Assembly (NCBI GenBank): GCA_963777605.1
Contig: CAVZRV010000010.1
Coordinates: 480,001 to 544,000, forward strand
Direction of reading: 5' to 3'
Length of the DNA: 64,000 nt
Source: an uncultured Acidobacteriota bacterium
GTDB lineage: Bacteria > Acidobacteriota > UBA6911 > RPQK01 > JAPXNP01
Shown here: one piece after another, positions 1-64,000 of the stretch
Numbering within the stretch: position 1 is the stretch's first letter
Layout of the letters: every line of letters starts with the position of its first letter
Notes under the pieces: generated by a model
Told to the model about the DNA's origin: nothing
Seen by the model: only the letters and a program-made list of their open reading frames with translations
The model's database searches: none
Made by a program: the position numbers and the translations under genes

Positions 1-1
1 G

Positions 2-418
2 ACCCTCCGAAAGGACCTCTCCCGCGCGCAGGACAAACTTCTCGAGTTCCAGGCGGCCCGGGCGGTCGAAGATGCCGAACAAGGGCGAGGTTACGAGGTC
101 GTCAGCGGAGTCTGGGACGGTTTGGACATGGGTCAGCTCAACCGGTTGGCGGGAATGATTCTGCAGGATGCGGCGGCGAGGATCGCTATTCTCGGGGGAC
201 GCGGTGCCCAGAGTTACCTGCTCTTCGGTCGGAGCCGAGATCTGTCCCAGATCGACCTCCGCCCGGTCATGGCCCGGGCGGCGGCCCTCGCGGGAGGACG
301 AGGCGGCGGTTCGCCCGACCGATGCCAGGCAGGAGCCTGTAATGCGGAATCACTGAACGACGCGATTGAAACGGCGCGCAATGCGGTGAGAGACGGTGGA
401 GGTCAAGGTGAAGATTGA
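2..418 (+). CDS. C-terminal DHHA1 domain of an alanyl-tRNA editing protein (AlaX-L/AlaS-like), 5'-partial
   Basis: Frame is open from the window edge; GGRGGG..QAG motif typical of DHHA1, preceded by a helical segment. Confidence 0.75.
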   Translation, partial: TLRKDLSRAQDKLLEFQAARAVEDAEQGRGYEVVSGVWDGLDMGQLNRLAGMILQDAAARIAILGGRGAQSYLLFGRSRDLSQIDLRPVMARAAALAGGRGGGSPDRCQAGACNAESLNDAIETARNAVRDGGGQGED

Positions 419-437
419 ATCAGCGAAGACGCGGACT

Positions 438-1790
438 GTGCGCAGCGGGAGTGTTTTCGGAATCCTCTGCCTGTTCGTTTTGCCCATGGCAGCAGCCCCC
501 GTCTCCGATTTCATGCCTGAGATCCTACCTCTCAGGACAAGAGCCCGCATCATGGATCAGTGGCTCGAGCGCCGTCTCGACGAGGTCGTGCCGGACCTGA
601 TGCGACGGGAAAACATCGACATGTGGGTCTTGATCGCCGAGGAATACAATGACGACCCGGTTATGAAGACGATGCTTCCGGGGACCTGGTTTACCGCCCG
701 GCGCAGAACGATCCTGGTCTTCTTCGACCCGGGAAATTCCGGAAAACTCGAGCGTCTTGCGGTCTCCCGCTACAGTGTCGGGACTCTCTTTGAGACGGCC
801 TGGAACAAGCAGGAACAGCCCGACCAGTGGGCCTGCCTTCGCGACATCATCGCCGCCCGATCCCCTCGCAAAATCGCGATCAGCCAGTCCAGCGTTTTCT
901 CACAGGCCGACGGCCTGTCCGCGTCCACCCACGAAGCATTTCTCCATTCTCTGCCGGCGAGGTTCGAAAAACGAATCGTCTCCGGCGAGCGGCTCGCCAC
1001 AGGCTGGCTGGAAACCCGGACTTCTGCAGAGATGGAAGCATATCCGCAACTCTGCCGAATCGCTCACCGAATCATTGAGGAAGGTCTCTCGGACACGGCG
1101 CTCACTCCGGGCATCACTACCACGGCCGACCTGGAGTGGTGGTTCAGGGAAAGGGTGGCGCAACTTCGGCTTTCGACGTGGTTTCACCCGACCGTCTCGG
1201 TGCAGCGCGCAGAGGAAGAGTCGGACCGCTCGTTCTCGGAGCACCCGGATGCGGTGGTGATTGAACCCGGGGACCTGATTCACGTCGATTTTGGAATCAC
1301 CTACCTCGGGCTGAACACCGACACCCAGCAGCACGCCTATGTCCTCAAGCGGGGAGAGACTGACGCCCCCCAAGGACTGAGAGAAGGGCTCCGGATCGGA
1401 AACCGGCTCCAGGACATCCTGATGGCACAATTCGCCGCCGGGAAAACGGGGAACGACATCCTCAAGTCGGCCCTGGCGGCAGCCGGCGGCGAGGGCATCA
1501 GGGCGTCGATCTACAGCCATCCGCTCGGTTACCACGGTCACGCCGCAGGTCCGACAATCGGCTTGTGGGACCAGCAGGACGGAGTCCCCGGCGCGGGCGA
1601 TTACCCGGTCTATCCTTCCACCGCCTACTCGATCGAACTCAACGCCACAGTTTCCGTCCCGGAATGGGGAAACCGCGATGTTCGAATCATGCTCGAAGAA
1701 GATGCTTTCTTCGACGGATCGTCAATCGGGTTCATCGACGGACGACAAACCAGTCTCTGGCTGATCCCCCGATCGTTTAACGCTCAGTGA
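438..1790 (+). CDS. M24-family metallopeptidase (Xaa-Pro aminopeptidase-like), probably secreted
   Basis: Metal ligands HVDFG..NTDTQ, SHPLGYHGH, SIE, LEED; hydrophobic N-terminus. The ORF track starts at 396; GTG at 438 avoids overlap with the upstream gene. Confidence 0.85.
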   Translation: MRSGSVFGILCLFVLPMAAAPVSDFMPEILPLRTRARIMDQWLERRLDEVVPDLMRRENIDMWVLIAEEYNDDPVMKTMLPGTWFTARRRTILVFFDPGNSGKLERLAVSRYSVGTLFETAWNKQEQPDQWACLRDIIAARSPRKIAISQSSVFSQADGLSASTHEAFLHSLPARFEKRIVSGERLATGWLETRTSAEMEAYPQLCRIAHRIIEEGLSDTALTPGITTTADLEWWFRERVAQLRLSTWFHPTVSVQRAEEESDRSFSEHPDAVVIEPGDLIHVDFGITYLGLNTDTQQHAYVLKRGETDAPQGLREGLRIGNRLQDILMAQFAAGKTGNDILKSALAAAGGEGIRASIYSHPLGYHGHAAGPTIGLWDQQDGVPGAGDYPVYPSTAYSIELNATVSVPEWGNRDVRIMLEEDAFFDGSSIGFIDGRQTSLWLIPRSFNAQ

Positions 1791-4700
1791 GAGCGATTCT
1801 GGTACGGCGGCCGCTTCGGGTCCACCGGCGGGTGGGTCTGGATCAAGCGCATGGCTTCCTCGACGGCGCGCTCGATCTGCGGATCACGCCCGCGGGCCAT
1901 CTCGGTTGGATTCTCTTCGACCCGGATATCCGGCTCCACTCCCTTTCCTTCCGCAAACCACTTCCCTTCGGGATCGTACATCCGGAAGGTGGGCACCGTA
2001 ACTCTGCCGCCGTCCACCAGGCCCGGAACGCCCGAGATTCCGATCAGTCCACCCCAGGTCGGCATTCCGACCAACGGCCCCAGGCCGGCCTCACGGAAGT
2101 AGAACGGAAAGGCGTCTCCGCCCGACCCGCTCCAGCCGTTGATCATCATGACCTTGGGCCCGAAGTGGGCAACCGGGGGAGTCTGCCAGTCTTCCCCGTT
2201 GCGGACAGCCCAGAAACTGAGCGGCTTCCGGTTGAGCAATTCGATGAAGCGATCCGGGATCTGTCCTCCGTTGTTGAAGCGCTCGTCAACGATCAGGGCT
2301 TTCCGTTTGAACTGGGCGTAAAACTGCCGGACCAGTTCCGTCTGGCCGTCGATCCCGGTACTGGGAACGTAGATGTATCCCGCGTCGCCGCCGCTGAGTT
2401 CATCCACCCGCCGGCGGTTCTCTTCGATCCAGGCCAAGTTCCGAAGTCGGGCTTCGCTCGCAAGGGTCTTGACGAGCACCTGCCGGGCACCCTCCTGATC
2501 GGGGGTACTGTTCACCGTCAGTTGCACCGTCTCGTTATCCAGGCCCTGGAACGCCGCCCACGGATCTTTGCTGGTGTCGAGTTCGACCCCGTTTACCGCC
2601 AGGATGTAGTCCCCCTCATCGAGATCGACCGCGGGTTCATCGACAGGCGACCGTACTTCGGTGTCCCACGCGGCGCCGCGAATAATCTTCTTCACCCGGT
2701 AAGCACCATTTTCGAGTGACCAGTCGATTCCCAGGAGGCCAACTCCCCGGTGCTCGGCCCGTTCTTCGTCGCCGCCGGCCCGGTAGGTGTGGGAGGAGTT
2801 CAGTTCGGCGATCAGTTCACCAATGACGAAGTTGACGTCGAACCGGGTCACACAATCATCGATCAGCGGACCGTAGCGTTCCTTCATGGCGAGCCAGTCA
2901 ACCCCGTGCATGTTGGGATCGTAGAAGTAGTCCCGCTCGAACCGCCAGGCATCGCTGAATACCTGGTGCCATTCCTTGCGAGGATCAACCGTCGTCTGGA
3001 GATCTCCGGTGGCCAGTTTCTTCTTGACTTCCTGGCCCGGGGCGACGTCGATGATGGCCCAGAAATCCCGCTGAAGGACGAGTAACTTCTTGCCGTCGAA
3101 CGAGAGCGAATACCCGTCGAGGCCAGAAAGGATTGTCTTCTCTTCCCTTTCCTTCAGGTCGTAGTAGACGAGATCGCTCTTGGCACCCTCCTGGGGCTCG
3201 GTCCGGGGCAGGCGGAGGTAGAGGACTTTGCCCGCCACCGCCCTGAGCGATCCGTAATTGCCCGCCTTCGGAGGCAGGATTACAACCCGCCGTTCGAAGC
3301 CCTCCGGGTCGAGTGCGACACTTTTCACAGGCTCAGTAGACGGCCCATTTTCGGCAGAGCTGGAGGTTTTCCCCTGCAAAGGTTCCCCGGACTTCGATTC
3401 TCCGGCATCCGCCTCGCCGGAACCATGGCCCACCGATTCCACATCGTTCCGGGGAGCAAGGGGGGATTTCCCGGCTGTGGTCAGGGGGACGGCGGCGATT
3501 TCAGTCGCGTTGACATAGACCCAGGAGTTGTCGAAATCACTGTAGGCAGGATCGAACGACCGGTTGGTCAGGAAGTACAAGAACTTTCCTTCGGGATCGA
3601 AAACTGGGTTGGTGTCATCGTAATAACCGGAAGTAAGCTGGTGTTTCGAGCCCTCCTTGACATCGTAAACCCAGATCGCGTGGTTTCGGGTGTCCTCTTC
3701 CAGGGAATAGACCAACCAGCGTGAATCGGAGGACCAGGAGGGACGGGCTGCAGCGAGCGGCCCGTGGGTCATGTACTTCCCCTGGTCGATTACGGTTGTC
3801 TCCCCAGAATCTCGATCGAAGACCTGGAGCTTCATCGCACTGTCGACAAAGGCCAGCTTGCGGTTGTCCGGCGACCAGAACAGGGAGTAACGAAACCCGG
3901 GTCCCAGGGAAGTCAATTTTTGCTCCTCTCCCGTTCCATCCGCATTTCGAATCGTCAATTCGTACTCGCCGGATCGATCGCTCCAGTAAGCCACCGTCTT
4001 ACCATCCGGAGACCAGGCCGGGGATCGTTCAGCAACGCCCGAATCCCGGGTGAGGTTGAGGATTACGCCGTGTTCGGCGGGAACCGTGAAGACATCACCA
4101 CGCGCCTCGAAGATGGCCCTCTTACCGGTCGGCGACAGCGATGCGGACTCGATCAGCCGGGACACGTTCTCGTCCCGCGGACGCAGCGTCCGCTCGTCGG
4201 TCACGACGTCGATGTGAACTTCGTGGATCTTTTCGCCGTCGAGCTCCAGAAGATAGAGGAGGCCCCCCGCTTCGAACACGATCTCCCTGGGTCCAATCGA
4301 CGGGAAGTGGATGTCAAACTTGTCGAAGCGGGTCACCTGGCGGAACTCGTCCTTGTCGAGGTCGTAGGCCCAGACGTTCTCCCTCATTTCGGGACCCCGG
4401 TCGGAGAGGAAATAAAGGGTGTTCCCATGCCACATGGGGACCGAGTCATTTGCCGGACTGTTGGTCACGTTGCGGGACTCGTAAGTCTCGAGGTTAAAGA
4501 GCCAGATGTCCGGGTTCATTCCTCCCCGGTACCGCTTCCAGGTCCTGAAATCCCTGGTCCTCGGGGTGTAGGCGAGCCACTTGCCGTCAGGGGAAATCGA
4601 TCCGAACTCCCCGTAGGGCAAGGGGAGCTTGTCGGGCAGGCCACCCTGGCGGGCCACCTTGTAGAACTGGTTGAAGCGCTGCTTCCCGCTTTCACGCGGG

Positions 4701-5086
4701 CTCGCAACGAGCAGGGACTTGCCGTCAGGGTACCAATCCGACAGCCTGTCCGCCATGGGGTGATAGGTGAGGCGCAAGGGCAGCCCACCCTCGCGGTTGA
4801 TCACGTAAATGTCTTCATTCCCGTCGTAGTTACCCGTGAAAGCGATCTGCGATCCGTCAGGTGAAAAGCGGGGGAACAGTTCCTCCCCCGGAGGCGAACT
4901 GAGGCGGTTGGCGGTTCCGCCCTCCTTGGGCACGACCCAGATGTCGCCGCCAAAGACGAAGGTGATCTCACGATCCGAAACATCCGGTTGGCGAAGCATC
5001 CTGGCATTGACCTGGGCCCGGGATTCCCCGGTGCCGAGCCAACTGCACATCAGCACAACCAGAACCATCAACAGTCTCTTAGGCAT
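1784..5086 (-). CDS. Tricorn protease homolog (S41 family; PD40 beta-propellers + PDZ + catalytic domain), signal peptide
   Basis: 1100 aa; PD40-like repeats (PRFSPDG, PAWSPDG), RTWKRYRGG, ELNSSHTY, DERFNNGG, SGSGGDAFP, TWGGLIG, EGKGVEPD. Confidence 0.93.
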   Translation of the reverse strand: MPKRLLMVLVVLMCSWLGTGESRAQVNARMLRQPDVSDREITFVFGGDIWVVPKEGGTANRLSSPPGEELFPRFSPDGSQIAFTGNYDGNEDIYVINREGGLPLRLTYHPMADRLSDWYPDGKSLLVASPRESGKQRFNQFYKVARQGGLPDKLPLPYGEFGSISPDGKWLAYTPRTRDFRTWKRYRGGMNPDIWLFNLETYESRNVTNSPANDSVPMWHGNTLYFLSDRGPEMRENVWAYDLDKDEFRQVTRFDKFDIHFPSIGPREIVFEAGGLLYLLELDGEKIHEVHIDVVTDERTLRPRDENVSRLIESASLSPTGKRAIFEARGDVFTVPAEHGVILNLTRDSGVAERSPAWSPDGKTVAYWSDRSGEYELTIRNADGTGEEQKLTSLGPGFRYSLFWSPDNRKLAFVDSAMKLQVFDRDSGETTVIDQGKYMTHGPLAAARPSWSSDSRWLVYSLEEDTRNHAIWVYDVKEGSKHQLTSGYYDDTNPVFDPEGKFLYFLTNRSFDPAYSDFDNSWVYVNATEIAAVPLTTAGKSPLAPRNDVESVGHGSGEADAGESKSGEPLQGKTSSSAENGPSTEPVKSVALDPEGFERRVVILPPKAGNYGSLRAVAGKVLYLRLPRTEPQEGAKSDLVYYDLKEREEKTILSGLDGYSLSFDGKKLLVLQRDFWAIIDVAPGQEVKKKLATGDLQTTVDPRKEWHQVFSDAWRFERDYFYDPNMHGVDWLAMKERYGPLIDDCVTRFDVNFVIGELIAELNSSHTYRAGGDEERAEHRGVGLLGIDWSLENGAYRVKKIIRGAAWDTEVRSPVDEPAVDLDEGDYILAVNGVELDTSKDPWAAFQGLDNETVQLTVNSTPDQEGARQVLVKTLASEARLRNLAWIEENRRRVDELSGGDAGYIYVPSTGIDGQTELVRQFYAQFKRKALIVDERFNNGGQIPDRFIELLNRKPLSFWAVRNGEDWQTPPVAHFGPKVMMINGWSGSGGDAFPFYFREAGLGPLVGMPTWGGLIGISGVPGLVDGGRVTVPTFRMYDPEGKWFAEGKGVEPDIRVEENPTEMARGRDPQIERAVEEAMRLIQTHPPVDPKRPPYQNRSH

Positions 5087-5178
5087 GGGTTACTCCGAAT
5101 CAGTTCGACTGGTTTCTCACGTCGCTTAACGGAACAAGGTATCGAGGCTCCACCCAGGGAGCCTGGTTTCTGCAGCGC

Positions 5179-5598
5179 TCAACGCAACGACATCAAGTAG
5201 GCGACGACCGCCTCGGCATCCTCGCGGGACATTCGAAACTGCGGCATCGGCGGACGGGGTTGCTGACCACTGACTCGATGTCCGTTCATGAGCAGGAAAA
5301 CCGCGTCTCCCTCCGTCCAACCGGGAAGGCGGGCGATCGTGGGAGCACGGAACGCCCACGGGGTGTTCGGGTATGGGGAGGTCATCGGGATTGGGGCACC
5401 TTCCAGAAGCCGGCTGAGATCCAGGTTACCCCGTGAATTCCGGGGCGTGTGGCACTGGATGCACTGGGCGACGTTGTGAACCAGGTATTTTCCGCGCTCC
5501 ACAGGGGTGCCATCTTCCCCCGACACAGTGATAGTCTCCAACTGAAAGAATCCAGCGCAAAACAGAATTGACAAACCAAGCAAAAGATATCGCCGCAT
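5179..5598 (-). CDS. Monoheme cytochrome c
   Basis: Signal peptide, ERGKYL, CIQCH heme-binding motif, PPMP distal Met, AVVAYL. Confidence 0.9.
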   Translation of the reverse strand: MRRYLLLGLSILFCAGFFQLETITVSGEDGTPVERGKYLVHNVAQCIQCHTPRNSRGNLDLSRLLEGAPIPMTSPYPNTPWAFRAPTIARLPGWTEGDAVFLLMNGHRVSGQQPRPPMPQFRMSREDAEAVVAYLMSLR

Positions 5599-5649
5599 TG
5601 AGTATTGCCCTCCCAGACCAGGTGTTTCGTCCGGCCGAATAAGATGATA

Positions 5650-7167
5650 TCAAAGGAGATCAGGCTCGGTAGCCCGCGACGCCCCGTTTCTCAGCCGGGT
5701 CAGAAGAATACCCACGAGCAAGACTGTCAGGGTGCCGACGACCGTGATCATAAAGGAGTGAAACGGACTGCTCAAGAAACGGAGAGACTCGGGCCAGGCG
5801 TCAGTGGGAGAGAGCGTTGCCCAGAAGATCACCAAAACTCCGACGGTGACGGCGATTGCCGCCTCCGCTCCCCGCGCCCGGCGGGCGATCAGTCCGAGTA
5901 GAAACAGCCCGAGCATACCTCCGCTGAAGACACCCGATAGCTTCCACCAGGCGTCCAGAATCGTCCCAACCCGGATCATCGCGAGGGCGGTTGCCGTGCC
6001 GGCGATCCCCCAGCCCAGGGAGGCGAGGTAGAGGACGCGCATTGACTCCCGCTCTCCGGCTTCAGGCCGGAAATACCGCTTGTAGATATCACACAGCGTC
6101 AACGTCGCCGACGAGTTCAGCGAGGTGTCGATGCTGCTCATGGCAGCCGCCAGGATTGCGGCCAGCAGGAGCCCGGTCACTCCGACCGGCAACTGGTGAA
6201 CGATGAAGTGAGGGAAGACCTCGTCGGGACGGAGGTTTTGAATTGCGGCCAGGAGTTCGGGATGAACCGAGTAATAGGCGTAGAGGGCGGTCCCGATGAA
6301 AAAGAGCAAGGCCGAAACAGGGACGTAGAGCAGAGTCGCCAGCCAGACACTGCCGGCCGCGTCCCGGTCGCTCCGGGCCGCGCTGTAGCGCTGGACGAAG
6401 CTCTGGTCGATGCCGAAATTCTGGAGGTTCATGAAGAGGCTGTATAGGAGCACGACCCAGACGCTGGGCTCGACAAAGGAGAATGCCGTACTTCCGAGAC
6501 TGAATTTTCCGTGTTCGGAGGCCAGGGCAACGAGATGGGACGGGCCGCCCGGGAAGGTGAACAGGAGATAACCGGCCGAAACCAGCATGCCGCCGCCGAG
6601 AACGAAACTTTGCACCACATCGGTCCAGATCACGGCCTCAACTCCACCGACCATGGTGTAGAGAGTCACGAGGACTCCGGTCATGAGGATGATCGTGACA
6701 ACACTCCATCCGGTCACCGGGGAAAGTGCCAGTGCGACCAGCAGGAGCACCGTGCCGATCCGGGCAAACTGGGTGAGGAGATAACAAAAAACAGCGTAGG
6801 TACGTGCCCATCCACCAAATCGACGCTCCAGGTGAGCATAAGCCGATATTTCTCCACTGGAACGATAAAAGGGGACGAAGTAGCGCACGGCGATCACTGC
6901 GGCAACCGGCAACCCGAGGCTGAAAACGAAGGGATTCCAGTTCGACTGGTAACTCTTCCCTGGGTTTGCCAGAAAGCTGATACTGCTGACGTAGGTCCCG
7001 AATATGCTCAGTCCCACGACCCATCCCGGTAGCGACCGGCCGGCCACCATGAAGTTCACCGCGATCCGGCTCCGCTGGAAGAACCGACAGCCCAAACCCA
7101 CTATCAGCGCCAGGTAGAGAGCCAGGACCACAACATCCGCAACAGGTAAAGGGCTATTCAATGGCAC
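5650..7167 (-). CDS. Sodium:solute symporter (SSS) family transporter
   Basis: About 13 TM segments; AGRSLP, SSISFLANPG, GGVEAVIWTDVVQ, DQSFVQRY, AAMSSIDTSLNS. Confidence 0.92.
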   Translation of the reverse strand: MPLNSPLPVADVVVLALYLALIVGLGCRFFQRSRIAVNFMVAGRSLPGWVVGLSIFGTYVSSISFLANPGKSYQSNWNPFVFSLGLPVAAVIAVRYFVPFYRSSGEISAYAHLERRFGGWARTYAVFCYLLTQFARIGTVLLLVALALSPVTGWSVVTIILMTGVLVTLYTMVGGVEAVIWTDVVQSFVLGGGMLVSAGYLLFTFPGGPSHLVALASEHGKFSLGSTAFSFVEPSVWVVLLYSLFMNLQNFGIDQSFVQRYSAARSDRDAAGSVWLATLLYVPVSALLFFIGTALYAYYSVHPELLAAIQNLRPDEVFPHFIVHQLPVGVTGLLLAAILAAAMSSIDTSLNSSATLTLCDIYKRYFRPEAGERESMRVLYLASLGWGIAGTATALAMIRVGTILDAWWKLSGVFSGGMLGLFLLGLIARRARGAEAAIAVTVGVLVIFWATLSPTDAWPESLRFLSSPFHSFMITVVGTLTVLLVGILLTRLRNGASRATEPDLL

Positions 7168-7221
7168 AATCCATCCGTTGGTTCAGGCTCGGGAATCTGC
7201 ACTCGCGACCCGTCGCCAGAT

Positions 7222-8355
7222 TCAACGCGGCCCCTCAGCCAGTTTGACCGCGTCCTGGGGCCATTCTCCGCCTCGGATAACCGGCCCATTGAGGCGGGAA
7301 GGATCCAGAACCACGTGCTTGATCCGCTGGCGCTTCCAGGTATAGGTAATGTGCACGAAACCGTCCTTCGCCTGGATCACCGCGGGGTAGGAGAACTCCT
7401 CTCCCGGCGTGTTCTCGAGTACCAGCACTGCCTTCCAGTTCTCGCCGTCGCTGCTGACCGCGACGTTCAGCATCTCCCGGTCGGAAGGATTCGGACCACC
7501 CCGAACGGTGTGGTTGTATACCAATACTCTCCGGCCGTCCGCCAGCGTGACTGCGTCGAAGCCTGCATTGGGGTTGGGGAGAACCGTGGGGCTAAGTTCC
7601 GACCAGGTCCTTCCCCCGTCGCGCGACCAGGCCTGCAGGATTTTCCCCTTGCCGTTGCGGTTGCGACACAGCATCTGGATCCGGTCAGGCCCGTAAGTGA
7701 GGAAGGTCGGCTGGATCGCGGCGACTTCCTTGCCATCGTTCAGGGGACCAGTCCGGACCCACTCCAGGCCCTGGTTGCCGGTCCACTCCAGGTGTATGCG
7801 CCATCCCTGGTCTTCCGTGCTCGCGCCGCAGAGGATCGGGCCGTCCGCCGGCTGGATCGGCTTGTTCTTGATCGGCCCCAGGATCCCTTCGGGCAACCGC
7901 CGCCCCGGAGACCAGGTGATGCCCCGGTCCTTGCTCAGGCTGACCAATCCCCACCACTGACGGGGATTGGGACCAACCTTGTAGAACAGCATCAATGGCC
8001 CGTCTTTGGGCCGGAACAGGACCGGATTCCAGCATGGGTAACGGTGTTGGCCGTCACCGGCCAGAGTGTACTGCACCCCGTCGGCCACCTCTACTGGCGC
8101 CGACCACTCTCCGCCGGTCAGTCGGGAAAGCCAGATACCCACGTTCGGTTCACCCTCCCCGTCGCCTCCAAACCAGGCGGCAGCGAACTGACCCGCGTCC
8201 GCCTCCACGATAGTGGAGGCATGACAACTTGCGAACGGAGCAGACTCAAATATGAACTCTGTCTTCACCACGCTTCCCGCAGAAAACCCCGAAGCCGGAA
8301 ATCCCGAGAACATACAAACCAGGCCCCACAACAGCATCGATCGAATTTCGTTCAT
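7222..8355 (-). CDS. Secreted BNR/Asp-box (sialidase-like) beta-propeller protein
   Basis: Own ATG at 8355 with signal peptide (MNEIRSMLLWGLVC...); CHASTI, WNPVL, GPIKNKP, Asp boxes SKDRGITW, SRDGGRTW, SSDGENW; FSYPAVI. Confidence 0.88.
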   Translation of the reverse strand: MNEIRSMLLWGLVCMFSGFPASGFSAGSVVKTEFIFESAPFASCHASTIVEADAGQFAAAWFGGDGEGEPNVGIWLSRLTGGEWSAPVEVADGVQYTLAGDGQHRYPCWNPVLFRPKDGPLMLFYKVGPNPRQWWGLVSLSKDRGITWSPGRRLPEGILGPIKNKPIQPADGPILCGASTEDQGWRIHLEWTGNQGLEWVRTGPLNDGKEVAAIQPTFLTYGPDRIQMLCRNRNGKGKILQAWSRDGGRTWSELSPTVLPNPNAGFDAVTLADGRRVLVYNHTVRGGPNPSDREMLNVAVSSDGENWKAVLVLENTPGEEFSYPAVIQAKDGFVHITYTWKRQRIKHVVLDPSRLNGPVIRGGEWPQDAVKLAEGPR

Positions 8356-8429
8356 CGGCCTGTTCCTCTCCAGACTACCCTTGCCAAAACTCATCGTCGT
8401 CGCATGTACTTTCAGTGTGAAACGAAGGC

Positions 8430-9645
8430 TCAGACTTCTCCGCCCGGCAGGGAGTCCAAATCGACTCTTCGCCCTTCGCTGGCGGCGAGGTAGGCCGCGT
8501 AAACCACTCTCACGACCTGAAGGCCCAACTGACCGTCGGTGAGCGGCTCCCGGTCCTGCGATCACGTCCTCCAGGAACGACCGACACATCCCCCAGTGCC
8601 CTGAAGTCCAATCCTCGTCAGGCATCGGAGTGGACCATCCGGCGCTGGTTTCCAGCTTCTCCAGCAGGTACTGCCCGCGAAATGTCTCGAGGGCCGGTGA
8701 ATATGCCTGAACCAGGTTGTTTGGACTCAGGTTGCAGACAAACCGCGCGTTGGAACCGAAAATTTCAATCCGGCTTTCCATCCCGCCGAGCATGGTGTCG
8801 GAAGCCCAGACCAGCCCCCGAGCCCCGTCTTCAAACGTAACAATCGCCGATCCCCAGTTCTCGACATCCTTCCAGCCCCGTGCAAACCAGACTTTTTCAC
8901 CCCGGTTCAGCGATTCGATCCGGCTCAAATCGCCGACTTCGGCGGTTACGGAAGCTGGCCTGATCGGCTTGCCGTCACGGATCTTTCCCTCCAGGGCCTT
9001 CAGGTAGATCATCGTGCCGACGGGGTGGGCTCCCAGCCTGAGCAGAGCCCCTCCACCCGTGTAGCGCCAGATCTTGGAGAACTGGGAGTGGGATCCGCTG
9101 TGGCACTCGCCCCCACGCATCTCGACGATCGTCCCGCCGCTTTGGCTCAAGAGGCCGGCCACTTTACGAACCGACGGTGCATAGAGCCAGTTCTCTCCGT
9201 ACATCAGTTTGATCCCTCCGGCCCGGGCAGCTTCGACCATTGCGGCTGCGTCACGCACCACCACGTCGAGCATGTGGCGCCGATCCTGGCTTGAGATATC
9301 TTCGTCGGTGCAGTCGGCCGGAAGGTCCTGCCCGACGTATGCAGTCAGCGGCTTGGTGCAGACGACGTGTTTTCCAGCGGCTGCCGCAGCTTCTGTCATC
9401 GGCCGGTGAAGGTGATTCGGTACGCAAAGGTCCACCAGTTGGATGTCCGGCATCTCCAGCAACTCGCGAAAGTCGGTCGTCCACTTGGGAATGCCATGCC
9501 GGGAGGAATACTCCCGCGCCCGCTCGTCCGACACGTCGGCGACCGCCCGAATCGGCTGCTCCAGGCCGCCCGCCTTGGCGTAGCATCGGGCCCGGGTCTC
9601 CGCCAGAAAGCCTGCTCCAATGATCCCAACTCCGATCTGCTTCAT
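8430..9645 (-). CDS. Gfo/Idh/MocA-family oxidoreductase (apparent +1 frameshift near 8556)
   Basis: IIGAGFLA Rossmann motif, PNHLH, CTKPL, GGGALL. The family-typical C-terminus DREPLTDGQLGLQVVRVVYAAYLAASEGRRV lies in the shifted frame, ending at TGA 8430-8432. Confidence 0.85.
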
Positions 9646-9874
9646 TGTTCGTTCCTCAGCTGTTGCCCACCGTTGAGCGTCCGGGGGTGATGCGGGCAGG
9701 CGTCAGGCACACCTCCCATCACACCGGGACGGAATTCGACTCGAAAACCGAGCTTCCCAAGAATACAATCAACAGTGATTTTTACAAACCATCGGACGGC
9801 GCGCCGGAAAGGTCTCGGCCCGGGGCGAAGAATTCCAGCGAATTGTATACTTTCCCGGACGAAGGGAGGCATCG

Positions 9875-10762
9875 TTGGAGATTCGAACAGCAGTCATACC
9901 AGTTGCGGGTTTGGGCACGCGGCTCTTGCCGGCAACGAAGTCCCAGCCGAAAGAGATGCTGCCGGTAGCCAAGAAACCGGTGGTTCAGTACGTCGTGGAG
10001 GAGATGGAGGCCAACGGCGTCAAACAGATTCTTCTGGTCACCGGTAAGAGCAAGACCTCAATCGAGAACCACTTCGACTTCGACCACGAACTGACCCGCC
10101 ACCTCCGGGAGAGCGGCAAGGAAGACCTGCTGCCCGAACTCGAGTACGAGCGCATGCGGCTCGAGTTCTTCTTCACCAGGCAGCGCAAGCAAAAAGGGCT
10201 GGGAGACGCCATCCTGTGCGCCCAGCATTTCACCCAGGACCACCCCTTCGTGGTTGCCCTCGGGGACAGCATTCTGGGGATCCATGGTTCCTCCCAGGTG
10301 GTCAGCCAAATGATCGAGACATTCGAGGAGCGCAACGCGGCGGCAGTCATCGCTATTGAGGAAGTTCCCCGGGACCAGGTTTCGTCCTACGGCGTCGTCA
10401 AGCCGGACGGCAAAGGCAACGTTTTTGTGATCGAAGACCTCGTCGAAAAGCCGGCCGTAGACGAGGCCCCGAGCAACCTCGCAATCGCGGCGCGATACGT
10501 CTTCTCCCCGGCCATCTACTCGGCCATCGCCCGCACCGAACCGGGCAAGAGCGGCGAAATCCAGCTGACCGATGCGGTGCGGCTCCTGATCGACGAGGGG
10601 CAGACCGTACTCGGCGTCCGGATACCCTCACACCAGAAGCGCTACGACATCGGCAACTTCCGAAGCTATTTCGAGGCGTTCATCGAGTTCGGGCTCGATG
10701 ATCCTGAACTGGGTCCGTACCTGCGCCGTTTCCTCGAGGCGAGACTACATGAAGATCATTGA
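9875..10762 (+). CDS. galU: UTP--sugar-1-phosphate uridylyltransferase (GalU family)
   Basis: AVIPVAGLGTRLLPATKSQPKEMLP, QKGLGDAI, VEKP, GEIQLTDA, YDIGN. Confidence 0.9.
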   Translation: MEIRTAVIPVAGLGTRLLPATKSQPKEMLPVAKKPVVQYVVEEMEANGVKQILLVTGKSKTSIENHFDFDHELTRHLRESGKEDLLPELEYERMRLEFFFTRQRKQKGLGDAILCAQHFTQDHPFVVALGDSILGIHGSSQVVSQMIETFEERNAAAVIAIEEVPRDQVSSYGVVKPDGKGNVFVIEDLVEKPAVDEAPSNLAIAARYVFSPAIYSAIARTEPGKSGEIQLTDAVRLLIDEGQTVLGVRIPSHQKRYDIGNFRSYFEAFIEFGLDDPELGPYLRRFLEARLHEDH

Positions 10763-11759
10763 GTCGATTGCCTTCGCGCGGGCGGGTTTACTGGGCAATC
10801 CGTCCGACGGGTACTTCGGAAAGACCATCTCACTCGCGTTCCAGAACTTCCGGGCGCGGATCGTCCTCTACGAGTGGCCCGAACTGGAGATCATTCTCAG
10901 CCGGCAGGACCGCTGTGAGTTCTCAGGCCTCGACGAGCTTGTCGAAGACGTCAAGCTCAACGGACTTTACGGCGGACTTCGCCTGATCAAGGCTGCCATC
11001 AAGGTCTTTGCCGAGTACTGCACCACCCACGAGATTGCGCTGCCCGATCACAACTTCGCGCTTCGCTACGAGACAGACATTCCGCGGCAGGTCGGCCTGG
11101 CCGGCTCGAGTGCCATCATCACGGCGGTAATCCGTGCCCTGACCCGCTTTTACGGTGTGGACATCAGCAAGCCTCACCTCGCCAACCTGATCCTCTCCGT
11201 CGAGACCCGGGAGATCGGGATCGCCGCGGGCTTGCAGGACCGCGTGACTCAGGTCTATCAGGGCCTGGTCTACATGGACTTCGCCCGGGAACACTTCGCA
11301 AAGCAAGGTTTCGGCAGTTACGAGATACTGAGGCCTCCGGTTCCGCCGGCATTCTATGTCGCTTATCGCCAGAACCTGAGCCAGATCTCCGGGGTCTATC
11401 ACAGCAACCTGAAGGAACGATGGGAATCGGGTGAACCGCAGGTGATCGGCGCCATGAACGAGTTCGCCAGGCTTGCCGAGGAAGGCAGAGCCGCCTTGAC
11501 AGAAGGCGACGTTCCGGCTTTTTCGCAGTTGATGGACCGCAACTTCGACCTCAGAAGAAGTCTCGTCCGACTCGATCCCATCAACATCGAGATCGTGGAG
11601 GCCGCCCGCAAGCTGGGTGTCTCGGCCAAGTATGCGGGGTCCGGTGGTTCGATCGTGGGCGTCTGCGCTGAACAGGACCGATTCGAGGCGCTGAGCCGCT
11701 CACTGGGGGACCTCGGCTGCGCGGTCTTCAGACCCACCCCGGCCCCTCCGCTGGAGTGA
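10749..11759 (+). CDS. GHMP kinase, glucuronokinase-like
   Basis: ARAGLLGNPSD.YFG.TIS, PRQVGLAGSSA (GHMP motif II), AGLQDRV.QVY.GLV.MDF, AGSGG; overlaps the galU stop. Confidence 0.85.
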   Translation: MKIIESIAFARAGLLGNPSDGYFGKTISLAFQNFRARIVLYEWPELEIILSRQDRCEFSGLDELVEDVKLNGLYGGLRLIKAAIKVFAEYCTTHEIALPDHNFALRYETDIPRQVGLAGSSAIITAVIRALTRFYGVDISKPHLANLILSVETREIGIAAGLQDRVTQVYQGLVYMDFAREHFAKQGFGSYEILRPPVPPAFYVAYRQNLSQISGVYHSNLKERWESGEPQVIGAMNEFARLAEEGRAALTEGDVPAFSQLMDRNFDLRRSLVRLDPINIEIVEAARKLGVSAKYAGSGGSIVGVCAEQDRFEALSRSLGDLGCAVFRPTPAPPLE

Positions 11760-11964
11760 CTTGAAACTCCACTGAAACTGCATCTTTGGGACCAGTTGGA
11801 AGTCCTGGATGATTTGGACGCGTCTGGATGGAGATTCGGGCGATCGGTCGAACTTAGAAGCCGTGGCTCTCGGCTGGATCCTGGATACCCCGATTCCAGA
11901 ACGCGAGCGCGAGCGGCGCCGGACGTTAGCAAGTCACCAGAAGTGATACCGAAGGCCGGAACCG

Positions 11965-12156
11965 TTAAGCCGATCGCACACCCAACTTCTTGAGAATGCT
12001 CATGAGCGGACACCAGTTCGTAAACGCCGACTGGAACAGGTTCAACCCGACGAAGGCAGTGAAAAAATACCAGTAGGCGTTAACCCAGTGGCCCAGCGCG
12101 AGGCTGATCAACACAAAGAACCCGGCAACGAGTCGCAAATAACGTTCAACATTCAT
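11965..12156 (-). CDS. DUF2892 (YgaP-like transmembrane domain) protein
   Basis: 63 aa, ERYLRLVAG...FVGLNLFQSAFTNWCP signature. Confidence 0.88.
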   Translation of the reverse strand: MNVERYLRLVAGFFVLISLALGHWVNAYWYFFTAFVGLNLFQSAFTNWCPLMSILKKLGVRSA

Positions 12157-12161
12157 TCGAG

Positions 12162-15100
12162 TTAACCTCCGTTCACATTCGAATCAGGGGAAACTTTGAC
12201 GACCGAACCAAATCTTCGACCGGCCAGGAAGTAGAGTATCGGAACGGTCATTCGGGACAGCAGCAGCGAGGCGACCTCACCGGCCATCAAGGATATCGCC
12301 AACCCCTGGAAAATCGGGTCGAAAAGGATCACCGATGCACCCACTATAACAGCAGCGGCCGTCAACAGCATGGGGCGAAACCGGACGGCACCAGCGTCCA
12401 CGACGGCTTTGTCGAGAGGTACCCCTTCTCTCAGCCGCAGCTCTACGAAATCGACCAGAATGATCGAATTCCGCACCACGATTCCCGCACCCGCGATGAA
12501 ACCGATCATCGACGTCGCGGTAAAGAAGGCGCCCATGCCCCAGTGCGCGGGCAGAATGCCGACCAGAGAGAAGGGGATGGCAGCCATAATCACAAACGGC
12601 GTCAACAACGACTGGAACCACCCGACGACGAGAATGTAGATCAGCACCAGTACCGCCGCGAAGGCAATTCCAAGATCGCGGAACACTTCGTACGTGATGT
12701 GCCATTCACCGTCCCACTTCACAGCATACTGCTGAATCTCAAAGGGCTGCGCAGCCGTGTACTGGGCAACCTTGTACCCGGGCGGAAACCGCACCTTTTC
12801 GACGCTGTCGCTCAGCTTGAGGATGGCATACACGGGACTCTCCTCGGTGCCCGCGACGTCCCCGGTCACGTAGACGACCGGCTTCAGGTTCTTGTGATAA
12901 ATGCTCTGTTCGTTGACCGACTTCTCAAGCCGCACCAGTTCACCGAGAGGGACCTGCTGCCCCCCTTGGCCGGTCAGTCGGATTCCTTCGATGGCAGACA
13001 GGCTCGAACGGCGCTCCTTCGGGAGTCTGAGCAGGATCGAGACGTCCTCCTTCTCATGCGGATCGTGGAGCAGGCCGGCGCTCATTCCATCCACGGCCAG
13101 CCGAACGGTGGCGGTGATCTGTTCGACCGAGATTCCGCTCAGCGCCGCCTTCTCCTGGTTGACGTGGAAGATCAGTTTCTCCTGGTTGGCTTCGATGTAG
13201 GAATCGACATCGACTACGCCAGGGGTGTCCCGAAAGATGTCTTCGATCTGGCGGGCCAGTTCAATCTGCTTCGAATAGTCCGGGCCGTAGACCTCGGCCA
13301 CCAGGGTCTGGAGCACGGGCGGACCCGGCGGAACCTCGGCCACCTTGACGGCAGCTCCGTAGCGGGCCGCGATTTCCTGGATCGGTCCCCGGACCTCCTT
13401 GGCGATCGGGTGACTCTGCTGGTCCCGGTCCTCCTTGGGAGCGAGGTTCACCTGGATGTCGGCCTGGTTGGGCAGCCGGCGCAGGAAGTAGTGACGGACG
13501 AGTCCGTTGAAGTTGTACGGAGCCGACGTCCCCACGTAAGTCTGGAAGTTCATCACTGCCGGCACCGTCGCCAGGTAGCTGCCGATGTCATGAGTGACCG
13601 CTGCGGTATCTTCGAGGGTCGTACCCTCGGGCATATCGATCACAACCTGGAATTCACTCTTGTTGTCGAAGGGCAGCATCTTGACCGTGACCAACTTGAA
13701 CGCAACCATCGAAAGTGCCCCGATAAGCAGGACCACCACCCCGATCAGGAAGCTGTAGCGTATCATCGGGACGTGGATCAGCCGGCCCATCACCTGGCGG
13801 TACATCCGCGTGCTCAATCCCTCCTCGTCGCGGTGTCCATCGTCCCCGTCTTCGTGTCGCTTGAGCAGTCGAACGGAGGCCCACGGAGTCACCATGAACG
13901 CCACCAGGAGAGAAAACAGCATCGCTGCCGATGCCCCCACCGGAATCGGCCTCATGTAGGGACCCATCAACCCGCGGACGAATGCCATCGGGATGATCGC
14001 GGCGATGACAGCGAATGTCGCCAGGATGGTCGGGTTCCCGACCTCGTCCACCGCCTCCGTTGCGACTTCCAGGATCGGTCTGCCCCGGTTTCCGGGCAGC
14101 CGGTAGTGACGGACGATGTTTTCGACGACCACGATGGCGTCATCGACCAGAATACCGATTGAGAAGATAAGAGCGAAAAGCGTCACGCGGTTGAGCGTAT
14201 AGCCAAGAAAGTAGAAGACGACCAAGGTCAGGGCCAGGGTCACCGGAATGGCGATCGCGACAATTCCCGACTCGCGGAAACCGAGAGTCAACCAGATGAG
14301 GATGGTGACCGAGAGAATCGCCAGAAACATGTGGAAAAGCAGTTCATCCGATTTCTCTTCGGCGGTCGCCCCATAGTTCCGGGAAATCGTCATCTGGATA
14401 TCTTCCGGGACAAGCCTGCCGCGCTGGTCCTCAAGCTTCCGAATGACATTGTCCGCGACGTTAATGGCGTTGGTTCCCTTCCGCTTGGCTACCGAGATGG
14501 TCACTGCGGGGTAGGTACTTCCGACAACCCCTTGCTCGCCCCCATCCTCGATTCCGGCAGGCGCCCCAACTTCGTTCGGAGATCCGGGTTCGGCCCCGAT
14601 GCTTTCCGTGAATTTCGCGGCCGGGCCCTCCCCGAAGAGGACATAGTTGGAGAGCTCTTCCGGGCCGTCCACGACCTGAGCGATTTCGCGCAGGTAGACC
14701 GGACGGTTCGTGAAGACCGCCACGACCAGGTTCCGGACGTCATCCGATGTCCTCAGGAAGCCTCCCGTCTCAACCAGCACCTCCCGGTTCTCGGCCGAGA
14801 AGTTCCCTGACTGCATCTGCTTGTTCGACTGACCGAGGACCTTCATCACCCAGGCAGGCGAAACGTTGAGGGCTGCCATCCGGTTGACATCGAAGAGCAC
14901 CCTCACCTGCCGCCGTTGTCCGCCGATCAAGGTAACTTCTGAAACATCGTCCACCTGCTTGATCGAGTCATCGAGCTGTGCGGCGACTCTCCGCAGCATG
15001 TAGTGATCCTGCGTCTTGCTCCACAGTGTGATGCCAAGAATCGGGACGTCGTCGATCGATCGCGGCTTCACAAGGGGCGGGCTGGCGCCCGGCGGGATCA

Positions 15101-15470
15101 GATCGAAGTTCGCGTACATCTTCTGATTGAGCCGGACTATGGCCTTTTCCTCATCTTCACCAACCAGGAACCGGACGATCGCCATCGACGAACCCGGACT
15201 CGAAGTTGAGTAGATGTACTCCACCCCGGGAATCTCCCAGAGGAGCTTCTCCATCGGACGGGTGACCCGCTCCTCAACCTCTTTTGCGCTCGCTCCAGGC
15301 ATCTGCACGAAGACGTCGATCATTGGGACGATAATCTGCGGCTCTTCCTCGCGCGGCAGCATGAGCACCGCCCCAATTCCAAGGAGGATGGAGGCGGCAA
15401 CGATCAAGGGCGTCAACTTCGAGTCGATGAACGCGTGAGCGACTTTGCCTGCTAACCCTATGTTCTTCAT
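12162..15470 (-). CDS. RND efflux transporter permease (AcrB/AcrD/AcrF family)
   Basis: 1102 aa; [45 protein letters not shown]. Confidence 0.95.
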
Positions 15471-15506
15471 TCTGTACTCCCGGCAAGCCCGTCCCGGACT
15501 GGGCCT

Positions 15507-16787
15507 TTAACACTCCACTCCGAGTTCGTGCACAAAGGAATCCGACTGCCCGAAACCGGGCATCACCCCAAGGCCCGCCCCGGGGAGATTGGCCGAAATC
15601 GTGACCGCGGACCCGTCGCGCAGCTCATGCGAAGGTTCGATCACGACCCGATCGCCCTGCGCCACCCCGGCCAGTACTTCGATCCGGCCGTCCAGGCTGC
15701 GTCCAGTCTTGATCAGGCGAAACCGGGCGTGGTTCTCGGGCCCCACCACGTAAAGCCCGACCAACTGGCCTCGCCGAATGACGGCCGACTCAGGAACGGT
15801 CAGCATCGCCTCGCCGGGAGCCGGGAAGAAAGCCGTGCCATACATTCCGGAGTGCAGTCCGGCAAGCGGTTCCAACCGGATTTTGACGACAAAGGAACGA
15901 CTGGCGGGATCGGCCCGCGGATCGATTTCCCGCACTGTGCCCGGAAACTGCTGGCCCAGAGAGCTGACATTGACCGTGACCTCGGCACCCACCTGAACCG
16001 CCGGGACCCGGCTCTCCGAGACCACGGCCTCGAGCTGATAGTCGGCCGGATCCTCAATCGTCAGCAGCAGCATGCCCGGCGACGCCAGTTGGCCGATCTC
16101 GACCTGTCTTGTCGAAACCACTCCCGCGTAAGGCGCCGACACCGTGCAGTAGCCCACAAACAGATTGGCTTGATCGAGCATGGCCTCGGCCTGACGAATC
16201 TTCGACTCGACCTGGCCCTTCTTGGCCCGTACCGACTCGAGCATGTCTTCGGCCTGGCGGAGTTGCGCCTGGGCGCCCTGGTTTCTGGCCGATACCTCGT
16301 CGAATTCCTGCTGGCTGACCGACTTCCGCTCGAGCAGGGTCTTATACCGGTCAAAGGTTGACTGCGCCAGCGTGGCGTTGGCGGCAGCGGCTTCCTTGCC
16401 CGATTCCGCAGCCAGGATCGCCTTTCCCACCTCGTTCAGGGCCTGGCGGGCCTCTTCCAAGCCGGCTTCGGCCTGCGCGACCTGGGCACGGGCGTCGCGG
16501 GGGTCGATTTCGAGCAGCAACTGCCCTTTCGACACGCGATCCCCTTCGCGGACCCGTACAGAGGTGACATACCCCATGACCTTGGCGGAAATCGGCGTGA
16601 CGGTCTTCGACTCAACCGTCCCGGTGGCCTCGAACCCGGCCGCCTGGGTGGTGCTCTCAACCTGACCGACTCGAACCGAGACGGGTGGCCCCTCCGGAAT
16701 TTCAGCTTGCCGCTCCGTGCCGCTGGAACACTGAGTCATGGTCAAAGCCGAAGCCAAGGCTAATGTAATGAATAGGTTGCGAATCAT
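15507..16787 (-). CDS. RND efflux periplasmic adaptor (membrane fusion protein), probable lipoprotein
   Basis: Lipoprotein-like N-terminus (..TQC), lipoyl halves VREGDRVSKGQLL and APYAGVV, coiled coil, DPASRSF, GMYG. Confidence 0.93.
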   Translation of the reverse strand: MIRNLFITLALASALTMTQCSSGTERQAEIPEGPPVSVRVGQVESTTQAAGFEATGTVESKTVTPISAKVMGYVTSVRVREGDRVSKGQLLLEIDPRDARAQVAQAEAGLEEARQALNEVGKAILAAESGKEAAAANATLAQSTFDRYKTLLERKSVSQQEFDEVSARNQGAQAQLRQAEDMLESVRAKKGQVESKIRQAEAMLDQANLFVGYCTVSAPYAGVVSTRQVEIGQLASPGMLLLTIEDPADYQLEAVVSESRVPAVQVGAEVTVNVSSLGQQFPGTVREIDPRADPASRSFVVKIRLEPLAGLHSGMYGTAFFPAPGEAMLTVPESAVIRRGQLVGLYVVGPENHARFRLIKTGRSLDGRIEVLAGVAQGDRVVIEPSHELRDGSAVTISANLPGAGLGVMPGFGQSDSFVHELGVEC

Positions 16788-16807
16788 GGTTTCGATCCTC
16801 GCCACGT

Positions 16808-18184
16808 TTAATTTGAAAATTGCGAGACTTCGTTGAGGGAACCTGTGCTGAGCAGGATTCCCGCATAGTTCAGGTAATGTTCATAGCGGGCGCCCAGAAC
16901 ATTGAAACGGGCGCTGAGCAACGCTGTCTGGGCCCGGAGGACCTCGGTGACCGTCGTCAGACCGACGTTCTGACGGTCTTCCACAATGCGCAGGGCCTCC
17001 ACGGCCTGGTCTACCGCGGCCGCCGCAAACTGAAGCCGTTGACGCGAGCTCAAATAGCCCTGGTAGGCCTTGACGACCTCGAGTCGGATCTGGTTCCCGA
17101 CCCTCTCTTTTTCAGCGCCGGCCGCCCTTTCCGCTGCCACGGCCTGCCGGATGCGGGACGTGCGTCCCATGTCGACAATGTCGAAATTGAGGCTGGCTCC
17201 AACCGCAAAATCACCGCTGCCGTTGGAAAGGTCCTGGGTGCTGTTGGCCGCCTGGGCAAACAGGTTCAGGTTGGGATACCACTGTCCTTTGCTCTTGCGG
17301 ACCTCTTCCTGGGCGAGGTCAACCTGGCGCTGCGCGTTAGTGTAGTCCGGACGCATCTGAAGTGCCCGGTTGATCAAGCCGGACTGTTCGGGTTCCGGGA
17401 ACTGTCGCTCGTCAAGGCTTCCGGCAAGCTCTTGGGGCGCGTCGATAGGAAGAGCCAGGACCGTGTTCAAGCCCGCCCGGGCGGTTTCGACATCTCCTCG
17501 TGCCTGCACCAGCTGCTGCTGAAAATCAGCCAGCTGGACCTGCATCGACAGAAGGTCCGAGGTGACCGCGACACCCGTCTCGACCTTCGCACGGATACTC
17601 TCAACCTGGGATTCCGCCGTGCGGACCGCTTCTTCCGCTACCGCCTGGCGTTGCCGGGCAAGGATCAGCCCGTAATAGGCCTGAATGACATGCAACCGAA
17701 TCTGCTGCCGGGCCCAGTCATCATCGGCACCGGCCTGTCCTCCCCTGATTTCCGCCTGCCTGATCCCGGAACTGACCTGAAACCGGTTGAAGACCGGAAG
17801 CTTCAGGTTCAACGATGACCTGAAATTGGAGATCGAAGGAGGGTGGTTCAAGTAGTTCGGATCAAAGTTGGCGGGACCAAACCGGCCCTGCTCGAGGAGG
17901 GACCCGAACACGAAGACAGGGTTGTTGCTGTTGGTGTAGGTCTCACTGAAACTCAGCATGGGATAGCGACCCGACTTGGCCTCGCTCAATTGCGCCGACG
18001 CGACGTCGATGCCGGCTTCCGTTGCTTTGAGCATCGGGTTGTTCTGCAAAGCGAGGTTCACCGCCTGGTCCAAGGTCAGGCCACCCGCTTGCTGAGAGAC
18101 TTCTGCCGCTTCCGGCTGGCCGCTTAAACCTGTGGCCAGCAAAACGGCAAAGACGAATTTCGGGATTCTGCTCGTTCTGCTCAT
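16808..18184 (-). CDS. TolC-family outer membrane efflux protein
   Basis: Signal peptide, LTLDQAVNLALQNNP, two OEP repeats; first gene of the RND operon. Confidence 0.9.
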   Translation of the reverse strand: MSRTSRIPKFVFAVLLATGLSGQPEAAEVSQQAGGLTLDQAVNLALQNNPMLKATEAGIDVASAQLSEAKSGRYPMLSFSETYTNSNNPVFVFGSLLEQGRFGPANFDPNYLNHPPSISNFRSSLNLKLPVFNRFQVSSGIRQAEIRGGQAGADDDWARQQIRLHVIQAYYGLILARQRQAVAEEAVRTAESQVESIRAKVETGVAVTSDLLSMQVQLADFQQQLVQARGDVETARAGLNTVLALPIDAPQELAGSLDERQFPEPEQSGLINRALQMRPDYTNAQRQVDLAQEEVRKSKGQWYPNLNLFAQAANSTQDLSNGSGDFAVGASLNFDIVDMGRTSRIRQAVAAERAAGAEKERVGNQIRLEVVKAYQGYLSSRQRLQFAAAAVDQAVEALRIVEDRQNVGLTTVTEVLRAQTALLSARFNVLGARYEHYLNYAGILLSTGSLNEVSQFSN

Positions 18185-18477
18185 AACGATCACTGCTCGG
18201 GTTATTTGTTGACTGCAAGAAACCCCAGAGAGGCGCACCCCGGGTCGCCGTTCAAGCCGATCGACCCGCAATACCTTTCGCCAAGAATCTAGCGCACGCC
18301 CTGTAGATTCTTAACAAAAGTCAAAGATGTCATATCCGCTCCAAAGGATTCGACATTCAAGGGTGGAAAAGTCCACAATCTTTATTCCAAACCGATGAGA
18401 CGCAAACCGCAAGTCGAAATCCACATTTCTCGCCGAACTCCGGTCCAATCGTCCAACTCAGTGAAGGGACGTCGTTT

Positions 18478-19347
18478 TTGATACCAGTGAGTGGCGCCGT
18501 CCAGGTCATTCTGGCGGGAATCCTGTTTGCGCTGATGAGCGGTGGAGTCAAGTTATTGGCCGGCACCCAGCCCAACGCGGTAATCGTGTTCTTTCGAAAT
18601 GCCTTTGCACTTGCCGCCTTCCTGCCCTGGATTCTCCACCGTGGTATCGCCACCCTGCATACGAAAGTGCCCCAGTTCCACCTCCTTCGAAGCCTGGCGG
18701 GACTCAGCGCGATGTACTGCTTCTTCTTTGCCATCGGCCGCCTCGAACTGGCCGGAGCCGTCCTGTTGAATTACACGCTGCCGCTCTTCATGCCGTTGAT
18801 CGCGTGGGTGTGGCTGAAGGAACCGGTAACGCGGACGATCGGGCTGGCGGTGGGGCTGGGATTCATCGGGGTGTTGTTCGTGGTGAAGCCGGGCACCAGC
18901 GTTTTCCAATCCGCAGCCTTGGTTGGCCTCTCCGCCGGCATCCTCGGAGCCCTTGCCCAGGTCACCATCCGGCGGCTGACCAGAACAGAACCGGCCTTCC
19001 GCATCGTGTTCTACTTTTCACTCATCACAACAGCGGTTTCGGCGGTCCCGGTCCCCTGGCGCCGGCTCCATCTTCCCTTGCACGATCTCGCCATCCTTGC
19101 CGTCATCGGGGTCCTCGCGGCCACCGCACAGATCCTGCTGACTCGTGGCTATGCTTCCGCTCCGGCCGCCAGCGTGGGGCCGTTCATCTACAGCTCGGTG
19201 ATCTTCGCCGGTATCCTCGACTGGCTGTTCTGGAGTCACGTACCCCGCTTATCTTCCCTGCTGGGTATGATCCTGATCTGCCTCGGAGGGATCCTCGTGA
19301 TGAAAGGGTCCTTGAGACGCTTTAGCGGAATTCGTAACCTGCCCTGA
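18478..19347 (+). CDS. DMT/EamA-family transporter
   Basis: About 10 TM segments with duplicated EamA pattern (IVFFRN, LNYTLPLF..LKE, AAS.VGPFIY). Confidence 0.9.
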   Translation: MIPVSGAVQVILAGILFALMSGGVKLLAGTQPNAVIVFFRNAFALAAFLPWILHRGIATLHTKVPQFHLLRSLAGLSAMYCFFFAIGRLELAGAVLLNYTLPLFMPLIAWVWLKEPVTRTIGLAVGLGFIGVLFVVKPGTSVFQSAALVGLSAGILGALAQVTIRRLTRTEPAFRIVFYFSLITTAVSAVPVPWRRLHLPLHDLAILAVIGVLAATAQILLTRGYASAPAASVGPFIYSSVIFAGILDWLFWSHVPRLSSLLGMILICLGGILVMKGSLRRFSGIRNLP

Positions 19348-19389
19348 ATTCCCCGCAACGATACATGAGAGCCACCCGAACGGGAGTAC

Positions 19390-21636
19390 TTAGTCACTGA
19401 CAGGCCGAATTTGAATCGCGGTGCACCACTGTCTATTGTGGATCATCGCCCGGTTTTCCGACCGGGAAAACTGATCCCGGCTCAACGGTTCTGGGTCCGC
19501 GGCGCCCGAAGGCTTAGCCACAAGCTCGAGGCGCCGAACCGAAAACTGGTCGTCTCCGGAGAACACCAGGTACATTTCCCGCCCATCCGGACTCATCCAC
19601 TTGGTCGGAAGGTGAGCACTTTCACCCGGCCCAACGTCGAAATAGCGGGTGTAGAAAGCGGTGGTCCACGGCCCCCAGGGTTCCGGTGCGTCGTAGATGG
19701 CGATCCCGCCGAAGAAGCGCGGAGCGCCCCCGGGATGCACCTGCACAAGCAGGTACCGCGAAAGGGCCCGATTGAAACTGATTGAGGAGCGGTAACAGCC
19801 ACCGGGATTCGAGAAAACCGCTGAGCGGTCGGCAAGGTCTTGGCTCCAGCGGGGCTGTCCGTTCCGGTAGCCGGACAGGAATTCGTAGGCCTCCCGATTA
19901 CCGATCTGCTCCTTCGGGACCCGCGCAAGAACCATGCGGTCGGAAGCCTCATAGGCGCTGTCGGAGTCGGGAGAATAGACGTAGACGTAGCCGTCCCGGG
20001 CGTCCGCGTAGTCCCGACCGAAGTTCAGAAAGGCGGGATACCCGAAGCTTTCCGAAAATCGCCACGGACTCCAGGACCAGGTCATGCCGTGGTCGTCTGA
20101 CCAGGCCAACTGCGCGTTTTCCGCGTTGCGGGCCCACATGTAGAGACGGCCGTTGACCGACAGCAGGCTGGAGGCCTTCTTGCCGGCCGCTCCTTGCCCT
20201 CGTTGCTCGCCGGTCTGAGAACGGATGTTGATTCCCTGGAAATCGTTCGGGAGACCGAGGACCCTGGCCAGGCCCAGACTCAGCTTTTCTTCCCCGGGCA
20301 GCCTCGGTTCAAAGCCCCACCCGTCTCCATAGGCCGTGTACAGGTTGTCGTCGCCCGCCCAGGTCAGAGGCCAGTTGTCTGATCCTTCGGCCCTGCGCTC
20401 GATCGAAGAACGTGTCCCGAACCGGATCCGGGCAATGATCGGACTCGGGGCATAGGGTGCGGTCTCGGCGAGTCCCTTTCCCGGGGAGAAGCCCTTGACC
20501 GAATCCATTACCGGGTTGAAGACGTACTTCTCGATGCCGCCCCAGAAACCGAGACCCGGCTCCTCGACCAGGTCTCCGTTCCTCACCACGACCAGGCCCA
20601 GGCTCGGCACGACAAGCAGAACCTGCTGGCCCGCTCCGGCTCCAGCGAAGGCATCCTTCGGCACCTTGGGCCAGACCGAGTCCTGGTTGGTCCACCAGCC
20701 GAGCCCCGAGCCCGGCTGAGGATTGCCTGCGGGCCGCTCGGGAATCGGCGTTCCCGCGTACTCGGTCACCGCATCCACCCACGAAGGATCGACCAGTTGC
20801 CGTCCATTCCAGTTGCCCCGTTGGAGCATCAGGAGCCCAACGCGGGCCACGGCACGCGCCGTGAAAGAGCCGCCTCCCCAATCGGGGACGAGAGAGAGCC
20901 CATCGAGCCGGTAGGTCTGCCCGTAGCCGATCGACCAGTCCTCCGGATTCATCCCAATCGGCTCCATTATACGATCCTTCAGCAGTGTCCTTATGTCGGG
21001 CGGACCCTGGTGCAGCAGGCTCGCGGTCACGGCATAGGCGAGGGCACCCATCCCGGGGTTGCTGTACGCATAGCCGGTTCCAGGCGGAAAGATCACAGGG
21101 GCCTGGTAGATAGCCGGAGTGAAGGGGTCGGGATCCTTCCTCCAAAAAGCGCCTTTCCAGCCCGGCAGATCCATATGCGAGATTCCACCTTCTTCCGCAT
21201 CTTCAATCCCGGAACTGTGCGTGGCCAGTTGGCGCAGGGTGATCAATGACTTCTGCGGATCTCCCCGCCAGGCCGGAATGTAGCGCCAGGCCGGGTCGTC
21301 GGGAAAAACAAGCCCGTCGCTGAGAGCCACCAGGAGCGACATCCCGCCGACCAGAGCCTTGGCCAGGGACGCAGTGTAATGGGGCTTGTCCGGCCCGCTG
21401 CCGGGAGAATACCACTCGTAGACGATGACCCCGTCCCGCACCACCAGGAAGCTCTTCGTGCCACGATCGGCCAGCCCGCGACAAGCCTCATCAAGGCGAA
21501 CCCGGTCGAGACCATGCTGCCTTGGAGATTCAGTCCGCCATTGCCACTCACCGGCCCCTTGCAAAACCCCTGCCGTAGCGGTCAACACGACGAAACTCAT
21601 CCACACCCGGGTAACCCACAATCCACTTCTGAACAT
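19390..21636 (-). CDS. Secreted serine hydrolase (beta-lactamase fold) fused to a C-terminal DUF4185-like propeller domain
   Basis: SLAK (SxxK) and YSN motifs, LATHSSG, AGAGQQ. C-terminal half has SDNWPLTW..YTAYGDG and YDAPEPWGPW. Confidence 0.8.
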   Translation of the reverse strand: MFRSGLWVTRVWMSFVVLTATAGVLQGAGEWQWRTESPRQHGLDRVRLDEACRGLADRGTKSFLVVRDGVIVYEWYSPGSGPDKPHYTASLAKALVGGMSLLVALSDGLVFPDDPAWRYIPAWRGDPQKSLITLRQLATHSSGIEDAEEGGISHMDLPGWKGAFWRKDPDPFTPAIYQAPVIFPPGTGYAYSNPGMGALAYAVTASLLHQGPPDIRTLLKDRIMEPIGMNPEDWSIGYGQTYRLDGLSLVPDWGGGSFTARAVARVGLLMLQRGNWNGRQLVDPSWVDAVTEYAGTPIPERPAGNPQPGSGLGWWTNQDSVWPKVPKDAFAGAGAGQQVLLVVPSLGLVVVRNGDLVEEPGLGFWGGIEKYVFNPVMDSVKGFSPGKGLAETAPYAPSPIIARIRFGTRSSIERRAEGSDNWPLTWAGDDNLYTAYGDGWGFEPRLPGEEKLSLGLARVLGLPNDFQGINIRSQTGEQRGQGAAGKKASSLLSVNGRLYMWARNAENAQLAWSDDHGMTWSWSPWRFSESFGYPAFLNFGRDYADARDGYVYVYSPDSDSAYEASDRMVLARVPKEQIGNREAYEFLSGYRNGQPRWSQDLADRSAVFSNPGGCYRSSISFNRALSRYLLVQVHPGGAPRFFGGIAIYDAPEPWGPWTTAFYTRYFDVGPGESAHLPTKWMSPDGREMYLVFSGDDQFSVRRLELVAKPSGAADPEPLSRDQFSRSENRAMIHNRQWCTAIQIRPVSD

Positions 21637-21813
21637 GATTCTCTTCCCTTCCTGTGTTCCCCCGGCATCCTATGGAGACTGTCGGGCCGGGTCAATCGTC
21701 CAAACGATCCGACCGGGCGTCAACTTGATGGCAACCGGCTAAAAAGGTCAGAATCGAATGGTTACGCCCCCGACTCGACTGCGGGGAATGAAAGAGTTGG
21801 TCAGCGGTTGTCG

Positions 21814-23088
21814 ATGCAATTTTCCAAACTCAAGCCCTTCCTCAAGGTCGGCCTCCGTGTCGGCCTGGCCTCAGCCGCTTCATTTCTGCTCCTCGAGGCA
21901 CTGCTGTTTACTTTTGAACCTCAGGTCTTCCGTAGGTCCTTCTACGTTTTCGACCCCGACCTGGGTTTCCGGGTACGTCCTTACGCCGTCTATGGCAACG
22001 ACCAGGCAAACCAGTACGGATTCAACGACCGTGACTATCCCGAAGAGCGGACACCGGGAACCTGCCGCATCCTTTTTCTGGGCGACTCCTTCAACTGGAT
22101 GGGCGGCCAAACCGAGAATTACACGGCAGTCCTCGAAGCCCTTTTCGAAAGCCGGTTTGGACCCGACCGGGTAGAGGTAATCAGTGCGGGCTATTCCATG
22201 ACCCACACGGGGGAGCAACTGGCCCTGTACCGCAAATTCGGGGCCCGTTACCATCCCGACCTGGTGGTTCTCGGTTTCTTCGCCGGGAACGACTTCTATG
22301 ATGCTCTTCCCAACCGGCGACGCATCGTCTTCGCGGGGGTCCCTACGGACGTCTTTCTGAACCGGGATTTCTACACAGTGGTTTTTGGCCGTCCCTTTCT
22401 CCTGCGCAGCCGCGTGCTCAACTTCATCAAAGGGTTCACCGAGTACCAGGCGGCCTGGTGGGAACACCGGAAGGACCTGCTTGCTGCCGCCGGGCGAAGG
22501 TCGCAAGCCTCTCTGGACGACTTCCCCGAGATCGTCGACCGAAGCCCTGTCACCAGGCCCTCGACGTTCTCAACTCCATCTCCGGGCTACGCTGAGTCAC
22601 TTCGACTTCGCTTCGAGTTCTGCGACCCGAAACGGGAAGCCCAATATCGGGGTAACGTGGAATACATCGAGCGGGCCATCCGCGAGCTGGCGAGATTTGT
22701 TCATGAACACGGCAGCCGCTTTATTTTGTCGATTTTCCCCGATCGCGCCCAGATCAGCGGCCAATTACGCGACTTTGTGGCCCACTCGGAAGGCCGGGAC
22801 TCGTCGAGCTTCGATTGGAACCGCCCCCAGGAACTCCTGGCTGCGCTCTCCAGGAGAGGCGAAATCACCCGCTTCGACCTCACGGGGCCATTCCGACTTG
22901 CCCACGAACGTGGCTGGAGTCTGTATCTGTCGAACGACACTCACTGGAATCGCGAAGGAAACCGGCTTGCAGCGGAACTCTTTTACCTTAAATTGGAAGG
23001 ATGGGTAGACCAATTCCTGTCCCGCTCGAAGGGGACTTCACCCTCCGGGACCCCTGAATCCCGGACGACCTCAACGGAGGAACCATGA
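21814..23088 (+). CDS. Membrane-anchored SGNH/GDSL hydrolase (AlgX-like)
   Basis: N-terminal TM, ILFLGDSF (block I), FFAGND, DTHWN (DxH). Confidence 0.82.
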   Translation: MQFSKLKPFLKVGLRVGLASAASFLLLEALLFTFEPQVFRRSFYVFDPDLGFRVRPYAVYGNDQANQYGFNDRDYPEERTPGTCRILFLGDSFNWMGGQTENYTAVLEALFESRFGPDRVEVISAGYSMTHTGEQLALYRKFGARYHPDLVVLGFFAGNDFYDALPNRRRIVFAGVPTDVFLNRDFYTVVFGRPFLLRSRVLNFIKGFTEYQAAWWEHRKDLLAAAGRRSQASLDDFPEIVDRSPVTRPSTFSTPSPGYAESLRLRFEFCDPKREAQYRGNVEYIERAIRELARFVHEHGSRFILSIFPDRAQISGQLRDFVAHSEGRDSSSFDWNRPQELLAALSRRGEITRFDLTGPFRLAHERGWSLYLSNDTHWNREGNRLAAELFYLKLEGWVDQFLSRSKGTSPSGTPESRTTSTEEP

Positions 23089-24185
23089 TGAGGAAACGAC
23101 GCCTCTGGATGACGATTGTTCTGTTACTTGCCTGCTCCTGCGTTGCCCCTGCTTTCGGGGCTGCTCCCCTGCGTCTCGCCGTAGCCGGACTCAAGCACGG
23201 GCACGTTCACGGACTGCTCTCGAGGATATCCGAACTGCCCGTTGAAATCGTCGGGATCTACGAACCCGACGCGGAACTCCGGACCCAAGCCTCAAAGCGG
23301 TACGACCTTCCGGAAAAGCTCTTCTTCGACGACCTCCTCAGCCTTCTCGACGAGACTCACCCCGAGGCGGTTGCGGCATTCAACCCGATCGCCCGGCACG
23401 TCGATATCGTCGAAGCGTGCGCGCCGAGGGGCATCGACGTCATGGTCGAAAAGCCACTCGCGTTTTCGGCCAGTGATGCTGCCCGGATTCAATTTCTGGC
23501 AAAGACCAATGGGATCCAGGTGCTGACCAACTACGAGACCACCTGGTACGCGACCACCGCAGAGATCGATCGCCGGGTTCGCGAGCAGCAGGAACTCGGC
23601 ACGCTGCGCAAAATCGTCGTTCACGACGGCCACCAGGGGCCGCAGGAGATCGGCGTCGGCCCAGAGTTTCTCTCCTGGCTGACCGACCCGGCGCTGAACG
23701 GCGCGGGCGCACTGGTTGATTTTGGGTGCTACGGAGTCGATCTCACGCTCTGGCTGCTCAACGGGCGTCTTCCCAGCACGGTCACTGCGGTAACCCAGCA
23801 ACTCAAGCCTGAGATCTATCCGCTGGTTGACGACGAAGCTACCATCGTCCTCGCCTACCCCGAAACCCAGGCAATCCTGCAGGCGTCATGGAACTGGCCG
23901 TTCAACCGGAAAGACATCGAGATCTACGGCACCAAAGGCTACCTGTCAGCCCTCGACGGCCGGCAAATGAGCGCCCGTCTCGGCGACGACAACCAACCCC
24001 TCAACTACCGGGTTACCCTGGCGCCCTTCTCCAACCCGTTCGAGTACCTGCGGGCTGTCGTGGCGGGTGAGGTCAAGGTCTCGCCAAACGACCTCTCATC
24101 CCTCGAGTTGAATGTATCGGTGGCACGAATCCTCGATGCCGCCATTCGCTCGGCGCGGGAAGGTAAAACCGTGAAACTGGAGTGA
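23085..24185 (+). CDS. Secreted Gfo/Idh/MocA-family oxidoreductase
   Basis: Signal peptide, AGLKHGH, VEKPLA, GAGALVDFGCYG; ATGA overlap with the upstream gene. Confidence 0.9.
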   Translation: MMRKRRLWMTIVLLLACSCVAPAFGAAPLRLAVAGLKHGHVHGLLSRISELPVEIVGIYEPDAELRTQASKRYDLPEKLFFDDLLSLLDETHPEAVAAFNPIARHVDIVEACAPRGIDVMVEKPLAFSASDAARIQFLAKTNGIQVLTNYETTWYATTAEIDRRVREQQELGTLRKIVVHDGHQGPQEIGVGPEFLSWLTDPALNGAGALVDFGCYGVDLTLWLLNGRLPSTVTAVTQQLKPEIYPLVDDEATIVLAYPETQAILQASWNWPFNRKDIEIYGTKGYLSALDGRQMSARLGDDNQPLNYRVTLAPFSNPFEYLRAVVAGEVKVSPNDLSSLELNVSVARILDAAIRSAREGKTVKLE

Positions 24186-24211
24186 GGGTCAGGTGGTGAG
24201 GAAGAGGAAGA

Positions 24212-24300
24212 ATAGGATGTATGGGACATGGGACTCGTGAAATTCCGCCGAGCAATAGGTTCCATGTCCTATGAAGTCCTTTTTCCCATGCGTCCCATAG
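24212..24300. repeat. Imperfect inverted repeat made of short ATGGGAC/GTCCCAT units between convergent genes
   Basis: ATAGGATGTATGGGACATGGGAC (24212-24234) is complementary to TTCCATGTCCTAT (24260-24272) and TCCCATGCGTCCCATAG (24284-24300). Confidence 0.5.
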
Positions 24301-24312
24301 CCCCTTGTCCTG

Positions 24313-24687
24313 CTACCGGCCTTGCAGTTCCATTCGCGTGTGCTTCGAGGCTTCCGCCGCCCGGTAGCGGAACCGCACTTTTTTCAGCCCCCGGCGAAGC
24401 GGGACAGGCGGCATGTCGCGGTCCGCGGGTACCAGCCCAAAGAACCCAACGTGCTGAGACCTTCCGTCTCGATACTCGAGAATCCACTCCTCAATGACGA
24501 TCGCGCCACCAACGGCCCGGATGCGGATGGCCTGGTAGTTATCGTCCCTGCCGACCGAAAAGGAGTCTCTCTCCGGCGACCGGTTGACTTTCTGCAGACC
24601 GATCCGTTCCCATTGCTTCTCGACTGCCTGCCCAAACGCGAGACCAAAAAACAGCAGCAGAACCGAGAACTTCAGAAATCTCAACAT
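24313..24687 (-). CDS. Small secreted hypothetical protein (beta-sandwich, DUF2541-like)
   Basis: Signal peptide MLRFLKFSVLLLFFGLAFG; W..IG...V....ERD pattern. Confidence 0.6.
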   Translation of the reverse strand: MLRFLKFSVLLLFFGLAFGQAVEKQWERIGLQKVNRSPERDSFSVGRDDNYQAIRIRAVGGAIVIEEWILEYRDGRSQHVGFFGLVPADRDMPPVPLRRGLKKVRFRYRAAEASKHTRMELQGR

Positions 24688-25052
24688 ACGATAGCCCCCA
24701 TGCATGATCTCTGTCTCACATGCGTCGCGGGAATCATATCAACCGCCCCGGACGGGGTTTGTGATCTCAACCGCCATTTCCCCACCATCCGACCAGGAAT
24801 TGGCAAGGCATCGGTTCGATGCCCTCCCCTCGGACGCGGTGGAACTCGGGTGATCCATCCCCTCAAACAGCGGTGCGCCGACTCAAATCGGAGCGAGCAA
24901 CAAACGGCTGGACAGTCGCGGAAAAATCCGTAGAGTTATCGGGGACAGCGCCCGTTTTGGGTCCAGGTGAAGCTGGAGTTGGACCCTCCGACGGATCAAT
25001 CGATCATGAAGCCGGCAGGAGTTTCGCGGCTCCTGCACCAGGAAAGGACCAG

Positions 25053-25802
25053 ATGGACACTTACCTTGCCGAGTTTGCGGGAACGATGTTGTTGATTATC
25101 CTCGGGGACGGCGCCGTCGCCAACGTCTGCCTGGCTCGATCGAAGGGCAAGGACTCCGGGTGGATCGTGATTACCACAGGGTGGGGGTTGGCTGTGGCCC
25201 TCGCGGTTTACTCGGTTGGCCGAATCAGTGGAGCCCACATCAACCCGGCGGTCACGATTTCCCTGGCCGCGATCGGATCGTTTCCCTGGGGCGAAGTCCC
25301 TGCATACATTCTTTCCCAACTGCTGGGAGCGATGGCCGGGGCAGCGGTCGTCTGGCTTGCGTACCTTCCCCACTGGGGAGTGACTGACGATAGCGACGCG
25401 AAGCTCGGCATATTCTCGACCATCCCGGCCATCCGCAGTACGGGCGCCAATTTCCTGTCTGAGTTCATCGGGACGGCCGTCCTGCTATTCGGCATTCTGG
25501 CAATCGGAGACAACGTGCAGGCGCTCACTTCCCCCGAGAATTTCGACCTCTCGGTCGTCTACAGCGGAGCGATCCAGCCTCTGATCGTCGGGTTCCTGGT
25601 CTGGGGGATCGGCCTCAGCCTCGGCGGTCCCACCGGGTATGCCATCAACCCGGCTCGCGACCTCGGTCCCCGGATCATGCACGCCCTCCTGCCGATTCCC
25701 GGAAAACGTGATTCCGATTGGGGCTACTCCTGGATTCCGGTCCTCGCACCGGTGCTCGGGGGAATCACGGGAGCACTCCTCTATGCCCTGATCGGATTCT
25801 GA
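25053..25802 (+). CDS. glpF: Glycerol uptake facilitator (MIP/aquaglyceroporin)
   Basis: SGAHINPAVT and GYAINPARDLGPR (NPA...D of aquaglyceroporins); directly upstream of glpK. Confidence 0.93.
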   Translation: MDTYLAEFAGTMLLIILGDGAVANVCLARSKGKDSGWIVITTGWGLAVALAVYSVGRISGAHINPAVTISLAAIGSFPWGEVPAYILSQLLGAMAGAAVVWLAYLPHWGVTDDSDAKLGIFSTIPAIRSTGANFLSEFIGTAVLLFGILAIGDNVQALTSPENFDLSVVYSGAIQPLIVGFLVWGIGLSLGGPTGYAINPARDLGPRIMHALLPIPGKRDSDWGYSWIPVLAPVLGGITGALLYALIGF

Positions 25803-25882
25803 GCTGACCCATTTTTACGAAATCAGACGGGAAAGACGCCCGCACGTTTGAAAATCGGTCCCCAACCGCCGAAAATCACATC

Positions 25883-27382
25883 ATGGCTGACTTCATTGGA
25901 GCAATCGATCAGGGAACAACCAGTACACGATTCATGATATTCGATGACTCGGGAGCGGAGGTCTCGCGAGCCCAGAAAGAGCACCGGCAGATCATGCCCC
26001 AGGCCGGCTGGGTCGAACACGATCCTGTCGAGATCATCGACCGGACCCGGGAGGTCGTCGCTGAATCGATCGCAGCCGCGGGAATCCAGGCCCGGGAAAT
26101 CCGTGCCATCGGCCTCACAAACCAGCGGGAAACGACCGTCCTCTGGAACCCGAAGTCAGGGGCTCCGTGGAGCAACGCAATCGTCTGGCAGGACACCAGA
26201 AACGCCGACATGATCAACCGTGTGGCAGCCACTCCGGGCGCCGACCTGATTCGAAGCCGGACGGGGCTGGTCCCGGCGACCTACTTTTCGGCGGGCAAAA
26301 TCCGCTGGCTCATGGAACAGAATCCCGCTTTGGCCGAAGCCGCCTCGGCCGGGGAACTGGTTTTCGGAAATATCGACTCGTGGCTGCTCTGGAACCTCAC
26401 CGGGGGTCCCGACGGCGGAGTTCATGCGACCGACGTGACCAATGCCAGCCGAACCATGCTGATGGACCTGGAGACCCTCGACTGGGATGACGAACTGCTT
26501 GAACTCTTCCAGATACCGCGTGAGATTCTTCCCCGGATTCAGCCATCTTCGACGTTCTACGGGGAAACCCGTGGCGACTTGATGCCCGCAGGAGTCCCGG
26601 TTGCAGGGATCCTGGGAGACCAGCAGGCCGCCACTGTCGGCCAGGTATGTTTCACCCCGGGCGAGGCCAAGAACACCTACGGGACGGGAAACTTCATGCT
26701 TCTTAACCTGGGGAAAAAGCCGGTCGCCTCTGGTTCCGGCCTCCTGACGACGGTCTGCTACCAGTGGGCAAACCAGGATCCCGTATACGCGTTCGAGGGT
26801 TCGATCGCGGTAACCGGCTCGGCCGTACAGTGGCTCCGAGACCAGATCGGGCTGATCGGATCCGCGGCGGAGATCGAAACCCTGGCAAACTCGGTTCCCG
26901 ACAATGGGGGGATCTACTTCGTTCCCGCCTTCTCGGGCCTGTTCGCGCCCTATTGGCGTTCGGATGCCCGAGGCGCCATCGTCGGACTTTCCCGCTTCGT
27001 CAACCGGGGCCACATCGCCCGGGCCACCCTCGAAGCGATCTGCTTCCAGACGCGGGACGTCGTCGAGGCCATGCGGGAAGACGCCGGCCTGGACCTCGAA
27101 GTGATCCGCGTGGACGGCGGCGCCGTTGCCAACAACACCCTGATGCAACTTCAGGCCGACATTCTGGGCGTTTCGGTGGTCCGCCCCCGGATCTCGGAAA
27201 CCACGTCGCTCGGGGCGGCCTACGCCGCTGGGATGGCCGTTGGCGTCTGGAAGGACACCGACGAACTCCGCCATAAGTGGCAGAAAGACCGGCAGTGGGA
27301 TCCCCAATGGAGTAAAGACCTCCGCGACGAGCGGTACCAGGGATGGAAGAAGGCCATCAAACGCACCCTCGACTGGGTATAG
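25883..27382 (+). CDS. glpK: Glycerol kinase
   Basis: [50 protein letters not shown]. Confidence 0.97.
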
Positions 27383-27383
27383 G

Positions 27384-28944
27384 TCACCTCAGCTGGTACC
27401 GCGCAGCAAAGCGGCTGAATTCCTGGAGCTGATTCTCTTCCCATGCCTTGTCCTGACCCAGTTCCCGAGCCAGCAGTCGAGCCGCTGCCGGCGCCGCTTC
27501 TTCGCTGGCTTTGGCGTCGAGCAGGATGGCGCGGGTTCGCCGGGCCATGATGTCTTCCAGGGTCCGGGCCGATTCCTGCCGGGCACCCCAGACCACCGAC
27601 ACCTTCCGATAGGGCAACCGGGCATGCAGTGGTTCTCCAAGTTCCGGGTCCTCTTCGACCAGGCGCTCGAGGGCCGGGCGATCGCTCCCGTAGCACCGCT
27701 CAATCCCGCCGTCCGGGCTTGAATCCGCACCGTGGATCTTCATTTCGGCGGTCACCGAACGGGAGGGGGCCAGCGGTCCGATTTCGATCGCCCGTTCAAC
27801 GGCGTCCTGCGCCATCTTCCGATACGTCGTCCACTTTCCACCCAGAACCGAGATCATCCGCTTTCCCAGGACTTCGACAACATGGTCGCGGGAAAGAACA
27901 GAGGTGCGTTCGCCGCCTCCTTCGCCGTGTCCGACCAGGGGCCGCAGACCGGCGAAGACACTCAGGACATCACTGCGACTGGGCTGCATCTCCAGGTATC
28001 GCCCGACATGGGCCAGGATGAAATCCACTTCTTCGGCCGAGGGAGCCGGCTCCAGTTCGACATCCGTTACCGGGACATCGGTGGTTCCCACCACCACCCG
28101 ATCGTGCCAGGGAATGGCAAACAGGACTCTCCCGTCATCGGTCTTGGGGACCAGCAGCGCGGTCTCTCCTGGAAGAAATCGCCTGTCGAGCACGACGTGC
28201 GATCCGCGGCTGGCCGATATTCTCGGTCGAGCGGAGGGATCGGCCATGTGACGCAGGTGATCTGCGAACGCTCCAGTTGCATTGATCACGATTCGGGACC
28301 GGATCTCGAGTTGGGCGCCCGAAAGCCGATCCTCGACGGCGACGCCCCGGACTTCACCCCTCTCCACGAGCAACTCGCGAACGGCGCAGTAGTTGAGACC
28401 CGGTACCTCCCTGCTCTTCGAGAGTCTGAAGGAGAGAAATTCCCAACCGCGCATCGTCGAATTGGCCGTCGTAGAACAGGACTCCGCCACGAAGCCGCGA
28501 TTTTCGGACCGTCGCGAGGCGCTCGACGACGCCGCCGGCACCAAGAATCCGGGTCTTTCCAAGTCCAAGTTTCCCGGACAGGAAATCGTACGCTTTGAGC
28601 CCGATCCCGTAGTAGCCGAGCTGCCATCGGCGGTAGGTGGGGACCACCATCGGGAGCCGCTGGGCAAGGTGAGGGGCATTGCGGAGCAGCAGGCCCCTCT
28701 CGTGAAGTGCGTCTCTGACCAGGGAAACGTTACCCTGGGCCAGGTAGCGAACTCCTCCATGAACCAGCTTCGTGCTTCGGCTGGATGTTCCCTTGCAGAA
28801 ATCGTGTTGTTCAAAAAGGACCGTGCGATAGCCTCGAGAGGCTGCCTCGACGGCGACTCCAAGTCCGGTAGCACCACCCCCAACGACCACGATGTCGACC
28901 TCCGGGGCAGCGGATAATCGACCGAGTGACTCATCTCTCCACAA
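27384..28944 (-). CDS. glpD: FAD-dependent glycerol-3-phosphate dehydrogenase (apparent +1 frameshift near 28400)
   Basis: GGGATG, GTSSRSTKLVHGGVRYL, YDGQFDDARL in one frame; LNY, INATG, RGSH, FAGLRPL, GGKWTTYRKMA, ARRTR in the next frame. Confidence 0.92.
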
Positions 28945-28971
28945 TATTCACCCTCTTCCCGCGGCGAACCG

Positions 28972-29519
28972 CTACTCCGACCGGGAGCGGTCCGCGAAAA
29001 GGCTTCTAAATTTACTTCAGCTTCGGAGCAACCACAACCTGGCAATACGGCTGCGATTGATTATCCCGAAAGTAGTTCTGATGGTAGTCCTCGGCAGGAT
29101 AGAAAACTTGAAGAGGAACCACCTCGGTAACAATCGGGCCCGAATAGACACCTTGCGTCTTTAGCTTCTCAATGACCTCCCGCGCGGTCTGCTCCTGCTC
29201 TTCGTCGTGGCAGAGGATGATCGATCGATACTGGGTCCCCACATCCGCTCCCTGACGATTCAGCGTCGTGGGATCATGGATCGCAAAGAACACCTCGAGC
29301 AGGCTCCGAAAACTCACTTCATCCGGGTTGAATGTTATCTGAACCACCTCCGCATGTCCTGTTAATCCCGAGCAAACTTCCCGGTAGGCAGGGTTTTTGA
29401 CCCGACCTCCGGCATAGCCTGAGACCACCTTCTCAACGCCGCTCAGTTCCTGAAATACCGCTTCGAGGCACCAAAAGCAACCTCCACCGATACGTTGCGA
29501 GTGAGTTAGACATCGTCAT
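28972..29519 (-). CDS. msrA: Peptide methionine sulfoxide reductase A (two apparent +1 frameshifts, near 29492 and 29017)
   Basis: GGGCFWCLE active-site motif just upstream of the track ORF, then GYAGG, TGHAEVV, HDPT..NRQGADVGTQYRS, AEDYHQNY, PYC. Confidence 0.92.
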
Positions 29520-29662
29520 AGTGATTCGAATTATATAGGGACACAGGAGGTCAAACGGGCATCGGCCTGATCGCCGTTCAGGCTCTGGTGCAAGAACTCG
29601 AAGAAGCGGTTGCCGCCGCTCGAGAACCCTGATTTCTCCTCTGATTTTCCAGTCGGTTTGTC

Positions 29663-29668
29663 TATAAT
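29663..29668 (+). promoter_or_regulatory. Candidate sigma70 -10 element upstream of the SSS transporter
   Basis: Perfect TATAAT in a GC-rich genome about 50 nt before ATG 29716; no convincing -35. Confidence 0.3.
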
Positions 29669-29715
29669 TCCCAAGATTCGGGATTCAACGTTCGGTTCGA
29701 CTGAGGGGTGGAGAG

Positions 29716-31338
29716 ATGAATTCGTTCCATGCGCTCGACTGGATGATCATTGCGATCTACTTCGCTGCAATCGGGGCAATCGCCTGGTGGGTGGTCAGGC
29801 GGGGCCAGAAGGATACTGCCGACTATTTTCTTGCCAGCCGGCACATGGGCTGGTACGTAATCGGCGCTTCGATCTTCGCCTCCAATATCGGTTCGGAACA
29901 CATCGTGGGACTTGCCAGTACCGGGGCCAACAGCGGGGTCGCCCTGGCCCATTACGAATTGCATTCGTGGGCCGTTCTCCTCCTGGGCTGGGTTTTCGTT
30001 CCCTTCTACTTGCGCAGCCGGGTATTCACCATGCCGGAGTTCCTCGAACTTCGCTACTCTCCGCAGGCCCGATGGTTTCTCTCAGTGATTTCTCTGGTCG
30101 CCTACGTCCTGACCAAAGTCTCCGTGACCGTCTACGCGGGAGCGGTGGTCTTTGAGACCCTGATGGGGATCGATTTCTGGACCGGCGCTCTCATCGTTGT
30201 CATCGTGACCGGTCTCTACACCGCATTTGGGGGACTGCGAGCGGTTGTTTACACCGACACCATGCACACGGCCGTTCTGCTGGTCGGCTCGATCACCGTC
30301 GCTGCCATGGGACTGATCAAGATTGGCGGATGGGGAAAGGTCGTGTCCATCGTCGGAGCGGAGAAGCTCAACATGTTCCCGCCGCTTGGCTCGGAGTTTC
30401 CCTGGCTCGGCCTTGTGCTGGCATCTCCGATTGTCGGCATCTGGTACTGGTGTACTGATCAGTGCATCGTTCAGCGGACGCTGGCCGCGAAAGACGAAAC
30501 CAACGCCCGCAGGGGCACGATCTGGGCTGCCTACCTGAAGCTGGCCCCCTTCTTCATCTTCATGATCCCCGGCATCATCGCCTATGCCCTAAAGAGCACC
30601 GGTCAACTTCAATACGATTCCCCCGATCAGGTCTTCCCAACCATGGTCAAGGCGCTCCTGCCGTTCGGCGTGCGGGGTCTCGTTGCGGGCGGTCTGCTGG
30701 CAGCGCTGATGAGTTCGCTGGCGGCCGTTTTCAACGGGTGTTCCACCCTGTTTACGATGGACATCTACAAGAAACTGCACCCCACCGCTACCGAGGCAAC
30801 CCTGGTTCGGGTCGGCCGCATCGCCACGATCGTGGTGGTGGGACTCGGCATTCTCTGGATTCCGATCCTTCGCAACTTCTCAGCTTCTCTCTACCAGTAC
30901 CTTCAGAACGTCCAGGCCTACATCGCTCCCCCGATCACCGCCGTCTTTCTGCTCGGCCTCTTCTGGAAACGAATCAACGGAAAAGGGGCCCTCACCGCGC
31001 TGATCGGCGGGTTTGCAGTGGGCATGACCAAGTTGACGGTCGAAGTCTTCCGGGACTCGACGACCGGCATCGTGAAGTGGCTCGCGGAAGTGAACTTCCT
31101 CTACTTTGCACCTCTTCTTTTTGCATTTTCGGTTGCCGTGATGGTGGTTGTGAGCCTCCTCTCGGCGGCACCTCCCGAAGGAAAACTCGCCGGTCTGACG
31201 TACTCGACGACCGTGGCGGAAGACAGGCAGCGCTCCCGTGCGAGTTGGGGAAAGACCGAGGTCATCCACACAATCATCATCCTGACGATCATCGCCATGG
31301 TAATGCTCTACTTCTCTCCGCTGGGGGTTGGCGGGTAG
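29716..31338 (+). CDS. Sodium:solute symporter, SGLT/sugar-type
   Basis: FASNIGSEH, FTMPEFLE.RY, GGLRAVVYTD, WYWCTDQ.IVQR, ALMSSL. Confidence 0.93.
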   Translation: MNSFHALDWMIIAIYFAAIGAIAWWVVRRGQKDTADYFLASRHMGWYVIGASIFASNIGSEHIVGLASTGANSGVALAHYELHSWAVLLLGWVFVPFYLRSRVFTMPEFLELRYSPQARWFLSVISLVAYVLTKVSVTVYAGAVVFETLMGIDFWTGALIVVIVTGLYTAFGGLRAVVYTDTMHTAVLLVGSITVAAMGLIKIGGWGKVVSIVGAEKLNMFPPLGSEFPWLGLVLASPIVGIWYWCTDQCIVQRTLAAKDETNARRGTIWAAYLKLAPFFIFMIPGIIAYALKSTGQLQYDSPDQVFPTMVKALLPFGVRGLVAGGLLAALMSSLAAVFNGCSTLFTMDIYKKLHPTATEATLVRVGRIATIVVVGLGILWIPILRNFSASLYQYLQNVQAYIAPPITAVFLLGLFWKRINGKGALTALIGGFAVGMTKLTVEVFRDSTTGIVKWLAEVNFLYFAPLLFAFSVAVMVVVSLLSAAPPEGKLAGLTYSTTVAEDRQRSRASWGKTEVIHTIIILTIIAMVMLYFSPLGVGG

Positions 31339-31436
31339 AAACCGAGACTCCTTTCAGACCCCGCGCGTACACTGGAATATGCGGAACGGCTCCCCTTCAC
31401 TGAGGGGACATGGGGGGGCTAATCGCGGGTGGCACA

Positions 31437-31640
31437 ATGAAACGAATGTTGCTGCTTCTGGCCGGCCTAATCGCGGGTTCGCCGATTGCCGATGTGCTCT
31501 CCAACCTGGTCCAGGCATCGGGTGACCAGGTGGGTGGATACATCATCCTTCGCTCGAGCAGTTCTTTCTGTGCCCAGGAACTGTTTGGGACCCAAAGCCT
31601 CAGCCTGCTTTCGGCTGTACCGGCCGTCCCTCTCAATTGA
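31437..31640 (+). pseudogene. Probable internally deleted remnant of a secreted beta-repeat protein (signal peptide joined to a C-terminal repeat fragment)
   Basis: MKRMLLLLAG leader followed by QVGGYIILRS....AQELFG...LSAV, which matches QVGGHIRVRS....AFALFG...LSAI in the 44604-47489 protein. Confidence 0.55.
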
Positions 31641-31644
31641 TTCT

Positions 31645-32424
31645 TCAGGCGCTGGTTCCAGTGGCGTCATAGCGCCTCTCGAGCGATTCGAGGTATTGGC
31701 TCTCACCGCCCAGAACATCCATTGTGCGGTTGACGAGATCATCCAACAGCGTTCGCTCCGCCCGCAGGTCGTCGGCACCGGAAGATTCCGTCCCAGTTCC
31801 AGCGTTCTCTCCGCGCCGCCAGATCCGCGTAAGCACGGCAGCCGCCCGCTTCAATATCGCGGTGTGCATCTGGAATACGCCCGAGAATATCCCCCAGATT
31901 GGAGAGCGATTCGTTTCCCTGAGGACCATCCGCATCCGCGCCCTTATGTGACGCGCCCGGGCGTCGGGAATAACCGGGTCCTGTTCGACGGATCTCAGCG
32001 CGTAGCGCAGAAGATAGCCCTCATGAAAGGCCCTGGAAGCCCAGTCGGCGGCTTGCTTGGCGGCAAGGAAGAAGAGGATCTTTCGGAAGATCCCCTTGAG
32101 GAGAGCCCCCAGAAAGCGTATCGGCAGGATGACGGCGAGAAAGAAGAACTTGTAGAGGCATGCCCCCGCCTGCATCCCGTCCCGTTCACCGGCAAGAATG
32201 CGCAGCCCGGTACGGCTCGCTACTGCCCTCCGCTCTCGCAGGAGTTCCACGAACATGCGTCGCCGGACCCAGTTGAATATCCAGTCATCCAGAAGCGGAA
32301 TCGGAACCAGGGCGGCAGCACCTGCCAGGAGACCGTAGAATACGATCCTTTTGAGGCCGTCCTGGGACCGCCGCAAATCGGGTAATCTTCTATTTACGCT
32401 CGGAGTCGCGCTTCCATCATTCAC
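31645..32424 (-). CDS. Hypothetical membrane-associated protein (DUF697/EcsC-like), last gene of the ATP-grasp operon
   Basis: GLLAGAAALVPIPLLDD motif plus a second hydrophobic segment; GTGA start/stop overlap with the amidohydrolase at 32421-32424. Confidence 0.65.
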   Translation of the reverse strand: MNDGSATPSVNRRLPDLRRSQDGLKRIVFYGLLAGAAALVPIPLLDDWIFNWVRRRMFVELLRERRAVASRTGLRILAGERDGMQAGACLYKFFFLAVILPIRFLGALLKGIFRKILFFLAAKQAADWASRAFHEGYLLRYALRSVEQDPVIPDARARHIRARMRMVLRETNRSPIWGIFSGVFQMHTAILKRAAAVLTRIWRRGENAGTGTESSGADDLRAERTLLDDLVNRTMDVLGGESQYLESLERRYDATGTSA

Positions 32425-33131
32425 TGGAACACCCAGATCAACGAATTCCTCAGTCCTTCCGCAAGCACTCGCCGGAATTCCGGCATGTCGGGCATCCGTC
32501 TCAGCAGCCAATCCTGGTTGACCTCGATTTCGATTCCCACGTACCTGTTACCCAGTTCCTTCCTGAGGGTGACCACGAACCCGTCTGCGGTCCCTCGGTA
32601 AGGATAATTCCGCCGGAGTCTGACCGGCAGGGCCCCTAACCGCAAGGAGTCGATCCAGGCATCGGCCAGTCTCTTTTCCAGCGGGCGACTCGGATCGTAA
32701 AGCACTCCAATATCAGCATTTCGGACCACTCCGTTCAGCTCCGGAACGAATGAATGGACAGAGACGTGAACTACCTGTCCCAGCCTCTCCTGGACTTCCC
32801 GGAGGATTGCCTCCACGCGAGACCGGTAGGGTACGTAGTAGATGCCTGAAACTCTTTCTTTGAGACTTTCGGGCAGCGGTCGGGTCACCTCAGAGAAGCG
32901 CCCCCGGTGTCGAAGAGACCGGTTAAGGTCGACCAGAAGTCGAGTCGTTCTCGCGATCAGACAAGAGCAGGACAGCGCCGAACTGAGCGACTCAGCCAAC
33001 TCCGCCGCACCCGGATCAAAGCCACGGTGGCTCTCAAGGAGCTCCCTTCTGCCCGCGAACAGATATTGAAATTCTTCAGGAACTTCGTTGCCACCGTGTT
33101 CACAGCTAATGACGAGGGGCAAGTCGCGCAT
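32421..33131 (-). CDS. N-formylglutamate amidohydrolase family protein
   Basis: ISCEHGGN, HRGFDPGA, RLLVDLNR, SVHSF.P, NYPY, IEIEVNQ. Confidence 0.9.
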   Translation of the reverse strand: MRDLPLVISCEHGGNEVPEEFQYLFAGRRELLESHRGFDPGAAELAESLSSALSCSCLIARTTRLLVDLNRSLRHRGRFSEVTRPLPESLKERVSGIYYVPYRSRVEAILREVQERLGQVVHVSVHSFVPELNGVVRNADIGVLYDPSRPLEKRLADAWIDSLRLGALPVRLRRNYPYRGTADGFVVTLRKELGNRYVGIEIEVNQDWLLRRMPDMPEFRRVLAEGLRNSLIWVFQ

Positions 33132-34356
33132 CGAAGAGTTCTCCCTTTGCCAGGGCAGTGGCAAGCCGGAGGTACACTCGGGAGATCGCCTCGCGGCTGC
33201 TGTTGCCTGCGAGCGCGGCGACGATGCGCTCTGCGAGGGTCTCCACTGAGATCAGGGCCCCGATTTCTTCAGCCGCAGCGTTATCCAGCCGGTCGGCGAC
33301 TCCTTCGAATATGGCTCTCCATAAATCGCGGGCCCTCAATGGCCCTTTGTCGCCCACGCCAAGGGCTTCCAGGTAGTCAATATTTCCGATCACATACTGC
33401 CCGCCCTGCCGAACAGTTCCTTCGAGAATCTCCAGAAGCGGTGGAATCTCCCAATCCTGCTGGGAAGCCCAGGTTGACCAACGCTCCTCCACCAGACCCT
33501 CCAGGAGCTCCACGATCAGACGATAGACGGCCAGGTCCGCCGTCGGGGACTCCTGGATATCGAGGACGCGAATCTCGATCGCGTTGCGGTCAAACCTCGG
33601 GATTGCTCCCCGCGAGTTGAGCCATTCGAACTGCAGAATCCCTTCCGGGTCATGGGGGGAGATGTCCCGGTAGATTCGAGACAGTATCCGGTTTTGATAC
33701 TCGTCGGGAGTAAACACGGCCTCCGGAATCACCAAACCGGTGATCGAGGGAACCCGTCGCTGATTCGTCCGGTAAAAGGAGAGGCGGTTGTCCGCCAACC
33801 CGGTGACTCTGCCGTCCACAATCGGAGAACTCGCCGCCAGGGCCGGAATGATGGGCAGCGCCAGACGAATCGCCGCATGGAGGCGACCAAACTCCTGGTC
33901 GTCCCCGAAAGGGAGGTTCATGTGAAGGCTTTGCAGGTTCGACCATCCGTGGCCTTGGCATCCAAAAATCCGGTTGTACGATTCATATACCGGGCTGTAC
34001 TCATGCGGCCACAGGGAGGCCTCCACAATGGGATTCATCCAGGGGTGCATAGCAGTCGGCATAAGACAGCAACCCCATTCCGCCAGAATCGAATTTGCCT
34101 GTTCAACCCCCGCCTGGAACTGAGCGTCCAGACCGTCCAGCGTTGCAGAGGGCCCGTTGGTCTTCAACTCAATAACATGAAGCACGAGTTCGTTGCACCA
34201 GGCGACCGGGCCAAGTTCGACTTCGGACACGTAACTGCCGGCTACCGCCTTCAGCAGTTCGTCGGAAACAGGGGCCACCGAGAGTTCGGCGCTGCGGACG
34301 ATCATGTACTCGAGTTCGACACCAAAGCCCTGGAAAAGGCCGAGGGGAGACGTCAA
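33106..34356 (-). CDS. Glutamate--cysteine ligase family 2 (GCS2) carboxylate-amine ligase
   Basis: FGVELEY, ELVLHVIELKT, LHMNL, ASSP, NSRG..RFDRNAIEIRVLD. Confidence 0.9.
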   Translation of the reverse strand: MTSPLGLFQGFGVELEYMIVRSAELSVAPVSDELLKAVAGSYVSEVELGPVAWCNELVLHVIELKTNGPSATLDGLDAQFQAGVEQANSILAEWGCCLMPTAMHPWMNPIVEASLWPHEYSPVYESYNRIFGCQGHGWSNLQSLHMNLPFGDDQEFGRLHAAIRLALPIIPALAASSPIVDGRVTGLADNRLSFYRTNQRRVPSITGLVIPEAVFTPDEYQNRILSRIYRDISPHDPEGILQFEWLNSRGAIPRFDRNAIEIRVLDIQESPTADLAVYRLIVELLEGLVEERWSTWASQQDWEIPPLLEILEGTVRQGGQYVIGNIDYLEALGVGDKGPLRARDLWRAIFEGVADRLDNAAAEEIGALISVETLAERIVAALAGNSSREAISRVYLRLATALAKGELFDARLAPRH

Positions 34357-35819
34357 GAGGCGACTCCTTTAAGGCGGTCCAACCGGGAACTGAAAACGGA
34401 CAGGATTTTCGTGTAAAGCTGATCCTTGAGAAGCGCATCTTCGTAGCCAGCATCCACACTCGGGTTGTCGTTCACCTCGATAACAACAGCTTTGTCGCCG
34501 ATCTCCTTCAAGTCGACTCCATAGAATCCGTCACCTATCAAACCAGCCGCTTTCAGGGCCGTGCCCACCACGAGTGCCGGGGCCTCTTCAATTGGCACCG
34601 CTTCAACCCGACCGTACTCACTCCGACCCTCTCCCGCAGATTTGATTATTTGCCAGTGCCTGCGTGCCATATGATACCGGCAGACATAGATCGGTTCGCG
34701 GTTGATGATCCCGACACGCCAGTCGAAGGCGGTGGGCACGAATTCCTGAGCAATTACAAGTTCAGATCGGTCGAGGAGGCGATCCAGCTGCGTCTGCAGT
34801 TCTTGGGGCGTTTCCGCCTTGGAGACCCCTTGTGAAAATGAACTGTCCGGCTGCTTGAGAATACAGGGGAACCCAAGGGCGTCGGCAACCTGCCCGGGAG
34901 CGCTGCGGCTGACCACGAGGGTACGCGGCACTGGAATACCATGCCGAACAAGCAACTCGGCCAGGTAAACCTTGTTCGTACATCGCAGGATTGAATCCGG
35001 GTCGTCAATCACGACGAGGCCTTCAGCGCTTGCTCGTCTGGAGAAACGATACGTGTAGTGATTGACGTTGGTGGTGTCTCGAATGAAGAGTGCGTCGAAC
35101 TCTGCCAAACGCCCGAAGTCCTCCCGGGTGATTATCTCAACCGAAAAGCCAAGATCCTCGGCAGCTGAGACAAAGCGGCGGATCGCTCTCTCGTTGGAGG
35201 CGGTAGGACCCGCAGATGGGTCCCAGAGAATGGCAAGGTCGTAACGGGTCGCCGTCTTTCGCGGAACGCGAATTCCCGGTGCGGAGAGGTATTCCTGGGC
35301 GGCGTCTGCTACAAATGAACGATGGTCCTGCGGCACTTCGCTGACCCCGATCAGGCTCAGATCCCTGAGTTCCCACTCGTCACTGAATCGGAACTTGGCC
35401 CGCAGCAAAGGAGCCTCGAACAATCGGAACAAGCTCCTGCTCAGTCGGTCATAACGCTTGGCAACGTTCTTGCCGAAGTAAATGCTCAAAACGAATTCGG
35501 ACGACCGGATCGGTCTCAGACTTCGCTGTATGATTTCATCAAGATCGTCGGAAATCGCCCGGAAAATTGCCTGTGTCTTCAAGTCCTGAATCGTGGCGAC
35601 GGTGGGGATCGGCTTGTGGCCCCGGGCCTGCGCCAGTAGGGAGACGTAGTAGCCCAGACTCTGGTACCGGTAGCTCCGACACAGGTTGAACACCTTTAAC
35701 CGACGGACACGGCTAAATTCAGGGTTGGTCAGGTAGGATCGGGCCGAGATGATCTCAACACCGGGGATATCCAAGGTCCAGTTTGCCGGGTTTTGAACTA
35801 CCAGGATCGCATTGCTCAC
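34353..35819 (-). CDS. RimK-family ATP-grasp ligase with N-terminal RLAN domain
   Basis: RLAN motif NLCRSYRYQSLGYYVSLLAQARGH; ATP-grasp CTNKVY, ILKQPDSSFSQGV, QEF..FDWRV, GVDLKE..IEVNDNP. Confidence 0.92.
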   Translation of the reverse strand: MSNAILVVQNPANWTLDIPGVEIISARSYLTNPEFSRVRRLKVFNLCRSYRYQSLGYYVSLLAQARGHKPIPTVATIQDLKTQAIFRAISDDLDEIIQRSLRPIRSSEFVLSIYFGKNVAKRYDRLSRSLFRLFEAPLLRAKFRFSDEWELRDLSLIGVSEVPQDHRSFVADAAQEYLSAPGIRVPRKTATRYDLAILWDPSAGPTASNERAIRRFVSAAEDLGFSVEIITREDFGRLAEFDALFIRDTTNVNHYTYRFSRRASAEGLVVIDDPDSILRCTNKVYLAELLVRHGIPVPRTLVVSRSAPGQVADALGFPCILKQPDSSFSQGVSKAETPQELQTQLDRLLDRSELVIAQEFVPTAFDWRVGIINREPIYVCRYHMARRHWQIIKSAGEGRSEYGRVEAVPIEEAPALVVGTALKAAGLIGDGFYGVDLKEIGDKAVVIEVNDNPSVDAGYEDALLKDQLYTKILSVFSSRLDRLKGVAS

Positions 35820-35822
35820 CGC

Positions 35823-36548
35823 CTACGGCACCTCCCGACGGGTGATCACGAGGAGGTTCGCGTCGTAAGTGAGCGTCCCCAGCAGGATTGAAGAAATCAC
35901 CCGATTGATATCCATGTCGTAGAACTGCGAGTTGAAAAGCGGGTTAGGATGAAGCGGATCAGCGATACGCACCTTATGCTGTGAACCGAGAAAGCTGCAA
36001 AGAATCACAAAGTGGCCGGCCGGTTCCCCGCGGACATCGTCATAGTCATCATCGATCTCACGCGAACAGTTGTACAGATAGGTGGCACTCAAGCCAGTCA
36101 AAATCGGAGTACCTTGGGACAGAATCCGTTGCAGCAAGTCAGCTGTCAAGTCCTCGAATCGAACAATTCCTCCCTCTTCAAGGAACGACTGGTACTCCGA
36201 CATGATCTTTCTTAGCTTTCGCCCCGACTTGACCCTCTCCTGCTGACCCAGTTTATCAATCAGCCGAACCGAAAGGTCGCTGAACCAGGTGGGGTCAAAA
36301 AGCTGCAGATTGTACGTGTAAATTGTGGCGTCAAACCCTGACCGAAGGGCGTGATTACCCAGGGTAACAGCAACGGTTCCTCCACCCTCCAACTGTTCAA
36401 TCTCGTGGATCAATTCGCCCAGTTCGACTTCCTTCCCGTAGTGCCCATAAATTCCGTGAAGGCAGGTCGGGCCGCACGTCCGATCGTCCGGTTGGGGCAG
36501 GATTTCCAGGTGGATTTGGTGATAGAAGGTGCTTGGCTTCGAGGACAA
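35823..36548 (-). CDS. Papain-like peptidase C39-like (DUF3335-related) protein
   Basis: QPDDRTCGPTCL (Gln/Cys), GHFVIL (His), IADP (Asp). TTG 36548 follows a GGGAG RBS; the ORF track extends to 36635. Confidence 0.85.
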   Translation of the reverse strand: MSSKPSTFYHQIHLEILPQPDDRTCGPTCLHGIYGHYGKEVELGELIHEIEQLEGGGTVAVTLGNHALRSGFDATIYTYNLQLFDPTWFSDLSVRLIDKLGQQERVKSGRKLRKIMSEYQSFLEEGGIVRFEDLTADLLQRILSQGTPILTGLSATYLYNCSREIDDDYDDVRGEPAGHFVILCSFLGSQHKVRIADPLHPNPLFNSQFYDMDINRVISSILLGTLTYDANLLVITRREVP

Positions 36549-36573
36549 ACCGATACTCCCAGTGGGATTATAG

Positions 36574-36790
36574 ACCGAAACTGGCGACCGCCGCGCGGGC
36601 GTAATGGACTTTCGGCTCCGGTTTCGGAGCTTCAACGAGGTGCTGGATGGTGACGGGAAGGCAGTGCTTGCGAACGCGAGCGTGCAACTGATGTTCGGGT
36701 ACGCTCTCTACTTGCCGGAACTGAACAGCGCAGCGGACCTCCTCCGGACTGCAGACCAACGCATGTATGAAGACAAAATGAAAGGTCGGC
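36574..36790 (+). pseudogene. C-terminal remnant of a GGDEF (diguanylate cyclase) domain
   Basis: FGYALY....AADLLRTADQRMYEDK matches the GGDEF C-terminal helix; in-frame TAG at 36571-36573 upstream and no GG[DE]EF motif. Confidence 0.6.
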
Positions 36791-36966
36791 TTGCCCCGCT
36801 AGCCCGGGGGCGTCCTTCCAGCGGGCTCGTCCGACCTGCGTTGACGGCCTCAGAGTCCCTCATCTATGCTGGTCAGTGTAGATCAGACCAAGTGCCCCGG
36901 TAACGGAGCTTCGCTGATGAGGTGCCTGACCGTTACACCGGGCGGCTTGGGAACGGAGCGCGAGTC

Positions 36967-38251
36967 GTGGATTCGAAGTCGAAGGGAGAGGAACCCCGGC
37001 CGGCCGGGTGGCACACCCGTCGAGAGTTTCTGGAGGCACTGGTTCCGGCTACCTGTGCCACCTGTCTCGCTACGATGTTGCCCGGACACGTCTTGGCCAG
37101 GGCGGCGACGAAGTCTGGATCGACACCCGAAACAATCTTCGAGATCCTCAGAAACGCGCCCGAGGCACGTTACTGGATTGCCCCCGGAGATGCCCCGTCC
37201 TCCTGCCGCGGCTGTCACGACCCGGGCGACGGCATCAATCTTCAGACGGCCCACGATCACAAGGAGCATCCCGTGCAGTGCCAACTCTGTGCACGCCAGT
37301 GCCTGATCTTCGAAGGTGAACGCGGGATGTGTCGATCCCGCATGAACGTCGGAGGCAAACTGAGAAGCCTGGTTTACGGCCGCCCCGCCGCAGTCCACGT
37401 TGATCCCATTGAGAAGAAGCCCTTCTACCACTTCCTTCCCGGCGCGATGGCCTTCTCTCTGGCCACAACCGGGTGTCCGCTTCGCTGCAAATTCTGTCAG
37501 AACTGGGAACTTTCCCAGTCCAGCCCCGAGGACTACAGCGTGTCTTTCACCCCGCCCGACCTGGTCGTTTCGGCCGCCAGGGATCGAAAGACCCCGGTGA
37601 TCGCGTTCACCTACAACGAACCGACTGTGTTCATTGAGTACCTCACGGACATCGCCCGGAAGGCCCGCAAGAGAGGAATGGCATCCGTCCTGGTGAGCTG
37701 CGGGTTCATGGCTGAAGAACCGCTTGCCGAGATGTGCGAAGTCCTCGACGGCATCAAGATCGACCTGAAGGGTTACGGCGAGGACTTTTACCGGGAGGTC
37801 TGCGGTGCCCATCTGGGACCGGTCCTGCGCTCGATCAAGCAGATCTCCCAGAGTGGAGTCCACCTCGAGATCGTTAACCTGGTGGTGCCAACCCTGAATG
37901 ACTCGGAACCGATGCTTCGGGAGCTTTCCAACTGGATCGTCGGCGAATTGGGGCCCGACGTACCGATCCATTTCACCCGGTTTCACCCCGACTATCGCCT
38001 GCTGAACCTGCCTCCGACCCCGAGTCTCGACACTGGAAAGGGCTTACGGGATCGCCCGCGCAGCCGGCATTCACTATCCCTACGTGGGCAACGTCCCCGG
38101 GCACCGCGGAGATAACACTTACTGTCCGCGATGCGGGACAGAACTGATCACCCGGAGCGGGTTCTTCGTCGTCGAATCGAAGATCAAGAACGGGCGCTGC
38201 TCCTCCTGCGACTTTCCGATCGCCGGAGTCTGGACCCGAGAAAGTCAGTGA
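36967..38251 (+). CDS. amrS: AmmeMemoRadiSam radical SAM enzyme with Tat-like leader (apparent +1 frameshift near 38023)
   Basis: CQLCARQC......G.C, VDPIEKKPFYHF.PG, CPLRCKFCQNW (CxxxCxxC), TYNEP, TRFHP. C-terminal YVGNVPGH..TYCPRC...CSSC..IAGVW lies in the shifted frame. The ORF track starts at 36922. Confidence 0.92.
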
Positions 38252-38254
38252 AAC

Positions 38255-39820
38255 ATGCGTCACCTCTGGCTGTGCGCTCTTGCCTTATCCCTCGTGCTCA
38301 CGGCTGAATTCTGCACTGCCGCCGACGATGATATCCGTCCATCGGCGGTTTCCGGTCAGTTCTACCCGGCAGATCCTGCAGTACTCAGGGAAACCGTCGA
38401 TTCGTTCCTGTCGGCAAGCCACAAGAAAGTCGGTGGCAAACCATTTCTCATCGTCTGCCCCCACGCAGGCTACGCCTATTCGGGCAAGGTCGCAGCCGCG
38501 GCATTCAAAGAGGCGGCGGGAAACCGTTACGACCTGGTCATCATCCTCGGCACCAACCACACCACGGCGGGGTTCAACAAGGCAGCGGTCTTCGTCGGCG
38601 ACGGGTTTGAGACGCCGCTCGGGGTTGCGAAGGTCGATCGTTCGGCCGCCTCGCAACTGCTCGATTCTGACTCCATCTTCACCGAGTTCGCCGCGGTTCA
38701 CCGGGCCGAGCACTCCATCGAGGTGCAAGTGCCTTTCATCCAGGTACTTTTTCCCGGCGTTCCGATCGTTCCAATCGTGGTATCGACTACTGATCTTTCC
38801 GACTGCGAGCACATCGGAAGAGAACTTGCCCGGCTTTCAAGAGACCGGTCGGTTTTGATCGTGGCGAGTTCCGATCTTTCCCACTACCCCCGATACCAAG
38901 ACGCAGAGAAGGTCGATCACAAGACCCTCGATCTGATCGTTCAGGAAGACGTCAAGGCACTCCATCGTTACCTGACGCGGATTCCGGGAAGCGCTCCGTC
39001 GCTGGTTACCGGCGCCTGCGGGGAAGGGCCGATCCTGGCGGGGATATGTGCAGCCCGCACACTCGGAATCGAACACGGCATCCAGATAGCGTACGCCAAC
39101 TCGGGGGATCTCCTCCCCGGTAGCCGCGACCGGGTTGTCGGCTACGGAGCAGTGGCGTTCCTTTACAGTGCCCCGGCCGGTAGTACCCCGGCCGTCGATC
39201 CTGCCGTTCCGCCAGCGCCTTCTGATGGGCGAAACAAACCAGGGCCGTCCAGCGAAACGCTCGACAGCAACACGAAGCGCGCTCTCCTGCGACTGGCTCG
39301 CCGGGCCATTACCGAGTTCGTCACGAGCGGACGAGACTTCGAGGAAATGACCGGGAAAACGAAGATTTCGTTTCGGGCGGGCGCGTTCGTCACTCTTCGC
39401 GAGAACGGCCGATTGAGAGGTTGCATCGGCCGGCTGGAGCCCGACCTGCCGCTCGAGGAAGTCATCGCCCGGTACGCAGTCTACGCAGCAACGCAGGATC
39501 CCCGCTTCAACCCGGTCAGGCCGGCCGAAGTGAAGCAGTTGGATATCGAGATCTCAGTGCTCAGCACTCCCAGGCCGGTGCCCGGTTTCCAGGCCATCCG
39601 AATCGGTCGGGACGGTGTAGTGCTGACGAAGGACGGGCACTCAGCCACGTTCCTTCCCCAGGTCGCCGACGAACAGCACTGGAGTCGTAACGAAATGCTC
39701 TCCAACCTCTGTCTGAAGGCCGGACTCGAGGAAAACTGCTGGACCGAGGGTGCCCGATTCGAAACTTACCAGGCAACCGTGTTCAGCGAAACCGATCTTG
39801 CGCCCGAGACGCCACGTTGA
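38255..39820 (+). CDS. amrB: AmmeMemoRadiSam protein B (Memo) - protein A (AMMECR1) fusion with signal peptide
   Basis: PHAGYAYSG, LGTNH, EHSIEVQVPF, SSDLSHY, ACG, VVGY; Pro/Ala linker; FVTL...LRGCIG, DPRF, FLPQV, LCLKAG. N-terminus MRHLWLCALALSLVLTAEFCTA. Confidence 0.93.
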   Translation: MRHLWLCALALSLVLTAEFCTAADDDIRPSAVSGQFYPADPAVLRETVDSFLSASHKKVGGKPFLIVCPHAGYAYSGKVAAAAFKEAAGNRYDLVIILGTNHTTAGFNKAAVFVGDGFETPLGVAKVDRSAASQLLDSDSIFTEFAAVHRAEHSIEVQVPFIQVLFPGVPIVPIVVSTTDLSDCEHIGRELARLSRDRSVLIVASSDLSHYPRYQDAEKVDHKTLDLIVQEDVKALHRYLTRIPGSAPSLVTGACGEGPILAGICAARTLGIEHGIQIAYANSGDLLPGSRDRVVGYGAVAFLYSAPAGSTPAVDPAVPPAPSDGRNKPGPSSETLDSNTKRALLRLARRAITEFVTSGRDFEEMTGKTKISFRAGAFVTLRENGRLRGCIGRLEPDLPLEEVIARYAVYAATQDPRFNPVRPAEVKQLDIEISVLSTPRPVPGFQAIRIGRDGVVLTKDGHSATFLPQVADEQHWSRNEMLSNLCLKAGLEENCWTEGARFETYQATVFSETDLAPETPR

Positions 39821-41955
39821 AAATTGAACTTTTCGTGATCGGCCTGGTATCCATTCTCGGCCAGGTCGTGATCCTGCGAGAGCTCAACGTAGCCTTCTTC
39901 GGCATCGAGCTGATTTACATCCTTGCGATCGGGAGTTGGTTGCTTGGAACCACGGCAGGAGCAATCATTTTCGGCCGCAGACTTCGACCTCCCCGAAGCG
40001 GGATCGAGGTAATGCTTCTTGCAGCCGCATTGCTCGTCCCCGCGGAAGTGGTCTTTCTCCGCGGGCACCGGCTCCTCTTCGGGGGAGTTGCCGGGGCTTA
40101 CCTCTCCTACGAACACCAACTCGCCTCGCTGATCCTGGCAACCTGCCCTGTCGGACTCGTGCTTGGTCTCCTCTTTCAGTGGGCAGCCAAGCGATACTGT
40201 GCTGACACGGGCAGCCTGGGCCGAGCCTATGCGATCGAGAGCCTGGGAGGGCTCGTCGGAGGGGTTGTCTCGTTCGGCTCTCTCTCGCTCACAATCCCCA
40301 ACCTCGCAGTGGCGCTGATCTGCGGCCTGGCGGCCGCTGCTCCGTTGGTTTTGTGCCGGAGGAACCGGGTCGTGGTGTTGGCCGGAGGATTGGCGATCTC
40401 CCTGTTTGGCCTGGCTCTCTGGTTCTCACCAACCCTCGACCTGGGCCTGACCGCTCTCAACCACCCCAACCTCGTTTCATCCCTTGACACTCCTTACGGC
40501 CGGATCACGGTTTGTCGGGAAGGTGGCCAGGTGACGGTATTCAAAGACGACGTCTACGTCTACGAAAGCCAGGAAAACTCGGCGGAAGAACTGGTTCACT
40601 TGGCAGCTCTCCAGGTAGCAGAGCCACGCCGGATCCTGGTAATTGGTGGAGGGGTTTTTGGCCTCGTTCGTGAGGCTTCAAGGTACCGGCCGGAGACTCT
40701 CGACTCGTTCGAGATCAATGCGAAGATGGAGCAATTCGTCGGCAAGTTCCTCATGCCGGATCAGAGTTCCGCCAGGGTTACACCGACCTCCCGGCTGGAG
40801 GCCGGGGAACCTCGCCAACTTCTTCGCCAGTCCGGCCGGTACGATCTCATCATTTTGGGAATCCCGGATCCCGACTCGGGGCAGGACAATCGCTTCTTTA
40901 CCCAGGAATTCTTTCAGTTGGTCCGGGAGCACCTCACCCAGGAGGGAGTCCTGGCCTTCCGGCTCGGCACTACCCCAAACGTCTTCACCCAGGCACGGCT
41001 TGCCCGGGACGGAAGCATCGGGCGTGCCCTCGCCGATGTCTTTCCCGATACCATCGCCCTGCCGGCAACCTCAACCATTGTCGTCGCCGGCCTGCGGCCC
41101 CTGAACCGGGACACTACCCTGCTCGAAGCTCGGTGGCAGACACGAAACATCAAAACCCGGCTCGTTTCCGTTCCCTACATCGACTACCTCTTCAACGGAG
41201 ATCGTTTTCCGGCGTTGAACCGTCAACTGTTTGAAACGGACGTAACGCCGAACCGGGACCTGGCGCCGGTTTGTTTTCGTTATTCGACCTGGATTTGGCT
41301 CTCGCGGATTTTCCCCTCCCTGACCAACCGCCTGCCGACCGGGCCCGGGTCTGCGGCATGGACTATTGCCGCAATGTTCTGTCTCGCCGCAGGTTGTCTG
41401 GCCTGGATGCTTGCCCGCAAGTCCCGGAGGCTCCAGGCGATTTTGCTCATGACCCTGGCAGCGGCCGCCGGGATGTTCCTCGAAACCCTCCTTCTCCTCT
41501 ACTACGAGACCCGGCACGGAGTACTCTACCGGGACCTGGGCCTGCTCCTGATGATGTTCATGCTTGGCCTCGCAGCCGGGGCCGCATCCCTCTCCTCCTG
41601 GCTCGGCAACCAGTCTCGGATCGGGAGGCGCTGGGGAGTCGTCCTGTCGGCCGGCTTCCTCTTGCTCTCGCTCACCTACATCCTCTCGCTCAGAATCGCT
41701 TCGGGAGCTTCGCTCGAACTCGTTGCCCTGCAACTCTTTGGAGCAGGCCTGATGGTGGCGGGCGTCTTCATCTACTGCAGCCGGAAAGGTGTCCAGGATG
41801 AGAGAAGTGTCGTGTCGCCGCTGTACGCCGCCGACTTGCTGGGGGGCTTTGCCGCGACCTTGATCGGAAGCCTTTTACTGCTTCCGTTCCTGGGTTTCGT
41901 GCTGTCTGGCTGGGTCGTCTTCGGAGTCGCTCTGGCGACGCTGCTATTCGTCTGA
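39817..41955 (+). CDS. Polytopic membrane protein with central spermidine-synthase-like SAM-binding domain
   Basis: About 7 N-terminal TMs (AYAIESLGGLVGG), DTPYGRI, ILVIGGG, YDLIILGIPDP, NRFFTQEFF, NRDLAP, about 6 C-terminal TMs (LYAADLLGG); TTGA overlap with amrBA. Confidence 0.85.
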   Translation: MKIELFVIGLVSILGQVVILRELNVAFFGIELIYILAIGSWLLGTTAGAIIFGRRLRPPRSGIEVMLLAAALLVPAEVVFLRGHRLLFGGVAGAYLSYEHQLASLILATCPVGLVLGLLFQWAAKRYCADTGSLGRAYAIESLGGLVGGVVSFGSLSLTIPNLAVALICGLAAAAPLVLCRRNRVVVLAGGLAISLFGLALWFSPTLDLGLTALNHPNLVSSLDTPYGRITVCREGGQVTVFKDDVYVYESQENSAEELVHLAALQVAEPRRILVIGGGVFGLVREASRYRPETLDSFEINAKMEQFVGKFLMPDQSSARVTPTSRLEAGEPRQLLRQSGRYDLIILGIPDPDSGQDNRFFTQEFFQLVREHLTQEGVLAFRLGTTPNVFTQARLARDGSIGRALADVFPDTIALPATSTIVVAGLRPLNRDTTLLEARWQTRNIKTRLVSVPYIDYLFNGDRFPALNRQLFETDVTPNRDLAPVCFRYSTWIWLSRIFPSLTNRLPTGPGSAAWTIAAMFCLAAGCLAWMLARKSRRLQAILLMTLAAAAGMFLETLLLLYYETRHGVLYRDLGLLLMMFMLGLAAGAASLSSWLGNQSRIGRRWGVVLSAGFLLLSLTYILSLRIASGASLELVALQLFGAGLMVAGVFIYCSRKGVQDERSVVSPLYAADLLGGFAATLIGSLLLLPFLGFVLSGWVVFGVALATLLFV

Positions 41956-41968
41956 TCGAGTAGGACGA

Positions 41969-42700
41969 TCAGCGCACGCTCACTTGGATCGACTGTCGAT
42001 TTCGGGCTAATTTCTCGTCGATCAAGGCGAGAGTGGCCCGAGCGATTACCGGAATCGGTACCCGCGCCGTATTCCAGATGACGTCGTACAGTTCGGGATC
42101 ATCAATATTCCGACGGAAGTAGGTCTGAGCCAGCCTGGCCCGGTCACGGTCAACCTCCTCCAGTTGCTTTCTGGCACGCGCCCGACCAATTTTGTCCAGA
42201 CCCATCTGCTCGATTCGAAACTCGAGAGGCGCGACGAGTCGAATGTGAACACCGAGAGGGAGCGACGCGGTCACACAGGAACTGGCCCTTCCAACGATGA
42301 TGACTTTTCCCCGGGTTGCCACCGTGCGGATCGCCGCAAACATGGCCGCGATGGCGGCCGGCTGGTCCGACCTGACACCCAGAAGGTTGCGCACGAGCGC
42401 GTCAATTTCCGAATGACACTCCTCGGAAAACACCGAGTCCAGAGATCTCTTCAACTCCCGGTTCTGCGTCAGCTCTTCGCAGAGCCTCCGATCGAAGACC
42501 CTCCAGTCGTGAAACATTTCGGAGGGATGCCCGATCATTGCGTCAGTCAGCGCCGCTGCCAACTCGCGGCCCCCAGCGCCGCATTGACGCGAGATGGTGA
42601 CGAACGGGAACAACCCTCGATGCGCGTCAGGCTGCTGGGCAGCCGTATCCTTGTAACAGGTAACGTCGAGGAAACTCTTGACTTCTCTAAATCTCTTCAT
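41969..42700 (-). CDS. Cytidylate kinase-like family protein
   Basis: VTISRQCGAGG, VIIVGR, HIRLVAPLEFR, DRDRA, DPELYD..WNT. Confidence 0.85.
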   Translation of the reverse strand: MKRFREVKSFLDVTCYKDTAAQQPDAHRGLFPFVTISRQCGAGGRELAAALTDAMIGHPSEMFHDWRVFDRRLCEELTQNRELKRSLDSVFSEECHSEIDALVRNLLGVRSDQPAAIAAMFAAIRTVATRGKVIIVGRASSCVTASLPLGVHIRLVAPLEFRIEQMGLDKIGRARARKQLEEVDRDRARLAQTYFRRNIDDPELYDVIWNTARVPIPVIARATLALIDEKLARNRQSIQVSVR

Positions 42701-42961
42701 GGCGCACTCCCGGCCGGGCCGCCACCAAGAACCAAAGTGGAGCAGAACTGGGGATCTTCTGCATGAGTTGCTCGGATGAGCCGGGCCTTTGCATTGATGA
42801 TAGCTCCCTTTCACGACCGCGGTCAACCACTCCAACTCCTCGTCGTTCTCTCTACTCTTACTGACTTGGCACAAGGTTTCACTACTGGAGGATCCGAAAT
42901 TCTGTTAGCTTATGCGCTAACTCAAAACCAGTGTGATCCCATTCATCGTAGGAGAAGGTGT

Positions 42962-43421
42962 ATGTGGAAGGAATTCAAGAAGTTCGCCGCCAAAGGTAAC
43001 GTCATCGACATGGCCGTGGGCATCATCATTGGGGCTGCGTTCGGCTCCGTAGTCAAGTCCCTGGTCGCCGACGTCATCATGCCTCCAATCGGCCTGCTGC
43101 TGGGTAATGTCGACTTCACGAACATATTCCTCACGCTCAAAGAGGGCGCAACTCCGGGTCCTTACGTCACCCTCGCCGATGCGAGTCGAGGCCGGCGCGG
43201 TCACCGTCAACCTCGGAGTCTTCGTCAACGTGGTCCTGTCGTTCCTGATCGTGGCATTAGCCGTCTTCGTGCTGGTGAAAAACGTCAACCAGCTCAAATC
43301 GCGTTTTGAGGAGGAAAAGGTGGCTGCGGCGCCGACGACCAAGGACTGCCCCCAGTGCTTCACGGCAATCCCGATCAAGGCGACCCGCTGCCCGAATTGC
43401 ACTTCGCAACTTTCTGGTTAG
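42962..43421 (+). CDS. mscL: Large-conductance mechanosensitive channel with C-terminal zinc ribbon (apparent +1 frameshift near 43184)
   Basis: [24 protein letters not shown]...[10 protein letters not shown]2 (G.FVN....FLIVA) and KDCPQC...ATRCPNCTS lie in the shifted frame. Confidence 0.93.
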
Positions 43422-43559
43422 CCTGGGTGGAGTCTGGAACCTTAAAGGCGCACAGCCGGTCCGCGGAGTCATCCTGTCCGGCGGCACCTTACCGTCGCCC
43501 AGGGCTCTTCAGTGCGGCCTGACTGACTGTTGGACCGGCACGGTTTCGGAGGGTGCACA

Positions 43560-43754
43560 ATGACGGAGCTTTTTCTTAAATCGACCACGATCTGGATTGC
43601 ATTCCTCGTCCTGGCCGTCGTCAACGCAGGGCTGCGCGAGAAGGTGCTCGATCCCCTGCTGGGGAGCAGTGGCGCGCTGCTCTTGAGTGGGCTTCTGTTG
43701 GTAACCTTGCTTGCTCCTTACGTGTGCGCAAAGTCGAGAGGCCTGTCTAAGTGA
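43560..43754 (+). CDS. Small membrane protein, possibly an internally deleted remnant
   Basis: 64 aa with two hydrophobic segments; IW...LAVVNAGLRE..L.P start and LLVTLLAP......RGL end. Confidence 0.5.
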   Translation: MTELFLKSTTIWIAFLVLAVVNAGLREKVLDPLLGSSGALLLSGLLLVTLLAPYVCAKSRGLSK

Positions 43755-43904
43755 CGCCCTCTTCCTCGTCACAGTCGGCGCCGACGATTTCCATCGAGTC
43801 CTCGTCGAGCAGGTAGTGCGGAAACCACCTGGTGATATCATGAGTGGAAAGCATCCCGCACGACAGCAGAAAGGAAATCCGAGGCAATAAGAGGCACGGA
43901 TTCG

Positions 43905-44534
43905 ATGCCAATGAGAACAGCTTTCCTGGGCATACTGGTCGGTCTTGTCACCTGCTCCTATCCGATTCTTCCCGGCTCCCAGTCCCCGACAGGGAAAGGT
44001 CCGCCTGTAGAGGACGAACTCCGGGGAAAGTTCCTGGTTGCCCAACCCCAAGTCAATGATCCCCGGTTTGCGAAATCGATTATCCTCGTCATCGACCACT
44101 CCAGCGGAGGGTCGATGGGGCTCGTTATCAACAAGGTGATGGGAAAGCTCAATTCAGCCGAGATCCTGGAAAATCTCGGGCTGGAGCCGCTGGAACGGGA
44201 GGAGGATCTGACCATCTTCTTCGGGGGGCCGGTGGAGCTGACCCACGGATTCATCCTTCACACCACCGAAACCTCGGTTGAGACCAGTCAAGCGGTAGGC
44301 GAGAACCTGGCCTTTTCAGCTGACGCCGAAACAGTCCGCCTCCTTCTCTCCGGAAAGGGTCCGCTGCGCTACCGGATCGCGTTCGGATATGCGGGCTGGG
44401 CACCGGGACAGCTCGATGCCGAACTCGAGCGGGGAGACTGGCGCATTATGCCCGCTGACCTCGACATCATCTTCACCGAGGATCCCGAGAGCAGCTGGGA
44501 CCTGCTGATGAAAGACCAGGTCTTTCACCTTTAG
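43905..44534 (+). CDS. YqgE/AlgH (DUF179) family protein with N-terminal export-like leader
   Basis: FLVA.P...DPRFAKSII, GSMGLVIN, FFGGPVE, GYAGWAPGQL..E...GDW. Confidence 0.9.
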   Translation: MPMRTAFLGILVGLVTCSYPILPGSQSPTGKGPPVEDELRGKFLVAQPQVNDPRFAKSIILVIDHSSGGSMGLVINKVMGKLNSAEILENLGLEPLEREEDLTIFFGGPVELTHGFILHTTETSVETSQAVGENLAFSADAETVRLLLSGKGPLRYRIAFGYAGWAPGQLDAELERGDWRIMPADLDIIFTEDPESSWDLLMKDQVFHL

Positions 44535-44603
44535 CGCCGGACGGCCCGCAATTCGTATTTCCGGGACTTCGCGATGCCGGCAACTTATTCCGAACCGGAC
44601 CGG

Positions 44604-47489
44604 CTACCCGAGGAAGACGGAGAAGTCCACCTGGGTGGAACAGCCGAGGACGTCGGTGGCGGTTACCGTCACAGTCACCGGGCGATCCACTCCCTCCGGG
44701 ACCACGAAGCTCACCAGGGCTTCCCGCTCAGTCGGATCCTCCGTCGAGATCTGGGTCGTGTTCGGCTCAATCTCCAGGTCGTACAGGTCAAACAACCCCC
44801 AACCGATCAGGTCGATTCCCGTCTTGACCGAGTCCAAACCCGACGCCGCCTCCGACTGGTCCCGAAACATCACCCGGACCGTCGCCGTCCGTCCTGCCCC
44901 AACCGTGTACTCGCCCCGCAGCGGGTCCGGCAACACCGAGACCACCTCCGGCCCCTGGTTGCTCCCGCACTGGCTCCGGTTCACCCTCAGCACCCCCGCC
45001 TTCAGCAGCGGTGCCTGCCCTTCAATCGCCGACAGGTAATGCAGCCCCGTGTCCCCGAACAGCGCAAAGGCATACACCGGCTCCGTGCTCCGCACCCGGA
45101 TGTGCCCCCCGACCTGTTCGAACTCCGGCCCCAGCAGTCCCGTCCCGTTCAGCAGGTCCACCAACCGCTGTCCCGGCGCCAACTCGAACTCCACTTCCCC
45201 ACTCTGTTCGCCCGCTTCCGTGAATACCGTCACCGTGATCCGGGCCGCAACCGTCCCGCTGTTCAGCACCGCCAGCCCCGTGAACAGGTTCACCGCTGAC
45301 GACTGCGCCACGTGCAGAAAATCGACTTCCTTCATCCCCTCCGCAATCAGCGGCAGCGATGAGGCGTACTCCGCACCCCGAAACGCGATCGCCCCGACCA
45401 CCTGCCCGCTTTCCGCCAGCCGGATCTCGAAGTAGCCCGTCAGCGTCTCGCTTGACCCCGGATCGCTTCCCAGCACCGTTGCCAGGTCCAGTACCGTCAG
45501 GCTCTCCGCTCCCAGGGTCTCCTGCCGCCGGACCAACTCGGTCCCCGCGTTGTCGTAGACAACTACCTCCACGTCCCGCGCGCTCGACTCCCGGTTCAGC
45601 AGCCGCACCGCCGTCGTCCCGTTCGACGCCACGATGAAGTGAGGTGCCGTCAGCCGGCTCACCGGACGGACGATCTGTGCCGGCAATGCCGAAAAGGTCT
45701 CCGCGTCCGCCACCAACTCGAATCCGCCGACAGCCACGTCCGAATCGACCTCCAGGTATCCCCCGCTCAACTCCGTCACCTCGGGAAACAGGTCCCCGAG
45801 CACCCCCCGGAACGTCCCGTGAGCCTCCAGCTGAACCTGGGTCGATCCCTTTGACTGGCCTGTCCCGTCCCGCAACGTCAGCGTCACTTCGTCGGCCGGA
45901 GTCGAACCGTCGTTGAACAGGTTGACCACGATGCTGCGCTGCGCTCCCAGATCCGCGTTGAGCAGAAAAAGACTCGTCCCGCTCTGCGAGGCGCCGCCGA
46001 TCCCGTCCAGTCGTCTCAGCGCCAAATCTCCGGCCAGGAAGAACCCCTGCACCGGGACGTCCCAACCCCGCGCCCAGATCGCCGCCGTCCCGCTCGACTG
46101 CGTGAACTCGCTGGTCAGAAACGCCGACTGGGCCTGGGCCTCGATCGTCCGCCGCTCGGCGGTTACTTCCGCCCCCGCATCATCCCGCGCGGTCACATCC
46201 GTCCTCGGCTCCGCCACGTCGCTCGGATTGGCCAGCACCGCTCCGATAAAGGTGTCGTCCAGGTAGGCGGACGGCTTCGCTCCAGCCGTCGCCACGCCTG
46301 CCGTTGGATCAAGACTGTACGGGATGAAGACCTGGTTCGGGTCCGGCGAGTCCACGAAGATCGAGACCTCGTCAAACGCCTCGGCTCCCGGCGCATCTCG
46401 CGCCACCAATCGCAGGTCAACCCGGTAGTCCCGGACCCAGTCAGGCGGAACGAACTCGGTGACGGCAACTTCCGGGTCGGCCAGCACGACTTCCGGTGCA
46501 TCCGTGGTCCCGGCGACCTGGATCCAGGTCAGGGCCACCGTGTCCCCGTCCGGGTCCGAAGCCGTCCCGTCGAGCGTCACCACCGCCCCGGCCAGCACCT
46601 GCTGATCGGGCCCGGCCGACACCTCCGGCTTCGCGTTGTAGTTCGGGTCGATCGTTACCTGAACCTGGTCTTTCCCGGTGGTCAAGCCGTCGTGAGCAGT
46701 CAGCCGGAACGTCAAGGTCGTTGCGCCTGTCGCATCCGGAGCCATGAAGCTCGCTTCCAGCTGATCTGCATCAACCAGATCAACGAGGAAATAACCTGAG
46801 GTTTGAGTCCACTTGACCGCGAACGGGTCTCCATCCGCGTCTACGACAGTTCCAGAGAGCAAGACCTCTTCCCCAGGCCGCACGGAAAAATCCTCCCCCG
46901 CATCAACGGTTGGTGCGCGGTTACCTTGACTGACACCGATAAATCCCTCGAAAACATTGTTGCCCTCGTCCCTTTCAGTAACGACGTTGGTACTGTCAAG
47001 TACAATTCGAAAAGGGTGGGCACCGGGATCCAGCGGCCCGATCTCAAAATCGCGTACGGCAACGCTGTAGCGGCGCAACTTGGAAGTGTACGTATACCAG
47101 CTCCCGACCAGAACATCGTCAACGTAGAGGTCCATGTAGACTGGAATTTTCTCGCTCGGCAGGTAAATGCTATACGTCGCGGTCATCGCCCAGTCGAGAT
47201 AGATCGCTTCGTCTGAAAAAAAGCTTGCAGCCATGACGGATGTCTGGGGCTCCTTGGAGAAGACGATCGCTGAGGGCCAGTTCCAAGGCTTGTAGAAAAC
47301 AAGGTCGGGGAGTTCAGTATCCTCCAGGCTTGGAGAACCGGAATCAAGACTCGTATCCAGTGGCAAAGTGCCGGCGGCAACCCGATCAATCGCCCTGGCA
47401 GTAAGGAAGGGCTGTGAACCGACGAAAATCACTGCGAGGGCAAGTAACCACCTTACAACGACGGTCTTTTTGACAGGACTGGACATCAT
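44604..47489 (-). CDS. Large secreted multidomain surface protein (CARDB-like + 2 PKD-like Ig + 4 beta-sandwich repeats)
   Basis: Signal peptide; D..N.V.E.DEGNN (CARDB-like); two N.AP.V.AG.D....G..V.L.G...D.DGD repeats; four G...N......V...D..G repeats. Confidence 0.8.
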   Translation of the reverse strand: MMSSPVKKTVVVRWLLALAVIFVGSQPFLTARAIDRVAAGTLPLDTSLDSGSPSLEDTELPDLVFYKPWNWPSAIVFSKEPQTSVMAASFFSDEAIYLDWAMTATYSIYLPSEKIPVYMDLYVDDVLVGSWYTYTSKLRRYSVAVRDFEIGPLDPGAHPFRIVLDSTNVVTERDEGNNVFEGFIGVSQGNRAPTVDAGEDFSVRPGEEVLLSGTVVDADGDPFAVKWTQTSGYFLVDLVDADQLEASFMAPDATGATTLTFRLTAHDGLTTGKDQVQVTIDPNYNAKPEVSAGPDQQVLAGAVVTLDGTASDPDGDTVALTWIQVAGTTDAPEVVLADPEVAVTEFVPPDWVRDYRVDLRLVARDAPGAEAFDEVSIFVDSPDPNQVFIPYSLDPTAGVATAGAKPSAYLDDTFIGAVLANPSDVAEPRTDVTARDDAGAEVTAERRTIEAQAQSAFLTSEFTQSSGTAAIWARGWDVPVQGFFLAGDLALRRLDGIGGASQSGTSLFLLNADLGAQRSIVVNLFNDGSTPADEVTLTLRDGTGQSKGSTQVQLEAHGTFRGVLGDLFPEVTELSGGYLEVDSDVAVGGFELVADAETFSALPAQIVRPVSRLTAPHFIVASNGTTAVRLLNRESSARDVEVVVYDNAGTELVRRQETLGAESLTVLDLATVLGSDPGSSETLTGYFEIRLAESGQVVGAIAFRGAEYASSLPLIAEGMKEVDFLHVAQSSAVNLFTGLAVLNSGTVAARITVTVFTEAGEQSGEVEFELAPGQRLVDLLNGTGLLGPEFEQVGGHIRVRSTEPVYAFALFGDTGLHYLSAIEGQAPLLKAGVLRVNRSQCGSNQGPEVVSVLPDPLRGEYTVGAGRTATVRVMFRDQSEAASGLDSVKTGIDLIGWGLFDLYDLEIEPNTTQISTEDPTEREALVSFVVPEGVDRPVTVTVTATDVLGCSTQVDFSVFLG

Positions 47490-47748
47490 CGCGTCTTCTC
47501 CCAAACAAGCCCGACTGCAACCGATCCGATTGCTTGAAGTCAGACTCCACATCCTGGAACCGAAATCACCAAGTGAATTCGAATTGCAGCGCTGCAACAA
47601 ACATAGGCAGACTATTGCCACTGTAGGAAAAAGGCAACATGGATAATTTTCCACAATGTCAAAACAGGCAACCGGCAACGTTCGAGGAGGCCTCAGGAAG
47701 TGAAAACAGGCTGGTTTCGCGACCGCCGGGCGAGAACGGGACCGCTGA

Positions 47749-48579
47749 TCACTGATCAGAAAGCGCAGTGGAGTTCACGAGGAATGCTTCCGGGTTGCAC
47801 TGGTAGGTGACCGGCTTCCCTTCAGCGTTCACTTCAACGATCCGGTAGCCCCGGTATTGAGTACCCCATGAGCCCCCCAGGTGGCCATCAAAGAAATAGG
47901 GCCTCCGATTGACCCAGATCACGTTGTCCTGATCGTGGTCGTGGCCGTGAAAAACCCCGGCCAGGTTGGGTGTCGCCTCGAACAACGCCTGGATCTCGGG
48001 ACAGGAGATCGCGTTTCGGGTGACCCCGGTCTGGCAAATGTGCAGAAGGGCAAAGACGGCGTCTTTGTCGCGAAACGAGTGGAATTGCTCCCGCATCCAG
48101 GATTCGTCGGCGCAGAGATACTTGCCCGTTCCATCGGTCGTCGTCGCGAGCACGAAACCAAACCGGCCGATTTCGAATGCGTGATTGACCTCGGTACCCC
48201 AAACCGATTTCCACTCTGCCGCAGTCACTTGGTCGTGGTTGCCCTGGACGGTATAGTAGGGGACATTCAATCCGGCATAGGCCTCTTTGACCTTGGGAAG
48301 AAGGGCGGGTTCATTGTGAATCAGGTCACCGTTGAAGACAACGAAATCGAGCCCTTTGCCGGCCTCTTCATCGTTGAGCCACTGAATCATCTCCCGGTGA
48401 AAACGTTCAAAATCGGTATCAGGCTGACCGAAATGACCATCGGAAGTGATCGCGTAGCGGAGTTTTGAGCGCCGTGCCGCTGCTCCACGAACAGAGCGTG
48501 AAGGAAGCCCGACGGCGACCGAAGACCCAACTGCCCATGAAACCGCAGAGAGAAACCTGCGTCGATTGGTTGTAACCAT
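47749..48579 (-). CDS. Tat-exported calcineurin-like metallophosphoesterase
   Basis: NRRRFLS Tat motif; SDGH, NGDL, GNHD, H, GHDH. Confidence 0.9.
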   Translation of the reverse strand: MVTTNRRRFLSAVSWAVGSSVAVGLPSRSVRGAAARRSKLRYAITSDGHFGQPDTDFERFHREMIQWLNDEEAGKGLDFVVFNGDLIHNEPALLPKVKEAYAGLNVPYYTVQGNHDQVTAAEWKSVWGTEVNHAFEIGRFGFVLATTTDGTGKYLCADESWMREQFHSFRDKDAVFALLHICQTGVTRNAISCPEIQALFEATPNLAGVFHGHDHDQDNVIWVNRRPYFFDGHLGGSWGTQYRGYRIVEVNAEGKPVTYQCNPEAFLVNSTALSDQ

Positions 48580-48728
48580 GAACTTCGTATCCTTGAGTAG
48601 TGGAATCGCACGAAGCCGCCCCACCAGGTTCCCGCCTGGAAGCCTTCAAACAGCGGTCCCGACTCGATCCTTCGGACTTGAGACGTCAGGATAGCACGAC
48701 ATCAAAATACCCTAGCGAAAGAAGATGG

Positions 48729-49418
48729 ATGCAGTCTGAACAAAAACGGGAACTGGTTTACCTCGTACTGGCCGGGTTCTTTGTCACCAATGCGATCCTG
48801 GGAGAACTCATCGGCGGAAAGCTGATTCAGGTCGGTCCGTTTTCCATGAGTGTCGGAGTCATACCTTGGCCGGTGGTTTTCCTGGCCACCGATCTGATCA
48901 ACGAGTACTTCGGAAAGGGCGGAGTGCGGCGGCTGACTTTGATGACCGCTGCCATGATTGCCTACGCATTCATCATTCTGTTTGCTGCAATGGGAGTTCC
49001 CGCCGCCGAGTTCTCGCCGGTCAAGGACGCCCATTTTACGGCTGTCTTCGGCCAGTCGCTCTGGATCATCGGCGCCAGCCTGATCGCATTCATGGCGAGC
49101 CAGCTGGTCGATGTGCTCGTCTTCTGGGTTTTCCGGAGACGAACAGGAGGAAGCAAGCTGTGGCTTCGGGCTACCGGTTCCACGGCGGTCTCCCAGCTCA
49201 TCGACAGCTTCATCATCATCGGAATCGCATTTTGGCTTCCCGGGAAAATCAAGCTCGGAGAGTTCCTGAACGTGGCGACCACCAACTATTCCTACAAACT
49301 GGTAATCGCTATCGCAGTCACTCCCCTGATCTATTGGTCCCATGCCGTCATCGATCACTTCCTTGGACGAGACGTGTCCCATGAAATGATCGAGGAAGCG
49401 GCCCGGGAATCGATGTAA
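48729..49418 (+). CDS. yhhQ: Queuosine precursor transporter (YhhQ/Vut_1 family)
   Basis: FLATDLINEYFG, ASLIAF..SQL.DV, WLRATGST.VSQLIDS; about 6 TMs. Confidence 0.9.
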   Translation: MQSEQKRELVYLVLAGFFVTNAILGELIGGKLIQVGPFSMSVGVIPWPVVFLATDLINEYFGKGGVRRLTLMTAAMIAYAFIILFAAMGVPAAEFSPVKDAHFTAVFGQSLWIIGASLIAFMASQLVDVLVFWVFRRRTGGSKLWLRATGSTAVSQLIDSFIIIGIAFWLPGKIKLGEFLNVATTNYSYKLVIAIAVTPLIYWSHAVIDHFLGRDVSHEMIEEAARESM

Positions 49419-49468
49419 ACGCTGGGCATTCCCTACAACTTTTCGGCAATGTACTAGAATGTCGGGCC

Positions 49469-51463
49469 ATGCCCGACTACGTAGGCCGGATGATCGAGTT
49501 CCTGGTGGGCGATTCACTTCGCTTCGGCGTCGTCACCGGCGAAGGCAAGAACAAGCTCCAGGTCACGGACCAGCACGGTCGACAGCACAGTCTGCCGCTT
49601 CGTAACGTCCTCATCGGACACCAGGAAAAGGCGGACGTCCGAGAGGTCGCCCAAGTCGCGGACGCGCTGAATACGAAAATTGCCGACGCGGTAGAGGACG
49701 TCGATTCCGAACTGCTCTGGGACGCGGTCGCCCAGGACGAACGCGACCTGGAACCGGCTGAGCTTGCCGAAATCTACTTCGGCGAAACCAACTGTTGCCT
49801 CGAATCGGCCATCCTTCGGGCGGCCATGGCAGATTCCGTTCATTTCAAAGTTCGCTCCGGCCGCGTGCAGCCTCGAAAACCGGAACAGGTCGAGGAACAG
49901 GAACGGGCGGTCCGGCGCCAGGCCGAAAAGGAGGCCCATCGCCGTCAGATTCGGTCGTGGTTCAGCGAAGTCCTCAGCGGAAACCAGTCCGAACCGGGTC
50001 TCGATCTCTCCGAGGTCGAGACGATCTTCCGCCGCCTCGAAGATTTTCTCCTTCAGCGACAGAAGGACGACGAAGTCTTTCTGTGGCTCGATGGACTCGA
50101 GCCGGAAGTCACTCCCCGCATGGCGGCTTACGAAATCCTGGCTTCACTGGGACGTCTTCCCGCCTCGGCCGACCCTCTCCTGGCGGCGGCGGGGATCGAT
50201 CCGAGATTTTCGCGAGAGGCCCTGGAATCGGCTGCGGCGCTGACTGCCTACATCGCGTCTTCCCGAAACCCGACCTTCGGTGGACCGCTGACGTTTGCGA
50301 TTGACGACGAAGAGACCAGGGAGGTGGACGACGCAATCACGGTCGAGGAGACCCCCGAAGGGCTCCAGGTTGCGGTCCACATCGCCGACGTTGACAGTTT
50401 TGTCACCCTTGATTCGGCTCTCGACGCAGAGGCGAGAAAGCGGGTCGCCACGGTATACCTGCCCCAAACAACGGTCCGCATGCTTCCCGAAGCCCTGTCC
50501 TGCGACCTGGCCAGCCTCGTCGCCGAAAAAGCCCGCCCCGTGGTGACCCTGATCGCAAGGTTCGATACCGAATTCCAGCTGACATCGTGGCACTTCACGC
50601 GTTCCGAGGCCACCGTCGCCGAGAATATCCCTTACGACAGAGTTGACGAGATCCTGGCCCAGAAGACCGACCCGCGCTACCCCGGGATGGCCCGACTGCA
50701 GAAACTTTCCAAACACCTGCTCAGGGAACGGGTTGAAGCGGGGGCGATCAGCATCAATCGACCGGAAGTCAAGGTGATTGTCCGCAAAGATTCGGTCCGG
50801 CTCAAAATGCTCGACCCCGACTCACCCAGTCGGGTGATCGTCCGTGAGTTGATGGTCCTGATGAATCGTCTGGCAGCGACCTTCGCCCAGGAAAACGGGG
50901 TCCCCGTTATATTTCGGTCCCAGCCCCCTCCGACCGAACCGATTGCCCTCCCTGAGGTCTACGACCCGGTCCGGGTCAACGAGGCTTTCTCTCGCCTGGA
51001 GAAGAGCCGACTCTCTGTGGAACCGGGTCGCCACTCCGGGCTTGCGCTCGACCAGTACACCCAGTTCAGCTCCCCAATCCGCCGCTATGCGGACCTCGTC
51101 GTGCAACGTCAAATTGTCGCCGCACTGAACGGCAATGCTCTGCCTTACAGGCCGGAGGACCTCCTGGAGATCATCAGCCAGGTCCAGACGATCGACGGCG
51201 ACATCCGATCGGCCGAGCGCAGTGCGATCCGTTTCTACACGCTGACCTACCTTGCCGAGAACTGTCGAGATGAAATCTTGCCCGGGACGGTGATCCGGGT
51301 TTTCGATCATGGGTACCTGGTAGAAACGCACGAATTCCTCATTCGGGGACTCCTTCCCAGAACCCGCGACCTGGTTCCCGGGAACCAGGTAGAAGTGAAA
51401 ATCGAACAGGTTTACCCGGCCCGAAACGTCCTGGTTTTTCGGGAGAACCACGGGAGTGGCTGA
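49469..51463 (+). CDS. RNase II/RNB-family exoribonuclease
   Basis: IDDEETREVDDA catalytic motif, VHIADV, TVYLP..MLP, ELMVLMN, HSGL...YTQFSSPIRRYADL, C-terminal S1-like domain. Confidence 0.92.
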   Translation: MPDYVGRMIEFLVGDSLRFGVVTGEGKNKLQVTDQHGRQHSLPLRNVLIGHQEKADVREVAQVADALNTKIADAVEDVDSELLWDAVAQDERDLEPAELAEIYFGETNCCLESAILRAAMADSVHFKVRSGRVQPRKPEQVEEQERAVRRQAEKEAHRRQIRSWFSEVLSGNQSEPGLDLSEVETIFRRLEDFLLQRQKDDEVFLWLDGLEPEVTPRMAAYEILASLGRLPASADPLLAAAGIDPRFSREALESAAALTAYIASSRNPTFGGPLTFAIDDEETREVDDAITVEETPEGLQVAVHIADVDSFVTLDSALDAEARKRVATVYLPQTTVRMLPEALSCDLASLVAEKARPVVTLIARFDTEFQLTSWHFTRSEATVAENIPYDRVDEILAQKTDPRYPGMARLQKLSKHLLRERVEAGAISINRPEVKVIVRKDSVRLKMLDPDSPSRVIVRELMVLMNRLAATFAQENGVPVIFRSQPPPTEPIALPEVYDPVRVNEAFSRLEKSRLSVEPGRHSGLALDQYTQFSSPIRRYADLVVQRQIVAALNGNALPYRPEDLLEIISQVQTIDGDIRSAERSAIRFYTLTYLAENCRDEILPGTVIRVFDHGYLVETHEFLIRGLLPRTRDLVPGNQVEVKIEQVYPARNVLVFRENHGSG

Positions 51464-51517
51464 CCCGATTCCGTCACTGAAAAACACTTCTCCCGAAACT
51501 GGGAGCAGGCGGCCTGC

Positions 51518-51946
51518 ATGTTCCAGGCGCTCGGCGATGGGAGCACCGTGCCTTCATCCGGCTACCACAAACTAATGGAGTCGGAAGTGATCGAGTTGAT
51601 TAACATTGCCGACGTCAGAGGTGCCGACCTGGTCAACTCGATCGTGATTTTTGACGAGGCACAGAACGCCAATCCGTTTCAGACGAGAACGCTGGGAACT
51701 CGGCTTGGGGAGAACACCAAGCTGATGGTACTCGGCGATCCCACCCAGATCGACAGCGCCTACCTCGACAAGTATTCCAACGCCTTGATCAACCTCCACA
51801 TCAACGCCACTCAAGTACCCAAAGCGCTTCATCGCTCAGATCTGCCTGACTCAGATGGTGCGAAGCTGTACTTCAAAGTGGTTCGAGGTGACTATTCAGG
51901 ACCCTGTCCGGGCGAAATCGTCGGCCCACGGCTTTCTGAACAGTAG
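51518..51946 (+). pseudogene. C-terminal fragment of a PhoH-family ATPase (5'-truncated; apparent frameshift near 51827)
   Basis: RG....IVIFDEAQN, TRLGENTK...GDPTQID..YL..YSNAL; L....RS motif only in the shifted frame; no Walker A upstream. Confidence 0.75.
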
Positions 51947-52105
51947 AAAAGACCGGAAAAAAATCGGCCGACGACTGAAACATTGTCGGAAGATTATCCA
52001 TCTTTCCAATTAAAAGACAGTTGTGAATCGCCGACCGGGTTTCTCACGACCAGTTGAATGCGACGAAAAGACCCGGCGCTCAAAGCGCCGACGGAGATTT
52101 GTTAA

Positions 52106-52474
52106 ATGGCAACGAAAGCGCTGATGCTCAAGTCCGAACGCCTTTTTCCCCAGAACCGGCGACCGGAGAGAGAACTCATCAACCTTGCCATGGGAATCCT
52201 GACTCAGGCGGTCAGAGATTTGATCAGCCCTCAGAAGAAGGTCGAAAAGGATTGGAAAGACTGGCAGGCTGATTCTCGCGAATGGTTCAATTCGCCCGAG
52301 CAAGATACCGGTAGCTTCCTTTGGGTCTGCGACGTAATCGGAGCCGAGCCGGAACGAATGAGAGAGTGGGTCGAGAGCCTGGACAACCTCGATCGCCGTA
52401 AGAAGAAAGCCATGATTCTCAGCCTGATCCGGCTGACCTACCTTCGCAATAACCCAAGGGCTGAATCCAATTAG
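52106..52474 (+). CDS. Conserved hypothetical protein
   Basis: GGAG RBS; L...IL.QAV.D ... EWF.S......SF..VC..IG.EP..MR pattern of a small uncharacterised helical family. Confidence 0.65.
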   Translation: MATKALMLKSERLFPQNRRPERELINLAMGILTQAVRDLISPQKKVEKDWKDWQADSREWFNSPEQDTGSFLWVCDVIGAEPERMREWVESLDNLDRRKKKAMILSLIRLTYLRNNPRAESN

Positions 52475-52547
52475 AACCAGGTAGCGGAGAGCTGGATGAA
52501 ATCCGGGCTATGGCCTGGACGCTAAGGCTCTGCCATAATCCTCAGCC

Positions 52548-54401
52548 ATGCTGAGGAGAATAATTCTGGCCGTCTTGGCCGGCAGCCTGACCGGCTGTGG
52601 CCCGGCCACTGTGCTTCGCCTCCAGGGCGACCTGACGGTCGGGCAACCAGTGACCATCACGATCAGCGGCCCCCAATGTTTGGAGAAGGGCACGCCGAAC
52701 CCGTTCCTCGACTACCGGATGGAAGCCGATTTCACCCATGAATCTGGCCTCGAACTGCGGATTCCAGGCTATTTTGCCGCCGACGGCCGGGCAGCCGATT
52801 CGGGAGCGTCCGCGGGTGATAAATGGCGCGTCAATTTCCTTCCGCCGGTACCCGGACATTGGAGCTTCAAGGTTTCGCTTGTTGAAGGTGACCGGGTAGC
52901 CCTGATGCCCGGGAACGAGCGAGCCAAAGCGGCGGGAGACGGAACCCGGGGAGAGATCGAGATTATAGCCGCCCCCGAGTCGTCGAGTAAGCGGGATCCC
53001 CGAAATCGGGGGAAGCTGCAGTACGTTGGGCGACGCTACCTCCGGTTCTCTACTTCCGGAGACTATTTCCTGAAGGCGGGGACCGACAGTCCTGAGAACT
53101 TCCTGGCTTTTGCCGACTTTGACTCCGATACCGAGGGTCGGCGTGAGTCAGGAATGCCGAGGTCCGGCGAGGCGGCCCTTGCCCCAAGGCATCGTTACGG
53201 ACCTCATGTCAGGGACTGGCAGGAGGGCGACCCGACCTGGCGGGACGGGCTCGGCAAGGGGATTATCGGAGCCCTCAACTATCTTCATTCTCAGGGCGTC
53301 AATTCGGTCTACTTTTTGACCATGAACATTGGCGGTGATGGGGACGACGTCTGGCCTTACTCCAGCCGGAGTGACCGCTACCGCTTTGATTGTTCCCGCC
53401 TCGACCAATGGAACATCGTTTTCGATCACATGGACCGCCTCGGCCAGATGCTCCACGTCGTCCTGACTGAGACGGAAAATGAGAATCTGTTCGAATCAGA
53501 GGAGGGCGGCACCTTTGCAGATTCCCGAAAGATCTACTACCGGGAACTGATCGCACGGTTCTCCCACCACTCGGCGCTGGTTTGGAATCTCGGCGAAGAA
53601 AACGGTTGGGACAACGAATCCCTTCAGGAGGGCCCCGTCCCGGGCAAGGGAAACTCCGACGAACAGCGGAAGGCTTTCGCCCAATACCTGCGCGCAACCG
53701 ATCCCTATGAAAACCCTATCGTCGTCCACACCCTTCCCGGAGATTACGACCGGATCTACACGCCCCTGCTAGGTGTTGACTCAATTGACGGCCCCTCACT
53801 TCAAATGGGCGATGTCCGTCAAACTCATGCGGAAACGCTCAAATGGGTTCGGAAGTCAGAGGGCGCTTCGCATCCGTGGTTCGTTTGTCTCGACGAGGTC
53901 GGTCCCGCAGACACCGGGGTATTGCCCGACCTGGAGGACCCCGAACACAACGATATGCGGCGCTTCGGACTGTGGGGCAACCTGATGGCCGGCGGAGCCG
54001 GCGTCGAGTGGTACTTCGGCTACAGGCACCCTGACAATGATCTTAACCTGGAGGACTTTCGCAGCCGGGAGCAGATCTGGAGGCAGACGGCGGCTGCGAT
54101 CCGCTTCTTTCAGGAGGAGGTGCCCTTCGAGGAAATGAATTCGGCGGATGACCTGGTTTCGAGCCCGGACGCCTACTGCCTGGCCGACCCGGGCCAGGTC
54201 TACCTGGTTTACCTGGGACGAGGCGGCACCACGGAGCTCGAAATTCCGAACGGCACCTTCCACGTCAGCTGGTTTGACCCGGCCGCTGGACGAGAACTTC
54301 ACGAAGGCTCGGTGAGAACCATCCAGGGACCTGGGAAGCGGTCCCTTGGGTCTCCCCCGGGACGCTCCAGCCGAGACTGGGCGGTACTGGTTCGCAAGTA
54401 G
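52548..54401 (+). CDS. DUF5060-domain lipoprotein with glycoside hydrolase-like TIM barrel and C-terminal collagen-binding-like domain
   Basis: Lipobox LTGC; NPFLDYR, PGYFAADG, W...F.P...G.W (DUF5060); WNLGEEN, DE, WGNLMAGGAGVEWYFG; WFDP..G..DW. Confidence 0.8.
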   Translation: MLRRIILAVLAGSLTGCGPATVLRLQGDLTVGQPVTITISGPQCLEKGTPNPFLDYRMEADFTHESGLELRIPGYFAADGRAADSGASAGDKWRVNFLPPVPGHWSFKVSLVEGDRVALMPGNERAKAAGDGTRGEIEIIAAPESSSKRDPRNRGKLQYVGRRYLRFSTSGDYFLKAGTDSPENFLAFADFDSDTEGRRESGMPRSGEAALAPRHRYGPHVRDWQEGDPTWRDGLGKGIIGALNYLHSQGVNSVYFLTMNIGGDGDDVWPYSSRSDRYRFDCSRLDQWNIVFDHMDRLGQMLHVVLTETENENLFESEEGGTFADSRKIYYRELIARFSHHSALVWNLGEENGWDNESLQEGPVPGKGNSDEQRKAFAQYLRATDPYENPIVVHTLPGDYDRIYTPLLGVDSIDGPSLQMGDVRQTHAETLKWVRKSEGASHPWFVCLDEVGPADTGVLPDLEDPEHNDMRRFGLWGNLMAGGAGVEWYFGYRHPDNDLNLEDFRSREQIWRQTAAAIRFFQEEVPFEEMNSADDLVSSPDAYCLADPGQVYLVYLGRGGTTELEIPNGTFHVSWFDPAAGRELHEGSVRTIQGPGKRSLGSPPGRSSRDWAVLVRK

Positions 54402-54440
54402 GCGCGCCCGGCTGTGCCGGATCATTCAAAGAGTGAAACT

Positions 54441-54636
54441 GCCCCGCGCTGGCGCCTTGGTTTCAGCCCAGGGCTTACCCTGGGTCCGTGGTCCCGGCAA
54501 GGCGATCGCGGCCTGTAAGGTCGCGCCGATTCTTCACGTCCGGAGAGCTGTGCCGCCCTTTCAGGGCTGGATTCTTGATGGGGGAACCGTAAACCCAGGC
54601 AAATGCCTGGGCTGGAAACAGGCCCCCTTCAGGGGC
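54441..54636. repeat. REP-like palindromic element (about 195 bp) between convergent genes
   Basis: GTTTCAGCCCAGGGCTTACCCTGGG (54460-54484) inverted against CCCAGGCAAATGCCTGGGCTGGAAAC (54594-54619); small hairpins GCCCTTTCAGGGC (54555-54567) and GCCCCCTTCAGGGGC (54622-54636). Confidence 0.7.
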
Positions 54637-54837
54637 CAGCCCGGCGCCGATCCCGTGATCATCACTCATCCACGTCTGGCACCGGACCAGGAACCAGGTT
54701 CCAGCCGATAATCGCGTCCCTGGCTCTCCACCGATCGCCCGAATCTCCATCCAGACGCGTCCAATTCATCCAGTTCTTCCAGTTCATCCAAATGAAGTTT
54801 CAGGTTAAGCTCACCGCGAAAATGAATCCTCCGTTAC

Positions 54838-56280
54838 TCAGTTGTCGGAGCCGGGTCCAAAGACACTTGCCGAGAAACGGAATATCACGGTGTCGGAACG
54901 CTCCCACGCCGCAGGCTCGAGACCAGCCTTGGTGCAGGTCTGACGGAGTAACGCAAGTCGGTCCCAGCCATGCTCCGGGGCCACCTGCGGGAGAAGCAGT
55001 CCGCGCCGGGAGCCTTGCTCTATCATCAGTCCGTCACGGCCGATTTCGATTTCGTCGATGCGCCGCACGATCCTGAGCGGAGAGAGAATCGATATCTCAT
55101 AGTCGATCTCCTCCAACTCAGACTCCGTAACCGGCGGAAATCTCGGGTCGAGCGTCGCCGCACTGATCGCAGCATTCCTGACCGCGTCGGCCAGTGGCTC
55201 GCGGGCCACGATGCTGCCGATGCAACCGCGCAAAACCCCTCCGAACCGAAGAGTTACAAAGACGGCGGCCGGCTCTTCCAGATCGGGCAAATCTGGTCGT
55301 TCCACGGCCGAGCGGGTTCCCTCCACCGCGTCATCCAGGGCCTGGCGACAGATTTCGAGAAGTTGTCGGCGGACAGCCGGGCCGGGCCCGAAATCAGGAT
55401 CCCGCAACCCTTCGGTCTCGACGAATGCGGCTGAAAGGTAGCCGACGACTCCATCCCTCCGAAACGGAGGGACGTCACCCGAACTCGAGTAATTGAGGAT
55501 TTCGGCACGGTTACCGCCTGCCTGCTGTGCCGCAATCATGGCGGCGGCAACAGGTCCTGCTCCGCATGCCTCGGACTCCCCACCCTCCACATTCTGAAGA
55601 AGGCTGAGGTAATCCCATTTTCGGATCATGCTGATCACGCGATTGTCCAGATCACGGGCCTCGGAGTAAGGGTGATAGTGGGAGAGGTCGGAACTTGCCA
55701 CGAGCACGCTGTCACCGTCCATCAGATCGGCCAGTGCGATTCCCAATTTCCGGCAGGTGGACCAGTCCTGGCTGCCGAGCACAATGGGAACGAGCAAAAA
55801 GCTGTCCATAATCGCCTGCAGAAACGGCAACTGTACCTCGAGGGCGTGCTCGCCCCTGCCGCCCCTTCCTGTCACATGGCCCCGCTCCGAAACAGCGCCG
55901 GCACCGGCCGCCGCCAGCCGTCCAGCGAACTCACTGTCAACCGGAATCTTTCCCAACGGCGTCAAATAGTGGGAACCCGAAAAGATTGAAGCTCCGTCGA
56001 AAGCGTCCACGTGACACGGAGCAATCACCACCACTCGACGCGGCTTTTGCCGTGCCAGCAGTTTGAACCCGTGAGCGGCAACTTGTCCCGAGTAGGGATA
56101 CCCGGCGTGGGGAGAGACGACGGCAATGACCCTCCCCAGGTTCTCGGGAACCGAAGCATCGCTCAGGTAGCCGTCCACCTGGTCCTTCAGGTCGCTGGGA
56201 TCGTCCGGGTAGAACAGGCCTGCGACTGCCGGCTCCCGGACCAGCCCGCGTCGCGTGCGGGAGAAATCAATTCCGTACAC
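54838..56280 (-). CDS. amrB: Second AmmeMemoRadiSam protein B (Memo) - protein A (AMMECR1) fusion, no signal peptide
   Basis: REPAVAGLFYP, PHAGYPYSG, APCH, EHALEVQLPF, SSDLSHY, ACG, VVGY; FVTL...LRGCIG, DPRF, LLPQV, KAG. GTG 56280 follows GGAGGAGG. Confidence 0.92.
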   Translation of the reverse strand: MYGIDFSRTRRGLVREPAVAGLFYPDDPSDLKDQVDGYLSDASVPENLGRVIAVVSPHAGYPYSGQVAAHGFKLLARQKPRRVVVIAPCHVDAFDGASIFSGSHYLTPLGKIPVDSEFAGRLAAAGAGAVSERGHVTGRGGRGEHALEVQLPFLQAIMDSFLLVPIVLGSQDWSTCRKLGIALADLMDGDSVLVASSDLSHYHPYSEARDLDNRVISMIRKWDYLSLLQNVEGGESEACGAGPVAAAMIAAQQAGGNRAEILNYSSSGDVPPFRRDGVVGYLSAAFVETEGLRDPDFGPGPAVRRQLLEICRQALDDAVEGTRSAVERPDLPDLEEPAAVFVTLRFGGVLRGCIGSIVAREPLADAVRNAAISAATLDPRFPPVTESELEEIDYEISILSPLRIVRRIDEIEIGRDGLMIEQGSRRGLLLPQVAPEHGWDRLALLRQTCTKAGLEPAAWERSDTVIFRFSASVFGPGSDN

Positions 56281-56439
56281 GGTAACACCTCCTCCAGACC
56301 GCTCTTTGAAAAATTGCAAGCGATTCGGTAGGCGTCCCCATTCTAACTCGCGCCGGGCCATTCAGAAACCGTGCCCGATGATCTTTTTCACTTCCTTCTG
56401 CTAGAATCAACGCCAACGGGTGAAGAAAAGGTAAACATC

Positions 56440-57465
56440 ATGCAAGGACGAGGTACTCCGGAGAACCCTGCCAACCGCTTTGACCGGCTCCATCTCGAGT
56501 GGGACGAAGGTTACCAGCCGAGTGCGGAAACCCACTTCCTGGTTGACCGAACCGGCAGAATCATCACTTCGAACGACAGTCCGGACATCGGCTACGACTT
56601 CAGCCTGAATCCTTATCGGGGTTGCGAGCACGGCTGCATTTACTGCTACGCCCGCCCTACTCACGAATACCTCGGTTATTCCTCCGGCCTCGACTTTGAA
56701 ACCCGGATCCTGGTCAAAACCGAAGCTCCGACGCTGCTCCGCCGCGAGCTCGACTCGCCGCGCTGGTCCCCCGCCGTAGTGGCGCTCTCCGGGGTAACCG
56801 ATCCCTATCAGCCGGCGGAACGCCGACTCCGGTTAACCCGCGGCTGCCTCGAAGTGCTTGCGGAATTCCGCAACCCGGTCACGATTATCACCAAGAATCA
56901 TCTCATCACCCGGGACCTTGACCTGCTCGAAGAACTCTCTCGTTTCAATGGCGTCAGCGCCCGGGTTTCGGTGACCACGCTGAACGCCGAGCTGCACCGA
57001 GTCATGGAACCTCGCACATCCAGTCCTCGCCGCCGCCTCGACGCGATCGAACAACTTGCGCGCCACGGGATACCGGTTGGCGTCATGGTGGCACCGGTAA
57101 TTCCCGGTCTGAATGATCACGAGATCCCCGAGATCCTGAAGCAAGCCCGACTCCGGGGAGCGATCGCCGCTCACTTCCAGATCGTGCGACTGCCCTATTC
57201 CGTCAAGGACCTCTTCATCTCGTGGCTGCGGGAGCGCTTCCCCGATCGCGCCGACCGGGTAATCAACCGAATCCTGGAGGTCCGAGCCGGACGTCTGAAT
57301 GACTCCCGCTTCTTTCATCGCATGCGGGGAGAGGGGGAGTATGCGGGGCAGATTCAGCAACTCTTCGAGAGGTCCCATCGCCGGGAAGCGTTCCTGGACC
57401 ACCTGCCGCCACTCTCCTGCGCTTCATTTCGACGCCAGGGTCAGCTCAGGCTCCCCTGGGATTGA
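56440..57465 (+). CDS. PA0069/Rv2578c-family radical SAM protein (spore photoproduct lyase-like)
   Basis: N.SPDI...SLNPYRGCEHGCIYCYARPTHEYLG, TDPYQP.E, EPRT..P..RL, APVIPGLND. Confidence 0.93.
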   Translation: MQGRGTPENPANRFDRLHLEWDEGYQPSAETHFLVDRTGRIITSNDSPDIGYDFSLNPYRGCEHGCIYCYARPTHEYLGYSSGLDFETRILVKTEAPTLLRRELDSPRWSPAVVALSGVTDPYQPAERRLRLTRGCLEVLAEFRNPVTIITKNHLITRDLDLLEELSRFNGVSARVSVTTLNAELHRVMEPRTSSPRRRLDAIEQLARHGIPVGVMVAPVIPGLNDHEIPEILKQARLRGAIAAHFQIVRLPYSVKDLFISWLRERFPDRADRVINRILEVRAGRLNDSRFFHRMRGEGEYAGQIQQLFERSHRREAFLDHLPPLSCASFRRQGQLRLPWD

Positions 57466-57478
57466 TTCGGCGTCCCGA

Positions 57479-57775
57479 TCACATCTCGGCGGTCAGTTCG
57501 AGGAATCTTCGGTACGGAATCGCCGACCAGCTCTCGGCGGAGAATGCTCCGTTTTTCAGGCTGATCATGGACACCTTGGCGGCCGTTTCTTCGTCGGGAG
57601 CCTCGTAGATGTCGAGAAAGTCATAGGGTCCCAAAAGCGCATAGTGGGCCACAAACCGTACTTCAGGGCATTTCTGCCTGACCTGCTCCAGCCACTCGCG
57701 CCCCTGGGCGGCGCGGTCCTCGATACGGCGCGAGACCTCAGGTGCCAGTTTCGTCATCAGAACAAAGGTTTTCAT
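57479..57775 (-). CDS. GYD domain protein
   Basis: 98 aa, YALLGPYDFLDIYEAPDEETA; AAAGGAG RBS. Confidence 0.88.
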   Translation of the reverse strand: MKTFVLMTKLAPEVSRRIEDRAAQGREWLEQVRQKCPEVRFVAHYALLGPYDFLDIYEAPDEETAAKVSMISLKNGAFSAESWSAIPYRRFLELTAEM

Positions 57776-58054
57776 GGCGGGTCTCCTTTCAGAGAACGAG
57801 TCGTTACTTCCCTGTTTACCACCGTAGACGCCGCGAGACAATTCCCCCGCCGGATCCCGTACCGATGCCGGCCCGGACCGAGTTCACGAAGTCGGACACC
57901 GGTTCGTGGACGTGCTCAATCACGGAGCCTCTCCAGATCTCCGCCCGGCATTGTCGCGCAGAAAGCCATCGAACTCGGTGCTGCTTGTACCCGCATCCCA
58001 CTTTCGGGAAAATGGGCAGAGCCGACTTGACGGCTCCGACCACAAGAGGTGCCA

Positions 58055-59419
58055 ATGGGGTTTCTTGACGAAAACTATCTGCTGAGCTCTTCTGCCGCGC
58101 GGGACCTGTACTCCATGGTCAAAGATCTGCCGATCGTTGACCCGCACAACCACGCCGACGTGGAGGAGATCGTTCTCAACCGCAACTGGATCGACATCTG
58201 GCAGGTCGAGGGGGCCACGGACCACTACGTCTGGGAGTTGATGCGGCGCCGGGGCGTTGCGGAAGAGAACATTACCGGGACAGGATCCAACCTGGAGAAG
58301 TGGAGGGCTCTCGCCTCCCGGTTTCCGGAGTTTACGGGCAATCCCACCTACGAGTGGATCCACCTGGACCTGCGCCGCCGGTTCGGTCTTTCCGACACGA
58401 TTTCGGGAGCAACCGCCGACCGCATTTGGGAAGCCGCCGCCGCCCGACTCGCGACAAGAGAGATGCGACCGCAAGCGGTCCTGAGGGAGATGAAGGTCGA
58501 GATCATGTGCACGACCGACGATCCTACCCTCGACCTTGGGCTGCACGAACGAGCCCGAACCGAGATCGCCGACGTCCGGATCCTTCCCACCTGGAGGCCC
58601 GACAAGGCGATGAACCTCCGCTTGCCACGTTGGAAGCCGTTCGTAGAAGGGCTCTGCGCCGAAGCCGGTGTCGGCGCCTCGACCCTTTCCGGCCTGGAAC
58701 AGGCGCTGGCGGCCAGTCATCACTACTTCGGCCGCATGGGCTGCGTGGCCAGCGATCATGGGCTGACCACTCCGGCCGCTCACCATGTCCGCCGTGAAGT
58801 AGCCGCCCACCTCTACGCACGGGCAATCGGCGGCGAGAGCATTGACTCCGAGATGGCGGGTGATTTCCAGGCCTACATGCTTCACTTCTTCGCCCGGCTG
58901 AACCGTGATGCGGGGTGGGTCACGCAGTTGCACATCGGCCCCGTCCGCGACTACCGGGACTCGCTTTGGAAGTCTTTGGGCCCCGATTCCGGCGGCGACA
59001 TCTCGACCCAGAGTATTGACCTGGTGCCGGGACTGCACCACTTGCTGAACGAGTTCGACGGGAGCATGAAGATCGTCCTTTACGTCGTTGATCCCACCCA
59101 CTGGCCGACCCTGGCGACCCTGGCAAGAGCATTTCCGAATGTCTCCCTCGGCTCAGCCTGGTGGTTCAACGACAGCCCTTTCGGGATGGAAACCCAGCTC
59201 AAGTACCTCGCCACTGTTGACCTGCTCGCCAACCATGCCGGAATGGTCACGGATTCCAGGAAACTCCTGTCATTCGGGTCGCGAACCGAGATGTTTCGAC
59301 GCGTGCTTTGTCAGGTGGTCGGAGAAATGGTCGAGAAAGGGCAGGTTCCTGATGCACCGGCCGAGTGGCTGGTCAAACAGCTTTCGTACAATCGGCCCCG
59401 GGAGCTCTTCTTCGGCTGA
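58055..59419 (+). CDS. uxaC: Uronate (glucuronate) isomerase
   Basis: PIVDPHNH, DHYVW..MR, GNPTYEW.H, CTTDDP, WRPDK, SDHG, QLHIG, AWWFND, MVTDSR.LLS...R.E.FRR. Confidence 0.95.
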   Translation: MGFLDENYLLSSSAARDLYSMVKDLPIVDPHNHADVEEIVLNRNWIDIWQVEGATDHYVWELMRRRGVAEENITGTGSNLEKWRALASRFPEFTGNPTYEWIHLDLRRRFGLSDTISGATADRIWEAAAARLATREMRPQAVLREMKVEIMCTTDDPTLDLGLHERARTEIADVRILPTWRPDKAMNLRLPRWKPFVEGLCAEAGVGASTLSGLEQALAASHHYFGRMGCVASDHGLTTPAAHHVRREVAAHLYARAIGGESIDSEMAGDFQAYMLHFFARLNRDAGWVTQLHIGPVRDYRDSLWKSLGPDSGGDISTQSIDLVPGLHHLLNEFDGSMKIVLYVVDPTHWPTLATLARAFPNVSLGSAWWFNDSPFGMETQLKYLATVDLLANHAGMVTDSRKLLSFGSRTEMFRRVLCQVVGEMVEKGQVPDAPAEWLVKQLSYNRPRELFFG

Positions 59420-59544
59420 TTCTCCAAGGAGGCAGCACGGACTTGCAGACCATACTCCGCCTGCAACGTCCCACTGCCCACAATCTGGCTTTATCCGCCG
59501 GCCTTCAAGCCGAGCCAACGACGACAATATCGAGAACTGAGCCA

Positions 59545-61102
59545 ATGACTGAAATTCTGAACAGTTCAAGCCTTCAAGGCCCCTTCAAAACGAATCTGGT
59601 CCCATTTCTGGTTGCGCCGGACCGTCCGATCCAGGTTTACGCCCGCTCAATCCACCGCCTGGGCGCAAACCGGGCTTTTATTATCAGAGACAAGAGCGGC
59701 CGCCGGCTCGCCATCCTCGAAGACAAACCCGGTCAACGTGCGTCCGGCTCATTCGAACGCGAAGAGGTGTTTGACCTGCCCGGTAGCGCAAAGCTGAACC
59801 TGGGTCCGCTGTCTCGACAGAACGCCGCTTTCCTCCGGGAGCACTTCCCCTGGACGGCACCGCGTCTTTCGCCGGCAGGGCCTTCCTTCGGGCTCGGCGA
59901 CCGGCTCGGGTTGGCCGGTCCAGCCCACGTTCGTGCGGTCAGTGGCACCTCCCTTTTCCCGATTCTGGCCCAGCAGTCGATCCGGGAACTGGAGCGAACC
60001 CATAGAACGCCGCAGGAGGTCGTCGATTGTGCCACAGTCTCCGCCTTTCAAGAGGACCTGCAAAGTGGATTCGGTGCCGATGCCGACCACCTTAAGTCAA
60101 CCCGGGACATCGACCGGGTCAGCGGCGCCGGGTTCGGCTGGTACACGCTCGATCCCGGCGAGCACGTCGTCAATGAAGCCGACCACATGAGCCCGACCGA
60201 GTTGAAGAGCCGCGCGGAAGACCTGGACTGGAGTCGTCTGGGCAGGTCGATCGAGTCAGTCCGCGCCGATTATTCAGGGAAGACCTTCACGATCTCGGAT
60301 TCCTTCCAGTTGAGCCCGTCGGACGACGAGATCTGGAGGGCATGGGTAAAGTACGGCCGGGTGATCCGCCACGTCCATGAACTGCACGATCACCTCGAAA
60401 AGTGTTTCAGGAAAGACCGCTTCGAACTCGAACTGTCGGTCGATGAAACCGACTCGGTGACCAGCCCATTCGAGCATTTTCTGGTGGTCTCTGAACTGAA
60501 GAGGTTGGGCGTCCGAATCGACAGCATCGCGCCCCGCTTTGTGGGCAGATTTGAAAAGGGTGTCGATTTTCGCGGCGACCAGGACGAATTTGAGCGTCAA
60601 CTGGAACGCCACGTGGCGGTCTCCCGGAAGCTGGGCCCCTACAAGCTGAGTCTGCACTCCGGTAGCGACAAGTTCAGCATTTACCCGGCCTTCGCGCGAA
60701 ACTGCGGTAAGTACACCCATGTCAAAACAGCCGGCACCAGCTACCTGGAGGGCCTGCGCGCGATGACGGAGCTGGATCTGGCCCTGTTCAAGGAGATCCT
60801 CGACTTCTCCCGGGCTTGTTATCCGTCCGCCAAGGCCAGCTACCACGTCTCTGCCGAACTTGCCAACGTTCCCGAGGCTAGCCGCCGTGGACAGTGCGTC
60901 AGGGGCACGCCTTTTCGAGGCCAATGATGACGCCCGCCAGGTCTTGCACGTCGCCTACGGAGATGTTCTGTGCGCCGAACTCCCGGACGGTCGAAGCCGT
61001 TTTCGAGAGCGGCTCCTGCAGGCCCTCGACGCCGGAGAGGAAGTCCACTTCCGCTGTCTCGAGGCCCATTTCGAGAGGCACTTTTCGCAATTACGAGGCT
61101 GA
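59545..61102 (+). CDS. uxaE: Tagaturonate/fructuronate epimerase (apparent +1 frameshift near 60880)
   Basis: SFGLGDRLGLA, AQQS.RE..RT.R, GADADHLK, ELSVDET, FEKGVD, KLSLHSGSDKF, HVKTAGTSYLE. DDARQVLHVAYG lies in the shifted frame. Confidence 0.9.
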
Positions 61103-61156
61103 CCGTTCAGGAGTTTTGATCGACATCGGGCGGATGAATCCTTATCCTAAGGAGCC

Positions 61157-63118
61157 ATGCGCGATCTGACCCGACGGACCTTTCTGTCTTCGGTCGGCAG
61201 CTACACGCTGGTTGTCAAGGCGAATCCTTCGTCTGATCCAAACGAACGGACACACTCCCAGGCGCCTGAACCGTCCGTTCCATCTGCGCCTTCCCGCCCC
61301 CTCCGCGGCGAGGAACCTCACATGCGGACGGTGGACCTGAACTGCGGCGTCCTGGTTGCCGGAGGAGGCCTCGCCGGAGTCTGTGCAGCGATTGCAGCCG
61401 CCCGCCACGGAGCCAGGGTCGTGCTCGTCCAGGATCGTTCCCGGCTGGGAGGAAACTCGAGCAGCGAAGTGCGCATGCACGTTGTCGGCGCGGACACTCA
61501 CGGCCAGCGCCCGAACTGGCGGGAAGGAGGCCTGATCGAGGAATTCCGCCTCGAAGATGCCACGCGTAATCCCTATCGGTCGTTCGAACTGTGGGACCTG
61601 CTTCTTTACGAGAAGTGCCTCGCAGAGCCCAACCTGACCCTGCTCCTGGACACCACTCTCTATTCCGTGTTCCGCTCGGAGAACCGGATCCAACAGGCAC
61701 TGGCCCGCTGCGACAAGAGCGAGCACATCTACCGGATCGCGGCGTCCATCTTCTGTGACTGTACCGGAGACAGCCGGCTGGCACTCGAGGCGGGCGCAGA
61801 ATTTCGCATGGGCCGTGAAGCCAGGGATGAGCTGGGTGAGTCACTCGCTCCCCTGGAAGCGGACGACCACACGCAGGGATCGAGCATACTGTTCACCGCC
61901 CGCCGCCACTCCAGACCGACTACGTTTCGGCCCCCGAGATGGGCCCGGACGATCACCCGGGAACAGCTGAAGTTCCGACCGCCCGGAACCGACTCGTGGG
62001 AGTACGGCTACTGGTGGATCGAGTTGGGCGGGATGTACAACACCATCTCCGACAACGAGCGCCTTCGCTTCGAACTGCTCGCCGTCGTCCTGGGGGTCTG
62101 GGACTACATTAAGAATTCAGGAGAGTTCCCTTCCAGCGAAAATTGGGCGCTCGAAACGGTCGGCATGGTTCCCGGAAAGCGGGAGTCGCGCAGGGTGATG
62201 GGCGAAATTCTCCAAACTCAGGCCATGCTCGACGGGGGCTGGAAAGCGATGACCGACGGAGTCGCAATTGGAGGCTGGAATTTCGACGACCACCCGCCGG
62301 GCGGATTCAACGCGTTCGATGTACCGCCATTCACGTCAGTGCCGGTTTCGGAACCCTACAACATCTCCTTCGGAGCTCTTTTCTCGAAGGACGTCGAGAA
62401 CCTGATGATGGCGGGCCGCAACATCAGCAACAGTCACGTTGCATTTTCGTCCACTCGAGTCATGGCGACCTGTGCCTGCATCGGACAGGCGGTCGGAACG
62501 GCTGCCGCCGCCTGCGCTCTCCGGAACATCCTGCCTGCGGATATCCGCAATGATCCCGTCCGGATGAACCACCTTCAACAGGCGCTGTTGCGGGATGACC
62601 AGACCATTCGGGGCGTCACCAACCGCGACCGGAGGGACCGTGCATTGAAGTCCCGTGCCACGGCTTCGAGCACGATTGAGGGTTCCAATCCCGGCAATGT
62701 ACTCACCGGGCTCACGCGGGATCCGGACGGCGGCTTTTCCAATCGGTGGGTTGCAGCCATGCCAGAGTCGGCCGGTACTGTGGGGCCGTGGATCGAGCTC
62801 AGGTGGGAGGAACCGGTGATCGTCCGTAAAGTCCACCTCACGTTCGACTCCGGGTTTGAGCGGGAACTCACCCTCTCGGCGAGCGATCACGTGACCCGCA
62901 GGGTCATTCGCGGGCCTCAGCCGGAGACCGTCCGCGACTATACGGTCACGGCGGAGACAGAAGATCAGGGGCAGGTTGAACTCTGTTCGGTCACCGAAAA
63001 CTACCAGCGCCTGCGCCGCCATTCCTTCACGCCGGTTCGGATCCATTCCCTGCGGGTTCAGGTGCTGGCGACCAACGGCGACTCCCTGGCCCGGATTTAC
63101 GAGATCCGTTGCTACTAA
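61157..63118 (+). CDS. Tat-exported FAD-dependent oxidoreductase with C-terminal discoidin/CBM-like domain
   Basis: TRRTFL; VAGGGLAG, DRSRLGGNSSSE, DCTGD, WWIELGG, KRESRR, D.HPPGG, AGRNIS, STRVMATC. Confidence 0.88.
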   Translation: MRDLTRRTFLSSVGSYTLVVKANPSSDPNERTHSQAPEPSVPSAPSRPLRGEEPHMRTVDLNCGVLVAGGGLAGVCAAIAAARHGARVVLVQDRSRLGGNSSSEVRMHVVGADTHGQRPNWREGGLIEEFRLEDATRNPYRSFELWDLLLYEKCLAEPNLTLLLDTTLYSVFRSENRIQQALARCDKSEHIYRIAASIFCDCTGDSRLALEAGAEFRMGREARDELGESLAPLEADDHTQGSSILFTARRHSRPTTFRPPRWARTITREQLKFRPPGTDSWEYGYWWIELGGMYNTISDNERLRFELLAVVLGVWDYIKNSGEFPSSENWALETVGMVPGKRESRRVMGEILQTQAMLDGGWKAMTDGVAIGGWNFDDHPPGGFNAFDVPPFTSVPVSEPYNISFGALFSKDVENLMMAGRNISNSHVAFSSTRVMATCACIGQAVGTAAAACALRNILPADIRNDPVRMNHLQQALLRDDQTIRGVTNRDRRDRALKSRATASSTIEGSNPGNVLTGLTRDPDGGFSNRWVAAMPESAGTVGPWIELRWEEPVIVRKVHLTFDSGFERELTLSASDHVTRRVIRGPQPETVRDYTVTAETEDQGQVELCSVTENYQRLRRHSFTPVRIHSLRVQVLATNGDSLARIYEIRCY

Positions 63119-63178
63119 ACTTCCCTTCAGGAGATGCTCTGCCCGGTTACGGTAAACTGTGCCTACAAGGAGGGTTCA

Positions 63179-63766
63179 ATGGCAAGCAAGAAGATTCTCA
63201 TGCTGGTGGGAGATTTCGTTGAAGACTACGAGGCCATGGTGCCTTTTCAGATTTTGACAATGGTCGGGCACTCCGTTGACACGGTCTGTCCCGGAAAAAA
63301 GCCGGGTGAGTCGGTTCGGACCGCCATCCACGATTTTGAGGGCGACCAGACCTACAGCGAAAAGCCCGGGCACCGGTTTCCGGTCACTGCCGACTTCGAC
63401 CAGGTGAACGTGGCTGACTACGACGCCCTGGTTGTTCCCGGGGGACGCGCCCCGGAGTACCTGCGGCTGAACGACCGCCTGATCGAGATCGTTCGTGAAT
63501 TCTCCGCAGCCGGAAAACCGATTGCTTCCATCTGCCACGGCCAGCAGATTCTGGTCACGGCCGGCGTCGTCAGCGGAAAGTTGTGTACGGCATACCCCGC
63601 GGTTAAGCCGGATATCGTGCAGGCTGGGGGGCGCTGGGGCGAAGTCAACGAAACATTCTCGAACGCCTATGTCGATGGCGGCCTGGTCACGGCCCCGGCC
63701 TGGCCCGCTCACCCCGAGTGGATGCGCAAGTTCCTCGAAGTGCTGGGATCGAGAATCGACCCTTAG
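63179..63766 (+). CDS. DJ-1/PfpI-family protein
   Basis: [42 protein letters not shown]. Confidence 0.93.
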
Positions 63767-63771
63767 CAGCC

Positions 63772-64000
63772 TTACCTGCGAACCTGCTCCCGGACGGAAT
63801 GGAGAAAGTCGGTGAGGTGGCCCAGGAACGCTTCCCTGCAGTCCAGAAAAGGCCAGTGGCCGGCACCGGAGACACCGACCAGGTTGGCACCTGAGGCTTC
63901 GAGCAAATCGAGAGAGCGGTGGCCGGCACCGCCGTCGAGTCCCGCCACGTAAACTCCAGGCATCGAGAGTCGGGAAAACCGCTCAGCCAGGTCTTCCCGG
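63772..64000 (-). CDS. C-terminal part of an alpha/beta-fold hydrolase (5'-partial)
   Basis: VAG.D ... SGAGHWPFLD..EAF...L.DFL catalytic His motif; runs off the window edge. Confidence 0.7.
   Translation of the reverse strand, partial: REDLAERFSRLSMPGVYVAGLDGGAGHRSLDLLEASGANLVGVSGAGHWPFLDCREAFLGHLTDFLHSVREQVRR

What the first reader, a model, noticed from the sequence alone, without database searches (positions are those of the whole stretch)
9875..11759. GalU-like uridylyltransferase overlapping a plant-type glucuronokinase: candidate bacterial UDP-glucuronate salvage pathway
Seen: a two-gene unit with a 14-nt overlap. The kinase has ARAGLLGNPSDGYFGKTIS, YGGLRL, NF.L.Y.T.IPRQ.GL.GSSA, AGLQDRV.QVY.GLV.MDF..EH, LAEEGR.AL and M..NFD.RR. 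From memory these follow plant glucuronokinase (GlcAK) along its whole length, rather than GalK, HddA or mevalonate kinase. Known: plants make UDP-GlcA from GlcA via glucuronokinase plus UDP-sugar pyrophosphorylase, some animals have a fused kinase/pyrophosphorylase, and bacteria normally use UDP-glucose dehydrogenase. Inference: this GalU paralog may accept GlcA-1-phosphate, giving a two-step salvage route that I do not know to be characterised in bacteria. uxaC-uxaE in the same window shows the organism handles hexuronates.
Basis: partly seen in the sequence, partly recalled or inferred. Interest (0 to 1): 0.72.

Follow-up and report, generated by a model that had tools for sequence, protein, structure and literature searches.

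The report
Bacterial glucuronate kinase–GalU salvage gene pair

Summary
A GalU-family gene (9875-10762) overlaps by 14 nt a GHMP kinase gene (10749-11759). The kinase is 45% identical to plant glucuronokinase 1 and 44% to the fish enzyme's kinase domain; its best match to any other kinase family is far weaker (E 4e-13).

The pair recurs in many phyla in two gene orders and as one fused protein. In a 61-genome Verrucomicrobiota sample the same 16 genomes carry both genes and 45 carry neither. None of 122 kinase-adjacent GalUs keeps the glucose-coordinating Asp (Ser/Thr in 117); 50 of 62 GalUs from kinase-less genomes keep it.

One correction: this is not a GalU paralogue. It is the genome's only GalU homologue, as in 27 of 30 genomes checked, and it belongs to a clade separate from the ordinary GalU of related genomes. 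It may therefore make both UDP-glucose and UDP-glucuronate.

Bacterial homologues of the kinase were noted in 2009, and automatic annotation already names them glucuronokinase. This scan reached the same reading on at least six other genomes. I found no biochemical test in bacteria. It is a moderately interesting new variant of a known pathway.

The parts
9741..9769 (+). sigma-70-like promoter match (TCGAAA-17-TACAAT) in the 229-nt divergent intergenic region
   Evidence: one match found against 0.5 expected from shuffles. This is weak evidence and the site is only a candidate.
9864..9869 (+). Shine-Dalgarno-like GGGAGG, 5 nt upstream of the TTG start of the GalU-type gene
   Evidence: Read directly from the sequence.
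9875..10762 (+). GalU-family UTP:sugar-1-phosphate uridylyltransferase, 295 aa, of the kinase-linked 'type A' clade. Predicted to act on GlcA-1-P and probably also on Glc-1-P.
   Evidence: TIGR01099 307.5 bits, below the 326.8 cut-off. PF00483. 233 bits to B. subtilis YngB. 43% identity to E. coli GalU. Only GalU homologue in the genome. Falls in the linked clade. Carries Ser132 and Asp111 in place of the canonical Asp and His.
10749..10762 (+). 14-nt overlap of the GalU stop with the kinase start, suggesting translational coupling
   Evidence: The same or a similar overlap (alignment gaps of -7 or -10) is seen in most related loci.
10749..11759 (+). Glucuronokinase-family GHMP sugar-1-kinase, 336 aa
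   Evidence: GHMP N and C domains. 45% identity to plant GlcAK1, E 4e-85. 44% identity to the fish GKUP kinase domain, E 4e-97. JGI names its homologues glucuronokinase. Of 66 columns invariant in eight bacterial members, 54 are identical in the plant enzyme and 58 in the fish enzyme.

Best explanation
A two-gene, translationally coupled operon for the direct activation of free D-glucuronic acid.

Step 1 (inferred from homology): the GHMP kinase phosphorylates GlcA at C1 with ATP, giving alpha-GlcA-1-phosphate.

Step 2 (inferred from gene linkage, co-occurrence, a natural fusion and an altered sugar pocket): the GalU-family enzyme condenses GlcA-1-P with UTP to UDP-glucuronate and pyrophosphate.

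This GalU is the genome's only GalU homologue. It belongs to a clade that stands in place of the ordinary GalU wherever it occurs. It therefore probably also keeps the UDP-glucose pyrophosphorylase activity, which would make it a GalU-type UDP-sugar pyrophosphorylase with two substrates.

The UDP-GlcA would feed uronic-acid-containing envelope or exopolysaccharide synthesis. The route would compete with the isomerase catabolic route (uxaC/uxaE) encoded 47 kb away.
For: Kinase identity.
- 45% identity to plant glucuronokinase 1 and 44% over 99% of its length to the fish kinase domain.
- The zebrafish member used only GlcA among nine sugars tested, GalA included (PMC3938481, passages read).
- 44 of the 66 columns invariant in eight GalU-associated bacterial kinases are identical in all four eukaryotic sequences compared, including GNPSD, PR..G..GSSA and GLQDR.

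Linkage.
- 53 of 54 loci found with the kinase alone carry a GalU gene beside it; the remaining locus could not be tested.
- 62 of 78 loci from a wider scan do so: 34 with galU upstream and 28 with galU downstream.
- No other flanking gene family recurs in more than 9 of 55 loci.

Co-occurrence.
- In 61 Verrucomicrobiota genomes the 16 with the kinase are exactly the 16 with a GalU, adjacent in 14 of them. The other 45 have neither.

Fusion.
- A 633-aa Pirellulaceae protein joins a GalU domain (44% identical to this one, E 3e-73) to the kinase.

A distinct transferase.
- 53 of 54 linked GalUs form one clade (SH-aLRT 90), apart from the GalUs of kinase-less genomes of the same order.
- This GalU is 71% and 61% identical to linked GalUs of Planctomycetota and Abditibacteriota, but only 41-48% identical to unlinked GalUs of its own order.

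Sugar pocket.
- The Asp that coordinates glucose in YngB (D134) and PaUGP (D131) (PMC7961091, PMC11796359, passages) is Ser/Thr in 117 of 122 kinase-adjacent GalUs and never Asp.
- It is Asp in 50 of 62 GalUs from kinase-less genomes.
- The change is found in both gene-order lineages.

Sole GalU.
- In 27 of 30 genomes with an adjacent or fused pair, the linked GalU is the only GalU hit.
Against: - No enzyme of this bacterial pair has been assayed, so both substrates are inferred.
- Loss of the Asp is not diagnostic. E. coli and Klebsiella GalU carry Val there and are true UDP-glucose enzymes (PMC11796359), and 5 of 62 GalUs from kinase-less genomes carry Thr.
- The second signature, His to Asp in GLGHA, adds a negative charge near the pocket. 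That is not what one would predict for binding a carboxylate.
- The two GalU lineages amount to only about two or three independent events, so the residue statistics overstate the support.
- Type B linked GalUs score above NCBI's galU equivalog cut-off and may be plain UDP-glucose enzymes.
- Two kinase-bearing Acidobacteriota genomes (G161, G166) carry only a canonical GalU, with His and Asp, located elsewhere. Two others (G162, G163) show no GalU at all.
- No GlcA transporter, glucuronidase or myo-inositol oxygenase is linked to the pair.
- The zebrafish transferase domain never showed activity in vitro (PMC3938481), so there is no positive precedent for a short nucleotidyltransferase acting on GlcA-1-P.
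Confidence: 0.6

Rival explanations
1. The architecture is the same (an anomeric sugar kinase plus its cognate UDP-sugar pyrophosphorylase), but the bacterial enzymes act on another sugar, for example galacturonate, glucose, galactose or a pentose.
For: Linkage, co-occurrence and fusion say only that the kinase product feeds the transferase. They do not say which sugar. The altered residue probably sits near O4/C6; this placement is inferred from the alignment to RmlA and from recalled RmlA structures. A change there would also fit a C4 epimer. Type B GalUs pass the galU equivalog cut-off. The His-to-Asp change does not favour an acidic sugar.
Against: Identity to two characterised GlcA-specific enzymes is 44-45% over the full length, and their motifs are conserved. 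The zebrafish enzyme rejects GalA, Glc, Gal, Xyl, Ara, Fuc, Man and Rha. According to the same paper, plant GalA kinase is very different in sequence.
Confidence: 0.22
2. The GalU is simply the housekeeping UDP-glucose pyrophosphorylase. The kinase is co-transcribed for regulatory or historical reasons, and its product is used by some other enzyme.
For: It is the only GalU homologue in the genome. All catalytic and nucleotide-binding residues are intact. It is 43% identical to E. coli GalU.
Against: In the Verrucomicrobiota sample a GalU never occurs without the kinase: 16 genomes have both and 45 have neither. A housekeeping enzyme fed by phosphoglucomutase would not show that pattern. A natural fusion exists. 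The linked GalUs form their own clade with a changed sugar-contact residue. PMC3938481 states that no other pathway using GlcA-1-P is known.
Confidence: 0.12
3. An HddA/HddC-type pair, that is, a heptose-7-phosphate kinase plus a heptose-1-phosphate nucleotidyltransferase for NDP-heptose synthesis.
For: That pathway has the same two protein families side by side. The best solved-structure hit of the kinase is a heptose phosphate kinase (3k85). The ESM Atlas automatic names read 'D,D-heptose 7-phosphate kinase family'.
Against: The HddA model scores 39.8 bits against a cut-off of 600, and the HddC model 35.4 against 300. The 3k85 match is only 52 bits, against 249-288 bits to glucuronokinases. 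The transferase is of GalU type at 307 bits. No gene family beyond the pair recurs beside it, so no gmhA/gmhB partner is apparent; those two families were not searched for by name.
Confidence: 0.02

Closest known systems
Plant salvage / myo-inositol oxygenation route: glucuronokinase (Arabidopsis GlcAK1, At3g01640, EC 2.7.1.43) followed by UDP-sugar pyrophosphorylase USP (PMC2823444)
   Same: The same two chemical steps are predicted: GlcA to GlcA-1-P to UDP-GlcA. The kinase is a clear homologue, 45% identical to a plant GlcAK1. PMC2823444 already placed sequences from Solibacter, Dyadobacter and Verrucomicrobium in the GlcAK tree.
   Different: The second enzyme is unrelated. Plants use a ~600-aa UDPGP-family USP of broad specificity, encoded elsewhere in the genome. 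Here it is a 295-aa GalU-family (PF00483) enzyme that overlaps the kinase gene. No MIOX match was found, but that search rang in none of its 14 control genomes either, so it shows nothing.
Zebrafish DrGKUP, a bifunctional glucuronokinase / putative UDP-glucuronate pyrophosphorylase (PMC3938481)
   Same: [quoted passage not shown] The kinase domain is 44% identical in a close Danio relative (P0159).
   Different: Its N-terminal domain is not of GalU type: pairwise E is 0.07 against this GalU, and it shows no meaningful tblastn hit in the bacterial loci. Its pyrophosphorylase activity could not be shown in vitro. A true GalU::kinase fusion does exist in a Pirellulaceae genome.
Bacterial UDP-glucose pyrophosphorylase GalU / GtaB / YngB (TIGR01099; PDB 7B1R, 2E3D, 3JUK)
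   Same: Full-length homology: 233 bits to YngB and 43% identity to E. coli GalU. The following are conserved: the GxGTR loop, the Lys-Glu of PKEMLP, Gln103, the Mg-binding Asp131, Glu191-Lys192 and Tyr208.
   Different: It scores below the curated equivalog cut-off (307.5 against 326.8). It forms a separate clade tied to the kinase. The glucose-coordinating Asp is replaced by Ser132, the His of GLGHA by Asp111 and Asp33 by Lys, and there is a two-residue insertion with Glu/Gln next to the position that aligns with RmlA W224.
Other bacterial 'anomeric kinase + dedicated nucleotidyltransferase' salvage pairs: AmgK-MurU for MurNAc and Fkp for fucose (recalled, not tested here)
   Same: The logic is the same: a free sugar is phosphorylated at C1 and then activated by an RmlA/GalU-fold transferase, bypassing de novo synthesis. 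The MurU model gives a weak match to this GalU (35.6 bits).
   Different: The kinase families, the sugars and the nucleotides differ. None of these pairs yields UDP-GlcA.

Membership tests
Glucuronokinase (EC 2.7.1.43; plant GlcAK / animal GKUP kinase domain) | GHMP kinase fold with N- and C-terminal GHMP domains | tested here: met
   PF00288 at 2.4e-14 and PF08544 at 1.3e-07.
Glucuronokinase (EC 2.7.1.43; plant GlcAK / animal GKUP kinase domain) | Full-length sequence homology to characterised members, closer than to any other GHMP kinase family | tested here: met
   Plant GlcAK1: 45% identity, E 4e-85. Fish: 44% identity, E 4e-97, 99% coverage. Best other family: 52 bits in PDB and 47 bits in NCBIfam. 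The six eukaryote rows sit on one side of a branch within the family tree.
Glucuronokinase (EC 2.7.1.43; plant GlcAK / animal GKUP kinase domain) | Conservation of the family's invariant motifs (GNPSD, IPRQxGLxGSSA, GLQDRV, NFDLRR, GSGG) | tested here: met
   Of 66 columns invariant in eight bacterial members, 54 are identical in the plant, 58 in the fish and 44 in all four eukaryotes compared.
Glucuronokinase (EC 2.7.1.43; plant GlcAK / animal GKUP kinase domain) | ATP-dependent phosphorylation of D-glucuronate at C1, with specificity for GlcA | not testable with these tools
   Needs an enzyme assay. No solved GlcAK structure appeared among the 14 matches of the sequence search, so the pocket could not be compared.
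GalU, UTP--glucose-1-phosphate uridylyltransferase (TIGR01099 equivalog) | Score above the curated equivalog cut-off | tested here: not met
   307.5 bits against a cut-off of 326.8. Kinase-less genomes of the same order score 337-369 bits (G015, G076, G112, G124, G136).
GalU, UTP--glucose-1-phosphate uridylyltransferase (TIGR01099 equivalog) | Catalytic and nucleotide/phosphate-binding residues: GxGTR Arg, Lys-Glu of PKEMLP, Gln, Mg-binding Asp, Glu-Lys of VEKP | tested here: met
   Alignments to YngB and to E. coli GalU and RfbA. The roles of the residues are taken from PMC7961091 and PMC11796359 (passages).
GalU, UTP--glucose-1-phosphate uridylyltransferase (TIGR01099 equivalog) | Asp side chain coordinating the glucose moiety (YngB D134 / PaUGP D131) | tested here: not met
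   Ser132 in this protein. None of 122 kinase-adjacent GalUs has Asp, against 50 of 62 GalUs from kinase-less genomes. This feature is not universal: functional Klebsiella and E. coli GalU carry Val.
GalU, UTP--glucose-1-phosphate uridylyltransferase (TIGR01099 equivalog) | UDP-glucose synthesis from Glc-1-P and UTP | not testable with these tools
   Considered likely because it is the only GalU homologue in the genome. Not assayed.
UDP-sugar pyrophosphorylase USP (UDPGP family, PF01704) | UDPGP-family fold of about 600 aa | tested here: not met
   The Pfam scan gives PF00483, PF12804 and PF01128 only, with no PF01704. The protein may work like a USP but is not a member of that family.
Animal GKUP N-terminal pyrophosphorylase domain | Sequence homology to the GKUP N-terminal domain | tested here: not met
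   Pairwise E of 0.07 over 68 residues. Only two marginal tblastn hits (E about 1e-4) across the bacterial loci.
HddA / HddC heptose pathway | Match to the HddA and HddC equivalog models | tested here: not met
   39.8 bits against a cut-off of 600, and 35.4 against 300.

The most novel reading that the evidence does not exclude
The kinase-linked GalU clade is a true dual-substrate UDP-glucose/UDP-glucuronate pyrophosphorylase that has displaced the ordinary GalU. In genomes such as this one, where no clear UDP-glucose 6-dehydrogenase is found, the pair is the main or only source of UDP-glucuronate. Such bacteria would then build their uronic-acid envelope polymers from glucuronate scavenged from plant, algal or animal glycans. 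The pair would also provide the first sequence-defined, dedicated glucuronate-1-phosphate uridylyltransferase (EC 2.7.7.44, listed as an orphan activity in a 2007 survey, PMC1940265).
Probability: 0.2. Interest if true: 0.7.

Novelty: new variant of a known kind. Interest (0 to 1): 0.5.

Why it matters
UDP-glucuronate is the donor for uronic-acid polysaccharides and the precursor of UDP-xylose, UDP-galacturonate and UDP-arabinosamine. In bacteria it is taught as coming only from UDP-glucose dehydrogenase.

A direct kinase/pyrophosphorylase route present in at least 591 species genomes (Acidobacteriota, Planctomycetota, Verrucomicrobiota, Bacteroidota and others) would change three things:
- how carbon from glucuronoxylan, ulvan, glycosaminoglycans and similar glycans is traced into bacterial envelopes;
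- how these genes are annotated, since they are now called 'GHMP kinase' and 'GalU';
- the enzymes available for one-pot UDP-GlcA synthesis, by adding compact bacterial ones.

It would also supply an active model for the transferase step that could not be demonstrated with the zebrafish fused enzyme.

Tried and rejected
- HddA/HddC reading: rejected on scores.
- Orthology of this GalU to the fish GKUP N-terminal domain: rejected.
- Conserved neighbours beyond the pair: none found. The best flanking cluster occurs in 9 of 55 loci. ORF picking in this high-GC DNA was crude.
- The upstream divergent genes are a sodium:solute symporter and a Gfo/Idh/MocA + BNR_2 reading frame. The latter is shared with only 8 loci. 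I do not count either as part of the unit.
- Myo-inositol oxygenase search of the own genome: no hit, but the control rang in none of 14 genomes, so nothing can be concluded.
- Terminator scan: 3 sites found against 2.7 expected, none placed after the operon.
- RNA evidence: no RNA holder listed.
- ESM Atlas: it gave only automatic names, one cluster having Streptophyta as the commonest taxon. Used as a lead only.
- Discriminating Ugd from other nucleotide-sugar dehydrogenases: unresolved.
- No structure prediction, fold search or complex prediction was run, because the tools return no ligand coordinates and the report does not claim that the two proteins bind.
- Acidobacteriota family f11 kinases (39-42% identical): they follow a symporter gene, lack a GalU, and differ at 17 of the 66 invariant columns, including GLQDR to GPMDR. 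I treat them as a possibly different specificity and left them out of the pair statistics.
Full report
THE OBSERVATION

The window lies in a 6.7-Mb, 96.7%-complete genome (G000, contig C10). Its closest relatives carry Acidobacteriota titles.

One search shows a 295-aa ORF at 9875..10762 (+) and a second ORF ending at 11759 (+). The kinase starts at the ATG at 10749, 14 nt before the stop of the first gene. Shine-Dalgarno-like sequences precede both starts. The upstream gene (7222-9645) is divergent and the downstream gene (12162-15470) is convergent, so the pair stands alone as a two-gene unit.

WHAT THE TWO PROTEINS ARE

Gene 1 is a full-length GalU-family nucleotidyltransferase.
- PF00483 at 1.5e-33.
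- TIGR01099 at 307.5 bits, just under the curated cut-off of 326.8.
- 233 bits to B. subtilis YngB, with sixteen solved GalU/UGPase chains matching at E 1e-47 or better.
- 43% identical to E. coli GalU.

Gene 2 is a GHMP kinase with no NCBIfam equivalog. Its best model is mevalonate kinase at 47 bits against a cut-off of 163. Its best solved relative scores 52 bits.

Against the 5.8-billion-protein collection its relatives number at least 8000 at E <= 0.001. Many carry the JGI name 'glucuronokinase'. Longer relatives are the fish and other animal 'glucuronokinase with putative uridyl pyrophosphorylase' proteins, 43-48% identical over 93-100% of the query.

I obtained a plant sequence through tools. 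A representative search with the fish protein returned P0295, which names glucuronokinase 1 of Ziziphus jujuba (XP_015879050.2). The window kinase matches it at 45% identity, E 4e-85, over residues 4-308. The match to a Danio GKUP kinase domain is 44%, E 4e-97.

Of 66 alignment columns invariant in eight GalU-associated bacterial kinases from several phyla, 54 are identical in the plant, 58 in the fish, 60 in a sea cucumber and 49 in a green alga. Forty-four are identical in all four.

The zebrafish kinase accepted only GlcA among nine monosaccharides, and GalA was not accepted (PMC3938481, passages). The Arabidopsis enzyme is likewise described as GlcA-specific (PMC2823444, abstract passage).

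IS THE PAIRING CONSERVED?

Using the kinase alone as bait, 54 loci were fetched from one-genome-per-species contigs.
- 52 have a GalU gene immediately upstream on the same strand.
- One, from Bacteroidales, has it immediately downstream.
- One has too little upstream DNA to tell.

Of the 78 new loci, five are places already seen in the first set.
- 34 have galU upstream.
- 28 have galU downstream. In two of these the gap is about 0.5 kb.
- 16 have no GalU within the flank held.

Beyond the pair, no flanking gene family recurs in more than 9 of 55 loci.

Two architectures emerge.
- Type A (galU then kinase): Acidobacteriota, Pirellulales/Planctomycetaceae, Abditibacteriota, Sumerlaeota and two Actinomycetota.
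- Type B (kinase then galU): Verrucomicrobiota, Kiritimatiellia, Phycisphaerae, Bacteroidales, Lentisphaerae and Leptospirales.

A third form is a fusion. P0201 (633 aa) has an N-terminal domain 44% identical to this GalU (E 3e-73) and a C-terminal kinase domain 46% identical to the window kinase. It is encoded as one frame in a Pirellulaceae genome.

The animal fusion is only an analogue. Its N-terminal domain does not match this GalU (E 0.07).

CO-OCCURRENCE ACROSS GENOMES

In an even sample of 61 genomes from the phylum of a type B carrier (Verrucomicrobiota by its record title), 16 have the kinase at E <= 1e-30 and 16 have a GalU at E <= 1e-40.
- They are the same 16 genomes.
- The two genes are adjacent in 14 of them.
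- The other 45 genomes have neither.

Related genomes are not independent, and no completeness figures were given for this sample. Even so, a GalU that never occurs without the kinase is not behaving as a housekeeping enzyme.

In 151 genomes of the window's own phylum the picture differs. A GalU is found in 122 and the kinase in 9. These tallies include two unpublished genomes, G049 and G024. I use no sequence or score from them.

In all six genomes of that sample with a close kinase (G000, G033, G100, G088, G148, G016), the adjacent GalU is the only or best GalU. It scores 277-307 bits. Kinase-less genomes of the same order score 337-369 bits.

A CORRECTION: THIS IS NOT A PARALOGUE

The own genome has a single GalU homologue. 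The next nucleotidyltransferase scores 41 bits by profile and 26% identity by tblastn.

Across 30 genomes with an adjacent or fused pair, the linked GalU is the only GalU-family hit in 27. Three genomes (G016, G160, G175) have a further, much weaker hit. The thresholds used ranged from 1e-20 to 1e-40.

A tree of 95 GalU sequences (quick IQ-TREE, LG+G4) puts 53 of the 54 linked GalUs in one clade with SH-aLRT 90. That clade includes the Actinomycetota, Abditibacteriota and Planctomycetota members. It is separate from the GalUs of kinase-less Acidobacteriota, including five genomes of the window's own order, which form their own clade at 98.

Identities agree. This GalU is 71% and 61% identical to the linked GalUs of a planctomycete and an Abditibacterium. 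It is 41-48% identical to unlinked GalUs of its own order.

So the kinase travels with its own kind of GalU, which stands in place of the ordinary one. This suggests, by inference only, that the linked enzyme still makes UDP-glucose.

THE SUGAR POCKET

I compared 53 linked with 35 other GalUs. I then compared 193 distinct GalU sequences out of 208. Three loci from unpublished genomes, L225, L227 and L236, were dropped. The tally of 40 of 61 genomes includes those three genomes.

The clearest differences concern residues 132 and 111.

Position 132 aligns with YngB Asp134 and PaUGP Asp131. These are described as contacting the glucose moiety, next to the Mg-binding Asp (PMC7961091 and PMC11796359, passages).

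| GalU group | n | Residue at position 132 |
|---|---|---|
| galU then kinase, adjacent | 82 | Ser 77, Thr 3, Ala 1, Cys 1 |
| kinase then galU, adjacent | 40 | Thr 37, Ala 2, Cys 1 |
| non-adjacent, kinase-bearing genomes | 8 | Ser 3, Thr 3, Asp 2 |
| kinase-less genomes (Acidobacteriota, Actinomycetota) | 62 | Asp 50, Thr 5, Val 3, Ile 2, Glu 1, Asn 1 |
| E. coli | 1 | Val |

Position 111 is the His of GLGHA. It is Asp in 106 of the 122 adjacent GalUs and His in 58 of the 62 from kinase-less genomes.

An alignment to E. coli RfbA places positions 111, 132 and 254 within one or two residues of RmlA L89, the Mg-binding Asp and W224. A review says that mutating L89 and W224 widens sugar-1-phosphate tolerance (PMC9415975, one passage).

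Removing a carboxylate beside the sugar's C4/C6 edge is what one would expect if the enzyme must accept a uronate. Three cautions apply.
- The exact contact is inferred.
- Asp is dispensable in enterobacterial GalU.
- The His-to-Asp change is not explained by this idea.

THE REST OF THE GENOME

uxaC and uxaE are in the window, so free hexuronate is also catabolised.

Only one nucleotide-sugar dehydrogenase is found (TIGR03026, 433 bits).
- It is 26% identical to E. coli Ugd.
- It scores higher on UDP-ManNAc dehydrogenase models (279 and 261 bits) than on UDP-glucose dehydrogenase models (173, 144 and 54 bits). All are below their cut-offs.
- It sits next to an SDR epimerase/dehydratase.

A de novo route to UDP-GlcA is therefore neither shown nor excluded.

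EXCEPTIONS

- Two Acidobacteriota genomes with the kinase have only a canonical GalU, located elsewhere (G161, G166).
- Two genomes show no GalU (G162, G163).
- Two have only a weak GalU-family match in the genome search, 145 and 171 bits (G167, G170). At their signature positions these resemble the ~650-aa-frame GalU-like proteins described under things noticed in passing.
- Three planctomycete genomes and one Lentisphaerales genome keep the Ser/Thr type of GalU at a distance from the kinase.
- A more distant kinase group in one acidobacterial family follows a symporter gene and lacks a GalU.

WHAT IS KNOWN AND WHAT IS NEW

PMC2823444 (passages read) states that glucuronokinase genes occur in 'a few bacteria' and lists three. 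PMC3938481 (passages read) treats bacterial nucleotidyltransferases as stand-alone proteins and does not mention the gene pair.

Seven library searches found no paper that characterises a bacterial glucuronokinase or a GalU-type GlcA-1-P uridylyltransferase. Subscription journals and supplements are outside this library. EC 2.7.7.44 appears in the table of a 2007 survey of orphan enzyme activities (PMC1940265, one passage).

Earlier agents of this scan reported the same pair and the same reading on at least six other genomes. My tests agree with them.

VERDICT

The salvage reading is the best supported one, at about 0.6 for GlcA specifically and about 0.85 for 'a sugar-1-kinase feeding its own GalU-type UDP-sugar pyrophosphorylase'.

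It is a new variant of a known pathway. The kinase is a new member of a known family. The transferase is a distinct GalU subfamily whose predicted activity has not been described.

Noticed in passing
window 7222-9645 (-): One 807-aa open frame joins a Gfo/Idh/MocA oxidoreductase (residues 4-302) to a BNR_2 sialidase-like domain (485-766). Between them lie an Arg-rich stretch and what looks like a signal peptide (MNEIRSMLLWGLVCMF...). It may be two genes merged by a frameshift, or a real fusion. A related frame occurs in 8 of 55 loci.
   Followed up: partly
window 58049-59419 (+) and 59365-60927 (+): A uxaC glucuronate isomerase (472 bits) overlaps a UxaE tagaturonate epimerase (415 bits). This is hexuronate catabolism, 47 kb from the pair.
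   Followed up: partly
G000:C27:47250-48476 (locus L005): The genome's only nucleotide-sugar dehydrogenase scores higher on UDP-ManNAc dehydrogenase models than on UDP-glucose dehydrogenase models, all below their cut-offs. An SDR epimerase/dehydratase gene lies next to it.
   Followed up: partly
L066:1501-2466, L067:1501-2409, L068 (Acidobacteriota family f11): A more distant branch of the kinase (39-42% identical) directly follows a sodium:solute symporter gene, in genomes with no GalU at E <= 1e-40. It has GPMDR in place of GLQDR and lacks Arg113, so its substrate may differ.
   Followed up: partly
L194, L198, L199, L205 (G160, G164, G165, G169): A second, very divergent GalU-like protein lies in open frames of about 650-700 aa. 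It has the motifs EGFGHA and LLGDH and scores about 180-190 bits on TIGR01099. It recurs in Planctomycetota and Lentisphaerae genomes. Its function and its extra domain were not examined.
   Followed up: no
window 12162-18271 (-): Downstream and convergent to the pair lie three genes that look like an RND efflux system: a 1102-aa transporter-like ORF, a 432-aa ORF, and an outer-membrane factor. Only the last was confirmed (PF02321, 207 bits).
   Followed up: partly
G178:C6:406861-407856: In one Verrucomicrobiota genome the kinase match contains an in-frame TAG and its GalU lies on another contig. This may be a decaying copy or a sequencing error.
   Followed up: no

Follow-up and report, generated by a model that had tools for sequence, protein, structure and literature searches.

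The closest described system is AmmeMemoRadiSam, in which a radical SAM protein (AmrS) accompanies the Memo and AMMECR1 proteins (AmrB and AmrA). Memo and AMMECR1 are conserved from bacteria to humans, and we know of no function established for the canonical system. The dependence of radical SAM enzymes on SAM, on a low-potential reductant and on clusters that are sensitive to oxygen is the reason why they are taken to be cytoplasmic; neither SAM nor low-potential reductants are known to occur in the periplasm. Fe-S and other cofactor proteins exported by the Tat pathway form a general class. A literature search of limited coverage turned up no account of a radical SAM enzyme among Tat substrates, and likewise, with incomplete coverage, no published description of an exported operon with an MFS partner.

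The window, the whole stretch of 64,000 nucleotides that was analyzed, carries amrS, a gene for a Memo-AMMECR1 fusion (amrBA) and a membrane protein gene (gene 3) in a row on the + strand (Table 1). The tight coupling of the three genes described in an earlier sequence-only reading was recovered: the TGA stop of amrS (38249–38251) is followed by AAC and the amrBA ATG (38255), leaving a 3-nt gap, and the TTG start of gene 3 shares TTGA with the amrBA stop (39817–39820). A GGAG sequence lies 8 nt upstream of the GTG start of amrS (36967). The promoter-like site further upstream is no evidence of function, because one such site was found against 0.9 expected by chance. The operon features recur in dozens of orthologous loci, beyond chance. 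We lean slightly towards the reading that this locus encodes an AmmeMemoRadiSam variant acting on the outer side of the cytoplasmic membrane, and a frameshift in amrS most probably arose during assembly.

Table 1. Features of the amrS–amrBA–gene 3 locus and of a paralogous gene (window coordinates)
Feature	Positions	Strand	Remarks
Promoter-like site	36841–36870	+	TTGACG, 18-nt spacer, TATGCT; upstream of amrS; weak evidence
amrS, frame A	36967–38022	+	352 codons; Tat leader, CxxCH insert, N-terminal C-x2-C-x3-C..C, radical SAM core
Twin-arginine motif, hydrophobic region, A-R-A	37015–37107	+	AmrS N-terminus; T-R-R-E-F-L-E (R18, R19)
CxxCH motif	37204–37218	+	C80-R-G-C83-H84, in an insert of ~25 residues
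Radical SAM cluster motif	37474–37497	+	C-P-L-R-C-K-F-C (CX3CX2C), residues 170–177
Frameshift site	38022–38024	+	One extra base, CCG[A]GTC, near 38023
amrS, frame B	38024–38251	+	75 codons and stop; C-terminal part, CPRC and CSSC, zinc-ribbon-like pair
amrBA	38255–39820	+	Memo-AMMECR1 fusion, 521 aa (PF01875, PF01871); Memo residues 30–299, AMMECR1 residues 345–510
AmrBA signal peptide	38255–38323	+	Residues 1 to ~23
Gene 3	39817–41955	+	PF01564 match
Gene 3, N-terminal seven TM helices	39817–40422	+	Residues 2–202; MFS N-lobe and TM7
Gene 3, spermidine-synthase-like Rossmann domain	40423–41352	+	Residues 203–512; predicted extracytoplasmic
Gene 3, C-terminal seven TM helices	41353–41955	+	Residues 513–711; TM8 and MFS C-lobe
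Leaderless amrBA paralogue	54838–56361		Same genome

As in the canonical system, the genes are adjacent, the proteins score above the cut-offs of TIGR04337, TIGR04336 and TIGR04335, and the CX3CX2C motif, the N-terminal Cys motifs and LRGCIG are kept. Frame A of amrS matched TIGR04337 with 288.4 bits (cut-off 220) over profile positions 5–262, as well as PF04055, and frame B matched the same TIGR04337 profile with 61.7 bits over positions 264–336. The Cys residues of CX3CX2C are invariant in the AmrS alignment A3. AmrBA scored 236.3 bits against TIGR04336 (cut-off 26) and 176.1 bits against TIGR04335 (cut-off 99). In contrast to the canonical system, AmrS of the window carries a Tat leader and a CxxCH insert, AmrBA carries a Sec/lipoprotein leader, and the linked third gene encodes an MFS-Rossmann fusion; moreover, its clade is separate from the canonical clade in the AmrS tree, and the genome also holds a canonical set without leaders. 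Among solved structures, the AmrS core is closest to pyruvate formate-lyase activating enzyme and other glycyl-radical activases (8fo0, 3c8f; E 5e-7). However, the NCBIfam matches of AmrS to these families are weak and far under their cut-offs, no glycyl-radical enzyme is found near amrS, and the activases have neither the extra N-terminal Cys motif nor the C-terminal zinc-ribbon-like part nor the export leader.

The N-terminus of AmrS begins with M-D-S-K and runs into H-T-R-R-E-F-L-E, followed by a hydrophobic stretch and A-R-A, so that the TRREFL motif and the two elements behind it are all present, as had been claimed. The full Tat consensus is followed in the leader by an A/G-rich stretch of mild hydrophobicity, and both are kept across phyla. 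The motif [ST]-R-R-x-F-L was observed in 108 of the 117 aligned close AmrS homologues, the other nine being truncated at the N-terminus. A strict Tat test was passed by 62 of 67 assessable syntenic orthologues, and three further syntenic AmrS proteins (L028, L054 and L063) are of the RR type by eye. AmrS therefore resembles the Tat-exported Fe-S proteins both in its consensus twin-arginine leader and in its need for an Fe-S cluster before export, and TatC is encoded in the genome (PF00902, 220 bits).

For AmrBA, which starts with MRHLWLCALALSLVLTAEFCTAADD, a hydrophobic leader was seen in 63 of 64 orthologues, many of them lipobox-like, in agreement with the Sec-like signal peptide that had been proposed for the fusion. 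Both leaders are thus conserved among the orthologues, whereas they are missing from the canonical paralogues of the same genome, a leaderless AmrS (650 bits) and a leaderless AmrBA. A FastTree tree was built from 142 AmrS cores. The 27 rows labelled Tat all fell into one group of 40 rows (support 85), and leaders were lacking throughout the 88 rows that make up the other half of the tree.

The CxxCH insert lies between A-R-Y-W and the canonical C-x-L-C-x3-C motif of AmrS. Its two Cys residues and its His are invariant in all 117 close homologues, and His98 is present in 106 of them. The insert is missing from the canonical AmrS paralogue of the genome, and CxxCH is missing from 20 of the 67 syntenic orthologues, namely L005, L056 (which has a sequence gap) and 18 of the Smithella/Syntrophales type. 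Near these 18 loci, no DUF362 or DsbD_2 gene was found, except for a weak DUF362 match in L016. In the subclade of the window, electrons may enter the enzyme through this insert, which could hold haem c or be a metal site of another kind; because 20 orthologues lack CxxCH, it cannot be an essential entry point.

The chances seem to us evenly divided as to whether C80-x-x-C83-H84, together with His98, forms a structural or redox metal site (C2H2-type Zn or Fe) or instead binds haem c covalently. A C2H2-type pattern is likewise compatible with the spacing C-x2-C-x12-14-H-x-H, the motif is dispensable in view of the orthologues that lack it, and the Tat leader is at odds with the usual attachment of haem, which takes place on unfolded apoproteins exported by Sec. 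In contrast, the invariance of CxxCH among the close homologues of a predicted periplasmic protein and the presence of cytochrome c (Ccm-type) maturation genes in the genome argue for haem. The insert segment was modelled at lower confidence (pLDDT 73–79) and may be flexible, which also argues against a metal site.

The sequence-only reading had treated amrS as a single frame from 36967 to 38251, and this does not hold: frame A continues to a stop at 38115, and the rest of the protein is encoded in frame B. Owing to the 1-nt insertion, AmrS of the window has no intact ORF, and the deposited gene call is a shortened product of 382 aa. One base fewer is present at this site in all five same-family relatives, and the orthologue consensus across the break reads PPTP-V-A-T-L-E-R-A. 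Of 182 near-invariant columns, AmrS has a deviant residue at only two, the part behind the break included (rank 84 of 104), and frame B is open as far as its natural stop. In addition, mscL, 5 kb from amrS, is likewise split between two frames, suggesting indel errors in the assembly. Because the relatives lack the base, the protein is otherwise conserved and mscL is also frameshifted, the insertion in amrS is, as judged from these sequences, most likely an assembly error.

It is unlikely, in our view, that the insertion is real and that the operon copy of the window, and of the window only, is inactive, with the system in decay and AmrS lacking ~75 C-terminal residues, among them the zinc-ribbon-like part. 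Besides the frameshift and the 382-aa gene call, such decay would account for the state of the other two proteins, which are the most deviant rows of their respective alignments: gene 3 deviates at 22 of 139 and AmrBA at 18 of 146 near-invariant columns (rank 1 in both cases), and the Rossmann domain has F, E, P and F at four near-invariant positions where the orthologues have E/D281, D331, E387 and W390. These deviations could reflect relaxed constraint. However, the window represents a lone lineage with ~40% identity to all rows, which alone raises the count, and the rows that follow in rank deviate at 19 and 15 columns. The conservation of AmrS, the open downstream frame and the split mscL all argue against inactivity as well.

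The membrane gene is conserved beside amrS and amrBA, as it should be if the three act together in the way first suggested. Of 68 loci from about ten phyla that could be assessed, with 3.3 kb or more of upstream sequence (another 15 were too short for this), 60 have amrS, amrBA and the MFS gene in collinear order, four have amrBA only and four have neither gene collinear. No fourth conserved gene was found around these loci. The linkage of gene 3 to amrBA and amrS survives changes in gene order and strand and reaches archaeal MAGs, and the sole MFS-SpeE gene of the genome adjoins the leader-bearing pair. Three signs against an exported operon were looked for, namely leaders that are unconserved or non-exporting, start sites downstream of the leaders and a membrane gene that is not linked; at the level of sequence, none was seen.

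Some relatives deviate from this arrangement. In four loci (L146, L152, L157 and L159), a leaderless AmrS adjoins the MFS-SpeE gene; an AmrBA of the lipoprotein type is encoded there as well in L146, L157 and L159, and L152 has no amrBA match. These loci complicate an all-periplasmic reading, because they indicate that AmrS need not be outside the cytoplasm for function, and they suggest a small-molecule substrate that passes through the membrane via the MFS protein. In other relatives, AmrS has a Sec-like hydrophobic N-terminus in place of RR, which is hard to reconcile with the export of a folded Fe-S enzyme.

A cytoplasmic-side AmrS, with an RR leader that does not export or is a mere tether, would modify a small molecule, which the MFS protein would then export to AmrBA and the outward domain. 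The leaderless loci fit this arrangement, as do L001, L003, L019 and L070, in which the MFS gene is accompanied only by amrBA or its Memo part, and the cytoplasm supplies both SAM and reductant. Nevertheless, we judge it improbable, since the leader shows the full Tat consensus with the A/G-rich region across phyla, and an N-in signal anchor would still leave the enzyme outside. Furthermore, related clades have a Tat-signal DUF362 or fusions to modules of the transmembrane-electron-transfer or extracytoplasmic type. The proposal of the sequence-only reading that the variant acts in the periplasm or at the membrane stands, as far as leaders, synteny and the outward domain can tell, with the leaderless relatives as a complication, whereas we can only infer the export itself, an envelope substrate and a supply of SAM by the membrane protein.

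For gene 3, a protein of about 13 TM helices with a spermidine-synthase-like domain had been expected. The domain was confirmed (PF01564, 52.5 bits against a gathering score of 22.9), whereas 14 helices were predicted. The AF2 model (pLDDT 91.5, pTM 0.90) consists of seven helices, the domain and seven helices. The membrane part matched MFS transporters with Z 26–30 over ~330 residues (rmsd 3.3–3.9, VIA-align), and these matches span both lobes and include VMAT2 (9kqa; Z 29.6, 326 residues aligned), VAChT, SotB and NorA. No Pfam MFS family matched the sequence at E ≤ 0.01. Unlike the solved 12-helix MFS proteins and the 14-helix class (DHA2 type), gene 3 has a 310-residue enzyme-like domain between its central helices. 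The mean number of K and R residues in 65 sequences was 16.1 on the N-terminal side and 4.8 on the domain side. Together with the usual N-in/C-in topology of MFS proteins, this charge bias places the TM7-TM8 loop with the Rossmann domain outside the cytoplasm. The SAM-enzyme-like domain, whose topology was to be checked, is thus predicted to face outward.

The domain itself superimposed on Thermus 1UIR with Z 30 and an rmsd of 2.3 over 269 residues (Foldseek 2e-12). It shares with spermidine synthase (1UIR and E. coli 3O4F) the fold, the glycine loop, the ribose-binding acid and the adenine-side Asp, and GGG, E299 and D331-P-R are retained. In contrast, the first Asp of D-x-x-D-P, the catalytic Asp of SpeE, is replaced by G or A in 60 of 65 sequences of the family, and the catalytic Asp is missing from the window, where ILGIPDP aligns with IIDLTDP of 1UIR. 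The domain also has a hydrophobic residue at the Asp position of the GGGDG loop, in which it may resemble putrescine N-methyltransferase, a SAM user, and its predicted extracytoplasmic location is a further difference from spermidine synthase. The "fused MFS/spermidine synthase" family NF037959 and PRK03612 also join a spermidine-synthase-like domain to a membrane part of several helices, but gene 3 lies under both cut-offs (23.1 against 40 bits, over the SpeE part only, and 65.8 against 472 bits, respectively), and it differs from them in the insertion of the domain between TM7 and TM8 of a 14-helix MFS protein, in the loss of the catalytic Asp and in its tie to amrBA and amrS. The NCBIfam equivalogs were all under their cut-offs, with 66.6 against 260 bits for NF002010, 65.8 against 472 bits for NF002956 and 59.5 against 249.6 bits for TIGR00417.

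It is accordingly very unlikely that gene 3 encodes nothing more than a polyamine transporter or a membrane-bound polyamine aminopropyltransferase of the ordinary kind, transcribed together with the amr genes and mechanistically unlinked to them, because the PF01564 and weak SpeE matches, the polyamine aminopropyltransferase 1UIR as best solved relative of the domain, the amine transporters VMAT2 and VAChT as best MFS matches and the automatic cluster names ("polyamine aminopropyltransferase family") are outweighed by equivalog scores far under the cut-offs, by G or A at the catalytic position, by a predicted outward location where dcSAM is not expected and by a linkage to amrBA and amrS that outlasts changes in order and strand and extends to archaeal MAGs.

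In the exported arrangement that we favor, AmrS would acquire its Fe-S clusters and fold in the cytoplasm before Tat export, perhaps remaining tethered through its leader, and the Memo-AMMECR1 fusion would be exported by Sec, as a lipoprotein in many orthologues. Gene 3 would be a 14-helix MFS protein whose TM7-TM8 loop forms an outward, adenosyl-binding Rossmann domain derived from spermidine synthase. We infer that the MFS part carries a small cytoplasmic molecule across the membrane, which may be SAM, a SAM-derived compound or the substrate of the pathway, and the outward domain would bind this molecule or present it to AmrS and AmrBA. The partners of Memo and AMMECR1 are here few, membrane-bound and tightly linked, which offers a new handle on the function of these proteins, and each element is open to ordinary reporter, binding and transport assays.

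A wider claim is possible but more doubtful: a broad AmrS-type class, from at least ten bacterial phyla and some archaea, may work extracytoplasmically, with an electron supply particular to each subclade (the CxxCH insert, Tat-DUF362, or CcdA/DsbD-like or NosR-like membrane modules) and with the MFS protein exporting or presenting SAM or a SAM-derived molecule. A widespread, conserved exported clade with its own transporter-enzyme fusion and redox partners would overturn the assumption that radical SAM enzymes are cytoplasmic, and SAM or a related molecule would then have to be carried across the membrane. If true, this would be the first periplasmic radical SAM chemistry and the first dedicated route of an adenosyl cofactor out of the cell. 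In related AmrS clades, the partners are Tat-DUF362, DsbD/CcdA-like or NosR-like proteins, and some AmrS relatives are fused to DsbD_2, to FMN_bind and Fer4_5, to a beta-propeller or to CBM_11. Of another 80 loci, 41 have the MFS-SpeE gene close by, 19 a DUF362 protein with a Tat signal and 13 a protein of the DsbD_2 type.

The three genes of the operon were identified by family matches. The first, amrS, encodes the AmmeMemoRadiSam radical SAM enzyme (TIGR04337), the second, amrBA, a Memo-AMMECR1 fusion (TIGR04336, 236 bits; TIGR04335, 176 bits; PF01875 and PF01871), and the third, MFS-SpeE or gene 3, a membrane protein of 712 aa that contains a spermine/spermidine-synthase domain (PF01564, 52.5 bits). 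The tight packing noted from the sequence was confirmed, with a 3-nt gap between amrS and amrBA and a TTGA overlap between amrBA and gene 3, and GGAG lies 8 nt upstream of the amrS GTG start. Each part comes from a known family, and the whole is a variant of AmmeMemoRadiSam, a system of unknown function. That this variant is exported and works with an MFS partner is the overall reading that we slightly favour.

Features discussed in the text (window positions, unless a locus in another genome is named)
Feature	Coordinates	Strand	Basis or remark
Three-gene operon amrS-amrBA-gene 3	36967..41955	+	Family matches
amrS frame A	36967..38022	+	TIGR04337 positions 5-262, 288 bits; then stop at 38115
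amrS frame B	38024..38251	+	TIGR04337 positions 264-336, 61.7 bits
mscL, first part (ORF)	42776..43309	+	PF01741 positions 1-61
mscL, second part (ORF)	43107..43421	+	PF01741 positions 61-117
Divergent cluster upstream of amrS	32421..36635	-	C39-like peptidase at 35823..36635
RimK-like ATP-grasp protein with RLAN domain	34353..35819	-	Upstream of amrS
Further ORF of the divergent cluster	33106..34356	-	
Further ORF of the divergent cluster	32421..33164	-	
ORF of 1024 aa	44604..47678	-	N-terminal hydrophobic stretch, repeated domains
Leaderless Memo-AMMECR1 fusion	54838..56361	-	Same genome, inside the window
ORF divergently adjoining the leaderless fusion	56371..57465	+	Looks like a radical SAM protein by sequence
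DUF362 gene, locus L005	13094..14083	-	Upstream of CxxCH-less Tat-type AmrS
DUF362 gene, locus L097	5857..6867		One of 19 loci in L095-L174; upstream of CxxCH-less Tat-type AmrS

The amrS gene, which the sequence-only reading had taken as a single open frame (36967..38251), is divided between two frames, and the TIGR04337 match is split between them. The break consists of one extra base, CCG[A]GTC, at a site where the orthologue consensus reads PPTP-VATLERA, and the deposited annotation gives a truncated 382-aa product. This break is quite probably an indel error in the assembly, or at most a very recent mutation, because all same-family relatives found by DNA search (5/5) have one base fewer exactly at this point, the window AmrS with both parts joined deviates at 2 of 182 near-invariant columns (rank 84 of 104), the frame past the break is open as far as the natural stop, and mscL, 5 kb downstream on the + strand (42776..43421), is also split over two frames. 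The presence of this second apparent frameshift within 5 kb suggests indel errors in the assembly. At near-invariant columns, no rows of the respective alignments deviate more than the window MFS-SpeE (22/139) and AmrBA (18/146), which argues against a mere assembly error, but weakly so, because the window lineage stands alone among those rows and the rows that follow have 19 and 15 deviations, respectively. The word shares of the three public DNA runs are small (0.06-0.11), and no contig from them crosses 38023. No RNA run was among those listed. The AmrS fold was modelled on an intact orthologue (P0008). CCGA occurs in frame at six places in amrS.

The AmrS N-terminus reads M-D-S-K-S-K-G-E-E-P-R-P-A-G-W-H-T-R-R-E-F-L-E-A-L-V-P-A-T-C-A-T-C-L-A-T-M-L-P-G-H-V-L-A-R-A-A-T. 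The leaders that had been read on both AmrS and AmrBA are kept in their homologues. Among 117 aligned AmrS homologues shorter than 470 residues, from the best 120 of 7696, RR was found in 108, the remaining 9 being N-terminally truncated. In the loci found via the membrane gene (best 80 kept), a strict RR-plus-hydrophobic test, which left out three further loci cut by contig ends, was passed by 62 of the 67 assessable AmrS proteins; of the five failures, L028, L054, and L063 look RR-type on visual inspection, L038 is ambiguous, and L056 is interrupted by a sequence gap. A hydrophobic leader was also present in 63/64 AmrBA orthologues with a recognisable Memo start, many of these leaders finishing in a lipobox-like ..A-A-C-Q-A.. 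motif. The genome encodes TatC and cytochrome c maturation genes. Some AmrS relatives have a Sec-like hydrophobic N-terminus instead of a Tat leader, which is hard to square with export of a folded Fe-S enzyme.

The same genome encodes a second AmrS, which fits TIGR04337 far better (650 bits) and has neither the leader nor the CxxCH insert (C80-R-G-C83-H84) of the window's AmrS subclade. MFS-SpeE is a single gene in the genome and adjoins the leader-bearing amrS-amrBA pair. The leaderless Memo-AMMECR1 fusion in the window is 37% identical to the leader-bearing AmrBA, and the canonical AmrS that matches it is encoded outside the window, a further 54 kb along (G000:C10:590764-591810).

The coupling of the membrane gene to amrS-amrBA, as proposed from the sequence, extends to other genomes. 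A search with the membrane protein in one genome per species gave 6 loci, and a second search with their alignment found relatives in at least 577 of 599 candidate stretches, of which the best 80 were kept. Of the resulting 83 distinct loci, 15 were too short for assessment, whereas 68 carried ≥3.3 kb of sequence before the membrane gene. Among these 68 loci, amrS, amrBA, and the MFS gene are collinear on one strand in 60/68, amrBA occurs without amrS in 4/68 (L001, L003, L019, and L070), and neither amr gene is found in 3/68 (L004, L064, and L065). In L005, amrS and amrBA are both convergent and downstream of the membrane gene. The carriers in this set belong to the Desulfobacterota (Syntrophales, Smithella), Acidobacteriota, Latescibacterota, Calditrichota, KSB1, Eisenbacteria, Fibrobacterota, Marinimicrobia, and Bacteroidota, and the sole cultured strain among them is Desulfonema magnum. 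In this strain (L019, 4be13 chromosome, 5899..9127), the sequence before MFS-SpeE matches just the Memo part (query residues 1-303), and no amrS was found within 7 kb of the MFS-SpeE gene. When all flanking ORFs were clustered, a fourth conserved gene did not emerge; the remaining recurrent clusters were shadow frames of the three genes.

The AlphaFold2 model of gene 3, computed from 65 sequences (pLDDT 91.5, pTM 0.90), has seven helices followed by a mixed alpha/beta domain (about residues 219-480) and then another seven helices. The domain superimposes on the polyamine aminopropyltransferase 1UIR (Z 30.0, rmsd 2.3, 269 residues aligned; Foldseek E 2e-12), and the membrane part superimposes on MFS transporters over both halves (Z 26-30, each with about 330 residues), including VMAT2 (9kqa, Z 29.6), VAChT (8zmr, Z 28.4), SotB, NorA, and others. 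A Foldseek search of the PDB with the whole model returned spermidine synthases only, and the MFS fold was seen only by a wide VIA-align search. Because of this helix arrangement and the MFS superposition, gene 3 is, as modelled, a 14-helix MFS protein with an enzyme-like domain inserted between its two central helices. Since both termini of MFS transporters are cytoplasmic, the TM7-TM8 loop would lie outside. In the 65 sequences, the loops on the N-terminal side carry 16.1 K+R per protein compared to 4.8 in the short domain-side loops, a difference that is strongest in the C-terminal half (9.97 vs 1.48). The SpeE-like domain is thus predicted outside the cytoplasm by both the MFS topology and an independent charge bias.

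Retained in the domain are the GGG loop, the acid that follows strand 2 (E299, 60/65), and D-P-R (D331, 64/65), which we take, from the SpeE literature, to be the adenosyl-binding elements of the fold. Where the first Asp of the SpeE D-x-x-D-P motif would align, 60/65 sequences have G or A, and in 51/65 a hydrophobic residue stands in place of the Asp of GGGDG. A spermidine synthase is disfavoured, since this first Asp is replaced and every score of the SpeE equivalog models on gene 3 is far below the cut-off. Because of these scores, we read the domain as a putative adenosyl-ligand binder or a transferase of another kind. Protein Atlas names for this type are automatic, either "polyamine aminopropyltransferase family" or hypothetical. 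The complex prediction for the domain (203-512) with mature AmrBA (26-521) scored 0.00, which was counted neither way for binding.

Among representatives at 50% identity, the window's AmrS type collapses to essentially one (440 bits), the next scoring 329 bits. In a midpoint-rooted FastTree of 142 AmrS cores with leaders and inserts removed, all 27 Tat-labelled rows fall within one 40-row group (local support 85), and the CxxCH rows form one clade (support 99 together with its sister). In the other half of the tree, which includes the genome's own canonical AmrS, a leader was found in 0/88 rows. In the leader-bearing half, long relatives carry fusions to DsbD_2, to FMN_bind and Fer4_5 (NosR-like), to CBM_11, or to a beta-propeller, all domains that typify extracytoplasmic proteins or electron transfer across the membrane, and one relative is a signal-peptide-Memo-AMMECR1-AmrS triple fusion. 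The fusion proteins are P0189 (835 aa), P0129, P0137, P0146, P0131, and P0145.

In a second locus set around such relatives, all 600 candidate stretches encode relatives. Among the best 80 of 600, a distant MFS-SpeE (23-31% identity) is nearby on either strand in 41 loci, amrBA in 38, and a DsbD_2 protein, with or without FMN_bind and Fer4_5, in 13; archaeal MAGs with Tat-AmrS together with the MFS gene are included (L158 and L171). The linkage of MFS-SpeE to amrBA and amrS, kept despite changes in gene order and strand, argues for a functional tie. In 19 of these best 80 loci, a DUF362 gene lies just upstream of AmrS. Most of these DUF362 proteins have their own twin-arginine leader, 19/19 are beside a Tat-type AmrS, and CxxCH is present in 0/19. 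We know of no function for DUF362, and its context suggests an exported redox partner. These accessory redox proteins are consistent with an enzyme whose electrons must be delivered to the outer face.

The CxxCH motif is present in 117/117 of the nearest homologues of the window AmrS, and His98 in 106 (best 120 of 7696). However, the insert is absent in 20/67 syntenic orthologues (best 80 kept), namely 18 of the Smithella/Syntrophales type, L005, and L056, the last of which has a sequence gap. This makes the insert dispensable, and its role as an essential electron entry point was rejected. In these 20 loci, apart from L005, only L016 has DUF362 nearby (a weak match), and none has DsbD_2. The insert could bind haem c or another metal. 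Four loci have a leaderless AmrS beside the MFS gene, three of them (L146, L157, and L159) with a lipoprotein-type AmrBA and the fourth (L152) with no amrBA match. As judged from sequence, the constant core is the exported AmrBA plus the MFS-Rossmann protein. AmrS may thus act on either side of the membrane, which suggests a small substrate that crosses it.

Under the favoured reading of an exported variant, AmrS would be folded with its clusters and exported by Tat, and AmrBA would leave by Sec and, in many species, carry a lipid anchor. The MFS part would carry SAM, a molecule derived from SAM, or the substrate of the pathway to the outside, where the Rossmann domain would bind or present it, and electrons would reach AmrS via the CxxCH site or clade-specific partners. 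Gene identities, leader conservation, synteny, the MFS fold, and the charge bias are the observed part of this reading; transport, binding, electron flow, and substrate are inferred. Some radical SAM enzymes regenerate SAM as a cofactor; if this were so here, we speculate that little SAM supply would be needed. In the papers covered by full-text searches, neither a periplasmic or Tat-exported AmrS or radical SAM enzyme nor the linkage to MFS-SpeE was described. Burroughs et al., in J Biol Chem in 2019, reportedly covered the gene contexts of Memo, AMMECR1, and radical SAM, and may already note some of the present context.

The divergent cluster upstream of amrS was not kept beside the operon in other loci. 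The 1024-aa ORF downstream of mscL probably encodes a large secreted or surface protein.
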